The notes below the pieces were generated by a model. It saw only the letters and a program-made list of their open reading frames with translations, was not told the origin of the DNA and searched no databases. This document shows positions 1 through 64,000 of a stretch of DNA of 64,000 nucleotides, in pieces (the first letter of the stretch is position 1; each line of letters begins with the position of its first letter). Origin of the DNA: Okamejei kenojei (lineage: Eukaryota); contig CM069131.1 of assembly GCA_035221665.1 (NCBI GenBank), positions 67,952,001-68,016,000 of the forward strand, in the 5' to 3' direction. The translations under genes and the position numbers were made by a program.

Positions 1-500
1 TGGGAAGGCAGAAGAAGACTGCTGAAGGAGAGACTTCCAACCATCATGCAGACGGATCCAGATATCGTCAAGGACTGTGTGGGGTCCATCTCCGCACATT
101 AAAAGATGCCGTGCATTGGCGTCCACCTGGATGTACATACCACTTAAAGTCCAACTTCAGGATCAGCCTCGTCAGCCTTCTCATGACCAAAAGAAAGGAC
201 CCACCAGGAGGACAATCATACTTGTTTTCAAGTGACTCACCGATGACAGTTTAAGTGTAACTGCTTCATTGATATGGATGACCAGTGCAGAAATAGTTTT
301 GGGATATAGGAAGATTAAAAATGGTCCAGCAGTGCCTGAGGACACAGGAAGTCTCACAGGATACTGCAGGTTCCCATTAACGCCTGAGTGAACTGTACCT
401 CAGCTTGTCCTACATTGAATTAGAAGGTTAAGATAGGGGCCTCAAGTAACTTTTTTTTAAAACACCATCCTTGCTGGTGTTATTTTGAGCCACTACATAC

Positions 501-530
501 ATAGAGAGAGAGAGAGAGAGAGAGAGAGCG
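501..530. repeat. (GA)n microsatellite
   Basis: Uninterrupted agagag... run seen directly. Confidence 0.95.
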
Positions 531-660
531 AGTGACAAAGGAACATTTGACTTTCACCCATCGGCTGTGGTTAAATGATAAATTATGGCAATTTTAAACA
601 CAGAACCAAAGAACCAGAGAAGGAATATAGGTGAGAAAATCACCAGAGAAGCCAAGAAGG

Positions 661-745
661 CATCCACATTACTGCAAGTCACATGCCACCTTTACCTGGT
701 CAGCACAAACCTGTAAGTGGCATGTGACTTGCAGCAATGGGGATG
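661..745. other. 85-nt inverted repeat / hairpin (29-bp arms, 2 mismatches)
   Basis: 661-689 catccacattactgcaagtcacatgccac versus the reverse complement of 717-745, catccccattgctgcaagtcacatgccac. Confidence 0.9.
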
Positions 746-1283
746 AATCTTAAATGACTGAGTCCATCACTCAGTTGCATAACTGTGGTGTTAAAAACAA
801 AAAACAAAAAAAAAAATGGATGAACCAACTGACGTTGATCTTGCCTCAAAAACTAACAAAGTTATCCTGCTTTGGGATCTGCTGTCTAAATTGTTAACAA
901 CTCTAAACGTGAAGGGCACAAGATGATGCCAGGAATGTGGTGACTCTGGAATATTGTCACAGTGTAATCTACTTTCTTATATTTAGTACTTAAGTATGAA
1001 TGTGCCTGTGTTTAGTAAGATGTTTACTGAATTTTATGCAATAAATGAATTTCAATAAACCTAGATACGTGTAACAATAAAATACCATTGAGACATTCAT
1101 ATCCCATAGAATGGTCACAGTTGCACACAAGAGAATGTACACAGGATTCCTTATGTCACTGCCCGTGGGAAAGTCTTGTCCCATTGTTGGGACAAATCTA
1201 TACGGTCAGCAGGGAGTCAAGCTGTGCCACTGCGTTGGATATCCTTAACAATGATGCCAGTTCCATGTCTCATGTCATGTAAC

Positions 1284-4200
1284 AATAGACAATAGGTGCA
1301 GGAGCTGGCCATTCAGCCCTTCGAGCCATCACCAGCCATTCACTGTGATCATGGCTGATCATCCACAATAAGTACCCTGTTCCTGCCTTCTCCCCTTATC
1401 CCTTCATTCCGCTATATTAAAGAGCTCTATATAACTCCTTACAACAAGAGGAATTGAATAAAGAGATCCTTCTGCAGTTGTACAGAGCCCTAGTGCGACC
1501 ACACCTGAGTATTGTGTGCAGTTTTGGTTCCCTAATTTGAAGAAAGACATTCTTGCTATTGAGGGAGTGCAGCATATGTTTACAAGGTTAATTCCCGGGA
1601 TGGCGGGGACTGTCATATGCTGAGAGAAACGGAGCAGCTTGGCTTGTACACTCTGGAGTTTAGAAGGATGAGAGGCAGAAAAACATGTTCCCGATGTGGG
1701 GGGAGTCCAGAACCAGGGGCCACAGTTTTAAGAATAAGGTGTAAGCCATTTAGAACGGAGACGAAGAAACACTTTTTCTCACAGAGAGTGGTGAGTCTGT
1801 GGAAGTTTCTGCCTCAGAAGGCGGGGAGGCAGGTTCTCAGGATGCTTTCAAAAGAGAGCTAGATAGGGCTAGATAGGGCTCTTAAAAATAGTGGAGTCAG
1901 GAGATATGGGGAGAAGGCAGGAACGGTGTCTTGAAGGCGACCAGAGAATTGGCCTCCACTGCCTTCTGAGGCATAGAATTCCACAGATTCACAACTTTCT
2001 GGGTGAAAAGGTTTTTCCTCGTCTCCGTTCTAAATTGCCTACCCCTTATTCTTAAACTGTGGCCCCTGGTTCTGGACTCCCCCAACATCGGGAACATGTT
2101 TCCTGCCTCTAGCGTGTCCAAACCCTTAATAATCTTATATGTTTCAATAAGATATCCTCTCATCCTTCTAACACCAGAGTATACAAGCCCAGCCGCTCCA
2201 TTCTCTCAGCATATGGCAGTCCCGCCATCCCAGGTTTAACCTTGTAAACCTACGTTGCACTCCTCAATAGCAAGAATGTCCTTCCTCAAATTAGGGGACC
2301 AAAACTGCACACTATACTCCAGGTGTGGTCTCACTGCAGAAGGACCTCTTTACTCCTATACTCAACTCCTCTTCTTAAGAAGGCCAACATGCCATTAGCT
2401 TTCTTCACTGCCTGCTGTACCTGCATGCTTACTTTCAGTGACTAATGAACAAGGACCCCCAGATCTCGTTATACTTTCCCCTTTGCCCAACTTGACACCA
2501 TTCAGACCATAATTTGCCTTCCTGTTTTTGCCACCAAAGTGACTAACCACACATTTATCCACATTAAACTGCATCTGCCAGCATCTGCCACTCACCCAAA
2601 CCTGTCCAAGTCACCCTGCATCCTCATAGCATCCTCCTCACAGCTTTGTGTCATCTGCAAATTTGCTAATGTTACTTTTAATCCATTCATCTAAATCATT
2701 AATGTATATTGTAAATAGCTGCGGTCCCAGTACCGAGCTTAGCGGTACCCCACTAGTCACTGCCTGCCTATCCACTGGCTCTTCCTTGTCCATTTTCCGA
2801 GTTACATCCTCAACAAATTCCAGAAGATTAGTCAAGCATGATTTCCCCTTCGTAAATCCATGCTGACTTGGACCGATCCTGTTACTGCTATCCAAATGTG
2901 TCCCTATATCCAACTTGGACCCTATATCCAGGCTACTGCTTGGGGGCCTGTATATAACTCCTATTAGGGTCTTTTTATCCAAATGACTCCAGCATCTTGC
3001 CCACCACCGATGTCAGGCTAACTGGTCTATAATTCCCTGTTTTCTCTCTCCCACCTTTTAAGAAAGTGGGATAACATTAGCTACCCACAGCAACTGATCG
3101 TGAATCTAAAGAACAATGGAAAATGATCACCAATGCATCCACGATTTCTAGAGCTACTTCCTTAAGTAACCTGGCATGCAGACCATCAGGCCCTGGGGAT
3201 TTATCAGCCTTCAATCCCATTAGTCTACCCAACACCATTTCCTGCCTAATGTGAATTTCCTTTGGTTCCTCTATCACCCTAGATCCTCTGGCCACCAGAA
3301 CATCTGGGAGATTGTTTGTGTCTTCCCAAGTAAAGACAGATCCAAAGTACCTGTTCAAACTCGTCTGCCATTTCCCTTGTTCCCCATGATAAATTCACCT
3401 GTTTCTGTCTTCAAGGGTCGAACTTTAGTCTTAACTATTTTTTTTTCCTCTTCACATACCTAAAGAAGCTTTTATCCTCCTTTATAGTCTTGGCTAGCTT
3501 ACCTTCGTACCTCGTCATTCCCTGTATTTCCTTTTTAGTTATCTTGTGTTGCTCTTTAAAAAAATTCCCAATCCTTTGGCTTCCCACTCATCATTGCTAT
3601 ATTATACCTTCTCTTTTTAATTTTATACTGTCCTTGACTTCCCTTGTCAGCCACAGTCGTCCCTTACTCCCCTTAGATTCCTTCTTCCTCTTTGGAATGA
3701 ACTGATCCTGCACCTTTTGCATTATTCCCAGAAATACCTGCCATTGTTGTTCCACTGTCATCCCTGCTAGGGTATCTTTCCAGTCAACTTTGGCCAGCTC
3801 CTTCCTCATGGCTCCATAGTCCCTTTATTGAACTGTAACACTGACACTTCCGATTTTCCCTTCTCCCTCTCAAATCGTAGATTAAAACTTATCATATTAT
3901 GGTCACTACCTCCTAATGGCTCCTTTACCTCAAGTTCCCGTATCAAATTCGGTTCATTACACAAACACTAAATCTAGAATTGCCTTCTCCCTGGTAGGCT
4001 CCAGTATAAGCTGCTCTAAGAATTCATCTTGGAGGCACTTCACAAAGTCCCTTTCTTGGGGTCCAGTAACAACCTGATTTTCCAGTTGAAATCTCCCAGA
4101 ACAACATCAGCATTATCTTTGCGACGTGCCCAATTTTAACACGATTCAACTTGGACCCTATATCCAAGCTACTGTTTGGGGGCCTGTATAAACTCCTATT

Positions 4201-4478
4201 AGGGTCTTTTTATCCTTACAATTCCTCAGTTCTATCCATACTGACTCTACATCTCCTGATTCTATGTCACCTCTCGCAAGGGACTGAATTTCATTCCTCA
4301 CCAACAGAGCAACCCCACCCCCTCTGCCCACCTGGCTGTCTTTTCGATAGGACGTATACCCTTGAATATTCAGTTCACAGCCCTGGTTCTCTTGGAGCCA
4401 TGTCTCTGTAATTCCCACAACGTCATACTTGCCAATTTCTAACTGAGCCTCAAGCTCATCCACTTTATTTCTTATATG
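1284..4478 (-). mobile_element. CR1-clade LINE, internally deleted and frameshifted (APE endonuclease + RT + 3' UTR)
   Basis: Minus-strand peptides YDVVGITETWL and GGGVALLVR (APE); KSPGPDGLHARLLKE; [37 protein letters not shown] and KFADDTKL (RT); TRGHSLRI...VVNLWNSMP (C-terminus); CR1-type 3' tail at 1284-1437. Confidence 0.95.
1438..1928 (+). mobile_element. CR1 3' fragment nested in opposite orientation inside the minus-strand CR1
   Basis: Plus-strand LYRALVRPHxEYCVQFW-like sequence, FFSQRVVSLWKFLP and the start of the 3' UTR; the host element resumes on both sides. Confidence 0.85.
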
Positions 4479-5358
4479 TGGTCAATGATGCGGAAGGCAA
4501 ATTCTTATTGCCAATAACTATTCTTTCTCACCTGATGAATCGGTGCTTGTCCATGATGGAAGAAGAACTGAAAGTAGCAAGGACACAGCACAGACTCTGA
4601 ATGGGAATACGCTATCTGTCGTCCACAGCGGATTGATAACACGCCGGCTGCTGGTTGTGTCCTCTAGGACATGGATGTTAGAATGGGAGTGTGACATTTA
4701 TCAACTGTACCAACACGTGGAATAAACCAACTCAACCTGGTCTTTTATTTACATACATAAGATGTTTTTCTGTCCATATTGGCATTGGCAGGAATTACCA
4801 CTGTGTATTTGTTATGAAGATAAAGACTCATCTTTGTATCAAAGGCATCCATCTTGTTCTGTGGTTCTACAATTGTGCGAAATATGAATATACGTAACAG
4901 AGCTGGCAGCTCAAACCTTAGTATTCATGAAACCCTGCAGACCAATACAATCCGTCAACTCATGGCCCTGCATACCCTTTACTCAACTGTGGCAGTCAAT
5001 CCTAATGATCAACCCTGGTTAAGTAAGTGAGTAAGGGCATTCTGAGAGCAGCACCAAATCTAACTAAAGTGTGGTGCTATTAATGGTGCTGTCAAGTGAC
5101 ACAACTCACTGATGGACTGTTTGGTTTGCGCCAGAAATTTGGTGATTGACCTCATCACAATCTTGATCCAAATATGGACTAAACTTCTAACTCCCAGAAG
5201 TCCTTCACAGCATCACTTTAGGAGCACCTTCACTAGAACAAGTGCAGCCATTCAAGATATTGGCTCCTTACCACCTTCTCAAGGGCAATTAGATATGGGG
5301 ATTAAATGCTAATCGTTCTATAGACACCCACGTTTCAACAAATAGAAGTAAAAATAAG

Positions 5359-5490
5359 GCTGGAAAAACTCAGCGGGTGAGGCAGCATCTATGGAGCGAA
5401 GGAAATAGGCAACGTTTCGGGCCTCACCTGCTGAGTTTCTCCAGCATTTTTGTCTACCTTCGATTTTTCAGCATCTGCAGTTCCTTCTTA
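5359..5490. repeat. Short Penelope-terminus-derived repeat, fold-back copy
   Basis: gctggaaaaactcagcgggtgaggc ... gcctcacctgctgagtttctccagc inverted arms; same family as 24960-25055. Confidence 0.75.
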
Positions 5491-6299
5491 AACGTAAAAA
5501 TAAGGCTGTTGAGAAGGCAAAAAATCTGCAAAACAAATATGTCAATATACTACTATTCAATATTTAGAGAACAGGCAAGATACAAAACATCCTGAGGAGT
5601 ACGACATTGGAGTAAGTTTAATATATTTCAGTATTAGAAGAAAATTGATTACATCAACATTGTGCAGATGAATCTGGGCAATCCAGAGTGAGTAAAAATA
5701 TCAATCATATCATAGTAACTTGGAAGAGTGATGACATGGAGGCAGTGGAAACCTTTAAATTCTAAACTTATCAGCAATAACAAGATAAATGCACCTATTT
5801 CGAGCTGTTGAAACCACATATAAATTGTGATTAAATTAGAATTTGTCAATTACTTACTAATTATTACTAATTACATCGTAATGATATTTTGAAGCTTTCT
5901 CCCCCCACTACTCCAATCAGACTGAAGAATTATAGTGACCCGCAAAGTTGCATGTTCATTCCCTCCACAGATGCTGCCTGACCCGTTGAGTCCTCCAGCA
6001 CCTTGTGTCACCTCATTGATTCCAGCATCGGCAGTCGTTTGTGTCTCCCTAAGAATTAACGTGATGCTCATTAATTGTCTTTGTAACAGTACATATTTAT
6101 TTAGGAAATATGTTGGTATGTTGGTTACTTATGTTTATAGTATAATATCAATATATTGCTAATTATACTTTAGCTGCGCTAATAAAGAAATATTAGATTG
6201 TTGATACAGCCGTAGGTTAGTACTAGGGAGTTGGAACTTCGAAATAAGTTAAAAAGGAACATGAAAGTTAAAAATACGCAGAGTTTCCGCAGAGCTGCC

Positions 6300-7500
6300 A
6301 GTAATAGAATCATGTCGCAAACCATTTGGCCCACCTTATCCACAGTTATCAGTGGGCACCATTCCATATAATCACATCTCCTGGCACTTGGTCCATTGTC
6401 ATCTATGCCAAAGCAATTCAAGTGCTCAGGTAGACACTTCATAAATGCTCCAGGCAACTAGCTTCAGGGGTCTCTCACATTTCCTCTAAGTCTCTTCCCT
6501 CTTAATTTAAGTCTATCTCCTAGTTTTATCGACCTCTGATATGGGGAGAACTTCCTGTAGTTTACTCAATGTATCCTCCTCAACCACAGCCCCTCTAAAC
6601 CTCCTCTGCTCCAGGAAGAACAGATGTAGCCTCTCGACTTTCTCTGCTTCACTGAATTGCTCCATCCCAGGCAACATTCCTGCAAATCTCTTCAGCATTC
6701 ACTCCAGTACTATCACATCCTTCCTGGTGGCCAGTCCTGCAAACATGTCCTCCAAGTGAAGTCAGACCCTCTCCCTAGGAAATTTCTCCAGCATCTTCCC
6801 GACCAGTGTTAGGCTCAGAGGTCTATCATTCACTTTAGTTTTTCCCTCCTGCCTTTCTTTAAAAATGGGACCAGATTTCCTGAGCTCCAGTTATCTGTTA
6901 CTTCACTTGTGTCCAGCAAAACATTTGAAAATTACAGCATGGACATCAGCAATCTGTTCCTTTGTCTCCAATGGTAGCTGGGATCAATTCCACTGGTTGG
7001 GCATTTTTATTCACCATTAAGCTGGCTCGGCATCAAATACCTGCTGTTTATTTATGGACACCTGCTCTGAACTTTCATCATCCCCTTCACTGAGTTTCTC
7101 CAAATGCAAGTACTTATTCCTTTGTAAATACTAATTTAAAAAAAACTTAGGACCACACCTGTATCTTCTGACACCACACACAGCTTGCTTCTGTTGTCCC
7201 CCAACGTGCCATGCTTTTCCCCATGATATTATTTTGTCCTTAATATACATAGAATGTATATTAATTTAGCTTAATTCCTTTTGTCAGTGATTCTTTGTGG
7301 ACACCTCTTAGCCTTCTTAATTTATTTTTAAGTGTCTCCCTACTCTTGGTATATTCTGATGAGCCTCTCCCATTATGAATTCCCTCTACCTGCCATATGC
7401 TTCCTTTTTTCCCTGTTTCATCCAACCCTCACTAACCATCAATATCTAAGGTCCTTATTCTTGTTACCCTGATTTTCACCCTGATAGGAATAATTTGGTC
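6300..7500 (-). mobile_element. Old degenerate CR1-like LINE fragments
   Basis: ORF 6513-6698 KRFAGMLPGMEQFSEAEKVERLHLFFLEQRRFRG resembles the CR1 ORF2 C-terminal region; boundaries approximate. Confidence 0.6.
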
Positions 7501-7630
7501 TTGGCTATGTTTGCTTTGAATGTTCCTACTGTGCAGTCTCCAGAAGACGTTGGGCAGCAAATGGACCATGTAGAACAGCAGCCAGTGAGAACCACATCCA
7601 GCGAAGGGCTACTCTGAAGGCTCCAACTAA

Positions 7631-7935
7631 GGGCGGCACAGCGGTAGAGTTGCTGCCTTACAGCGCCAGAGACACGATTTTGATCCTGATATGGGTGCTG
7701 TCTGTACGGAGTTTGTGCATTCTCCCCGTGACCGCATGGGTTTTCTCCGAGATCTTCGGTTTTCTCCCACACTCCAAAGACATGGGTTAATTGGCTTGGG
7801 TTAGTATACTTGGTATAAGTGTAAATGTCCATAGTGTGTGTAGGCTTGTGTTAATGTGCAGGGATCGCTGGTCGGCGCAGACTCAGTCAGCTGAAGGGCT
7901 GTTTCCGCACTGAATCTCTAAAATAAACTAAATTA
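7631..7935 (+). mobile_element. HE1-like V-SINE
   Basis: tRNA-like head ggcggcacagcggtagagttgctgccttacagcgccagagac; V-domain ggagtttgtgcattctccccgtgaccgcatgggttttctcc...ctcccacactccaaagac; CR1-like tail ending taaaataaactaaa. Confidence 0.85.
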
Positions 7936-9584
7936 AGGGAACAAATAAGGGCAACTGCACCACCTGAGGCAGGAAACCAACTTTCATGAAGAGCAGAGAA
8001 TCCTCGACACTTGGAGCCAGTGAAAATTCCTATGACAACCCCCCAAGGAAAATGGTAGAGGGTTGAGTATATATGACCTGTTTACTGTGTATGTGTGTGT
8101 GTGTGTGAATAAAGCTGCATTTGCACAGGGACCCAACTGAGTTGTTTTGTTTGCCTCCAGAGTACAAAGCACCTGAATAAAGATCACTTAAAAGGGATAT
8201 TGCTAAAGTGCTCAGAAAAAGCAGGAGCAACAGCTTATAGCACCAGATAAACAGGTCACTGTCAGTTTCAATGGGAACAGGTAAACAAGTGGTACTTTGC
8301 GAAAATCTGCTAAGTCTGTGGAAGGGTCCTGACACAAAATGTCCACTATCCATTCTGTCCTCACGAACTGCTTGACCCGAGTTCCTTCAGCAGGTTGTGT
8401 TTTGCTTAAGAATCCGCTCATGTATTCTTGTAAATTGTTAGATTATGGCTGTCATTGATGCAGTGGATTGGAAACAATTTTAAAGCCGGCCAGCTCAAAA
8501 GACAACAACACTAGAATTCAAAGTGAGAGCAAGTTGTAAATCATTTCTGTACTGTCAATGCTATCACTTTCAAAAATCCTTTAAAAAAATTACACTACCG
8601 GTGGAAATTGGGAAAGTATGAAGAAAACAAAGACAATATTGATTGGAATACTTATCTAAACACCCCAAGACTGCAATTAAAGAGATTTTTTTAATAAAGA
8701 GGTTCCAGGAGGACGTAATAAAAATGGATAATCTCTAAATCTTGTTTCAATTTAAAAATAAGTATTTTGGTGTCCTCGATAGGAGAGCAAACATAATTTA
8801 GAAATTTTCAATAAACACATCAGAAGGAAACCACAGAAAAGAAACCAAAGGATGTGAGGAAATAGGAATTGTAATATTTTATGAAAGCAAGTCACAAAGA
8901 ACTATCAACAAGAAGCAGGAATTGAACTGTTGCCAAAAGTTGTGGGCAGCATTAAGCGGTTTGTATGCAAATGAATGAACAATCAAAACTGGACGGTGAA
9001 TGCATTGGAAAGTAGGCAAGATGCCACACTGTGGTGAGAAAGATTGAGAAATGTGTTTGACACTGGTCTTCACTGATATTGGTTCTGATGTGGATTCTTT
9101 GGTTCGTCTCCTGGCTTGCTGCTGTCATGGAACAAATGGTGGATGGATACAAATATCTGTGGCCAGCTGAATTTTGTATCCCATTGTCCTTCCCAATAGA
9201 TAGGAGCCAAAACCTTCAATGGGATTAAAAAATGGAATGGTACTACACCCAGCAAATTTTCTTGCAATTATTACATAGTAAAAATCACATCACATCCTAG
9301 TCGGACAGAATCCACCTTGTGATTCAGGACACCAGCTAACCCGGCACTGGAGCAGGCAGTTCAGAAGGATCCTGGCAGTAAATTCCTGCAGTAGACATTA
9401 GTCTTGGATTATGATTGTGGCATCTTTGAGGTTCCCTGTTTTTTTTATCCTCTTCCCAGTTCTGAATAATGAGATTGTGGATTAGTGATTGAAGCTTTTC
9501 ACTCGCTGAGTGTTAATATTTCAGTCAGAATAATGTCAGTTTCTGAGATTTTGTTATCTTTGTTGAGATATCATCTTTTTGATT

Positions 9585-9813
9585 ACCAATTTCACAACCC
9601 AATTCACGACCTCTGCCGAGTTTGCCCTTGACTCATACTCGCAGCATGGTCGTCACAAGGTCATAGGAGGTTGTAGGTAGGTCGTAGGTAGGTCGTGATG
9701 CTGGTCATAGGTACTCGTGGCATCAAGTAGGTCGGGGCATTTTCTAGCATGATGAAAAATGTCCACTAGTAAAAAAGGTTGTGAATTAGGTCATTAAAGT
9801 GGGACAGTCCCTT
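9585..9813. mobile_element. PIF/Harbinger-type MITE, left TIR eroded
   Basis: Right end aagtgggacagtccctta matches the TIR type at 32180-32411; sub-terminal aattcac(g/a)acct is present in inverted orientation at both ends. Confidence 0.55.
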
Positions 9814-10729
9814 AAAGGTCAGCCCATCACCCTAGGCTCTAAGCAGGGACATAGCTTGGGATCATTAACGGCTTTTGCGGTGCTGAAGAACCCTTGCATG
9901 TTATGGCCATCACTGAGCTTTTAGGCATCTTGCGTTCTCTCCACTCTCCATCTGCTAATCATTAACTCCTCCTTTTGCATTCTCTCTTCCCTCCATCTAC
10001 TATTCAGGAACCTCTAGTTTTTCTCCATCCTCCATCATTAACTCTTTTGAAAACATGAAAAGGTGGACTTAGGCTTACTATCCACAAGTCAAAGGTCCTC
10101 TACTACACTACAATGCCGAAGAATATAGACTCATGGTGAGACCAGGGGAACGTGGACCATATCTCGGAAGTCACTGCTCTATGAAGGCCATCATCAATAA
10201 TGAAATTCATTACCACCTTCAATGCACCAGAATGGACTTTGGTTGATTGAGAAAAAACTGCACAAAATCATGGTCTGTGGGCAGTAGTGATCCCTGCCCT
10301 CTGTACACATCTGAGATCTGGCCCCTCCTTATTGAAAGCACTTAAAAAAAATTCTAAACTGTCTGCGCAAAAGTCCCAAATCCATTTTATGGCTGTGTGA
10401 ACCAATGTCAGTGTCCTCTCCCATGCCAATATCACCGGCAATGACATCCCAGTTAGACACTCAGAGTTGGACAGGCCATATTGTTTGCATGCCTTAACAC
10501 TAGACTCCCAAAAGAAGCAAAAACAAGGAAACTGCAGATAGACACAAAATGCTGGAGTAACTCAGCGCGTCAGGCAGCATCCCTGGAGAACATGGACAAA
10601 TGACGTTTAGATCGGACCCTTCTTCACTCTTTTTTTTGCAGTGGGGGCAGATCAAAATGCAAAACAAAATGAACTGCAGATGCTGGTTTACAAATATTGA
10701 AATTACACAAAGTGAATTAAACAGGCAGG

Positions 10730-12001
10730 GCCCATCATGCAAACCAACCTCCCTTACCCATTGACTCCATCTACACTTCACGCTGCCTTGGCAAGTCAAA
10801 CAGCATGCTTAAGAATGAGCCTCACCCAGGACACTCCCTCTTCATCACCCCTCTCCCATCAGGCAAGAGGTACAGAAGTATGAAATCTCCTGATTCAGGA
10901 CAGTTTCTTCCCGCTGTTATCCACGGGTGGTGCCCGTAAGTGGCAGCCTCGCCAACAGCCTGTCTCATCCCTTTCTTCTTTTGTTGTCTTTAGTCTGTTT
11001 TTATTTGTATGATTTAAATGTACTTTAGGTTTTGTACTATAATGGGGGGGTGGGGTTTGGGGGAAACTTTTTTTATCTCTTCCCTCGACAGAGATGCAAC
11101 ATTGCTGCGTCGTATCTCTGTTCGCACTGTGGCCTTAACAATGCGGACCTGGTGGCGGTACCTTTCTTAGGGATCGATGTCGGGAGCTCCAACCGCAGGA
11201 GCTTCGATTGCCGACTGCGGGAGCTTCAAATCACCCTGACTGCAAATGTTTTGATCGTCCTGATCGCGGAAAGAAAAGGTAGGAAAGAAGGTAAAAGTAT
11301 ATTTGCCTTCATCACCGTGGGGAATGTGAGGTCGCCGAAAAAACAAGATAGACGTGTTGCCTGCGCAGGTGAGCACTCAAGGAGTGCTGTGAGTTCAGTG
11401 ATCTCAGTGCTTTGCCAGGGACATCACGTCATGAGAACATCCCAGAATCTAGCGCGAGTGTTGACCGCTTTCTGACTATCGGGCAGATAGAGACTGCAGA
11501 GAGTGACGGCAGTTGGTACAACTTTGACATCACGGTTAAGGGCGTTTGTGTGCCCAGACCATTGAACTGATGGCTGTGGGTCTCTGCTTATGCTGTGTGC
11601 CCTGGGGATTCTCGCAATGCCACTGTGGTGGCTGTTTATGTTTAATCTTTATGTATTTTTTGTATCTTGGCGCGTTTTGGTATGACCTATGATAAATCAA
11701 ATGTCACTGTACCTTGGTACACGTGACCAATAAGGACATTGAACTGTTGAACCATTGAGGCAAACTAACTATGTTATCACCAAATAGAGCAGTCCTGAGC
11801 TACCATCTATCTCTTTGGAGACTTATCTTTAATCGAACAATAATGGACTTTATCTTGCACAAAACGTTATTTCCTTTATTCCTGTATCTTATATATTGTG
11901 GACAGCTTGATTGTAATCATGTTTAGTCTTTCTGCTGACTGGAGAGCGCGTAACAAAAAAGCTTTTCACTGTACCTCATTGCACGTGACAAAAACTAAAC
12001 T
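10730..12001 (+). mobile_element. Rex1/Babar-like LINE 3' end interrupted by a second LINE-derived insertion (~10923-11757)
   Basis: gattcaggacagtttcttcccgctgttatc (FRDSFFPAVI-like) resumes at ~11758 and matches the family at 23488-23925; the insert carries ITVGNVRS (APE N-terminal-like motif) and its own tail. Confidence 0.6.
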
Positions 12002-12251
12002 TAAAAAGTGCTGGAGTAACACAGCGGGTCAATCAGCATCCCTGGAAAACATGAATACGTGCCATTTCGGTTCAGGGGTTTCTTCAGACACTAAAAGAGC
12101 CGTTCCATCTGAGAGACACAAGAGTGTATGGATACTAATGTCTGGAGCAAAAAACAAACTGATGGAGGAATCTCCATAGTCAACCAGCCTGTGTGGAGAG
12201 GAAGTGGATAGACAAACGTTTCGGATGGGAACCTTTCATCACGACTGTGTA

Positions 12252-12442
12252 GGAAGGAACTGCAGATGCTGGTTTACACCGAAGATAAGACACAAAATGC
12301 TGGAGTAACTCAGTGGGACAGGCAGCATCTCTGGAGTGAAGGAATGAGTGACGTTTCGGGTCGAGACCCTTCTTCAGACCCATTCATTCTCTCCAGAAAT
12401 GCTGCCAGTCCCGCTGAGGTACTCCAGCATTTTGTGTCTACC
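12252..12442 (-). repeat. Penelope-terminus-derived repeat with fold-back arms and hammerhead core
   Basis: ~59-bp inverted arms agacacaaaatgctggag...gaaggaatg / cattcattc...ctccagcattttgtgtct flank the hammerhead motif. Confidence 0.8.
12346..12381 (-). ncRNA. Minimal type I hammerhead ribozyme motif
   Basis: Minus strand reads GGGU-CUGAAGA-A-GGGU(CUCG)ACCC-GAAA-C-GUC-ACUC: both core boxes, 4-bp stem II, GUC triplet and stem I GGGU/ACUC; activity not shown. Confidence 0.65.
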
Positions 12443-12780
12443 TTCATCTCCTTTCTGAGCTTTGCCATGAGTAAAGATTACCAGGTGGATAGAGGTAGAT
12501 TTGAAGGACATGCTCAAAGCCTCGTTGAAGAAATGCATCATCCACTGACACCTGTGATTTATAGCTTTGTGACCATTCAATGGGAAAAAAGAGTCAAGAT
12601 GTTATTGCGAACCCTGAGGCCATGCATCAGGCATGCGCACAGAAGCTATGCATAAGATGTGGAAGAACACTCCCCTCCCCATACAAAGTTCCCACCTGCC
12701 AGGCAGGTCTGGCACCTCCATCAGTATGGTGAGTGCAGTTCACTCATTGATTTAGCCAGAATGCGCAGCAGAATGATAGA

Positions 12781-13520
12781 GTCAAGTCAAGTTCAATTTT
12801 GTTTCTATCGCCCATTTTAAAACTCATTGTTGAACAAAGTGTTTACATTAGTGCAAGGTACTAACTTGCTACAAACAGTACGGGTACATAGATCAACAAT
12901 ACATAAATACATACAGTGCTCCTTATTAGAGGATATCAAGAAAGGCTTGAGAGTAGAATAGTTTTAAGTCTAGACTTAGTTTCTACTAGACTTAAAGAGT
13001 TGATGGAGCGGGCAGTTGTGATGGGAAGAAGGCCTTTTCCATGTAGTATAGGTGCTGCCAACTGCAAAAGCGCGGTCGCCCCTGAGCTTATGCCTAGACG
13101 CGGGATGGTCAGTAACCCCAAGAGGGGAAGGTGGTGTGGTTGATCTGAGGGACCTGGAAGTGGTATGAATGGGAAAGCAGATCTTTGATGTAGGTGGGGG
13201 TGAGCCCATTAAGGGCTTTTGCAAAACAAAAAGAAGAGCTTGAAAATTGATTCGGAAACTGCACTGGGAACCAGTGAGAGAGGCCAGGATCGGGGTGATG
13301 TGGTCCCTTTTTCGGGTGCCCTTCAGGAGTCTCGCCGCGGCATTTTGGACCAATTGCAGGCAGGACAGGGATGATTGGCTGATTGCCAGTGTAAAGGGAG
13401 TTGCGGGTAATCAAGACAGGAGGAGATAAATGAGTGAATGATCTTTTTGAGGTCGTCAAATCGGAGCAAAGGTTTTATTTTTGCTAGCGTTCGAAGCTGG
13501 AAGAAGCTGGCTTTTACCAC
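12781..13520 (-). mobile_element. L2-clade LINE, 5'-truncated
   Basis: VVKASFFQLRTLAKIKP, FISSCLDY and VQNAAARLLKGTRKRDHITPILASL..HWxPV motifs; (TTGAC)n tail at 12781. Confidence 0.9.
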
Positions 13521-14429
13521 GGCAGAAGGGAGCAAGTCATCCCCTAGCCCGAGAGGTATGGCCAGAGGAGAAGTATGCAGAGCTGTACAAAATAGCTCAA
13601 ATGGCTCAAGTTTGGGCATGATAGGGAACTTAATATTCCGGGTTTCATCATTTTAAAAGACTGAGTCTCATTTGTTTACTAAGAGGATGAAAGGGTGGTG
13701 GTGGTGCTTGTCAAGACCATAAAAGATCAATAGAATTTACTGTAAGATTCACTTGATTATTTTTCTCTCTACATTCGACAGCAGGTAATGAAGACAGAGA
13801 GATTTGTTTTGGGGGGAAGATAGGCCTGTAATTGAAGACACCAGAGACGGTCTGTTCGCATTTACATCACTTTTTAGATTGTCCTGAACATTGGAACAAA
13901 TAACGAGCGAGCTAACTGAATTTAAAAGACTAAACAGCTGTTAATTTGGGTTAAGTTCTGATGTAGGGTCCCGACCCAAAACTCAACCATCCCTTTGCCT
14001 CCCACAGATGCTTCTTGACCAGTCAGTTTTCCAGCCGTTTGTTTCTTTTTGCAGCAGCCACATCTGCATTTCAAGTAACTTGTAATCAATAACAAATGTC
14101 AACAATAGTTTCATCGGGCTAGTAAATGTTTCAGAAACAAAGTAAATTAGACGTAGATGGTTGCACAGGGCTTTAACCAAAGTAATAGCGTTACTATTTT
14201 GTCTTTAAAGATCAATTATCTGCGCTACCTCCTGCTGCTTGAACCTTATGATGATTGATGACTTATAGCCCAATCCATTACACTATTCACATATTCTAAG
14301 TATATTGTCACTGTAAAGTGACCTGCTTGGTATTCAAATCTGAAGCGAAAATGTTGCGTTTTAAATGACTCTTAAGTGGGTAATGATTTTTAATTTGCAG
14401 ATATATTTCGCAGCCGTGAAACATGTTCC

Positions 14430-15620
14430 TGGTAATTACAGAGGAGGGCGCCATCGGTTGCAGGAATAAAACGTGCTGTTATTTGAAACACCGACTTTCT
14501 TGCAATAGCAAATAGGGGGAATAATTCACCTTCCTTCCTATCCCTACCTAAAGGGAAGAGTAAACAAGTGCGTTTCTTCCTGTTGTTTCGCGTGGTTCCT
14601 AGTAGTCGGTACTGTGGCAGAACAGGCGGAGTGAGTGAGTGAGTGAGTGAGTGAGTGCAACGAACGCGAAGCCGAAGCGAAGCCCAAACTCCCCCCTGCC
14701 GCCGGGTCGGAGCCGGGGCTCGGGTTTCAGCGGGACGTGATGCGGTGGAATCCCGGCCCGGCCCGGCCCGACTCGCCGCCAACTTGACTGCGGCTTTCAC
14801 CACAACTCAGCACTTCCAACTCCTCTTCCTCGCTCTCTTCCCCCTCATCGTAACCGCCTAGCTGCAACCACCTCAAGTGGCTTGCTCTCTCGCAGTGGAT
14901 CTGCAGCAAGGCAAAACTCCGCTTTCCTCACAGCGACCCCTGATCTTTGTGAGAGAAACACCACTTGAACAGTTGTTCTGGTCAATTAAAAAATGATTGA
15001 CTTATAAGACACGCCAGTTCACAATAAATTTATTTTCCTTGCTTGGTTAGTTCAGGATAATTGCTTATCATGCGAAGATTTCGATCCGAAGCGCAGGGAA
15101 TATCTTGATGGGAGTACGATGCTCCTAAAGTAAGTTTCTGATTGAGAGGAACCAGCGTTGAACCTCCGCACCCCACACCCTCCCCCAAATTGCACACATC
15201 CCGCCTCCCTCTGTTCTTGCAGACTCTTCCTATCCCCTCGGCAGCTGGCCCGGGGAAGGCAAACGTGCGCCTGTACAGGAGATCTGCTTGCAACCAGCCA
15301 CTCGGGGGGACGTCCGACACAGCGCGCCGGTCCTGTGCTGCATGAACCGGTCGCTCTGGTGCCTGGTGCGGCCCACAGCTCCTTCCTCCCGCCCCTCCAT
15401 ACGTGCTGGGGGGGGGAGAACAAAAAACCCAGGATAGACCAGCACCAGCACTTGCAGCCACATATAAACATTTGGCTCAGACGCAACTTGCAAGTGCTTT
15501 TACCCTCTCAAAAAGTCATTGATTTTTATTTCTGCGATCTACATCCCTGTCTCGATGCGTTAAACTTCAGCGATCCGTGGATCAGTGGGGTTTTTTGTTG
15601 GAGACGGAGTCTGTCGGCTT
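14430..15620 (+). promoter_or_regulatory. FRAS1: CpG island / probable FRAS1 promoter and 5' UTR
   Basis: Sharp rise in GC and CpG content (14430-14900, 15140-15420) against CpG-poor flanks, free of recognisable repeats, directly upstream of the signal-peptide ATG; TSS not determinable. Confidence 0.7.
14628..14656. repeat. (GAGT)n microsatellite in the CpG island
   Basis: gagtgagtgagtgagtgagtgagtgagtg seen directly. Confidence 0.9.
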
Positions 15621-15680
15621 TAAACTAAATCGAAAATAATACCAACCCAGGGAGATTTTATTTTAAACCGGATCACCATC

Positions 15681-15753
15681 ATGAATGACTTGAGCCTTGG
15701 GTTACTGCTGCCTGTGTTGATTGGGTTAGTCACCTTGCTGCAGCAGACTGAAG
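15681..15753 (+). CDS. FRAS1: FRAS1 coding exon 1 (signal peptide MNDLSLGLLLPVLIGLVTLLQQTE-G)
   Basis: Context accatcATG; hydrophobic signal peptide ending TEG (human ...HHSEG, recalled from memory); phase-1 donor GAAG|gttgcg splices in frame to exon 2. Confidence 0.8.
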
Positions 15754-17949
15754 GTTGCGGTACACGCAATATTCAAGTTTATTAAGTGCTGTAATATTGA
15801 TATTGTGTTTCCAGCAATTTTATAGTCAAACCGTCCTAGCATTATTGATTGTGCACTTGGCCGAGGATTTATGTTCAAGCAGGCAATCGATCATTTGGAT
15901 TAATGTTTATAATTTTAGTAACATGTTGCAGGCCAACAGTAACCAAAGTAAAAATGAAAAGCAGGTCAGATAGTTTACTTCACTGCAGTTGACGCCGGGC
16001 GCATTGGAAAATCTTCGAAACTCTCGAACGGCAAAAAATTCTATTCATCAGCTGTACAAATGAGTACACGTTTGGGAAATGGCAGTATTACTAGAACTCC
16101 GTTGCGCTTCGTTTGTTATCAATCATGAACTTATCCCCCCCCCATCTGTAGGGAGGATTAAGTGGCAACATATTACAACTATTCATTTATCGAGATGAAT
16201 ACCGAGGATCGTTCAACTTGTGACACTGTTACAGATGCCGGGGTCTTGAACCATCCGGCTTCCCTTTTGATATTGACATGTCGACTTGCATTTTGTTTGC
16301 TTTCTTTCTGAATCAAATGGTGAATTTGTGGTCGCGGCTCATTCATAAATCGGCTGGCGGCATTGTATTTTTTGTTGGCTTAAAAGGGCAACATTTCTCT
16401 TTAGGGCAAACAAGTTGTGCCTATCATAGACGCATTATAATCACAAGAATTAGGAATACTTGAACTTTCTAATTTTGCCGTATAATTTGCACAATCCGAT
16501 GACCTGCAAAATCTGATACTAACTAGTGGGCCCCACTTTTTTGTTTTTGCAAGGAACTTCTTGGTGGGTATTATTTTAAGCTTCTCTATCGTGTTAAAAA
16601 AAAAACCCTGGGAAATAACACTTTGATATGACTTGAAAAGGACGATAAAAAAAAAACCAATTGCCACTAAAAGGAAACATGCCCTTTTTAAGAAATAACT
16701 TCTCATGCCTTGTGTGACAAACGTCCCAGGCCGCGGGGCACGGTCTGACCCCAGCGCTCCTCCGATAACTCCGCTCAGAGCAGATCCGGCTTTGTTTAGT
16801 TGGTAGTTTACTTTATTTTCCAAGAGCGGCTGGTCTAATGCAGAAATTGTAATCATATTTTGCCATCAACTTCTGAACTGTAACAATTTTCTAACTCGTT
16901 TCGCTATACCTTTATTTGTGCTTCAGTTAAAGGCGCGCACAACTTAGCTCCTAACTCCACTGCAATTAGCAAGCGTGTTGCAAATGGTAAAAAGGTCATG
17001 AGCGTTGCAGATCCACAGTGAAGTCTCTGGAAATGTACACGTAGTTTACTCTAAATGAAATGAGCGATATTTTAAGCAAGGTGCATGAAATGTATAACGT
17101 GTAAGAAGGAACTGCAGATGCTGGTTTAAACCGAAGATAGACACAAAAAGCTGAAGTAACAGCAGCATCTCGAGCAGAAGGATAAAATGGGTGATTGTTT
17201 CGGGTCGAGACCCTTCTTAAGAAATGTATTGTTCTGATATTGGTTTCATTGAAATTATTATTGCTCATAACTGTGGTAACTTTACAATGAATGGGGGGGG
17301 GACATGGGAGGGGCAGTGGGGCGTTTCTTTTGTTTGGAAATCCATTCAATCGTGTGGACATTTCAATATCGACGTAGTTTTCAGTACGGCAAGATTGATA
17401 TGGGAAATATTTTTGTACATTGATTTTTTTAACTTGATTCTCCACCACAAACTCCCATCACTACAACGATTCCAATAAATATGTTCAAAAGTTATCCTGT
17501 AGGTTAGTTTAAATAGACAAGAATGAACATTGATGTTATGGAGGTTTATTAATAAGTTTATGATGATAGTTAGGATGTGCCACTCTATAGTAAATTGGAT
17601 TTATAGTAGGTTACGCACTAGTTTGGATGCTCAATCTTTATTTTTTTTTGAAGCATCTTGTGACATTGTTTAATGTTTTGAGAATTAATAATGCACAATG
17701 AAAATGGCCTCGTGATTCTGAGCCATCTGAAACTGGCAATAGTAAGTTAATGGGTGGAGCTGTGATTTTAAATCTCAAATTTACTTTTTTGAAAGTTATT
17801 GCCAGGGCTGCCAGTGAGTCGGCCAGGTCTCTTTAGGAACATGGAGAATGGAGATGATGTTATTGTGCTATGAGGAACATTGCGTAGAAACTGTCAGGCA
17901 CACACGCACATAAAAAAATTCCATTTAATGATCCTAGATAACTTTTTTC

Positions 17950-18400
17950 TTAGAGAAGGTGGTGGTGAGCTGCCTTTATGATCTGCTGCAGTCCTTGAGG
18001 TGTGGGAATACCCACACTATTGAGAGGAGAGAGAGTTTCAGAACCAGCAATGGTGAAGGAATGGCGATATATTTCCAAGTCAGAATGTTCTTTGCTTGGA
18101 GGTCATGTTCTAATGCTTTTGCTCCTGCTATCATTGTTGGATAGTGACTATGCGGGTTCAGTAGGTGCTGTCTCAGGAATCTTGTAGTGAGTTACTGTAG
18201 TGTGTCGGTGGTGGAGTGAGTCAGTGAGTGAATGGTTTCATATCAAGTTGGCTAGCTATGTCCGTATTGTGTCACGCTGCTTGAGTGCTGTGGTACCTGC
18301 ACTCATCCAGGCAAGTGTAGTGAAGTCCATTGCACTCCTGGCCTGAACTTGTAGACAGTGGACAGGCTTTGGGGAGTTGGATGACCTGACTGTCAAGAAT
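17950..18400 (-). mobile_element. Degenerate LINE 3' fragment (CR1/L2-like)
   Basis: agaaggtggtggtgagctgcctt is a reverse-complement match to the tail-like sequence near 5250-5310; heavily decayed. Confidence 0.45.
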
Positions 18401-18414
18401 CTATGTTGAGTAGT

Positions 18415-18670
18415 ATTAGTTTTAGAGATACTGTATGGAAGTGGGCCCCTCAGCCCACCAAAATCCATGCTGACCATTGATCACCTGTTCACAATAGCTC
18501 AATGTTATCCCCTTTTGCATCCACTTCTTTCACACTAGAGGTAATTTATAGAGGCCAATTAATCTAACAAACCCACAAACCTTGTGAGATGGGATGAAAT
18601 TGGAGTACCCGGAGGAAACCTTCCAGGTCACAGGGAGCATATGCAAACACTACACAGTCAGTTGCCTGTA
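18415..18670 (-). mobile_element. HE1-like V-SINE, degenerate
   Basis: Reverse-complement similarity to 7631-7935 (tail tagttttagagatac, ggagtacccggaggaaacc..ggtcacagggagcatatgcaaac). Confidence 0.7.
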
Positions 18671-18799
18671 AACCATAGTGTTACACCTCTTTTGTATCGG
18701 TGGCACTGGGAAAGAGGAATTTGTGGCGTCGAAAGGGCAGTTTTTTTGCCACTGGTGATTCTGGGTTTTGTGCTTTTTGTGGGGGTTCATTACTACTGA

Positions 18800-19085
18800 G
18801 CAGCTTGCCTGGCCATTTCAGAGGGCTTTTGAGAGTCAACCAGGGGATCTCGTTAAACGTTGGCCAGACCAGATATAGATGACAATGTTCGTCTCCTATA
18901 GGACGGTAATGATCCGGTTGGTGCCCTACAGCAAGTGACTATGTTTTTCATGTTCATTACACTCTTTTCTTTCAGAATTCAAATTTAGTGCTCTCTGCTG
19001 TGGTGGGATTCGAAACCAGGTCTCCAAGACTGTCCTGGATTTCTTGGATATCTAGATTGTTAACCCAGTAATAATATCGCTGTGC
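18800..19085 (-). mobile_element. Old tRNA-derived SINE-like repeat
   Basis: gtgggattcgaa (B-box on the minus strand); a related copy lies at ~31860-32120. Confidence 0.45.
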
Positions 19086-19713
19086 CATTTTTGCTTTGCT
19101 ACATGTGCACCTAGTGGTGTGAAGTTTGGTTTCCTCACATCCTGTATATTAAGGTTGATCGTATACTTTTATGGGTGTTAAAACTATGGGTGCAAAATGT
19201 TTTGGGACAGTGAATCATTCTGAAAGGTGTTATGCAACTGAAGAAAAACTATCTTTTGTTTAGAATGTTTTCAAAATTGTTTGAAGGAAAGCTGAATTCC
19301 GCAATCTTAAGGTTATATTTGTTACATTGAAAGTCAAGTTGAGTGTATCATCGTATTCACAAGTACAGTGAGACTCTGACAACACACAAAAAACATGCAG
19401 CTGGAATAAATTGTACATCACTTACAAATAAATTCTGCAACACAATAAAATTAAAAAGATAGTGCAAAACATCACGCGCGCCCGCGCGCACAGACACACA
19501 CTCTCAACTGGAATGAAAAAGAGTAACTCATTGTTAGAGATATTATCTTCCATCACATCATATTTCTTAGATCACATTTTGTAGGTGATCAATTGTATCC
19601 AGTTGCAAGTTAAAGGTCAATTCTCAGAACTTTCATTTGTGACAAAGGTTATAAACGAGGGAAAGGGGGAAAAGAAAGACATAGAAACATTAAAGCCAAT
19701 TAAAAAATACATA

Positions 19714-20863
19714 TCTATACATAACTAAAACTCTGATCTTGTGCTCTTCCGGTTTGCGGGGTATTTCTATTTGCGCAAAAAGCGGTACACGACGGCGCTA
19801 CGATTTTTCACCGGATTACTCGCAGTTTCCTGTGCTATGAGTGCAAGGAGTTTCATTCTGATCAGTGATATATTGTAAAAGTTATCGAGTTTTAAAATTC
19901 TTAAAAACTGTGCGTGCGCAGATTCCTTTAGTCAGCGCACGCAGATTGGTCTCTTCTCTTGTCAGTCAATGCCATGGCTGGGATGGCGACGCCCCTTCCT
20001 GCCCCACCGGCCTGTCCCGCCTCACTCACAAACTCCTCTCTCCCCTCCTCACAGTAACTTGTCTATTGTCTCCCCCACCCCGTCAGCGGCGTTTGCCGGG
20101 GGGGGGGGTCAGTGGAGTCCCAGGTCCCGTCTCTCTCTCCCTCATCACTCACCCCTCTCCCCCGCCCGCCCTCTGTGGCAATGGTGGTCCCGTCTACCTG
20201 TCCCCCCCGGGTTTGTCTCCACCGCCAGAGCTATAATATGGTAACTCACCCCTGCGGCCTTCTCGGAGGAGATCTTCTGCACCAGCTCATCAAAACTCGT
20301 GGTGCCCACCGTGACATGACGAACACCGACTGCACCCCTCCCCCCCCCTCCCCTCAATGATGCTGTGGAGGAAGGAACTTCAGATGCTGCTGTTTATGGA
20401 TAGGGAGGGACTGACGATAGGGGAAAGGAGAGGTGAGGGAGGGATTTTGGGGGGAGGAGAGGGGAAAGATCCTGGGGAGGTGAAGAGGGAGAGTGGGGGG
20501 ATTTAGGGAGGGCAGTGGGGGAGGTCAGGAGGGATAGTGGGGGGGATTGGGGGAGGTGAAGTGGGGGATAGGGAGGGGAGAGGAGTTATGGAGGGAGTGA
20601 CTGAGGGAGGGATTGGGGAGGGGGAGGAGGAGAGGGGAAAGAAGAGGGAGGGTGAAGAGGAGAGGGTGGGAGTGCTGGGGGATGAGGGGAAATGAGCTGC
20701 GCCTGCGCAGTTGGGGGCTATGTGTGAGTGGTGGAATATTGCTGTGGGGGACAGGTTGCATTGGGGGAATGGGTGAGTGGTGGAATTTTACATTGGGGAG
20801 CGGGTTGTGTTGGAGGACCAGGCCTCCCGTTTGACTGGGACCCAACAGGTTCCACTCAGTCTA
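19714..20863 (+). mobile_element. Non-autonomous Helitron
   Basis: 5' end A|TCTATACATAACTAAAA; 3' hairpin gggacccaacaggttcc (20837-20853) followed after 7 nt by CTA(G)|T; no TSD or TIR; the same 3' end occurs at 62428. Confidence 0.7.
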
Positions 20864-22169
20864 TATTTATATAAAATCAAATTCTGTTATGTATATATGC
20901 ATATATATTGTACATGCACAACGTGTAGATGCACACACACATGCATATAAGTACAATTGTGTTTTTAGTAATTCAAAGCAGTTGCATTGTAAAAAATAGT
21001 GACCTTTTGAGGGAAGAGAAGTTGAATAGGATGTTGTTTCTGCTTTATTATCATTTGCTTGGGGTTAAACAGGTGGGAGCGATGGAAAGCGGAGGGTAAC
21101 AGAGTGACAGTGAAGCATGAGGGAGGCAAGGTAAAGGGTTTGTGTGGGATGTTTGGAAAAGGAGTGATGGCATTGGAAATGAGGGGTTTGCAAAAAAAAA
21201 GAGATGAAAGGTTTTATATCTCCTTTCTGCTTGCATTGGCAAATTATTCACATTCTAGCTTTTTTTCTGTAACTTGATCTTCATATTTTTCCTGGGTTGC
21301 ATCTGCTAAATAAAAGGTATTGTTGCCAATGCCTGTTTTACTGTATTTCTAAGGTTCAATTCCATTTTCTTCACGGGAAAGTGGAGCTCAAGAATGTACA
21401 CAACTACATTTAGTCCTACAACCAGGAATTTGCTTTTCTCCTGTGGGTCTTGTGATGTAGTTTTGACCTGAGGGATAATGGGAAGGGATATTTATGGAAT
21501 ATTGCATTGGTGATCTGTGATAATGGATTATCGTGAAAAAATAATATTTTAACCAATTCCTATACTCTCAAAATTTCTAAATTTGAAAGATTACTTAAAA
21601 TCATGTTGGTATTTTTCCCATGTCTATTCTAAATTGCATATAACAAGGTTACAAATATTTAAACTTTAAATAATTTAGTGTTGAATCTGAGTAGCATTTC
21701 TTCAAGGATTTTGTGATTAATCTTTAATGCCAGTACACAGTAATTTTCATACCAGTGCACTGTGCAATTATCGTCCCAATGTGTTTGAGGTCAAAACTCT
21801 ATTAATAAAGTACACGGGTATTCATCTCCCAGTGTAAGTTTGCAGTTCAGACACAATTACCTCTGCATTCTGCAATTTTTCTTCTTGCATCATTCTACTT
21901 CTATGTTTCAGTAAAACATGGCATAGAACTTTGGATAAAAATGCAACGTGCAAGAAGAGCTAAGCTGGTTGGGCAGTATCTGTAGACGGGTTGGGCAGTT
22001 GAGGTTCCATCAGTGTGAACAAGGGTTCTGACCTGAAACGTCACCAGTCCATTCCCTTCACAGATGCTGCCTGAGCCACTGAGTTCTTCAGCACTTTGTG
22101 TTTTTGGGTTTTGCTCAAGGTCCCAGCACCTGCAGTTCCTTGTGTCTCCACATACTTTGAATACTGGTG

Positions 22170-23095
22170 TAATCTAACTCCTCACTACCTCATTTGAGGT
22201 CCCCACCTGCTTCAAGAAGGCTCTGACATCCTCCATTATGAAGATCTGTGAGAGATTGGCACATTAGCCCCAGCCTCCCAGCCAACCCAGATAAACTGCA
22301 GTTTGCTTACCGTTGCAACAGGTCCACGGCAGACACTATCACCCTGGCCCTAAACTTAACACTGGCAGGTTACACAATAAGGTCTCCTATGTTAAAATTC
22401 TATTTATCAACTGTAGCTCCACCTTCAACACCATAATCCCATTCAAACACTTAGATGTAGGAATCACCACCCCTCTCAATTCTCAACACCAATGGCCCTC
22501 ATGGATGTGTTCTCAGTCCCTGCCTATACTTCATATACGCTCTCAATTGTGTGACCAAATTTGCCTCTGACTCCATCTACAAGTTTGCAGATGACTGATG
22601 GGTTGAATCAGGAACAATGATGAGATGGAGGACAGGAAGAAGATAGAGAACTTTGTCATATGCTGTCAGGACAATCTTTCAATTTCAGCAACATGAAGTA
22701 GCCAGTTATCAGCTTTATGAAGCACAGTGCAGTAGATTTTTAAAACGGTATCAAAGGTGCCAACGTGAAATGGGTGAAACCTTTAAGTTTGCAGTTAATA
22801 TTACCAGCACTTTATTATGGACCAACCATATTGATACAATGGCCAAGAAGGCACACCAATGCCTCTACTTTATAAGGAGACTGAACAAATTCAACAGGTC
22901 TCCAATAACTTACAAACTTCTAGAATGTATCCTGTTGGATTTCATCGGAGCTTAGTTTGCGAACTGCTCTGCCCAAAACCGCGAGACGTTGTGGAGCCCA
23001 GTCCATCACACAGACCAAACTTCCCACCATTGATTCCATCCACACTTCACAATTGTTTTGGAAATGCAGCCAACATAATCAAAACCTTACCCATG
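22170..23095 (+). mobile_element. Rex1/Babar-like LINE RT fragment, degenerate
   Basis: DKLQFAYRCNRSTADTI, SSTFNTIIP, YKFADD and WTNHIDTMAKKAHQCLYFIRRLNKF motifs. Confidence 0.85.
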
Positions 23096-23487
23096 TAAAA
23101 CTGATTTGTAAAACTGAAGGCTATCACTTGGAAAAATTACTTCCTGTGGTTATTATAACAAATAATTTGTTGCTGAGGTATGATGACAAAGTTTGTGAAG
23201 CAGCCTTGGCATCATTCACAAGGTATGTGTCATCCTTTCTGTACTGTCTTGGTATTCACATCTTTGATCTGAACTCTCACCTTTGAGGCAGAAAGTTTGG
23301 AGTCAAAATTCACAACATGAAATTGAGTATTCTGGGAAATCTGAACTATTGAAGCTATAATTGTTAGGATAAGTATAGTCCTGGATAAGTCCTGTTAAAT
23401 CATGGCCCTATTCCAGCAGATGTGATGAACCCTATGACACTGATTGGGAGGGTGGGAGAAGAACAGGAAGCTTTTCCAAAATACTTC

Positions 23488-23925
23488 TTAGTTTAGTTTA
23501 TTATTGTCACATATACCAAGGTTACAGTGGAAAGCTTTAAGTTCCACGCTATCTAGTCAGCGAAAAGACTATACATGATTACCATTGAGCCGTCCACAGT
23601 GTACACAGGATAAAGGGTATCACATTTAATGCAAGATAAATTCTGATTAAAAATAGTTTGAATGTCTCCAATGATGTAGGTGGGAGGTCAGTACCACTTT
23701 CTAGTTGGTGAGAGGACAGTTCATTTGTCTGATAACAGCTGGGAAGAAACTGTCCCTGAATCTGTAAGTATACATTTTCAGTACCTCTTGCCTGATGGGA
23801 GAGGAGTGAGACTCCTTAATTATGCTGGTGTCCTTGCCGAGGCAGCGTGAAGTGTAAATGTAGTCAACGGACTGGAAGTTTGTTTGCGAGATGGTCTGGG
23901 CTATGTCCTCGACTCTCTGCAATTT
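23488..23925 (-). mobile_element. Rex1/Babar-like LINE 3' end
   Basis: IYTSRCLGKDTSIIK...RFRDSFFPAVIRQMN; (TAAAC)n tail at 23488-23500. Confidence 0.8.
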
Positions 23926-24428
23926 CTGAGTGAACCATTTATACTTTTCGGTCGGTTATCTTTTGTGTTAATTTATGTCTAACTGTATTCCTGTGATGTG
24001 TCATGCAGCATTTTACTTCATTAAAAGAGCCATCTAAATCAGCGTATGAATATAAGGGTTTTATAACTAATCTTGTGTTCACTGGCCATGTATATTACGT
24101 GTACTTCGAAGAGTGACGGGTAACTAGGAATGGGATCTGACTTTAACCTCTCTCTGTGATAGGTTACTAAAGACAAATTGTTGTCTATTAAATCACCTGG
24201 CTGCGATTATTCAATCAGTTGAGAAGCAGAAGTTATGTCAGTGGTAGTCACACATTGAAAAGGAGGGTATTTTCAGTCGGTTCGCTCTTCGCATTTAATA
24301 CATCAGTAAAACGGGGGAAGGAGGCAATGATCTCTGATATCCATATAACTGAGGCAAATTAGAATTAAGCACGTTTATCAGTTGTTATTGAAACAAATTT
24401 CAACGATCTGACTGTTTTCATTCTCTAG

Positions 24429-24460
24429 GTGTGTGCGTTCATCAGGGATCACTTTATGCG
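24429..24460 (+). CDS. FRAS1: FRAS1 coding exon 2 (32 nt; G-V-C-V-H-Q-G-S-L-Y-A, start of the first VWC domain)
   Basis: Branch-like ctgac, polypyrimidine tract and acceptor ttttcattctctag|GT; donor GCG|gtaagc; the peptide aligns with human GACVYQDSLLA with the same 32-nt length and phase (recalled from memory). Confidence 0.85.
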
Positions 24461-24957
24461 GTAAGCCAAATCTTTATCATCTATTTTCATAGCGTTGCAT
24501 TCAATATATTTGTGTGTGACCAGCATTGATAAAATATAGAAGGCATATGAGGGTTTGATGTAACAGCACTGAAAATATTGCTGGCATCAAGGTATAGAGT
24601 TCAATTTACAAAACTCCTCAAAGATGTGGGAACGATCATAATTAAAAGTACTGCAATGAATGTAATCATGACCAGTGCTTTATTATGGCTAGCTATGAAA
24701 AATGCATCTGTAATGCTAAATATGTGCTGTACAGTAGTATGGTTAACCACTACTAGTGTGAAATGAAATCTTATCAATTATTGCTCTAAAAATTATTTTC
24801 TAATTGCATATTTGGTTGAAGAAGAGAGAAGGTTTTACTTTGATTTAAAATTAAGTTACTCTCCACCCACCATTCTTGCATATTGGAGAACATTTCCATT
24901 TAAATTAAATGTTTTTCCTCCAAAACGTTAGCTTGAAGTAAATAGTGTAATAGCTAA

Positions 24958-25700
24958 GGTAGACACAAAATGCTGGAGTAACTCAGCAGGACAGGCAGCA
25001 TCTCTGGAGAGAAGGAATGGGTGACGTTTTGTGTTGAGACCCTTCTTCAGACTGATGACAAGGGAGTGGGTGGGACAGAGATAGAATGTAGTCGGAGATA
25101 ATAAGACTGGTGGGAGAACTGGGGAGGGGATGGAGAGAGAGAGAAAGCAAGGGCTATTTGAAGTTAGAAAAGTCTATGTTCATGTTGCTAGGGTGTAAGC
25201 TACCCAAGCAAAATATAAGGTGCTGTTCGTTCAATTTGCGCTGGGCCTCACTCTGACAATGTAGGAGGCCCAGGAGTGACTGGAGTAACTCAGCGGGACA
25301 GGCAGTATCTCTGGAGAGAAGGAATGGGTGATGTTTTCGATCCAAAACGGCGCCCATTCCTTCTCTCAGAGATGCAGCCTGTCCCGCTAAGTTAATCCAG
25401 CATTTTGTGTCTACATGCCTTACCCGGGACAGAAAGGTCATATTGGGAATGGGAGGGGGAGTTAAAGTGCTCAACAACCGGGCGATCAGGTAGGTTAAGG
25501 TGGACTGGGCGGAGGTGTTCTGCAAAACGATCGCTGAGCCTGCGCTTGGTCTCGCCGAAGTACAGAGGTTGACTTCTGGAACAGTGGGGTTGGAAAAAAC
25601 TGCAGATATTGATTTAAATCGAAGATAAACACAAAATTCTGGAGTAACTCAGCGGGACAGGCATCATCTGGAACAGCGGATACAGTCGACGAGGTTGTAA
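24958..25700 (-). mobile_element. Penelope-like element 3' fragment (GIY-YIG endonuclease + terminal repeat) with two nested short insertions
   Basis: LYFGETKRRLSDRFAEH (~25510-25566) and LGLLHCQSEAQRKLNEQHLIFCLGSLHPSNMNIDFSNFK-stop; terminal repeat with decayed hammerhead at ~25018-25055. Confidence 0.85.
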
Positions 25701-27009
25701 GAGCTAAGCACTCTTTTAAAATTCATGTTGTCAAATATGTTCTACCGATGGAATTTTTTAAAATAAAAAGAAATCAGTTGGTTGATTTATTGAATTGCAG
25801 GCCTTGTGTTTAATTTCTTTGTTGAGCAGCTACATTTATGCAAAAAAAAACCCAATATTCTATTATGCTGTTAACTAGATTAGATTAAGAATAATACTTA
25901 ATTGCACAGACTTGCCCTTCAACTTTTTGTTAGCGATGGAATTGCTCTTCAAGGAATGAAGTCAAGAGATCATAAAGATGAAATTTCTTTGAGCTTAAAT
26001 GTCACTGAAATCGCTGCAGTTCAAAATGTGATTTGTAGAATATTTGAATTATTTACACAGGTTCACTGATTTCACTGAAAAGTTGCACTGATCACAATTG
26101 AAAACCAGAGAGATTGGATAAAAAAAAGTTTTAAGAGCAGAGAAATGACAACAATGTTAGCAAAAAAAACAAGCAAAGATGGTCAAGGGTTAATTTTTGT
26201 GGTGATAGAAATAAAGGAGAGAAATTATTCTAAAATTACCAAATGTTGATTAAATCACACTTGGAGTATTGTGGGTATATGTACTTCTGGTTGATACATT
26301 TTCAGCTCTGGGGAAGGTACTGAAACATTTAAAAGGATGGTGTTAGAAATATGTTTTTAGGAAAGGATAAACAGACAGCATCTCTTTACTCCTTTATTGG
26401 CAAGTGATCCTCTGGAGGTCTTTCCAATTATATCATATAGACATAGAAAAGGACAAACTGGACCTTAAAATGAAATCATGAAATAGAGGATTCAAAAAAC
26501 GTTTTAAATAGAGATTGCCACATGGACTAATTGAGGCAAAAAGCACTGATATCTTTCAGGCAAAGCTGGATAACTATCTGAAGGAAAAACTGATAGTCAA
26601 CGATGAGGGAAAAATAGGGACTATTAGTGCAAATATTAACTTTTACAGTTAAGTATGGCCAAATTAGGATTAGCATATCTGATTGGATTTTAATGAAAGA
26701 TCATGGACTGTTGAAGATATTGCATTAGATACTAACAATGATTTCTAGAAAGTTGTTGCGGAAATAATGCACGAGAAATAGTTACCAAACTGGGATAAGA
26801 GAATTATGGTGAAGAGATACGTGTTTTCTAACTTCAGTGGAATCGATACTCCAGCTCGAATTTATTATCTATAAAAAATCGAATTTGGGCATAAGGAGCC
26901 GGATTTCAAAATTAGTAGATGAAATGAAATTTGGGAAAGTGGTAATTAGAGAGAAAGTTAATTATGAATCAGAGGGGGGTAGATAGATCAGTTAAAGTGG
27001 GCAGACAGA

Positions 27010-27520
27010 TTAGTGTCAGGTTATTGGAGTCATACAACGTGGAAAATGCCCTTTGCCCCAACTTCCCATGCCGAAAAACATGCCACATCAAAATTAGTTC
27101 CACCTGTCTGTTTAGCACATATCCTTCTAACCCTATCCTATCTTTGTACCCATCCAAATATTTTTTTATATGTTGTGATAGTACCTGCCTCAGCTACTTC
27201 ATCTGACAGCTCGTTCCAGATACCTACAACCTTTTGTATGGGGCAAAAAAAGTTGCCACTTGGGTTCCTATTAAATCATTCCCTCCTCACTTTCAACCTA
27301 TGACTTTGAGTTCTTGATTCCCCAACTTAGGGTAAAAGACTGTGCATTTACCCTACCTATTCCTCTCATCTTATACACCTCTATAAGGTCACCTTCATCC
27401 TCCTTCACTTCAACGAATAATGTTCTAGCCTGCTCCACCTTTCTCTCAGGCGCTCGAGTCCTGGCAACATGCTCGTAAATCTTCTCTGCACCCTTTTGCT
27501 GCCTAACAACATTGTATGGA
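27010..27520 (-). mobile_element. Degenerate CR1 3' fragment
   Basis: GDLIEVYKMRGIGRVN-like peptide and CR1-type tail. Confidence 0.65.
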
Positions 27521-28459
27521 GAAGCAGTAAAATTCAATAGGCATAATGTCAGGCATACAGATCCATGTGCTGGCAACCGAGGAACCGTTAAGTATGTTTT
27601 GCTTTGTAAATATGTACATTAATGGTTTAAAAGCTTCATTAAATAATCAACTAAATAATTTTGTATGAATATGTTTGGTGTTTCTGCCATAGATTTAATG
27701 TTAGCCCACGATAGAAATGAGGATTTTATTTTAGTCGAAAGTGCCTTTTAGGATGAAAATCAGCAAAACAGTCACACTATTTCTGACACTATTTTGTAGC
27801 TTCGGTCTTCATCCTTTTAATCGTACAGAAATATTTTCAAAATTATCTTAATCTGTAGAAATATTTATGGAATCTGGATTACAGAGATTAATACGTACCA
27901 TTCGAATGAAGACAAATGAAGACAAATTTATTTTGATTCCATATCAAACACAATTTTTGCTGTTGGAACCTATTTCTTTGTGTTAAGCTGCTACTAGACC
28001 AGAATCAAAACTGAGTGTGAATACCACTGATGGCGCACTGTGTCACTATATCACAGCTGTGAACTGTTGTTTTCTCATGCTTGTTCACATATAGATATTG
28101 GAATAATAATCCTTCAGAGCGTTGCTGAAGTCCCTTTTTCAATCAATCATTAACTTCAAAGTATTGTATTGAAGATTTTCTTTATTGTGTGATTTGCCAG
28201 GAGTCATTTCACTTGCAGAACAAAACAAGAAAACATGATAGGTTTATCAGAAAATTAATTATTCCTCAACCATTAAAGCCAATCCTTAGGAGAATAAAAT
28301 GGATTGGGTACTGTTTTGAAAGTTTTTTAGTATAAAAGACATTTTGTGCAGTCGAATTTGCAGATTTTAATGGTATACTTCAGCAAAAAAAAACAAAATA
28401 TCTCTCCTATATTACAATGCTGAAAAATCTCAACTTTTTTGGTTTACGTTATAGGGAAT

Positions 28460-28565
28460 AGAGTAGAATTAGGTCATTTGGCCCATCATGTCTACTCTGC
28501 CATGCAATCATGGCTGATCTATCACCCTCGTAACCCCATTCTCATGCCTTCTCCCCATAACCGCT
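28460..28565 (-). mobile_element. CR1 3' tail fragment
   Basis: caatcatggctgatct...gccttctccccataacc matches 1340-1400. Confidence 0.65.
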
Positions 28566-28965
28566 GACCGTCCATAGATCCCAGTCACTCAAGTTCTATG
28601 GAAAATAAAGGAGCTAAAATAAATAAATGGGGTAAAAAGAGGATATGATAATTGTTAAAGGATGAGTCAAAGGAACAGATGTGGATGAAAAGTGTTTTCT
28701 TGAATGATGTACTGAATTATTAGTTTGCATTTGTCTTCATCAGAAAGAGGATGCCATCAATAAAACAATAGAGGAGACAGTAGCAATGGTGGATAGAAAA
28801 CAAGTAAAGAGGATACACTTAAAAAGATGGGCGATCCTCGAGTTAGAGAAGTGGCGTGGTCCAGATTTTATGAATCCCATGTTGTTGCGAGGAAATCAGA
28901 GCGAAGGACTTACAAACTATAAAAGCTGCAATTGCAGCCTGGTCAGTTTTTATTCCCATGCGGGA

Positions 28966-31810
28966 TTTTTTTAAATTTTTTAATTTTTTAATTTTTTTTT
29001 CAAAATATACATTATTCAAATGATAAATATATACAATACATGAAACTTTGCGGAAAATCCATCCGACATTTTCGGAGGCTGTACAAATTGATGAATACAG
29101 TTTAAACATTTCTTTCCCCAAATTTTCATAAATCAGTCCCCCACGTGCCACTCATGTGGCCCACTGGCGTGGGATACCTTCCCTTTATTTTGAGGGGCGT
29201 CTCCACCATACCGTGCCCCCCACGTCCAGCAGCGGAAGGACCTTAGACTGTGGCCCTCCCCCACCGAGCCTTGGCGTTGGCTGCACCGAGCTTCAGTGCG
29301 TCCCTCAACACGTGCTCCTGCAGTCTGCAGCGGGCCAGTCAGGAACATTCCCTTGACGGACATCTCGCTCTGCTGGGTGGTGAACAATGCTCGGGCAGAC
29401 CAAAGGGCGCCTTTTACCGAGTTGATGACCCTCCAGCAGCACTAGATGTCACCCTCTGAATGTGTCCCTGGGAACAGTCCGTAAATCACCGAGTCCTCTG
29501 AGACGGAGCTGTTCGGGATAAAGCGTACCAGGGACCCTTGCATTTTTCTCCAGACACTTTTAGCAAAACCACACTCTGTAAAGAGGTGGGCAACCACTCC
29601 ATAGCAGCCGTCCCGAGGGCAGCGTTGCGCTGGTAGTGAGGTTCCGACGGTGCAGGAAGGATCTGACTGGGAGGGCTCCCCTCACTGCCAGCCAAGCCAG
29701 GTCTTGGTGCTTGTTGGTGAGTTCTGGCAATGAGGCATTTTGCCAGACAAGCTGGGCAGTCTGCTCAGGGAACCACGCCACCAGGTCCATAGAGTCCTTT
29801 CCCTGCAGTGCCTGCAGGACATTCTGTGCTGACCACTGCCCGATGGACATGTGGTCAAAGGTGTTGGTCCGGAAGAACCCTTCCACAAATGACAGATGGG
29901 GTGGCAATGTCCAGCTGACTGGCACATTGCGTGGCACCTGCGCCAGGCCCATCCTTTGCAACACCGGGGACAGGTAGAACCTCAGCAGGTAGTGACACTT
30001 GGTGCCCACGTGCCTTGGCTCTACACTCCGCCTGATGCAGCCACACACGAATGTGGCCATCAGAATGGGTGCGACGTTGGGCACGCTTTTACCCCCGTTG
30101 TCTGCTGACTTGTACATTGTGGCCCGTCGCACCCGGTCCATCCTCGACCCCAGATGAACTGGGAAGATGGCCCGGGTGATCCCTGTGGCGTAGAAGGGAG
30201 GGACAGGCCACACTTGTGCCAAGTACAGCAGCCCCGAGAGCACCTCGCACCTGATGACCAAATTCTTTCCCGTTATGGAGAGGGAGCATTGCCTCCACAG
30301 CTCCAGCTTCCTCCCCACCATGGCTATCCGCTCCAGCCAATTTTTGTTACATGCCTCAGCCCCCCCGAACCAGATCCCCAGCACCTTCAAGAAGTCAGGC
30401 TTGATGGTGAAGGGATGGAAGATCTGTCGGGCCTGTTGCCAAAGAGCATGGCCTCGCTCTTCCTGCGGTTCACCCTGGCCCGTGGCCGACTCAAACTGGT
30501 TGCAGATACTAATCAGTCTGCGGACTGACCCTGGATCCGAGCAGAAGACAGCGACATCGTCCATGTACAGGGAGGTCTTTACTTGAATGCCCCCACTGCC
30601 TGGCAATGTCACTCCTCTTATGCTCGCATCCTTCCTGATGGATTCGGCAAAGGGTTCAATACAGCAGACAAACAAGACAGGAGAGAGAGGGAAACCCTGC
30701 CTGACTCCAGACCTTACAGAGAAACTGTCTCATTCCCACCCATTGATTGGGACTGCACTACGGATGTTAGGGTGTAGAGCAGTTTGATCCAATTCCTGAT
30801 TCCCTCCCCAAAACCCATTTTGGAGAGCACGTCCCTCATGTACGTGTGCGAAATCCTGTCGAAGGCCTTCTCCTGGTCCAAGCTGACTAGGCAGGTGTCC
30901 AACTGTCTGTCCTGCATGTAGGCGATGGTATCTCTCAGCAGCGCTAGGCTGTCTGAGATTTTCCTGCCAGGTACAGCACAGGTTTGGTCCAGGTGGATCA
31001 CCTGTCCCAGAGCAGACTTGACCCGGTTGGCGATGGCCTTAGACAGGATCTTGTAGTCTACATTCAAGAGTGTTATGGGTCTCCAATTCTTTATGTCCTT
31101 CATCTCCCCCTTCTGCTTGTAGATTAGGGTGATGTTGCCCTTCCTCATGGAGTCTGACATGCTACCAGCATGTCGTTGTACACTTCTAGCAGGTCGGGGC
31201 CCATCCAGTCCCACAGAGCCGAATACAACTCGGCCGGTAAGCCATCGCTTCGGGAGTTTTACTCGAGTCAAAGGAACGGATGGAGCCAGTCAGCTCCTCT
31301 AGGGTCAGTGGTTGGTCCAGACTCTCCCGCTTGCTGTCCTCCAAGACCTCCGTGATCGAGGACAGGAAGTTCTGGGAGGAGGTACTGTCTGTGGTCTTTT
31401 GGTCATACAAATCTGTATAAAAGGATTTGCAGATCCACAGCATGTCTGTCTGTGAGGATGCTACCGTGCTGTCCTCCCTACGGCTGTTCATCACAGAGCT
31501 CCCCCTGTGAACCTTATGGAAGAAGAAACGTGAGCACGTCTCATCCTGCTCCACAAGGCGGACCCTGGATCGGAAGATGATCTTGGAGGATTCAGAGGTA
31601 AAGAGCCGAGCTTGCCTGTCCTTCACCTCTCTAAGTTCCTCTCTCACATCCACCCCTCTCGACTGCAGAAGGAGCAGTTGTTGGAAATCTGTCTGGAGTT
31701 GGCACAATTCCCTCTGTCTTGCTCTCTGAACCCCTTCAACTATGAAGAACCTCTTAATGTTCTCCTTGGTTGCTTCCCACCACAGTGTCGGGGAGTCAAC
31801 GAGGGGGATG
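28966..31810 (-). mobile_element. Tx1-like (L1 superfamily) non-LTR retrotransposon, 5'-truncated and frameshifted
   Basis: NWRPITLLNVDYKILSKAIANR, DQTCAVPGRKISD, LDQEKAFDRISH, IEPFAESIR and SLYMDDV RT motifs; A-rich tail at 28966-29000. Confidence 0.92.
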
Positions 31811-32179
31811 GATGTTTATCATCCATCTCAAGTTACTCCTGAAGTGAGGAGGCTCTTAAAGGAAAACCACATTTTGTGGGTTTAGAGTTGATTTTCAATC
31901 AGATGGAGGATATTTTTTTCACTGAAGAGCAATAGTGAAACAGCTGGGATTTTAAGGTAATCCTGCACTTTGATGTTTGCCATTACTGAGATTAATTTTT
32001 TCTTTAAATTCCTGGTTTTGTTTAATTACATAATATTATATTCACCAGCTGCCATTGTGGGATTTGAAATTCATGTTCTTTGGCCAATAGTCTAGAACTC
32101 TGAATACTACTGAGTAACATCACTAAGCTCCTGGATAGGGTTTAGGACTTTTACAAACACCGATCAAAGACATTGTTAA

Positions 32180-32411
32180 GGGCCTGTCCCACTTGGCTGT
32201 CATTTGCTCGTAATTTACACACCATTTATGCGTCTCGACACGACGTGTGCATCGTGACAGGTACGTGATGTGCGCATTAGGCACGCATGGTGCGTGATGA
32301 CATAGGCAGTGATGCGCGGGCCATTCGTGGCATCGCAGGATTTTGTGATGTACAAAATCTTTGCGCGCCATCTGCGTGACGCGCAAATAACGGCCAATTT
32401 GGGACAGGCCT
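32180..32411. mobile_element. PIF/Harbinger-type MITE
   Basis: TIRs gggcctgtcccacttggc / gccaatttgggacaggcct; TAA- and TTA-like flanks; CpG-rich non-coding interior. Confidence 0.7.
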
Positions 32412-33026
32412 TTTATGTAGCATTAGGAAAATACGGCAAAAGGCTCATAAAGCAGTGATTTCTTGAAAATAAATACAGTTTCACCTTGCTTTGTTTTACT
32501 TGCCAATAATTTGCAAATTGGTCTGATCTAAAATTCTACTTTTTTAGTTCAACCCAGGATCGTTCACTAACTTTTTTTATCATGCGGGACAAAATCTAGT
32601 TCAACCTCTCAGATGCCTGATGAAAGCTTATAATTGAGCTTTGATGCTCAATATTCCGAGTTTCACCTGCGAGGCTTACAGATTGATTGTTTGCAGACTT
32701 GACTAATGACAGGAAAATTGGCTATGATTTCCACGTAACTGATAAGGCTTGTGCATAACTGATTTGAATAGCCTTCTAACCATTTTCAGGTTTTACAGAC
32801 AAATTATAATAGAGATTTCTGCAGGGTTACATACAAATCTAACACATTAAGAGGCCAAATTCCCCCAAAAGCTAAAAAGAAGATTTGGTATCCTATTGCA
32901 TAAGTATCGGAACATTTCAGTGTTCTTGGATTGCCAATGGAACCACACAAAGCTATGGGGCCAATCTTTTACCAAGATGTGGAAAAGTGATATCATAGAG
33001 CTTCATGTGCTCCAGAAATTGAGTAG

Positions 33027-33122
33027 AGTCTGAAGAAGGGTCATTGACCCGAAACGTCACCATTGTCCTTCTCTCCAGAGATGCTGCCTGTCCCGCTGAG
33101 TTACTCTAGCTTTTGTGTCTAT
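33027..33122 (+). ncRNA. Penelope-derived short repeat with intact minimal hammerhead core, sense to FRAS1 intron 2
   Basis: AGU-CUGAAGA-A-GGGUC(AUU)GACCC-GAAA-C-GUC-ACC at 33027-33061; stem I only ~2 bp. Confidence 0.55.
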
Positions 33123-34417
33123 GCTGAATAATTGACATAGTTAACCAATGCCACGATGTATGAATTGAATGGTAACAGATTGAAAAATATTCTTCTTGAA
33201 TATTTAACCATTATTGGTAATCTTCACCTTCGAAATTAATTATGTTTGGAATCATGTTTCCAGAAAGACCTGGGAGAACATTGTGCCCTCTTTTGCAAGC
33301 TAGCACTCATGTAAAAAATGAATATCAAAGTGTGCCCCCAATTTTGTGTGTGTGCTGACAATAATCTTCCAACCCCCTGAATGAAATCTGTAAAAATAAA
33401 AAATATTCCCATATTGTTTTTTCTGACTTGGCTGATATAATCTAGTGACTGAATACAGGTTAAAAATTAACAGCAATGATTTACAACTGAACAATTTAAT
33501 GATGTTGTGCCATGAACTACAGATTGAATGTTAAAAAACTAACAATCTGATACATATTAGATAGTCTAATAGGTAAAAATGGAGAACATATGTATGACTT
33601 GGTTTCACTTTTTGTGTCTGGCTTGATTGTTTCAAAGTTTTCAAGGTCAGTTTATTGTCATGTCCAATTAAGGACCTGTTGCAATTGCTTTTATCTAATT
33701 TAATATAATTAAAAATAGTACTTTGAGTTAATGGGTTGTAGACTTATGGACAATTGCAAGTTCAAAAGAAAAAATGTAAAAGTCCCACATTTTGTGAACT
33801 GAACCTAGGATCTCTCACAGTGCTGGTGCTGAGATCTTCAGCACAGAAAAATTTAACATTTCTCCAGAGAGCTTTGTGCATGCCATTAGCTTTCAAATGC
33901 CTAATTGCCCTTGTTCTAATGCTCAAAATTGAAAGATGGATGTTTTGGTAATTTTTCCAAATAATGGTTCAATTTTTAGTCTGAAGGATCAGTGGACTGA
34001 CTCCAAAACACTTTCAATATATTCCACTTGAAGTCCACAATTGTTTTTTTGGTTTAAAATAATTTAGCAGTTACTAGTATTACAAACCCCCCTTTGATCC
34101 ATGGGGAAAATCTAAATGGCATCTATCTACAAGAATCTTCATTATGTATCAGAGTTACATTTTAATAGCCGAGTCCAGTTTCTCAATCTGGAAAGGGGCA
34201 TTTGGTGGCTGGAAATGCATGTAATTTGGCATAATGATGGGACAACAACATTTTTTTTTCCAAGAACCTGCCTCTAAAATATTCATACTCCACAATATAA
34301 AGCAGTGGAAGGGCATTCCTTTGTTGTCCTGCAAGGATGAGTTATGGTCTGGTAATAAAATGGGGGATGAGGAGAGGACCTGAGGTAAGGAAAGGATGGT
34401 TGGGGAAGGATGGGTAT

Positions 34418-34917
34418 NNNNNNNNNNNNNNNNNNNNNNNNNNNNNNNNNNNNNNNNNNNNNNNNNNNNNNNNNNNNNNNNNNNNNNNNNNNNNNNNNNN
34501 NNNNNNNNNNNNNNNNNNNNNNNNNNNNNNNNNNNNNNNNNNNNNNNNNNNNNNNNNNNNNNNNNNNNNNNNNNNNNNNNNNNNNNNNNNNNNNNNNNNN
34601 NNNNNNNNNNNNNNNNNNNNNNNNNNNNNNNNNNNNNNNNNNNNNNNNNNNNNNNNNNNNNNNNNNNNNNNNNNNNNNNNNNNNNNNNNNNNNNNNNNNN
34701 NNNNNNNNNNNNNNNNNNNNNNNNNNNNNNNNNNNNNNNNNNNNNNNNNNNNNNNNNNNNNNNNNNNNNNNNNNNNNNNNNNNNNNNNNNNNNNNNNNNN
34801 NNNNNNNNNNNNNNNNNNNNNNNNNNNNNNNNNNNNNNNNNNNNNNNNNNNNNNNNNNNNNNNNNNNNNNNNNNNNNNNNNNNNNNNNNNNNNNNNNNNN
34901 NNNNNNNNNNNNNNNNN
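34418..34917. other. Assembly gap (500 N)
   Basis: Run of N of round length. Confidence 1.
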
Positions 34918-35544
34918 CATTGAGAGATAGTATTCACAAAACCATGTTGTGTTAAGTTGTGTGCGATACCTACTACCCAGCCTGAATCTCAAACTCCCAG
35001 CCCAAACTTTGATCTTTTGTTACGAAGCACTACAAATAAATAATAGGACATCAGACAAAATAAATGTTAAAATGGGCAGACTTAGAGAAGACATTTTTCT
35101 GGTGATTTTTAAAAGGATCTGTCAGTGAGAGAATAAATTACTCTTTTTGGTTGGCTCTTACCAGAGGTTTGTTGATATGAGCGAGGGAACATTGCAGGAT
35201 TGCTTGGATCATCCTCGGGCAAGACGTCAACTGCCATCGGTGATTGGTCCACAGGAAGGTCATGTAGCCAAGATCTGAGATGATGGGTCATCATCTTTAA
35301 TAAAGAAAAAACGTTTTTAAAACAAAATCAACAGGTAAAGTCATTCTAAATTAACATTTTTTTAATTGAAAATCTCTTTTTGAATAATATATGTTAACAC
35401 TTACATAGGACGATTGGTGACTTCTGCTTCCCTCAGACAGCATAGGAGTTTGCGGAGGGAAGGTTACTGGGAGTGGAAGGTCCTCCGTATCCGTTGGGGA
35501 ATTCGGAGACAGAGACAGAGGCAAGAGAACAAGAGAATCATGTG

Positions 35545-35830
35545 ATTAGTTTAGTTTAGACATTACGGCGCAAAAACAGGCCCTTCGGCTCACGGAGTCT
35601 TTTAACCGTACAGGATCCTCCACACATCAAAAACACTATCACTATCACGCACTGTAGGAAGGGGCCAGTTTATAATCTATACCATAACCCCAATTAATCT
35701 AAACAAACCTGTATGCCCTGTGTGGGAGTTAACCAAAGGATCTCAGTGAAAAACGACATAGGTACAGGGAGAAATGAAACAAAATCCATAGAGAGCACCC
35801 GTACTCAGGATCGAAACCCGGGTCCAGGAA
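35545..35830 (-). mobile_element. HE1-like V-SINE, noisy copy
   Basis: tagtttagtttaga tail, aaacaggcccttcggc, caggatcgaaacccgggtc (B-box). Confidence 0.65.
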
Positions 35831-36969
35831 AAATGTTCTCGATGATCAGTCTCTACAACAGCAAGTAATGTTTGTATCAAACAAGAACCAGCTTCCAAGA
35901 TTATTGTGGTCATCCTTCTATATTATCCTTTTAACATTACCATTTTTGCCATGAACCTATTGAAGACGGTTCCAATGTTCTATTCCAGCACCTTACGTTT
36001 TGTTCACAATACAATTATTAGTAATTATGGCTACGATCCACAAGATCAATACTGGTCTGAGACTACATGCATGCTTCCAACTAAGCATACAAATAGAGAA
36101 ACAGGACATCCAGAATTTAAAAGGTACATGGCAGGACTATGGGACTACTGTGAAATAGTATTCTCTTTTCACTGACTCTTTTAAAAACCCTGTTTGTCGG
36201 GAATAAACATTTAAGCTCCTTTCGGGAGCTTTTTAATACCTTTGTTGGGAACTGGGCGAGAGAAGGTAACAGGATGCACTGCATCTCCTCAGAGGAACAG
36301 CGACTCCAGCCTGGATACCTTGTAGAATATCATTACTGATCCTCAGCAAAGCTCTACAACCGCCGATCTGTCACATCTTGCAGTACAGATCGATCTCAAA
36401 TTAATATCCAAGACCAAGACACTGCAGGTTTATCAGTAAATTATTGTTGTTCTTCATTGTGCTTCTTTTGTGATCTAGGATTTTTTCTGCCTTGCTTTGC
36501 AGTGTCATCCCAGAGCACGTCAGGTTCCTGGACGTTTCTTGCTGGCCAAGTCACTTGTGGTGATCTTATAGCATCCACAGTGGAGACCAGCTACTTCACA
36601 AGCTATCTCCATCCCCTTGTGGTTTCTGTGGTGATGCTTTGGTTTCACGGAGAAGTGTCAGGCTCTATTGCTCCTGCCCTCCCTATATGTTCATGGGCTA
36701 GGGCCTTTTCCTACTACTTTTTTATCTGTGTTTGACTTTGTTTGCGCTCTGTCCTCCGGCAAGTAGAGGCTTCTTTCCCATGATTCCTTGCTTTTCAGGT
36801 GTCGCTTTCTGAACATTTTTTCCTGGCAACCTGAGCATGGCAAGGGGTGTGAAGTGAGGTTTCACTTCCATACCTGGCAGTTTGGACAGCCTGCAATGTT
36901 GGAGTTAACTTCAAATATCTATGTTCTTGCAAGTGCTGGCAGTAGGAGAGATTATTGGGGTTGAAATCG

Positions 36970-39900
36970 GCACCCACCGAGGGGCCATACTTCATCCAAA
37001 CCTCCAGGAACCATCACGGGCCCGCCTTCAGCTGCCGAATCTTCTCTTGATGTCAACCTCCTTCGCTCACTTTTAACATCCACTCACTTGTGTTTCCCAA
37101 CAACAAGCAGCGTCAGTTATGATGTTCATGCACTCCTATTTGGGCATGGCTATATAGGGTCTTTTCCTCTCGCCTTCACTAGTGCTTTCTTTTCTTCAGC
37201 GTTGACCAGGGGTGATGACTCACTATCTTCACACACTATGCTAATTTCTGGTGAATTCTGCCTTTGTATTGGTGTTCTCCGGAGATGGTCAGGCTATTTG
37301 ACATCTTTTTGTCTTCTGGCTTTGCCCTCATGGTGAATCCAATGACACTGCAAAGAGGAGTTAGCTTGGTTCTCAATCATCATTAGCTCCAGCTACTTCT
37401 GGACAGTTGTGATACCTTGGTTTTCAGTTACAATTCCGTGGTAGAGTTTCTGATGTCTGTTCCTCCCATGTATGTTCCCTCCACATTGTGTCGAGTGTTG
37501 ATTTGTGTGTGGGTTCCTGTCTTGTGACAAGAATGGCTTGTTACCAGAGAGATCGCTTGGCTTTCAGTGTCGCTATATGCATTTATGGTTAACTACATTG
37601 GCAAATGCTCCTCCGGCACCCATTGAGGCCGTCTTCGTCCTCCCTCGGACCCACCGCGTGGCCGGGGACGTCTTGAGCTGCTGATCCTCTTTGGATGGTA
37701 CACTTCTTTCTTTAACTCATGCTTGTGTTTCCCACCAACAAAGCAAGTCTCAATAAGATACTGAATGCTCTCTGTTAAAGTTCTGGCTGGGATTTTTCCC
37801 CTCCTTGTCATCACTGTGCCTTTCTTTTTTTAATTCACTTGATGAATTGCTGGATGGTTGCAACTTCAGTCAAAAGTTCGCCAGGTATTTGACATCTTTT
37901 TCTTCTGGCTTTGCTCTGATGGTGATCCAATTATTACTGCAAGAGCAAGAGCAGCTTGGTTTTCAATCATTGTTAGCTCCAGCTTCTTCTTGGAACGTTG
38001 TGAATGTGCCTTGGTTTTCGAATAGACTATCGTGGTGGGGTTCGGATGCTCTGTTCTCAATGTATGTTCATTTTTCTTTTGTCCAGGTTGATTTGGAGTG
38101 TTGGGTTCGTCTGTGACAAAAGATAGCCTTCATTTACCATAGATCCTTGTCTTTCAGGTGTGCAATTCTACATGCGTCTAAAGTACTATTGGCATCTTGG
38201 CTGCTCTGTCATCTTCTATCGACCACGGCATTCACGAGGGCCCTTCTTGTCAGTCCAATCCGCCGAGAACCCACCATGGGGCCCCATTCTTCGCTGCGGT
38301 GTTCTCTCTATGGATGGCTCTATCTGTCTTCCTGCTCCCTGGCTGGGTTCTTTCCTCCTCATCATTCACTGGTGGTTTCTTTTGTTTAGTATTTAAATTG
38401 TGATGGCTCCTTCTTCAAGCAAATAGATGCATCATTCTGGAGATTCTGTCTTGCTTGCAGAGCCCTTTCAGAAGTGGTCAGGCTATTTGACATCTTTCTT
38501 CTGGCTTTGCCATGATGGTGAATCTCAATGATGCTGCAAGAAGAGTCCAGCTTGGCTCCCACGGACGTTTGTTCCAGCTGCTTCTCGTTCAGTTGGTGAT
38601 GTGTGGTTTTCCCCAGTGGGACAATCCGTGGTAAGAGTTTTGATGTCCTGTCCTCCCATGTATGTTCACTTCCACATTTGGTAGCGTTGATTTGGTGTGG
38701 GTTCTGTCCTGTGCAAGATAGGCTTCATTACAGAGATCCTTGGCTTTTCAGGGTGTCGCATTCTGCGCATTTGTCAAAACTACCTTGGCAGATGCTTCTG
38801 TTCGTCTTCTCTCCGTCCTTTCGGCGCCTACCGAGGGCTCGTCTTCGGTCCAACCTTCAGAACCCCACCTCGGTGCCCGTCTTCAGCTGCTGAATCCTCT
38901 CTTGGATGCACACCTTGCTCACTTTAACTTCCTTGCTTGTGTTTCCCACCAACAGGCAGTCTCAGTTATGATGCTCATGCTCTCCTGTGAAGTTCTGGCT
39001 GGGTTTTTCCTCCTCGTCATCACTGGTGCTTTTTTTTAAATTTCAGTGTTGAATTGTCTGGATGGTCCAACTTCAGACAAAAGTATGGTCATTCCTCGAG
39101 ATTCCTGGTGTCCTCCAGTTTGGTCAGGCTATTTAACATCTTTCTTCTGGCGTTGCCCTGATGGTGAATCTAATGGACACTGCAAAGAGAGATCAGCTTG
39201 GTTCTCAAATCATCGTTAGCTCCCAGCTGCTTCTGGTCAGTTGTGATGCCTTGGTTTTCCAAGAGACAATCTGTGGTAGGGGTACTGATTGCTTCTGTTC
39301 ATCAATGTATGTTCCTTCTTTCTTTTGTCGAGTGTTGGTTATTTGGGTGTGGGTTCTGTCCTGTGAACAGATAGCCTTCATCAAGAGGATCGCTTGTCTT
39401 TCAAGTGTTCGCGTTCTGCATTTGTCGTAACTACTATTGGCACTTGCTACTCTTCGTCTTCAGCTCCGAACCACTGGAAACCCACCATGGCCCATCTTCA
39501 GCTGCCGGAGTCGCTCTCTAGGTTGGCTCTGTTGTCTTCTCGCTCCCTGAGAGGGAACAGTCACTCTCTTCAACGTCTTGCTTGGTGTTGACCAAAGTGG
39601 GTCATTTGTTGTTAACCTATCTTGTGCTTCTTGATCCCTCGTCTTTTCTTCTTCCTAGCACCCACCAAGGGCACCATCTTCAGCTGTCGAATCCACTTTG
39701 ACAGCAACTTACCCTTTAACATCCTCGCTTGTGTTTCACATCCCAAACAGCATCAGTGTGTGATGCTCATGTTCTCCTGTTTGGTCTGGCTGAGGTCTTT
39801 TCCTCCTCATCATCACTGGTGGTTTCTTTATGTTCAGTGTTGAATTGGTAATGGACTTCCATTTAAGAAATAGATGAATCATTCCTGGAAATTCTGCCCT

Positions 39901-42900
39901 TGCTCAGCTGCTTTGGTCAGTTGTGGATGCCTAGGTTTTTCCAGAGTCAATCCGTAGTTGGGTTCTGATGCTGCTGTTTCTCCCATATATGTTTTCTGCT
40001 CAGTTCATTTCCTCCTCCTTTTTTGTCTGTGTTGTTGGGTGATTGGATATGGTTGCTGTTTGTCCTCGAAAATGATCGGCTTCATGACGGAGATCCTTGA
40101 CTTTCACGTGTCACTTTCAGCATTTGTTGTACCTACCATTGCCATATGCTCCTCTTGTTTTATTTCTTTCTGGAACACCCACCGGGGCCGTCTCAGCTGC
40201 CAAGTCTCTCATGGGACGGCATTGTCAGCCTTACTCACCCCTCGACGGCCCACCTCATTCCCTTTTTAATAGCCTTTAACATTCAATCAAAGAAAGGGCC
40301 TATCCCTTCAACTTTGCATTGCAGCTAGATTATTTCCTACACAGGCCTGAATATCACAAATACTGAGTCTTGAAAAACACTTGCAGGTAAGTATAAGCAA
40401 ATAGGAGAATAAGGCATCAGACAAAGTAAAATGTAAGTTGCCGCTCTCGTGTTGCCTCGTTAAAGACACTCAGCAACCCAATAACGTTCTTTCCAAGAGT
40501 TCAAGAACATCTTCATCAACAGCAGTTTGTTAACACATTGCACCAGCAACACATTCAGAACCGAAAGCACCATTGTCTACTCACTTATGTTTATGTTCAT
40601 TATTTGACCGTCTTCATCTAATAGCGAAGCACTCTCAATTAAACAGAATTGCATCTGTCAACCACTTGGCAGTTAGATTTCAAAGAAACTTCAAACCTCC
40701 TCAATCATTTGCTACTAACATTGTGCACTTGCTCCTCTTCGTCTTCTCTCCGACCTCCAGCACCACCTAGGGCCCATCTTCGTCCAAACATCGTAACCCA
40801 CTATGGGCCCTCTTCAGGCGCGAAACAATTTGTTGGGCGGGGCTTCCATCCGTTCTTCTCGCTCCCTGAGGAGAACCTATCTTCCAATCTTTAAACCGTT
40901 TCGCATGGTTTATTGAAAGTTATTTGTCGTAAACTATTCTTCTCTTCTCCCTGGACACCCACCGCGGGGCCTGTCTTCAGCTGCCGTATCTCTTTTGTAT
41001 GCACACCTTGCTCTCTTTACATCTCGCATGTGGTTTCACACCATTCAAAGAGTTCTGGATGGGTCTTTGTCCTCTTATTTGTCATCACTGTGTGTTTATT
41101 TAGTTTGGTGTTGAATTGGTGATGGTCCATCTTAGGTTAAAAATAGAATGCATTATTCCAGAGAATCTTGCCTTGCTTAAGCAGAGTCCTGCCAGAGATG
41201 GTCAGACTATTTGCCATTTTTTTTTCTGACTTTGGCCCTGATGGTGAATCATGGACACTGTAGAGAGAAGGTCCAGCTGGTTTCCCCATTGATTTAGCTC
41301 GCTACGTCATGGTCAGATTTTGTGATGCCTTGGTTTTCCAGTGACAATCCATGGTAGGGTTCTGATGCTTCCTGTTCCCATAATGTATGTACCTATCTTT
41401 CTTTTGTCCAGTGTTGACGTGCATGTGGGTTCTGTCTATGACAAAGATAGACTTCCCTTACAGAGATCCCTTGGTTTTCAGAGTAGCTTTCTTCATTTTT
41501 CATAACTATCTTGGCACTGTACTTCTCCACACACAGCAGGCTGTCAGGTTATGATGCTCATGCTCTCCTGTTTGCTTCCTGACCTGGTCTTTTCTCCTTT
41601 CATCACTGGTGCTTTCTTTTTATTCAGTGTTGAATTGGCGATGGCTCATCTTCACTCAAAAGGATGCATTCATTACTAGAGTTTTCTAGGTCCTGCCAGA
41701 GCTGGTCAGGCTATTTGACATCTTTCTTCTGGCTTCGCACTGTTGGTGAATCAATGACCACTGCAAAGAGTCCAGCTTGTTTCTCAATCACTGGTTAGCT
41801 CCAGCTACTTCTGGTCAGTTGTGATACACTTGGTTTTCAAAGGGGCAATTCCGTGGCAGGGTTCCAATGCTGCTGTTCCTCAATGTATGTTCCTTCTTTC
41901 TTTTTGAGTGTTTGACTTGGGTGTGGGTTCTATCCTGTGCCGAGGATAGGTTCATTTCCGAGATCCTTGTCTTCAGGTGTCGCGTTTCTGCAATTGTGTA
42001 AACTACTATTGCACTTACTCCTCTTATCTTCCACTTCCGACCTCCGAGCACCACGAGGGCCCGTCTTCATCCAACCTCCAGGAAATCCACCGAGGCCTGT
42101 CTTCAGCTGCCGTGTCCTCTTTTGAAGGTCCATCCGTCTTCCTCGCTCCCCAAGGCTAGATCTTTAACCGTCTCGCTTTGGGTGATGAAACTGTGTCATT
42201 TGTCATAACTCTTTGCCTCCTGCTCCTTCATCTTCTTTCTGGCACCTATTGTGGGCCATCACTCCTCAGGCACCCACTGGGGCCCCGTCTTCAGCTGCGG
42301 ATTTCTTCTCTTGGACGGCACACATTGCATCTTCAACATCCTTGCTGTGCTCCCCAACATCATAAGCGCAGTCAGTTGTGATGCTATGAAATTCCCGTTT
42401 GGTCCTGGATGGTCTTTTCTCCTCGTCATCACTGGTGTTTTCTTTGTTCGGTGTTTGAATTGGTGATGGCTCCATCTTAAGTCAAAATGATTTATTATCT
42501 CCCGGAGATTCTGTTCTTGCTTGCATGAGTAATCCCAAGAGCTTGGTCAGGCTATTTGTCATTTTTCTTTGGCTTTGCCTGAAGGCGAATTCCAATGACA
42601 TGCAAAGAGGAGTCCAGCTTGGTTCTCAATCATTCGGTTAGCTCAGCTACTTCTGTCAGTTGTGATGCCTTGGATTTCCCAGTGGAAAATTCATGTAGAG
42701 TTCTGATGCTCTGTCCCTCCCATGTATTGTTGCCTTCCACATTTTGTAGTGTTGATTTGGGTTGTGGGTTCTGTCCTGTGACAGGATAGGCTTCATTTAC
42801 AGGAGGATCCCTTGGCTTTCAGGTGTAGCATTCTGCATTTGTCTGTAAACTTCCCATTGGCAGACGCTCCGTTCGTCTTCTCTCGTCCTCCGGCACCCAC

Positions 42901-45900
42901 GAGGGTCCGTCTTCGTTTCCAACTCCAGAACCCACTGCGGGGCCGTCTTCAGCTGCTGAATCCTCTCTTGGATGGCACACCTTGCTCAATTTAACTTCCT
43001 CCCTTTTCTGTTTCCCACCAACAGGCAGTCTCGTTTTGAATGCTCATGCTCTCCTGTGAGTCCTGGCCGGGTCTTTCCTCCTCCTCGTCATCACTGGAGC
43101 TTCTTTTAAAAATTCAGTGTTGCTGAGTGGCTCACATCTTTCAGTCAAAAGGATGCGTCATTCCTGGAGTTCTTCAGAGTTGGTCAGAGCTATTTGAAAT
43201 CTTTCTTCTGGCGTTGCCCTGATGGTGAATCAATGACACTGCAAAGGAGAAGAGCAGCTTGGTTCTCCAAATCTCGTTAGTCCAAGCTGCTTCTTGTCAA
43301 GTTGTGATTGCCTTGGTTTCCAAGGACATCTGTGGTAGGGTTCTTGATGCTCCTGTTCCTCAATGTATGTGTCCTTCTATTATTTTGTCGTAGTGTTGAT
43401 TTGGGGTGTGGGTTCTGTCCTGTGACCAAAGAAAGCCTTCATCAAGAGAGATCCATTGTCTTTCAAGTGTCGCTTTCTGCAGTTGCCGTAACTACTATTG
43501 GCTCTTGCCACTCTTTGTCTTCTCTCCGAACACCGGAACCCACCATGGGCCCATCTTAGGTGGCGAGTCCCGCTCTGGATGGCTCTGTTTGTCTTCTCGC
43601 TCCTGAGGCCAGCTCATCTCTTTAACCATCTTTGCTTGGGTGACCAAAGTGGGTCCTTTATTGTAACTATCTTTGCTTCTTGTTCTCTTCTTCATCTCTT
43701 CTCGGCAACACCATGGGCCTTCTTCAGTGTCGAATCCACTTGGACAGCACACCTTAACTTTAAATCCTGCTTGTGTTTTCAACATCATAAAAACAGCATC
43801 AGTTGTGGGCTCATGTTCTTCTGTTTGGTACTGGGCTATGGGTCTTTATTTTTCCTCCTCGTCATCACTGGGTGGTTTATTTTGTTCAGTGTTGAAGTTG
43901 GTATGGCTCCTTCTTCAAGCAAATAGATGCATCATTCCTTGGAGATTCTTGCTTGCTCGCGAGCCCTTTCAGAGCTGGTCAGTGGTATTTGAATCTTCTG
44001 CTGCTTTGCCTCTGATGGTGATGAAGTCAAGACACCGCAAAAGAAGAGTCAGCGTGGTTCCCATCAACATTAGCTCCCGCTGCTTCTGGTCAGTTGTGAT
44101 GCCTTGGTATTTCCCAGAGACAATCCGTAGTTGGGTTCTGTGCTGCTGTTTCTCCCATGTATGTTTTTTGCTTGGTTAATTATCGCTTTCCTTTTGTCTA
44201 GTGTTTGACTTGGACTCCGACAAGGATCGACTTCTTTACAGAGATCCCTTGACTTTCAGGTGGTAACTATTCTGATTTATTTACCCACATTGCCACCTAG
44301 GCACCTCTTTTTATCTTCTACTACGACACCCACCGTTTGGCCCGTCCTCAGCCGCCACGTCCTCTCTTTGGACGGCATTGTCGGGCACTTTCTCACATCG
44401 CAGCCCACCTCACCTCCTTTTAACAGCCTTTAACAATTCAATCAAGAATGACTATTCCTCACTTTGCATTGCAGTAGATAGATTAATTATCACTCTGTCT
44501 ACCTGCCTGAATATCAAATACTGGTCCAGAATTTTACACTTTGCAGGTTCGTAAGTAAGCAAATAGAGAAAATAAAGCAGCCAGACAAAATAAAATGTAA
44601 TTTTGCAGCTCTCGCTGGTGCCTCTTAAAAGACACTCAGCAACCCGACAATTTGTTCTTTTCCAGGTTCAAGACATCTTCCCATCAACCATCAGTATGTT
44701 GAACCACATTGCACAGCAAAAAATTTCAGAACCGAAAGCCCACATTTTTACTCAATTTTGCATTATGTTCATTATTTGGATTCGTCTTCTTCTTAATAGC
44801 CGAAGGCTTCAATTAAACAGAATGCATCGGTCAACCACTTGGGCTGTTTTAGATTTCAAAAGAACTCAACCTCCTCTATATTGGCAACTAACATTGGCAC
44901 TTGCTCCTCTTCGCCTTCTCTCCGACTCTGGCACCCACCGAGGGAACGTCTTCGTCCAACTCGTAACCCACTATGGGCCCGTTCTTCAGCTGCCGTATAA
45001 TCTCTTGGACTGGCTCCATCCCTCTGCCTCAATCCCTGAGGGGCCAGCTCACTCTTTAACCATTTGCTTGGGTATTGAAAATAAGTCATTTTTCGTAATA
45101 CTTTGCTTTTGATATCTTCTTCATCTTCTCCTGGCACCCATCACGGGCCTGTCTTCAGCTGCCGTATCTCTCTTGGATCAGCACAACCTGCTCTCTTCAA
45201 CATCCGCGCTTGTGTTCCCACCGTCAAGCAGAGTCAGTTGTGATGCTCATGAACACCTGTTTGGTCTGGGATGGAGTCTTTTCCTCTCGTTCATCATGGT
45301 GCTTTCGTTAGTTCGGTATTGAATGGTGATGGCTCCATCTTAGGTAAAAAAGATGCATTGTTCTCGGAGATTCTGCCTTGCTGGCAGAGTCCTTCCCAGA
45401 GCTGGTCAGGGCTTATGTGCCATATACTTCTGACTTTGCCATGATGGTGTAATCCAATGGACAATGCAAGAGGTGACCAGTTTGGGTTCCCATTTCATAC
45501 GTTAGGCTCCAGTAGTCTGGGGCAGTTGTGATGCCTTGGTTTTCCGAGTGACAATCATGGTAGGGTTTTGATGCTCCCTGTTTCCTCCCTGTATGTTCTT
45601 CCTCATTTTGTCCAGTGTTGACTTGGTGTGGGTTTGTCTGTGGACAAAGATAGGCTCATTACCAAGTATCCCTTGGCTTTCAGGTGTAGAATTCTGCAAT
45701 TTGTCGTATTATCAGTGGCATAGTCTTCTCTCCGACATCCGGCCCACCACCAAGTGTCCGTCATGAGTGCGAGTTGTATATCTCTTGGGACTGGCTCCCA
45801 TCCGTCTTTTCGCTCCTTGGACCGAGCTCGCTCTTTAACCGGTCTCGCTTGGGTGATGAAAGTAGAGTAATTTGTCCGTAAGGTATCTTTGCATCTTTAA

Positions 45901-48900
45901 TCCTCTTCTTCATCCTCACCTGGCACAAACGAAGATACGTTCTATCTCCGACACTCCATCGCAGGCTATCTTCAGCTCCCATATCCTTCTCTTGGACAGC
46001 GCACCCATGCTCTCTTTATCATCCTCGCTTGTGTGTTTCCCACAAACAAGCAGCGTCAGTTATGATGCTCATGCTCTCCTGTTTGCTCCGGGCCAGGTCT
46101 TTTCCTCTCATCATCACTGGTGGCTTTCTTTTATTCAGTGTTGAATTGGTGATGGCTCCATCTTCACTCGAAAAGATGCATCATTCTTAGAGTTTCCTAG
46201 GAGTCCTCTCAGAATTGGTCAGGCTATTTGACATCTTTCTTCTGCTTTGCCCTGATGGTGAATCCAATGACACGGCAAAGAGTCCAGCTTGGTTCTCAAT
46301 CGCCGCTAGCTCCAGCTACTTCTGGTCAGCTGTGATCCTTGGTTTTCAAAGGGACAATCCGTGGTAGGGTTCTGATGCTGCTGTTCCTCAATGTATGTTC
46401 CTTCTTTCTTTTGTCGAGTGTTGATTTGGGTGTGGGTTCTGTCCTATGATAAGTTAGGCTTCATTTCCAGAGATCCCTTGTCTTTCAGGTGTCGCGTTCT
46501 GCAATTGTCGTAACTACTATTGGCACTTGCTTCTCTTCATCTTCTCTCTGACCTCCAGCACCCGCCAAGGGTCTGTCTTCATCCAACCTCTGGAATCCAC
46601 CGAGAGCCTGTCTTCACTGCCGTGTCCTCTTTTCGGACGGGACCATCCGTTTTCCTTCGATCCCTGAGGGCCCAGCTTACTCTTTAACCATCTCGCTTGG
46701 GTGTTCAAAGTGCGATCATTTGTCAAACTCTTTGCCTCCTGCTCCTCTTCATCTTCTTTTTCGGCACCCACCCTGGGGCCCATCACTCCTCCGGCACCCA
46801 CCGGGAGCCCGGTCTGTCACTGCCAGATTCTTCTCTTGGACAGCACACCTTGCGCTCTTCAACATTCTTTCCATTCTTTCTTTTGTTTCCCCACAACAAG
46901 CAGCGTCAGTTTGTGATGCTCATGAAACTCTTGTTTGGTCCTAGATGGGTCTTTTCCTCCCTCGTCTCATCACTGGTGCTTTCTTTAGTTCGGTGTAGAA
47001 TTGGTTGATGGCTCCATCTTAGGTCAAAAAGATACATTATTCCCGGAGATTCTGCCTTGCTAGCAGAGTGCTCCCTGAGCTGGTTAGGCTATTTGTCTTT
47101 TTTTTTTCTGGCTTTGCCCTGAAGGTGAATCCAATGACAATGCAAAGAGGAGTACAGCTTGGTTCTCAATCATCGTTCACTCCAGCTTACATCTGGTCAG
47201 TTGTGATGCCTTGGTTTTTCCCCAGTGACAATCCATGGTAGGGTTCTGATGCTCCTGTTCTTCCCCTGCATGTTCCTTCCTCATTTTGTCCAGTGTTGAC
47301 TTGGGTGTGGGTTCTGTCTTGTGACAAAGATAGGCTTTATTACCGGAGATCCCTTGGCTCTCAGGTGTCGTGTTCTGCATTTGTTGTAACTACCATTAGC
47401 ACTTGCTCCTATTCGTCTTCTCTCCAACCTCTGGCACCCTCCGAGGGCCCGTCTTCAGCTGCCGAGTCCTCTCTTGGGCGGCTTCATCCGTCTTCCTCGC
47501 TCCCTGAGGGCCCAGCTCACTCTCTTTATCCGTCTCGTTTGGGGTGACGAAAGTGGGTCATTTGTCCATCGCTATCTTTGACACTGGCGCCTCTTCTTCA
47601 TCTTCTGTCTGGCACCCACCACGGTAAGGTCCAACCTCCAGCAACCACCATGGGCCCGTCTTCAGTTCCGAATCCTCTCTTGGATGACACACCTTGATCT
47701 CTTCAACATTTTCGCTAGTATTTCCCACCAACTAGCAGCTTCAATTATGATGCTTATGCTCTGCTGCTTGGGCCTGGCTGGGTCTTTTCCTCCTCGTCAT
47801 CACTGGTGCTTTCTTTTCTTCAGTGTTCAATTGGTGATGGGCTCCATCTTCAAGCCAAAATAGATGCATCAGTCCTAGAGATTCTGCGTTTCTAGTAGAG
47901 GTCCACTAGATCTGGTCAGGCTAATTTACATCTTTCTTCTGGCTTTGCCCTGATGGTGAATCCAATGACACTGCAAAGAGGAGTCCAGCTTGGTTCTCAA
48001 TCATCGTTCGCTCCAGCTATTTCTCGTCAGTTGTGATGCCTTGGTTTTCCCAGTGACAAATCGTGGGTAGAGTTCTGATGCTCCTGTCCCTCCCATGTAT
48101 GTTCCATCCACATTTTGTAGTGTTGATTTGGGTGTGGGTTCTGTCCTGTGACAAGGATAGGCTTCATTACCAGAGATCCCTTGGCTTTCAGGTGTCGCAT
48201 TCTGCATTTGTCGTAACTAACATTGGCAGATGCTCCTGTTCGTCTTCTCTCCGTCCTCCGGCACCCACCGAGGGGTCCGTCTTCGTCCAACCTCCAGAAC
48301 CCACCGCGGGCCCGGCTTCAGCTGCTGAATCCTCTCTTGGATGGCACACCTTGCTTACTTTAACTTCCTCGCTTGTGTTTCCCACCAACAGGCAGTCTCA
48401 GTTATGATGCTCATGCTATCCTGAGAAGTCCTGGCTGGGTCTTTTCCTCCTCCGCGACATCACTGGTGCTTTTTTTTAAATTCAGGGTTTGAAATGCTGA
48501 TGGTCCCAACTTCAGTCAAAAAGATGCATCATTCCTGGAGATTCCTGGAGTTCTTCCAGAGTTGGTCAGGCTATTTGACATCTTTCTTGCCCTGATGCTG
48601 AATCCAATGACACTGCAAATAGAAGAGCAGCTTGGTTCTCAATCATCGTTAGCTCCAGCTGCTTCTGGTCAGTTGTGATGCCTTGGTTTTTTCCAAGGAG
48701 ACAATCTGTGGTTAGGGTTCTGATGCTCCTGTTCCTCAATGTATGTTCCTTCTTTCTTTTGTCGAGTGTTGATTTGGGTTGTGGGTTCTGTCCTGTGACC
48801 AAAGAAAGCCTTCATTAAGAGAGTTCCCTTGTCTTTCAAGTGTCGCGTTCTGCATTTGTCGTAACTGCTATTGGCACTTGCTCATCTGTCTTCTCTCCGA

Positions 48901-51900
48901 CCACCGGAACCCACCATGGGCCCATCTTCAGGTGCGAGTCCGCTCTTGGATGACTCTGTCTGTCTTTCTCACTCCCTGAGGGCACAGCTCACTCTCTTTA
49001 ACTGTCTTGCTTGGGTGACCAAAGTGGGTCATTTGTTGTAACTATCTTTGCTTCTTGATCCTGTCTTCATCTTCTCTCCGGCAACCCACCACGGGCCCGT
49101 CTTCAGCTGTCTAATCCACTTGGACAGCACGCCCTACACGTTAACATCCTCGCTTGTGTTTCACCATCACAAACAGCTATCAGTTGTGATCCCATGTTCT
49201 TCTGTTTGGTCTGGCTGAGTCTTTTCCTCCTCATCATCATGGTGGTTTCTTTTGTTCAGTGTTGAATTGGTAATGGCTCCATCTTCAAGCAAAATGATGC
49301 ATCATTCCTGGAGATTCTGCCTTGCTTGCAGAGCCCTTTTCAGAGCCGGTCAGGCTATTTGACATCTTTCTTCTGGCTTTGCCCTGATGGTGAATCCAAT
49401 GACACTGCAAAGAAGAGTCCAGCTTGGTTCCCCACCAACATTAGCTCCAGCTGCTTCTGGTCAGTTGTGATTGCCTTGGTTTTCCCAGAGACAATCCGTA
49501 GTTGGGTTCTGATGCTGCTGTTTCTCCATGTATGTTTTCTGCTCGGTCATTTCCACTTCCTTTTGCCTAGTGTTGACTTGGGACGTGGTGTTTGTCCTCG
49601 GACAAAGGATCGGCTTCATTACCAGAGATCCCTTGACTTTCAGGTGTCACTTTCAGCATTTATTGTACCCACCATTGCCCACATGCTCCTCTTCTTTATC
49701 TTCTCTCCGACACCCACCGTGGGCCCGTCCTCAGCCGCCAAGTCCTCACTTGGACGGCATTGTCGGCCTTTCTCACCCCTCGACAGCCCACCTCACTCCC
49801 TTTTAACAGCCTTTAACAATTCAATCAAAGAATGACCTATTCCTCACTTTGTCATTGCAGCTAGATAGATTAATTATTACTCTTTTCTACCCAGCCTGAA
49901 TATCAAATACTGGTCTGAATTACACTTGCAGGTTCGTAAGTATGCAAATAGAGAAATAAGGCATCCAGACAAAATAAAATGTAAATTGCAGCTCTCGCTG
50001 TTGCCTCTTTAAAATGACACCTCAGCAACCCGGACAATTGTGTTCTTTCCAGGTTCAAGAACATCTTCCCATCAACCATCAGTTTGTTGAAACACATTGC
50101 ACCAGCAACACATTTCAGAACTGAAAGAACATTTCTACTCACTTTTGCATTATGTTCATTATTTGGATATCGTCTTCATCTTAATTGCCGAAGCTCAATT
50201 AAACAGAATGCATCGATCAACCACTTGGCTGTTAGATTTCAAAGAACCTCAACCTCCTCTATCATTGGCAACTAACATTGGCACTTGCTCCTCTCCGACT
50301 TCCGGCACCCACCGAGGGCCCTTCTTCGTCCAACCTCCGTAACCCACTATGGGCCCGTCTTCAGCTGCCGTGTAATCTCTTGGATGGCTCCATCCCTCTT
50401 CCTCAATCCCTGAGGGCTTAGCTCACTCTTTAACTGTCTTGCTGGGGTTATGAAAATAAGTCATTTGTCGTAAACTACCTTTAGCTTCTTGATACTCTTC
50501 TTCATCTTCTCCCTGGGACCCATCACGTGCCTGTCTTCAGCTGCCTTATCCTCTCTTGGACAGCACACCTTGCTCTCTTTAACATCCTCGCTTGTGTTTT
50601 CCCACCGTCAAGCAGAGTCAGTTGTGATGCTCATGACACCTGTTTGGTCCTGGATGGCTCTTTTCCTCCTCGTCATCACTGGTGCTTTTTTAGTTCGGTA
50701 TTGAATTGGTGATGGCTCCATCTTAGGTAAAAAAGATGCGTTGTTCTCAGAGATTCTGCCTTGTAGCAGAGTCCCTCCCAGAGCTGGTCAGGCTATTTGC
50801 CATTTTTCTTCTGAATTTGCCGTGATGGTGAATCCAATGACACTGCAAAGAGGAGACCAGCTTGGTTCCCCATCAACGTTAGCTCCAGCTACGTTCTCTG
50901 GTCAGTTGTGATGCCTTGGTTTTCCAAGTGACAATCCATGGTAGGGTTCTGATGTTCCTGTTCCTCCCCTGTATGTTCCTTCCTCATTTTGTCCAGTGTT
51001 GGACTTGGGTGTGGGTTCTGTTTGTGACAAAGATAGGCTTCATTACCAGAGATCCCTTGGGCATTCAGGTGTAGCGTTCTGCATTTGTCGTAACTATCAG
51101 TGGCCACTCGTTTCTCTCCGACCTCCGGCACCCACCGAGGGTCCATCATGAGCTGCCGAGTAATCTCTTGGACGGCTCCATCCGTCTTCCTCGCTCCTTG
51201 AGGACCTAGCTCGCTCTTTAAAACCGTCTCGCTTGGGTGATGAAAGTTAGGTCATTTGTCGTAAGTATCTTTGCATCTTGAGCCTGTTTCTTCATCCTCA
51301 CCCTGGCACCCAACGAGGACACGTCTAACCTCCGACACTCACCACGGGACCATCTTCAGCTCCCGTATCCTCTCTTGGACAGCACACCATGCTCTCTTAA
51401 ACATTCCTCGCTTGTGTTTCCCACAAACAAGCAGCGTCAGTTATGATGCCTCATGCTCTCCTGTTTGCTCCTGACCTGGTCTATTCCTCCTCATCATCAC
51501 TGGTGCTTTCTTTTATTCAGTGTTGAATTGGTGATAGCTCCATCTTCACTCGAAAAGATGCATCGATTACTAGAGTTTCCTAGAGTCCTTCCAGAGTTGG
51601 TCAGGCTATTTGACATCTTTCTTCTGGCTTTGCCCTGATGGTGAATCCAATGGCCACTGAAAAGAGTCCAGCTTGGTTCTCAATCACCGTTAGCTCCAGC
51701 TATTTCTGGTCAGTTGTGATTCCCTTGGTTTTCAAAGGGGCAAATCCGTGGCAGGGTTCCGATGCTGCTGTTCCTCAATGTATGTTCCTTCTTTCTTTTG
51801 TCGAGTGTTGACTTGGGTGTGGGTTCTGTCCTGTGACGAGGATAGTCTTCATTTCCAGAGATCCTTGTCCTTCAGGGTGTCGCGTTCTGCAATTGTCGTT

Positions 51901-54900
51901 ACTATTGGCACTCGCTCCTCTTCATCTTCTCTCCGAACCTCTGGCACCCACGAGGGCCCATCTGCATCCAACCTTCCGGAATCCACCATCTGTCTTCCTC
52001 GCTCCCTGAGGACTCAGCTCACTCTTTAACCGTCTCGCTTGGGTGATGAAACTGGGTCATTTGTCGTAACTCTTTGCCTCCTGCTTCTCTGTCATCTTCT
52101 TTCTGGCACCTACTCTGGGCGCATCACTCCTCCGGCACCCACCGGGCCCCGTCTTCAGCTGCCGATTCATCGCTTGGACGACATACATTGCGCTCTTCAA
52201 CATCCTTGCTTGTGCTCCCCACCAACAAGCAGCGTCAGTTTTGTGATGTTCATGAAAATCCTGTTTGGTCCTGGATGGGTCTTTTCCAATTCGTCATCAC
52301 TGCTGTTTTCTTTAGTTCGGTTGTTGAATTGGTGATGGCTCCATTCTTAGGTAAAAAAGATGCATTATTTCCAGAGATTCTGCCTTGCTAGCAGAGTCCT
52401 CCAGAGCTTGTCAGGCTATTTGCCATTTTTCTTCTGGCTTTGGCCCTGAAGGCGAATCCAATGACACTGCATAAGAGGGAGTCCCGCTTGGTTCTCAATC
52501 ATCGTTAGCTCCAGCTACTTCTGGTCAGTAGTGATGCCTTGGTTTTCCAGTGACAATCCATGGTAGAGTTCTGATGCTCCTCCTATCCTCCCATGTATGT
52601 TCCTTCCACATTTTGTCCAGTGTTGATTTGGTTGTGGTTCTGTCCTGTGACAAGGATAGGCTCATTACCAGAGATCCCTTGGCTTTCAGGTGTCGCATTC
52701 TGCATTTGTCGTATCTACCATTGGCAGATGCTCCTGTTCGTCTTCTCTCCGACCTCCGGCACCCACAAGAGGGTCCGTCTTCGTCCAACGTCCAGAACCC
52801 ACCGCGGGCCCGTCTTCAGCTGCTGAATCCTCTCTTGGATGGCACACCTTGCTTACTTTAACTTCTCGCTTGTGTTTCCCACCAACAGGCAGGTCTCAGT
52901 TTGATGCTCATGTTCTCTGTTGTGAAGTCTGGCTGGGTCTTTTCCTCCTCCTCGTCATCACTGGTGTTTTTTTAAAATTCAGTGTTGAATTGCTCATGGT
53001 CCCAACTTCAGTCAAAAAATGATGCGTCAATATTCCTGGAGTTCTTCCAGAGTTGGTCAGGCTATTTGACAATCTTTCTTCTGCAGTTGCGCTGATGGTG
53101 AATCCAATGACACTGCAAAGGGAAGAGCAGCTTGGTTCTCAATCATCGTTAGCTCCGGCTGCTTCTGTCTTTCACGGTGTCGCGTTCTGACCCGTTTTTT
53201 CATTTGTCGTAACTTACTATTGGCGCTTGCTCTCTTCGTCTTCTCTCCGACTACCGGAAACCCACCATGGGCCCATCTTCAGGTGCCGAGTCTGCTCTGG
53301 ATGGCTATGTCTGTCTTCCTCGCTCCCTGAGGGCACAGCTCACTCTCTTTAACCGTCTTGCTTGGGTGACGAAAGTGGGACATTTGTTGTAACTATCTTT
53401 GCTTCTTGATCCTCCTCTTCATCTTCTCGGGGTCCGTCTTCAGCTGTCTAATCCACTTGGACAGCACACCTTACACTTTAACATCCTCGCTTGTGTTTCA
53501 CCATCAACAAACAGCATCAGTTGTGATGTTCTTGTTTCTCCTGTTTGGTCCTGGCTGAGTCTTTTCCTCCTCGTATCACTGGTGGTTTCTTTTGTTCAGT
53601 GTTGAATTGGTAATGCTCCATCTTCAAGCACATAGATGCATCATTCCTGGAGATTCTTGCCTTGCTTGCAGAGCCCTTTCAGAGCTGGTCAGGCTATTTG
53701 ACATCTTCTTCTGGCTTTGGCCCTGATGGTGAATCCAATGCCACTGCAAAGAAGAGTCCAGCTTGGTTTCCCCATCTACATTAAGACTCAGCTGCTTCTG
53801 GTCAGTTGTGATGCCTTGGTTTTCCCAGGCAATCCGTAGTTGGGTTCTGATGCTGCTCGTTTCTCCCATGTTGTTTTGTCTGCTCGTCATTTCCGCTTCC
53901 TTTTGCCTAGTGTTGACTTGGATGTTGGGGTTTGTCCTCTGACAAGGATCGGCCTTTCATTACCAGAGATCCCTTGACTTCATCAGGTGTCACTTTCAGC
54001 ATTTATTGTACCACCATTGCCGACATGCTCCTCTTCTTTATCTTCTCTCCGACACCCACGTGGGCCCGTCCTCAGCCGCCAAGTCCTCACTTGGACGGCA
54101 TATTGTCGGCCCTTCGACCTTTCCTAGACGTCAGACCCACCTCACTCCCGTTTAACAGCCTTTTAACAAAAATTTCAAAATCAAAGAAAAGAATAGAAAA
54201 GACCTATTCCTCACCTTTGCATTGCAGGGCTAGATAAGATTAATTATCACTCTTTGCTACCCAGCCTGAATATCAAATACTGGTCAGAATTACACTTGCC
54301 GTTCGGGTTCGCAAGCAAGCAAATAGAGAAATAAGGCATCCAGACAAAATAAAATGCAAATTGCAGCTCTCGCTGGTGCCTCTTAAAAAGGACACTCAGC
54401 AACCCGACTATTGTTCTTTCCAGGTTTCAAGAACATCTTCCCATCAACCATCAGTTTGTTGAACCACATTGCAGCAGCAACACATTTCAGACCCAAAAGC
54501 ACATTTCTACTCAACTTTTTGCATTATGTTCATTTATTTGGGATCGTCTTCTTCATCATTACATGAATAGCCGAAGCACTCTCAATTAAACAGAATGCAT
54601 TCTGTCAACCACTTGGCGTTAGATTCAAAGAACCTCAATAAACCCTTAAACCGCTCTATATCTGCTTCCATGTTCCGCGCATTTTGCAAGTAACATTATA
54701 GCAATTGTCTTCTTCGTCTTCTTCTCCGACCTGTGGCACCCACTGAGGGCCCGTCATGAGTGCGAGTAATCTCTCTTGGGAACGGCTCCTCCGTCTTCCT
54801 CACTCCCTGAGTGGCCCATGTCACTCTTTGCACCGTCTCGCTTGTTGGGTGATGAAAGTAGGTGATTTGTCATAACTATCTTTGCGTCTTCATCCTCACC

Positions 54901-57900
54901 CTGGCTCCCACCGCGGTGCCCGTCTAACCTCCTGGGCACCCACCGCTGGGCCCGTCTTCAGCTGCTGTATCCTCTCTTGGAACAGACACACCATGCTCTC
55001 TTTAACATCCTCGCTTGTGTTTTCCCACCAACAAGCAGCATCATTAGTTATGATGTCGTGCTCTCCTGTTTGCTCCTTGCCTGGTCCTTTTCCTCTTCAT
55101 CATCACTGGTGCTTTCTTTTATTCAGTTGGTGAATTGATGATGGCTCCACTCCGAGATGCATCAATTCCTAGAGATTCCTAGAGTCCTTCCAGAGTTGGG
55201 TCCGGCTATTTGGACATCTTTCGTCTGGCTTTGCGATGTGAATCCAATGACACTGCAAAGAGTCCAGCTTGGTCTCATTCGCTCGTCAGCTCCAGTACTT
55301 TCTGGTCAGTTGTGATTCCCTTTGGTTTTCAAAGGGACAATCAGTGGTAGGGTTTCTGATGCTGCTAATGTATGTTCCTTCTTTCTTTTGTTCGCGAGTG
55401 TTGACTTGGGGGTGGGTTCTGTCCTTTGAGAGGAAGGTTCATTCCCAGAGATCCTTGTCTTTCAGGTGTCGATTTTGCTATTGTCGGTAATTACGTATTG
55501 CCACTTGCTCCCCTTCATCTTCACTCGACCTCGGCACCCGAGGGCCCCTCTTCATCATCCGCGGAATCCACTGGAGGGACCAGCTTCAGCTTGCGTGTCC
55601 TCTTTTGGACGGGGGCCATCGTCTTCCTCGCTCCCTGAGGGCCTCGCTGCTCAATCTGTTACACCGTCCTCACTTGGGTGTTTTGAAAAGTGGGTCATTG
55701 CGAGTCGTTCACTCTTTGCCGCCTGCTCCTCTTCTCTTCTTGCCGACACCCACCGTGGGCCATCACTCCTCCGGCACCACCGGGGGGGCCCGTCTTTAGC
55801 TGTTGTTTCTTCTCTTGGGGATGGACACACCTTACGCTCTTCAACATCCTTGCTTGTGTTCCTCACCAACAAGCAGCATCAGTTGTGACTGCTCATTAAC
55901 TCGGTTTGCTCTGGATGGGTCTTTTCCTCTCGTCAGCATGGTGCTTTTCTTTAGTGCGGTACTGTGAATTGGTGATGTGCTCCATCTTAGGTCGAAAAGA
56001 TGCATTATTCTCCCGGAGATTCTGATCCTTGCTTAGCAGAGTCCTCCAGAGCTGGTTCAGGGCTTATATGCACTGTTTCTTCTGCTTTGCCTATGGGAAT
56101 CAATAACACTCGCAAAGAGAGTACAGCTTGGTTTTCAATCATCGTTAGTCCATGCTACATCTGTCAGCTGTGACGGCCTATTGGTTTTCCTAGTGACAAG
56201 CCATGGTAGGGTCTGTATGATCCTGTCTTCCCTGCATGTGTTTCCTTTCTCATTTTGTCCATTGTGACTTGGGGGGGGTTTGTCTGGTGACAAGATAGGC
56301 TGTATGTACCGGAGATCCTTGGGCTCTCGGTGTCGTGTTCTGCATTTGTCGTAACTACGCAATTGGCACTTGTCAACTATTCGTCTTCTCTACCAACCTC
56401 TCCGACACCCTCCGAGGGCCCATCTTCGCTAGCTTGCGAGTACGTCTCTTGGTTGGATCCATCCATCTTCTCACTCCTGTTGGGCCCAGCTCACTCTCTT
56501 TATCCGCTGCTTGGGTGCGAAAGTGGGTCATTTGTCATCGCTATCTTCCTCCCCTCTGCTAATTTGCTCCTCTTCTTTTACTCTGTCCCTGCACCCACCG
56601 CGCGTGAAGGTCCACCCTCCGACACCACGCGGCCCATCTTCAGCTCCGAATCCTCTCTTGGCGGGACCACCCTTGATCTCTTTAACTTCATTCGCTTGTG
56701 TTTCCAGCATCAAGCGCATTCAATTATGATGCTCATTGCTCTCTGCTCTGGGGCCTGGCGGGTCTTTTCCTCATCATCACTGGTATTTCATTTTGTTTAT
56801 TGTTAATTGCTGATGGCTCCTTCTTCAGTCCAAAGATACATCTGTCCTGGAGATTCTGCCTTGCTCGTAGAGTCCTCCAGAGCAGGACAGGCTAGTGACA
56901 TATTTCTTTGGCTTTGCCCTTTGTTGAATCCACAATGACACTGCAAGATGAGGAGTTCTCAGCTTGGTTTCAATCATCGCGTTAGCTCCAGCTACTTTGG
57001 TCAGTTGTGGATGCTTGGATTCCAGTTACAATCATGGTAGAGTTCTGATGACTCTGTTTTCCTTTGTATGTTCTTCCATTTTATATCAGTTGTTGACTTT
57101 GTGTGTGTGGTGGTTTGGTGACAAGGATAGGCTTCATTACCAGAGATTTCTTGGCTTTCAGGTGGTGTGCATTCTGCATTGTGTCGTAATTACCATTGGC
57201 AGTTGCTCCTCTTCCATTTCTCTACCGTCATCCGGCACCCACCGTGGGCCCGTCTTCCTCAAACCTCCGGAACCCACCACGGGCCCGCCGTCTTCAGCTG
57301 CTGTATCCTCTCTTGGACGGCACACCTTGCTCACTTTAATTCCTCACGTATGAGTTTCCCACCAACAAACAGTGTCTGTTATGATGCTCATGCTCTCCTG
57401 TGAAGTCCTTGCTGGGTCTTTTAGCCTCTCGTCATCTACTGGTGTTTCATTTGATCGCGTTGTTGAATTGCTGATGTTTGATGTTGTCAAAACAATTGCA
57501 TCTCATCTCCTGGAGTTCTTCCAGAGTTGGTTAAGGCTATTTGACATCTTTCTTCTGACTCTTTGCCCTGATGGTGAATCCAATGACACTGCAAAAGAGG
57601 AAGAGGAGACCAGCTTGGTTGTCAATCATCATTAGCTCCAGCTACTGGATCTGGTCTAGTTGTGATTGATGCCTTGGTTTTCCAAGACAGACAATCCGTG
57701 GTAGGGTTCTGATGCTCCTGTTCCTCAATTGTATGTTACTTCTTTCTTTTATCCAGTGTTGACGAGGGTGTGGGTTCTGTACTGTGACAAAAGATAGGGC
57801 ATCATTACCAGAGATCTCTTGTCTTTCAGATGTCGCGCGTTCTGCATTTTGTCGTAACTACTATTTGGCACTTGCTCTCTTTGTCTTCTCTCCGACCCAC

Positions 57901-59330
57901 CAGGAAGATAACCCACCATGGGCCCGTTCTTTAGCTGGCCGAGTCCACTCTTGGGACGGCTCGGCTCTATCCGTCTTTCCTCGCTCCCTAAGGGCACAGC
58001 TCACTTCTCTTTAAACCGTCTTGCCTTGGGGTGACCAAAGTGGGTCATTTGTCGTAATAAAATATCTTTACTTCTGGATCCTCTTCTTCATCTTCTCTCC
58101 TGGCACCCAACGGCCACCAACACGGGTCGTCTTCAGCTGTCGAACCCACTTGGACGGCACAACACCTTACTCTCTTGAACATCCTCGCTTGTGTTTCCCA
58201 CAAACTAACAAACAGCGTCAGTTGTGATGCTCATGTTCTCTGTTTGGTCCTGGCTGAGTCTTTTCCTCCTCGTCATCACTGGTGGTTTCTTTTGTTCAGT
58301 AGTTGAATTGGTGATGGCTCCATCTTCAAGCAAATAGATGCATCTTTTCCTGGAGATTCTGCCTTGCTAGCAGAGCCCTTTCAGAATTTCGGTTGTCAGT
58401 CTATTTGATATCTTTCTTCTTTCTTTGCCCTGCTGTTGAATGCAATGACACTGCAAAGAAGAGTCCAGCTTGGTTCCCATCGGCGTTAGCTCCAGCTACT
58501 TCTTGTCAGTTGCAATGTCTTGGTTTTCCCAAGGACAATCTTGTGTTGGGGTTCTGATGCTGCTGTTCCTCAAATGTATGTTTCCTGCTTGTTCATTTCC
58601 TCCTCTTTTTGTCTAATGTTGACTTGGATGTGGTGTTTTTCCTTTGACAAGGATAGGCGTCATTACCAGAGATCCCTTGACTTTCAGGTGCACTTTCAGC
58701 ATTTATTGTACCTGCGATTGCCACACGCTCCACTTCTTTATCTTCTCTCCGACACCCACGGTGGGCCTGTCCTCAGACGCCAAGTCCTCTATTGGACGGC
58801 ATTGTCGTCCTTTCTCACCCCTCGACAGCCCACCTCACTCCCTTAAACAGCCTTTAACAATTCAATGAAAAAATGACCTATTCCTCACTCTGCATTGCAG
58901 CTGGATAGATTAATTATCACTCTTTCTACCCAGCCTGAAGTTCAAATACTGGTCTGATTTACTCTTGCAGGGTTCGTAAGTAAGCGAATAGAGAAATAAG
59001 GCATCCCGACAAAATAAGATGTAAATTGCAGCTCTTGCTGTTCCCTCTTAAGACACTCAGCAACCCGGACAATCGTTCTTTTCCAGATTCAAGAACATCT
59101 TCCCATCAAGCACCAGTTTGTTGAACCACATTGTGCCAGCGGACACATTTCAGAACCGAAAGCACATTTCTTCTCACTTTTGCATTTGTGCATTATTTGG
59201 ATAGTTTTTCATCTTAATAGCGAAAGCACTCTCAATTAGAAAGAATTTGCATCTTGTCAACCACTTGGCTATTAGATTTTCAAAGAAACTCAACCTCCTC
59301 TATCTTCTCTGCTTCATGTTCCCGCGCTTT
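36970..59330. repeat. Hierarchical tandem array: ~26 monomers of ~0.5-0.86 kb in five blocks closed by ~450-bp spacers
   Basis: Marker gtgttgaattggtgatggctccatctt counted 26 times by eye, e.g. 45315, 46138, 46993, 47823, 48485, 49259; spacers start at ~40263, 44419, 49801, 54151 and 58843. Confidence 0.95.
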
Positions 59331-60056
59331 TAAGGTCAAGCTCATCTTGGGGCGACAGTTCTCTCTAACAACTCCTGCATGTCTTCCAACTCACCTCTTC
59401 ACAACCTACTTTCTAAGCCAAACTCAACCTTTTCTTCTGGTTTTACATAGTCCATTTACCAAAACCCTAAAACCTCTCAGGTCAGGCACTAGATATAGGC
59501 ACAGTTTTTTATCAAACACCATTCACACACCAACCGTGTCCCATGAATCGCGAGCAAGTATTATGAAGTCTCTAATGTTAAGATTTCCAGAAAATCTTTA
59601 ACAGTCATTTTACCAATCACCAGTAGCCTTCATTACAGCATCAAATGTTTTGTTGAGATAATAAAAATTAAACATGCTAATCACACCCCGATCCATAAGT
59701 TGGAGGAGGGATGTAGTGTTCAGTAAAAGATAAACTTGAAAATTTCTGTTCCTGCCACTTTTACGTTGTCACAATGCCATTTACTAATAAATTATGACAC
59801 ATGCTACAAAGTCTGAAACATCAATTTTTCATCTGAACTATACTTGCATGATTCTTAATTAAGCATTAAAATAAGAAATAGGACATCTAGACATAATAAA
59901 TGCAAAACAGCAGACTTAGGGAGACAATTCTCTCCGTGGACGGATCACGTTTTGCAGGATCACATACACAACCTGGCCAAGTAAGCTCACTGGCCTTCAG
60001 TTGAGTCTGACAGCTGAGCTCTGATAGCACTGATCTCATTCCTTCAGATAAATCTA

Positions 60057-61100
60057 CAGGGCTCTCGCTTAACTTTTTTTTCCCTGTTGCCATCCCGAGC
60101 AACCTTGGCAGCTATTTAGGTTGCCAAATGACAGTTTAGGTGGTCATTTAAGATGACTTGCATGACGCATGCGATAATGTGCTCGGATGAAGTGCGTAGT
60201 TACTAGTCAGGAAATTATACTCATTGAAGCATTCACATATTATTTCTGCTTCAAATAAAGTCACGAACTAAACATATTCATCAATCAAGACGTTAAATAT
60301 ACCACAATGACATGCAGCAAAATTATAAGATAGTATCTCAACTCTTTTTTACACATTGCAATTAATGCAATTTCTTTTAGTTCTTTCCACTTCCAAACAA
60401 AGATGTGCTTGGATTATTCCGCATATGATCAACCTGTGTCAACAAATCCTGGACCATAGTAACATATATGCGTACGTATAGTTGTGAATTTTCCTCATTA
60501 AATAACTTAAAAATATTAAAGAAAATGGGGGTGAGGGGTCGCTGCCTCCAACAAGCAATCAAATCATTATCGAATTCTGCGGAAAAAAGCAGCAATTGGA
60601 TCTGGATCAAAAGGGCTGCAAGATGAATACTGGAGGGTATAAAATTGAGGGGGGTGTAACTGGGGACGCCAAGTATCACCGTTTGAGCCCTCGGGAGATG
60701 TTGTGGGCTTATCAATGAAACGTCAAAGAAGGAGGGTGCCCACCTGATGACCTCAATGACGTACCTACCCTACTTTTCACCACTCAAATCCCACTGCAAA
60801 TAGCAAGAGTGCCGACTTTATTACAGGCATTGAAACAACAAGTCCTATTAGCTCTACTACAGTACTGATAATCCATATTAAGAGCATTGATTTGCCGTTA
60901 AAATTTAATTATGTAATAACGTGTCAACGGCAGCAGTGGACAATCGAACACTGTGGTTTTAATGTTTCACGTGTTCACAATTTAATTAATCCATCTTTAT
61001 GGATTTAAAACAAATAACAACATTGGGAATTAAAACACATTTGATTGCATTCCGTTATCAAACATAGTCAATGTTCGCTCTGAAGACATTTCCAGCACAA
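60057..61100. mobile_element. Possible non-autonomous hAT-like DNA transposon remnant
   Basis: Starts CAGGGCTC (hAT-like terminus); matching right TIR and TSD not found. Confidence 0.3.
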
Positions 61101-61129
61101 ATAGAGTCAGGATGAGGGTGTTTTTGTGT

Positions 61130-61625
61130 GTGAATCAGTGCGGGGTGGATAGATGGCGGGGCTGGGGGGTGGGGTTAGAAGGCAATCGGTGCGGAATGGA
61201 TGGATTGAGGCAGGTGAATTAGTAGTTGGTTGGACTAGGTAAAATTGTGAGGGGAGAGGACCAGGGATGCCAGTGGTGTTGAATGGCGGGGTTCAGTACG
61301 GGATGGTATGGGCGTAGACAAAAATGCTGGAGAAACTCAGCAGGTGAGGCGAGCATCTATGGAGCGAAGGAAATAGGCAACGTTTCGGGTCGAGACCCTT
61401 CTACAGACTGTCCACCCCATTCTTCATGAATGGGAGGATCAGTACAGGATGGATGGGGGAGGGGGGAGAGAGATCAGCGCAGGATGAATGGGGGGGGCGT
61501 CAGTACAGTGTGGAACGGAGGGGTCTGTGCAAGATGAATGGGGGATCACTACAGGATGAATGAGGGGAAGGGCGGGGGGGGGAAAGGTGCAGAGTAAAAT
61601 GGAGGGTGGGTCAGTACGGGATGAA
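61130..61625. repeat. Degenerate G-rich minisatellite (tcagtacaggatgaatggggg-like), interrupted by a hammerhead-family repeat at 61315-61410
   Basis: Repeated (g/a)tcagt(a/g)c(a/g)ggatgaatggg units. Confidence 0.7.
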
Positions 61626-62427
61626 TAATTATGGCACGATCCACAAGATCAAATACTGGTCTGAGCTACATGCATGCTTCCAAACTAAGCACTACAAATA
61701 GAGAAACAGGACATCCAGATTAAATGGACATGGCAGACTATGGGGGGAGTGAAATATTACATATGTTCTTGCAAGTGCTGCAGCTAGGAGAGATTATTGG
61801 GTTGAAAAGCAGGGAGTTTAGGAAAAACTTTCTTTAGGGGATCCATTAGGTTCCACATCTCTGGTTCCTCAGACAAAACTATTATAAACTTCTTAACCTT
61901 CTGCCAGATTTATCATTAGATCTTGGTAAATAAGCAAACTATAGCTATTGAAGAGATATTGCATTCATCCCCAAACATTATATGGATTAATCAATACAAC
62001 ATGTTATGTTCGCATCACACAAAGAACAAGTCTGTAAGTTATCATGGTCACCATTCCTCACTTTGCATTGTGGATATAAATACCAAAAACTTTCTACCCC
62101 AGCCTGAAGACCAACACAACAAAATGCTGGTCTGCACTTCACATGAAGGTTTCATATGTAATCAAATAAAGTAATAAGCTATCCAGACCAAAAATGCAAA
62201 TTGCAGCTCTTTTTTTGGTGCCTCTTAAAAGGACTCTCAGCAGCCCAAGGACTGGTACTTTCAAGGTTCAAGGAACAGCATCTCCCCGTCAACCATCAGG
62301 TTCTTAAACCACATTGCACCAGCAACACACTCCTTTTAGACCACAACAGACTGTATCACAATGGCTGCTCCACAAAGATTGTTTTTTGTATACCGTGGTT
62401 TCTACTTTCCTATAACTAATAATAACA

Positions 62428-64000
62428 CTGGACTAAGTGGGACCCGTTGAGTCCCAGCTTCACACGGGAGGGCTGGTCCCCCAACACAATATTCCACCTC
62501 TCCACCAAATCCAAGATTGCTGGGCCAGTGTGTGTGTGTGTGTGGTGGTGGGGGGCAGGGGCTTTCTGGGAGTGCTGGCATGGGTGTTGTGGGCCGAAGG
62601 GACTGGTTTCCATAGGGGCTAGTATGGATATTGTGTGCCTAATGGATTATTGGGCTGGCAGCTCTGTAATCAGGCCTGGCAGGCTGGCAGCTCAGAAACT
62701 GCCAGAAATTCTGGCGAAAAAAGTGAGAGGACTGTGAGAGTAGGGGGAGAGGGTGGACAGTTCAATTTTAGGAAGTTGCTTAAAAGGCGCGCAGTTGCAA
62801 AGGGGCACAGTTTGCAAAAGGGCAGGCCAAAAAGGCGCACAGTTGCAAAAGGGGCACAGTTGCAAAAGGTCACAGTTTGGGCACAGTTGCAAAAGGGGCA
62901 CAGTTGCAAAAGGGGCACAGTTGCAAAAGGCTCACAGTTGCAAAAGGCCTCACAGTTGCAAAAGGGGCACAGTTGCAAAGGGGCACAGTTTGCAAAACAC
63001 AGTGCGCACAGTTGCCAAAGGCTTACACAGTTGCAAAAGGCTTACACAGTGCCACAGTTGCAAAAGGGGCACAGTTGCAAAAGGGGCCACAGTTGCAAAA
63101 GGGGCACAGTTGCAAAAGGGGGCACAGTTGCAAAGGGGCACCAGTTGCAAAAGGGGCCACAGTTGCAAAAGGGGCACAGTTGCAAAAGGGGCACAGTTGC
63201 AAAAGGGGCCACAGTTACAAAAAGGGGCACAGTTGCAAAAGGGCACAGTTGCAAAAGGCGCACAGTTGCAAAAGGCGCACAGTTGCAAAAGGCACACAGT
63301 TGCAAAAGGCACACAGTTGCAAAAGGCACACAGTTGCAAAAGGCTCACAGTTGCAAAAGGGTAAAAAGGCTCACAGTTGCAAAAGGGGCTCAGTTGCAAA
63401 AGGGGCTCAGTTGCAAAAGGGGCACAGTTACAAAAGGGGCCACAGTTACAAAAAGGGGCACAGTTGCAAAAAGGGGCACAGTTGCAAAGGGGCACAGTTG
63501 CAAAAGGGGGGGGCACAGTTGCAAAAGGGGCTTAACACAGTTGCAAAAGGGGCACAGTTACAAAAGGCTTGCACAGTTGCAAAAGGCTTACACAGTTGCA
63601 AAAGGCACACAGTTGCAAAAGGGGGCTCAGTTGCAAAAGGGGCTCAGCTTTTGCAAAAAGGGGCACAGTTAAAAAAGGGGCACACAACAGAGGGGCACAG
63701 TTGCAAAGGGGGCACAGTTGCAAAAAGGGGCACAGTTTGCAAAGGGGGCACAGTTGCAAAGGGGCACAGTTACAGTTACAAAGGCTTGCACAGTTGCCAA
63801 AAGGCTTACACAGTTGCAAAAGGCGCACAGTTGCAAAAAGGGGCTCAGTTGCAAAGGGGCTCAGTTGCAAAAGGGGCTCAGTTTGCAAAAGGGGGCTCAG
63901 TTGCAAAAGGGGCTCAGTTGCAAAAGGGGCTCAGTTGCAAAAAGGGGCACAGTTACAAAGGGGCACAGTTGCAAAAAAAGGGGCACAGTTGCAAAAGGGG
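62428..64000 (-). mobile_element. Helitron-like element (3' end at 62428) running off the window
   Basis: Minus strand gggactcaacgggtccc hairpin + acttagt + CCAG|T; ~60 bp homologous to the 3' end of 19714-20863; extent to the right is inferred. Confidence 0.6.
62782..64000. repeat. 17-bp tandem satellite, consensus GGGGCACAGTTGCAAAA
   Basis: Roughly 65-70 head-to-tail copies; near-invariant CAGTTGCAA core with variable G/A runs; continues past the window end. Confidence 0.97.

Follow-up and report, generated by a model that had tools for sequence, protein, structure and literature searches.

A three-tier tandem array with ordered monomer types in a 64-kb window of the Okamejei kenojei genome

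Results and Discussion

Genomic setting of the array

The window analyzed here, a stretch of 64,000 nucleotides of contig CM069131.1 (assembly GCA_035221665.1) from Okamejei kenojei, consists of CpG-depleted, vertebrate-type DNA. LINE relics were detected in it as Pfam matches to reverse transcriptase and endonuclease, together with many copies of a short interspersed repeat, which we take to be related to skate/shark SINEs. A scaffold gap of 500 N occupies positions 34418-34917, and the tandem array begins 2 kb into the next contig. Searches against Rfam gave no matches, ARAGORN predicted no tRNA, and blastn of the segment 47780-50300 against phages returned none. To the left of the array lies an older degenerate monomer fragment (36498..36813; monomer HMM E 3e-17). 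The 760-bp segment 36161-36913 was considered as an LTR insertion, being bounded by a 5-bp direct repeat, and was rejected, as it has no LTR (TG...CA) ends. Additionally, a 17-bp satellite begins 3.4 kb from the array, with scattered unit lengths (17 bp in 26 intervals, 18 bp in 15 and 16 bp in 8).

Two plus-strand exons lie left of the gap: a first one resembling a signal peptide (15681-15753) and a second one of 32 nt flanked by canonical splice sites (24429-24460). They presumably correspond to the start of FRAS1. The FRAS1 domain plan, as outlined in PMC2855323, which offers no sequence for comparison, consists of a signal peptide followed by vWC domains. The window yielded no vWC-type third exon for this candidate host gene, and a wider exon scan left of the gap revealed nothing recognizable. 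Should both the FRAS1-like name and the scaffold join hold, the array would be intronic; it probably does lie within an intron of this candidate host gene, which we treat as a lead only.

Layout of blocks and spacers

Anchor and HMM searches located 26 monomers and five spacers in the region from 36968 to about 59330; monomer HMM matches span 36968-58853, and the last spacer ends at about 59311-59330. An array of this period is out of reach of Tandem Repeats Finder, the period limit of which was 500. Block 1 (36968..40248) comprises a partial tail, G (37157), H (37790; E-like and short), an F/D hybrid (38346), E (39001) and a truncated F (39794). It is followed by spacer 1 (40249..40713), delimited by the spacer HMM and the junctions, which is captured flank with a derived short junction. 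Block 2 (40714..44403) contains a half-monomer, A (41061), B (41586), a C/D hybrid (42411), E (43069) and a truncated F (43845), and block 3 (44886..49786) contains a half-monomer, A (45274), B (46096), C (46947), D (47780), E (48437) and a truncated F (49217); the spacers behind them, spacer 2 (44404..44885) and spacer 3 (49787..50270), both have the derived short junction. Block 4 (50271..54135) is built of a half-monomer, A (50656), B (51478), a C/D hybrid (52277), E (52935) and a truncated F (53557). Spacer 4 (54136..54677) bears the ancestral junction, at which the right flank extends ~23 nt further than in spacers 1-3. Block 5 (54678..58828) consists of an A-type tail, B (55083), C (55917), D (56760), E (57414) and a truncated F (58256), and spacer 5 (58829..59330) is the right flank in its original state, passing into unique DNA without a break.

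The order of the five blocks is, consequently, G,H,F/D,E,F / A,B,C/D,E,F / A,B,C,D,E,F / A,B,C/D,E,F / B,C,D,E,F. A half-monomer was scored after each of spacers 1-4; block 5 is without half-monomer and A core and has an A-type tail only. Only block 3 is complete. Four large private deletions, all out of monomer register, were observed: ~100 bp in F of block 1, 300 bp in A of block 2, 43 bp in B of block 4 and 160-200 bp in E of block 4. Spacers start at 40249, 44404, 49787, 54136 and 58829, so that the periods of ~4.2, 5.4, 4.35 and 4.7 kb proposed in a preceding sequence-only reading of this DNA were measured as 4155, 5383, 4349 and 4693 bp; the monomer orders given there for four blocks (ABCEF, ABCDEF, ABCEF and BCDEF) were recovered by the anchor and HMM searches as well. 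Monomers were measured at 0.65-0.85 kb, and its unit of ~0.8 kb does not suit the D type, which is ~0.65 kb long. The three-tier nested pattern is real.

Monomer types and internal duplications

The three short motifs of the first tier occur exactly 13, 5 and 8 times in the array and never in the 41.6 kb outside it, and this array-only occurrence shows that the pattern is not due to chance. The earlier claim that motifs are duplicated in each monomer held for part of the types: self-alignment revealed an internal duplication in two of the four type consensuses, namely B (81% over 52 bp) and E (69% over 87 bp), and none in the A or C/D consensus.

The tree of 26 monomer cores, which is midpoint-rooted only and in which E of block 4 is partly misaligned owing to its deletion, groups the monomers by type (support 96 for B, 100 for F, 90 for A, 97 for C and 98 for E together with H); for the D copies, support is low (38-62). 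Among the 24 monomers compared by distance (F of block 1 and E of block 4 were omitted), the nearest neighbor was of the same type in 20 cases and of the same block in none, and the mean p-distance was 0.086 within types (24 pairs) versus 0.152 between types (252 pairs). Thus similarity follows type, not block, both in the tree and in the distances, as the higher-order organization put forward from the letters alone had predicted. The base markers on which the types had been defined fared less well, as those of A and C are not diagnostic and the C/D copy of block 4 bears the A marker. Pyrimidines make up 61% of the plus strand of the monomers, and the CpG o/e is 0.45-0.49.

Hybrid monomers and kinship of the blocks

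At diagnostic sites, the monomer read as ‘C’ in blocks 2 and 4 proved to be a C/D hybrid, C-like to position 113 and D-like from position 202; it has the length of a D monomer (658 bp) and the same switch interval in both copies. The block-2 hybrid has the C state at 5 of 7 left sites and the D state at 13 of 14 right sites; in the block-4 hybrid the corresponding values are 7 of 7 and 12 of 14. Likewise, the ‘D’ of block 1 is an F/D hybrid, F-like to position 197 and D-like from position 216. The C/D switch implies that one monomer length was lost in register, leaving the hybrid behind. Hence the supposed loss of D in blocks 2 and 4 is correct in that each has one monomer fewer, and incorrect in that the remaining ‘C’ is a C/D hybrid. 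The two kinds of hybrids also bear out the proposed in-register unequal exchange.

The variant gaaggcgaat has exactly two occurrences, at 42581 and 52448, as had been reported. In monomer B, 10 of the 13 two-versus-two sites group blocks 2 and 4, with eight derived states shared by blocks 2 and 4 and two by blocks 3 and 5. The other monomers do not follow: none of the three such sites in E and two of the six in F plus spacer favor blocks 2 and 4, and the A core has no site for this pair against two for blocks 3 and 4. Spacers 4 and 5 share ~23 nt of flank absent from spacers 1-3, and at all four internal junctions the spacer is joined to an identical monomer position. Block 5 differs from block 3 in its junction and in one entire monomer unit, and the number of clean private substitutions is 27 in F of block 5 and 3 in F of block 3. 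Judging from these sites, blocks 2 and 4 are sister copies, and the two-block period of ~9.5 kb suggested earlier is supported to this extent by the B sites and the hybrids. It is not supported by blocks 3 and 5, which are not clean duplicates, by E, F and the A core, which add nothing to it, or by the junction of spacer 4, which is ancestral. One clean 9.5-kb duplication evidently does not account for everything, and the order of duplications appears only partly settled, as B favors the pairing of blocks 2 and 4, while E, F and A do not.

Origin of the spacers

Spacer 5 continues straight into unique DNA, where a degenerate DDE_1 transposase fragment was recognized on the minus strand (59613-59768; Pfam E 8.7e-4, 19.3 bits, under the 22-bit cut-off). 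The same fragment scored 0.98 to DDE_1 clusters in Atlas (recognition 2849), and we assume it to be of the pogo/Tigger type. Broken minus-strand frames extend from this relic toward the spacer, the right 170 bp of which presumably derive from a transposase tail; judging from these frames and this resemblance, the relic probably continues to about 59130, that is, into the spacer. The central 60 bp of the spacer we take to be similar to a retroposon 3' end. The spacer is thus captured flank, probably with transposon debris, and no dedicated element, a point missed by the sequence-only reading.

Five diverged same-strand paralogues of a 130-bp spacer part occur at 34971, 35974, 59745, 61623 and 62050. 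They all lie to the right of the gap, which indicates that local duplication has long been under way at the locus; a flank piece recurs near-identically at 61621-61807. No copy of the monomer or of the spacer motif was found in the 34.4 kb that precede the gap.

Spacers 3 and 5 bear, on the same strand, a cassette of 41 nt flanked by canonical splice sites (49895-49935 in spacer 3), the donor being present in spacer 2 as well. A conserved micro-exon in the spacer motif was considered and rejected, since the alignment shows that the splice sites are not preserved in the outside paralogues. It is very improbable that the array is a higher-order repeat that is young and still changing, derived from dead coding sequence and placed in a long second intron, that of a FRAS1-like gene, in which each block would add one such cassette and the number of blocks would tune inclusion of the frame-shifting 41-nt exon; if this were true, the block number would set the output of the host gene.

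Sequencing error and reliability of the assembly

For 19 of the 26 copies, comparison with leave-one-out type consensuses yielded 805 small indels (656 of them of 1 bp) and 1021 substitutions with a ts/tv ratio of 0.92. The type-diagnostic changes, scored in 22 of the 26 monomers, comprised 44 transitions and 41 transversions. The changes private to one copy in the same number of monomers comprised 73 transitions, 164 transversions, 142 insertions and 136 deletions, i.e., 278 indels versus 237 substitutions, with a ts/tv of 0.45, near the random value of 0.5. The indel/substitution ratio was 0.87 in 21 same-type pairs, while 21 pairs of repeats from the left side of the gap gave 0.29 (ts/tv 1.29), the latter being a small control of 2.1 kb aligned, which itself has 3.7 indels per 100 bp. 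Short indels are described as the commonest consensus error of long reads in PMC8081667. Much of the copy-to-copy difference, about half or more, is consequently error, which the sequence-only reading had missed. The raw divergence of 8.6% between blocks versus 15.2% between monomers, to be set against the <5% that the Willard definition asks of blocks, is inflated by error in both values; a crude ts/tv mixture estimate would put the true divergence of blocks roughly at 1-5%. The copy number, in turn, depends on a noisy contig end. In practical use these data are a warning that divergence, copy number and marker variants are not to be trusted here at face value.

The same data raise the question of whether the number or order of copies is partly an assembly artefact, arising from concatenated haplotypes, from overlapping noisy reads with a 9.5-kb slip or from collapse of a longer array; even so, at least two real block types would remain. 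Such an artefact would agree with the position of the contig end beside a gap, the error-like spectrum of changes, the near-continuous diagonal at 9.0-9.9 kb and the near-identical flank piece at 61621-61807, and false duplications of about read length are known to arise at contig boundaries, according to the same source (PMC8081667). We nevertheless regard it as rather unlikely, as the shared hybrids, the eight derived B sites and the two junction types go beyond random error, blocks 3 and 5 are set apart by the junction and an entire monomer unit, and clean private substitutions are distributed unevenly between F of block 5 and F of block 3 (27 versus 3).

Coding potential of the monomers

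In the consensus core of 22 copies, every one of the six frames contains 4-8 stops; the best frame, with four stops and a longest run of 77 codons, is unexceptional under a Markov null (P 0.89 and 0.87). B and E share type-specific deletions of 10 bp and 1 bp, B having also one of 3 bp, and the frame is also broken by an internal duplication of 35 bp (counted by eye) that B, D and the half-monomer carry. Among 52 diagnostic changes no synonymous excess was found in any frame (best p 0.088). The distribution of diagnostic substitutions over codon positions (25/29/15) was not significantly biased (chi-square about 4.5, by hand).

A weak period-3 signal was registered in two of six segments at p 0.008 and in a third at 0.05; under the Markov null it gave p 0.021 for the core and p 0.006 for the B tail. 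Of 87 background windows, 3 reached the same level, and the signal was absent from the E and D tails. The frame concerned is acidic and lies on the minus strand, with G highest at codon position 1, and one copy is open in it for 69 codons (48191-48397). Along with the 61% pyrimidine skew, this signal indicates that the monomer is not random DNA.

Protein searches added little. Pfam searches of 25 and 62 stretches of the window gave within the array only matches of E 0.02 and 0.03, far under the cut-offs and taken as chance. A word-index search of three array stretches, which covered longer proteins only and is weak evidence, revealed no relative; together, the protein searches drew on three reading frames and the spacer. 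The best Atlas value for 50892-51251 (minus strand) was 0.77 (recognition 1621), which is uninformative. Full-library phmmer with the 69-aa acidic stretch gave three matches (E 1e-6 to 4e-4) to unrelated tandem-repeat proteins; they were rejected, as 0-21 residues were aligned and the scores are sums of tiny matches.

The periodicity, the acidic minus-strand frame and its 69-codon open copy would also be expected of a living repeat-exon gene (NBPF/Olduvai-, mucin- or titin-like) with frames masked by sequencing error. However, the stops sit in the consensus of 22 copies and not in single copies, the type-specific indels break the frame, synonymous changes in the acidic frame number 15 of 52 versus 12.5 expected, and the three phmmer matches are to unrelated proteins, so that we consider such a gene highly unlikely. 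As judged from its sequence, the array is no working repeat-exon gene, and the kinship with such genes mentioned in the sequence-only reading is not borne out, coding constraint being absent. The simplest account, which these features suggest, is that the monomer descends from an ORF that was dead before the monomers multiplied.

Another source of the monomer, with or without the flank, might be a catalogued transposable element or satellite of cartilaginous fishes, partly expanded in tandem. The purine-rich minus strand, the residual periodicity, the same orientation as the adjacent transposase relic and the five nearby diverged paralogues of the 130-bp spacer motif are in line with this origin. 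We find it decidedly unlikely, as no Pfam match under E 0.01 was obtained in the array stretches, neither monomer nor spacer motif recurs in the 34.4 kb before the gap, and the sole segment bounded by a 5-bp direct repeat lacks TG...CA ends.

Proposed origin of the array

Taken together, the data are probably best explained by local, neutral, non-coding nested tandem duplication, which would have produced a macrosatellite-like higher-order repeat via successive duplication and unequal exchange; ‘local’ holds here within the 64-kb window. A purine-rich minus-strand sequence, probably a dead ORF, may first have gained short internal duplications (the first tier). The tree shows head-to-tail expansion to about six monomers, which diverged into types (the second tier). 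The junctions show a subsequent duplication that reached from inside the run of monomers to about 0.5 kb within the right flank; transposon debris was thereby captured as the ‘spacer’, giving a 5.4-kb unit that was copied to five blocks (the third tier). Finally, misaligned exchange or slippage between adjacent monomers could have caused gains and losses of whole monomers, leaving the observed C/D and F/D hybrids. Selected function is most likely absent.

If upheld on accurate reads, the array would be a compact record of the birth of a non-centromeric higher-order repeat, in which internal duplication, monomer expansion, flank capture and whole-monomer exchange with datable hybrids are all recorded. 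It would represent a tidy case of the accepted unequal-crossover model, with no new mechanism.

Comparison with known systems

No description of a comparable array was found in the literature covered by our search, most subscription papers being outside it, and the array is thus only weakly established as undescribed. The definitions of higher-order repeats used below follow PMC8122249 and PMC9584774.

The criterion of Willard, collinear monomer types in successive blocks, agrees with the arrangement found here, with whole-monomer losses. As in primate alpha-satellite of this type, there are ordered diverged types, blocks that appear closer to one another than adjacent monomers are, and variants arising by loss of whole monomers. 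Unlike alpha-satellite, with its 171-bp monomer and uninterrupted arrays, the array has monomers of 0.65-0.85 kb and five blocks in 22 kb, its blocks carry unique flank, and nothing indicates a centromere. Apart from the ordered types, only the 17-bp satellite nearby would speak for a centromeric alpha-satellite-like array. The CENP-B box core has no match on either strand of the array, only one block is complete, and the surroundings are ordinary, SINE/LINE-rich and gene-bearing. A centromeric nature is therefore scarcely conceivable, and the kinship with alpha-satellite raised by the earlier reading is not retained.

With the NBPF 3mer higher-order repeat, or Olduvai triplets, of about 4.8 kb composed of 1.6-kb monomers (PMC9584774), the array shares a non-centromeric higher-order unit of similar size and kb-scale monomers about 15-20% apart. 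As that paper describes them, NBPF monomers each contain two domain-encoding exons and form tandems of 7-19 canonical copies, whereas the array has no coding constraint and a single complete block. At least three complete tandem copies define a canonical higher-order array in PMC9584774; here one of the five blocks is complete.

Finally, macrosatellite units are given in PMC8122249 as 3.3 kb for D4Z4, 3 kb for DXZ4 and 1.4 kb for NBL2. The array resembles them as a multi-kb tandem unit at one locus, with periods of 4.2-5.4 kb and five spacers, and differs from them in its few copies, internally repetitive unit and composition, which is not CpG-rich. The array behaves like a higher-order repeat of the Willard type, and in size it corresponds to a low-copy macrosatellite.

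Duplicated segments and repeats around the array

Five diverged paralogues of the 130-bp spacer motif, all on one strand, were detected in the window at 34971, 35974-36136, 59745-59905, 61623-61734 and 62050-62342, with none left of the 500-N scaffold gap, and they constitute an older tier of local duplication. A near-identical copy of the left flank of the array was found at 61621-61807, where the segment 36017-36160 is joined directly to 36920-36966; the 760 bp which separate 36160 and 36920 in the left flank, and which are bounded by a 5-bp direct repeat, are absent from this copy. The copy either arose by duplication recently or is an artefact of the assembly.

Two of the spacers carry a 41-42-nt plus-strand cassette with a pyrimidine-rich acceptor and a GTAAGT donor (49895-49935 in spacer 3 and 58934-58975 in spacer 5). 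Since the same filter returned 12 plus-strand matches over the whole window, the cassette is likely a chance occurrence.

On the minus strand of the right flank, a strong acceptor site is followed by broken protein-like frames (60150-60515), which gave no Pfam match and are possibly a further part of the degenerate DDE_1 transposon relic. A 17-bp satellite of about 70 copies, with 13% indels, starts at 62782 and continues beyond the window end (62782-64000+).

Retroposon relics and candidate exons left of the gap

A 5'-truncated L1/Tx1-like retroposon (about 29000-31815, minus strand), with RVT_1 and weak zf-RVT matches, retains open stretches of 389, 191 and 209 codons, whose length suggests that base calls are more accurate on this side of the gap. 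At 1400-4480, LINE fragments that are nested and in part inverted yielded RVT_1 and Exo_endo_phos matches, and an inverted match is located at 1492-2335. Two retroposon 3' relics, at 12976-13652 (minus strand) and 22300-23050 (plus strand, with an ALKBH8_N match), presumably derive from L2-like retroposons.

As for the candidate FRAS1-like host gene, a CpG-rich stretch occupies about 14.3-16.5 kb, and two candidate plus-strand exons were recognized, a signal-peptide-like first one (15681-15753) and a 32-nt second one with canonical splice sites (24429-24460); no third exon was found within the 64-kb window. We take these two exons to resemble the start of FRAS1.
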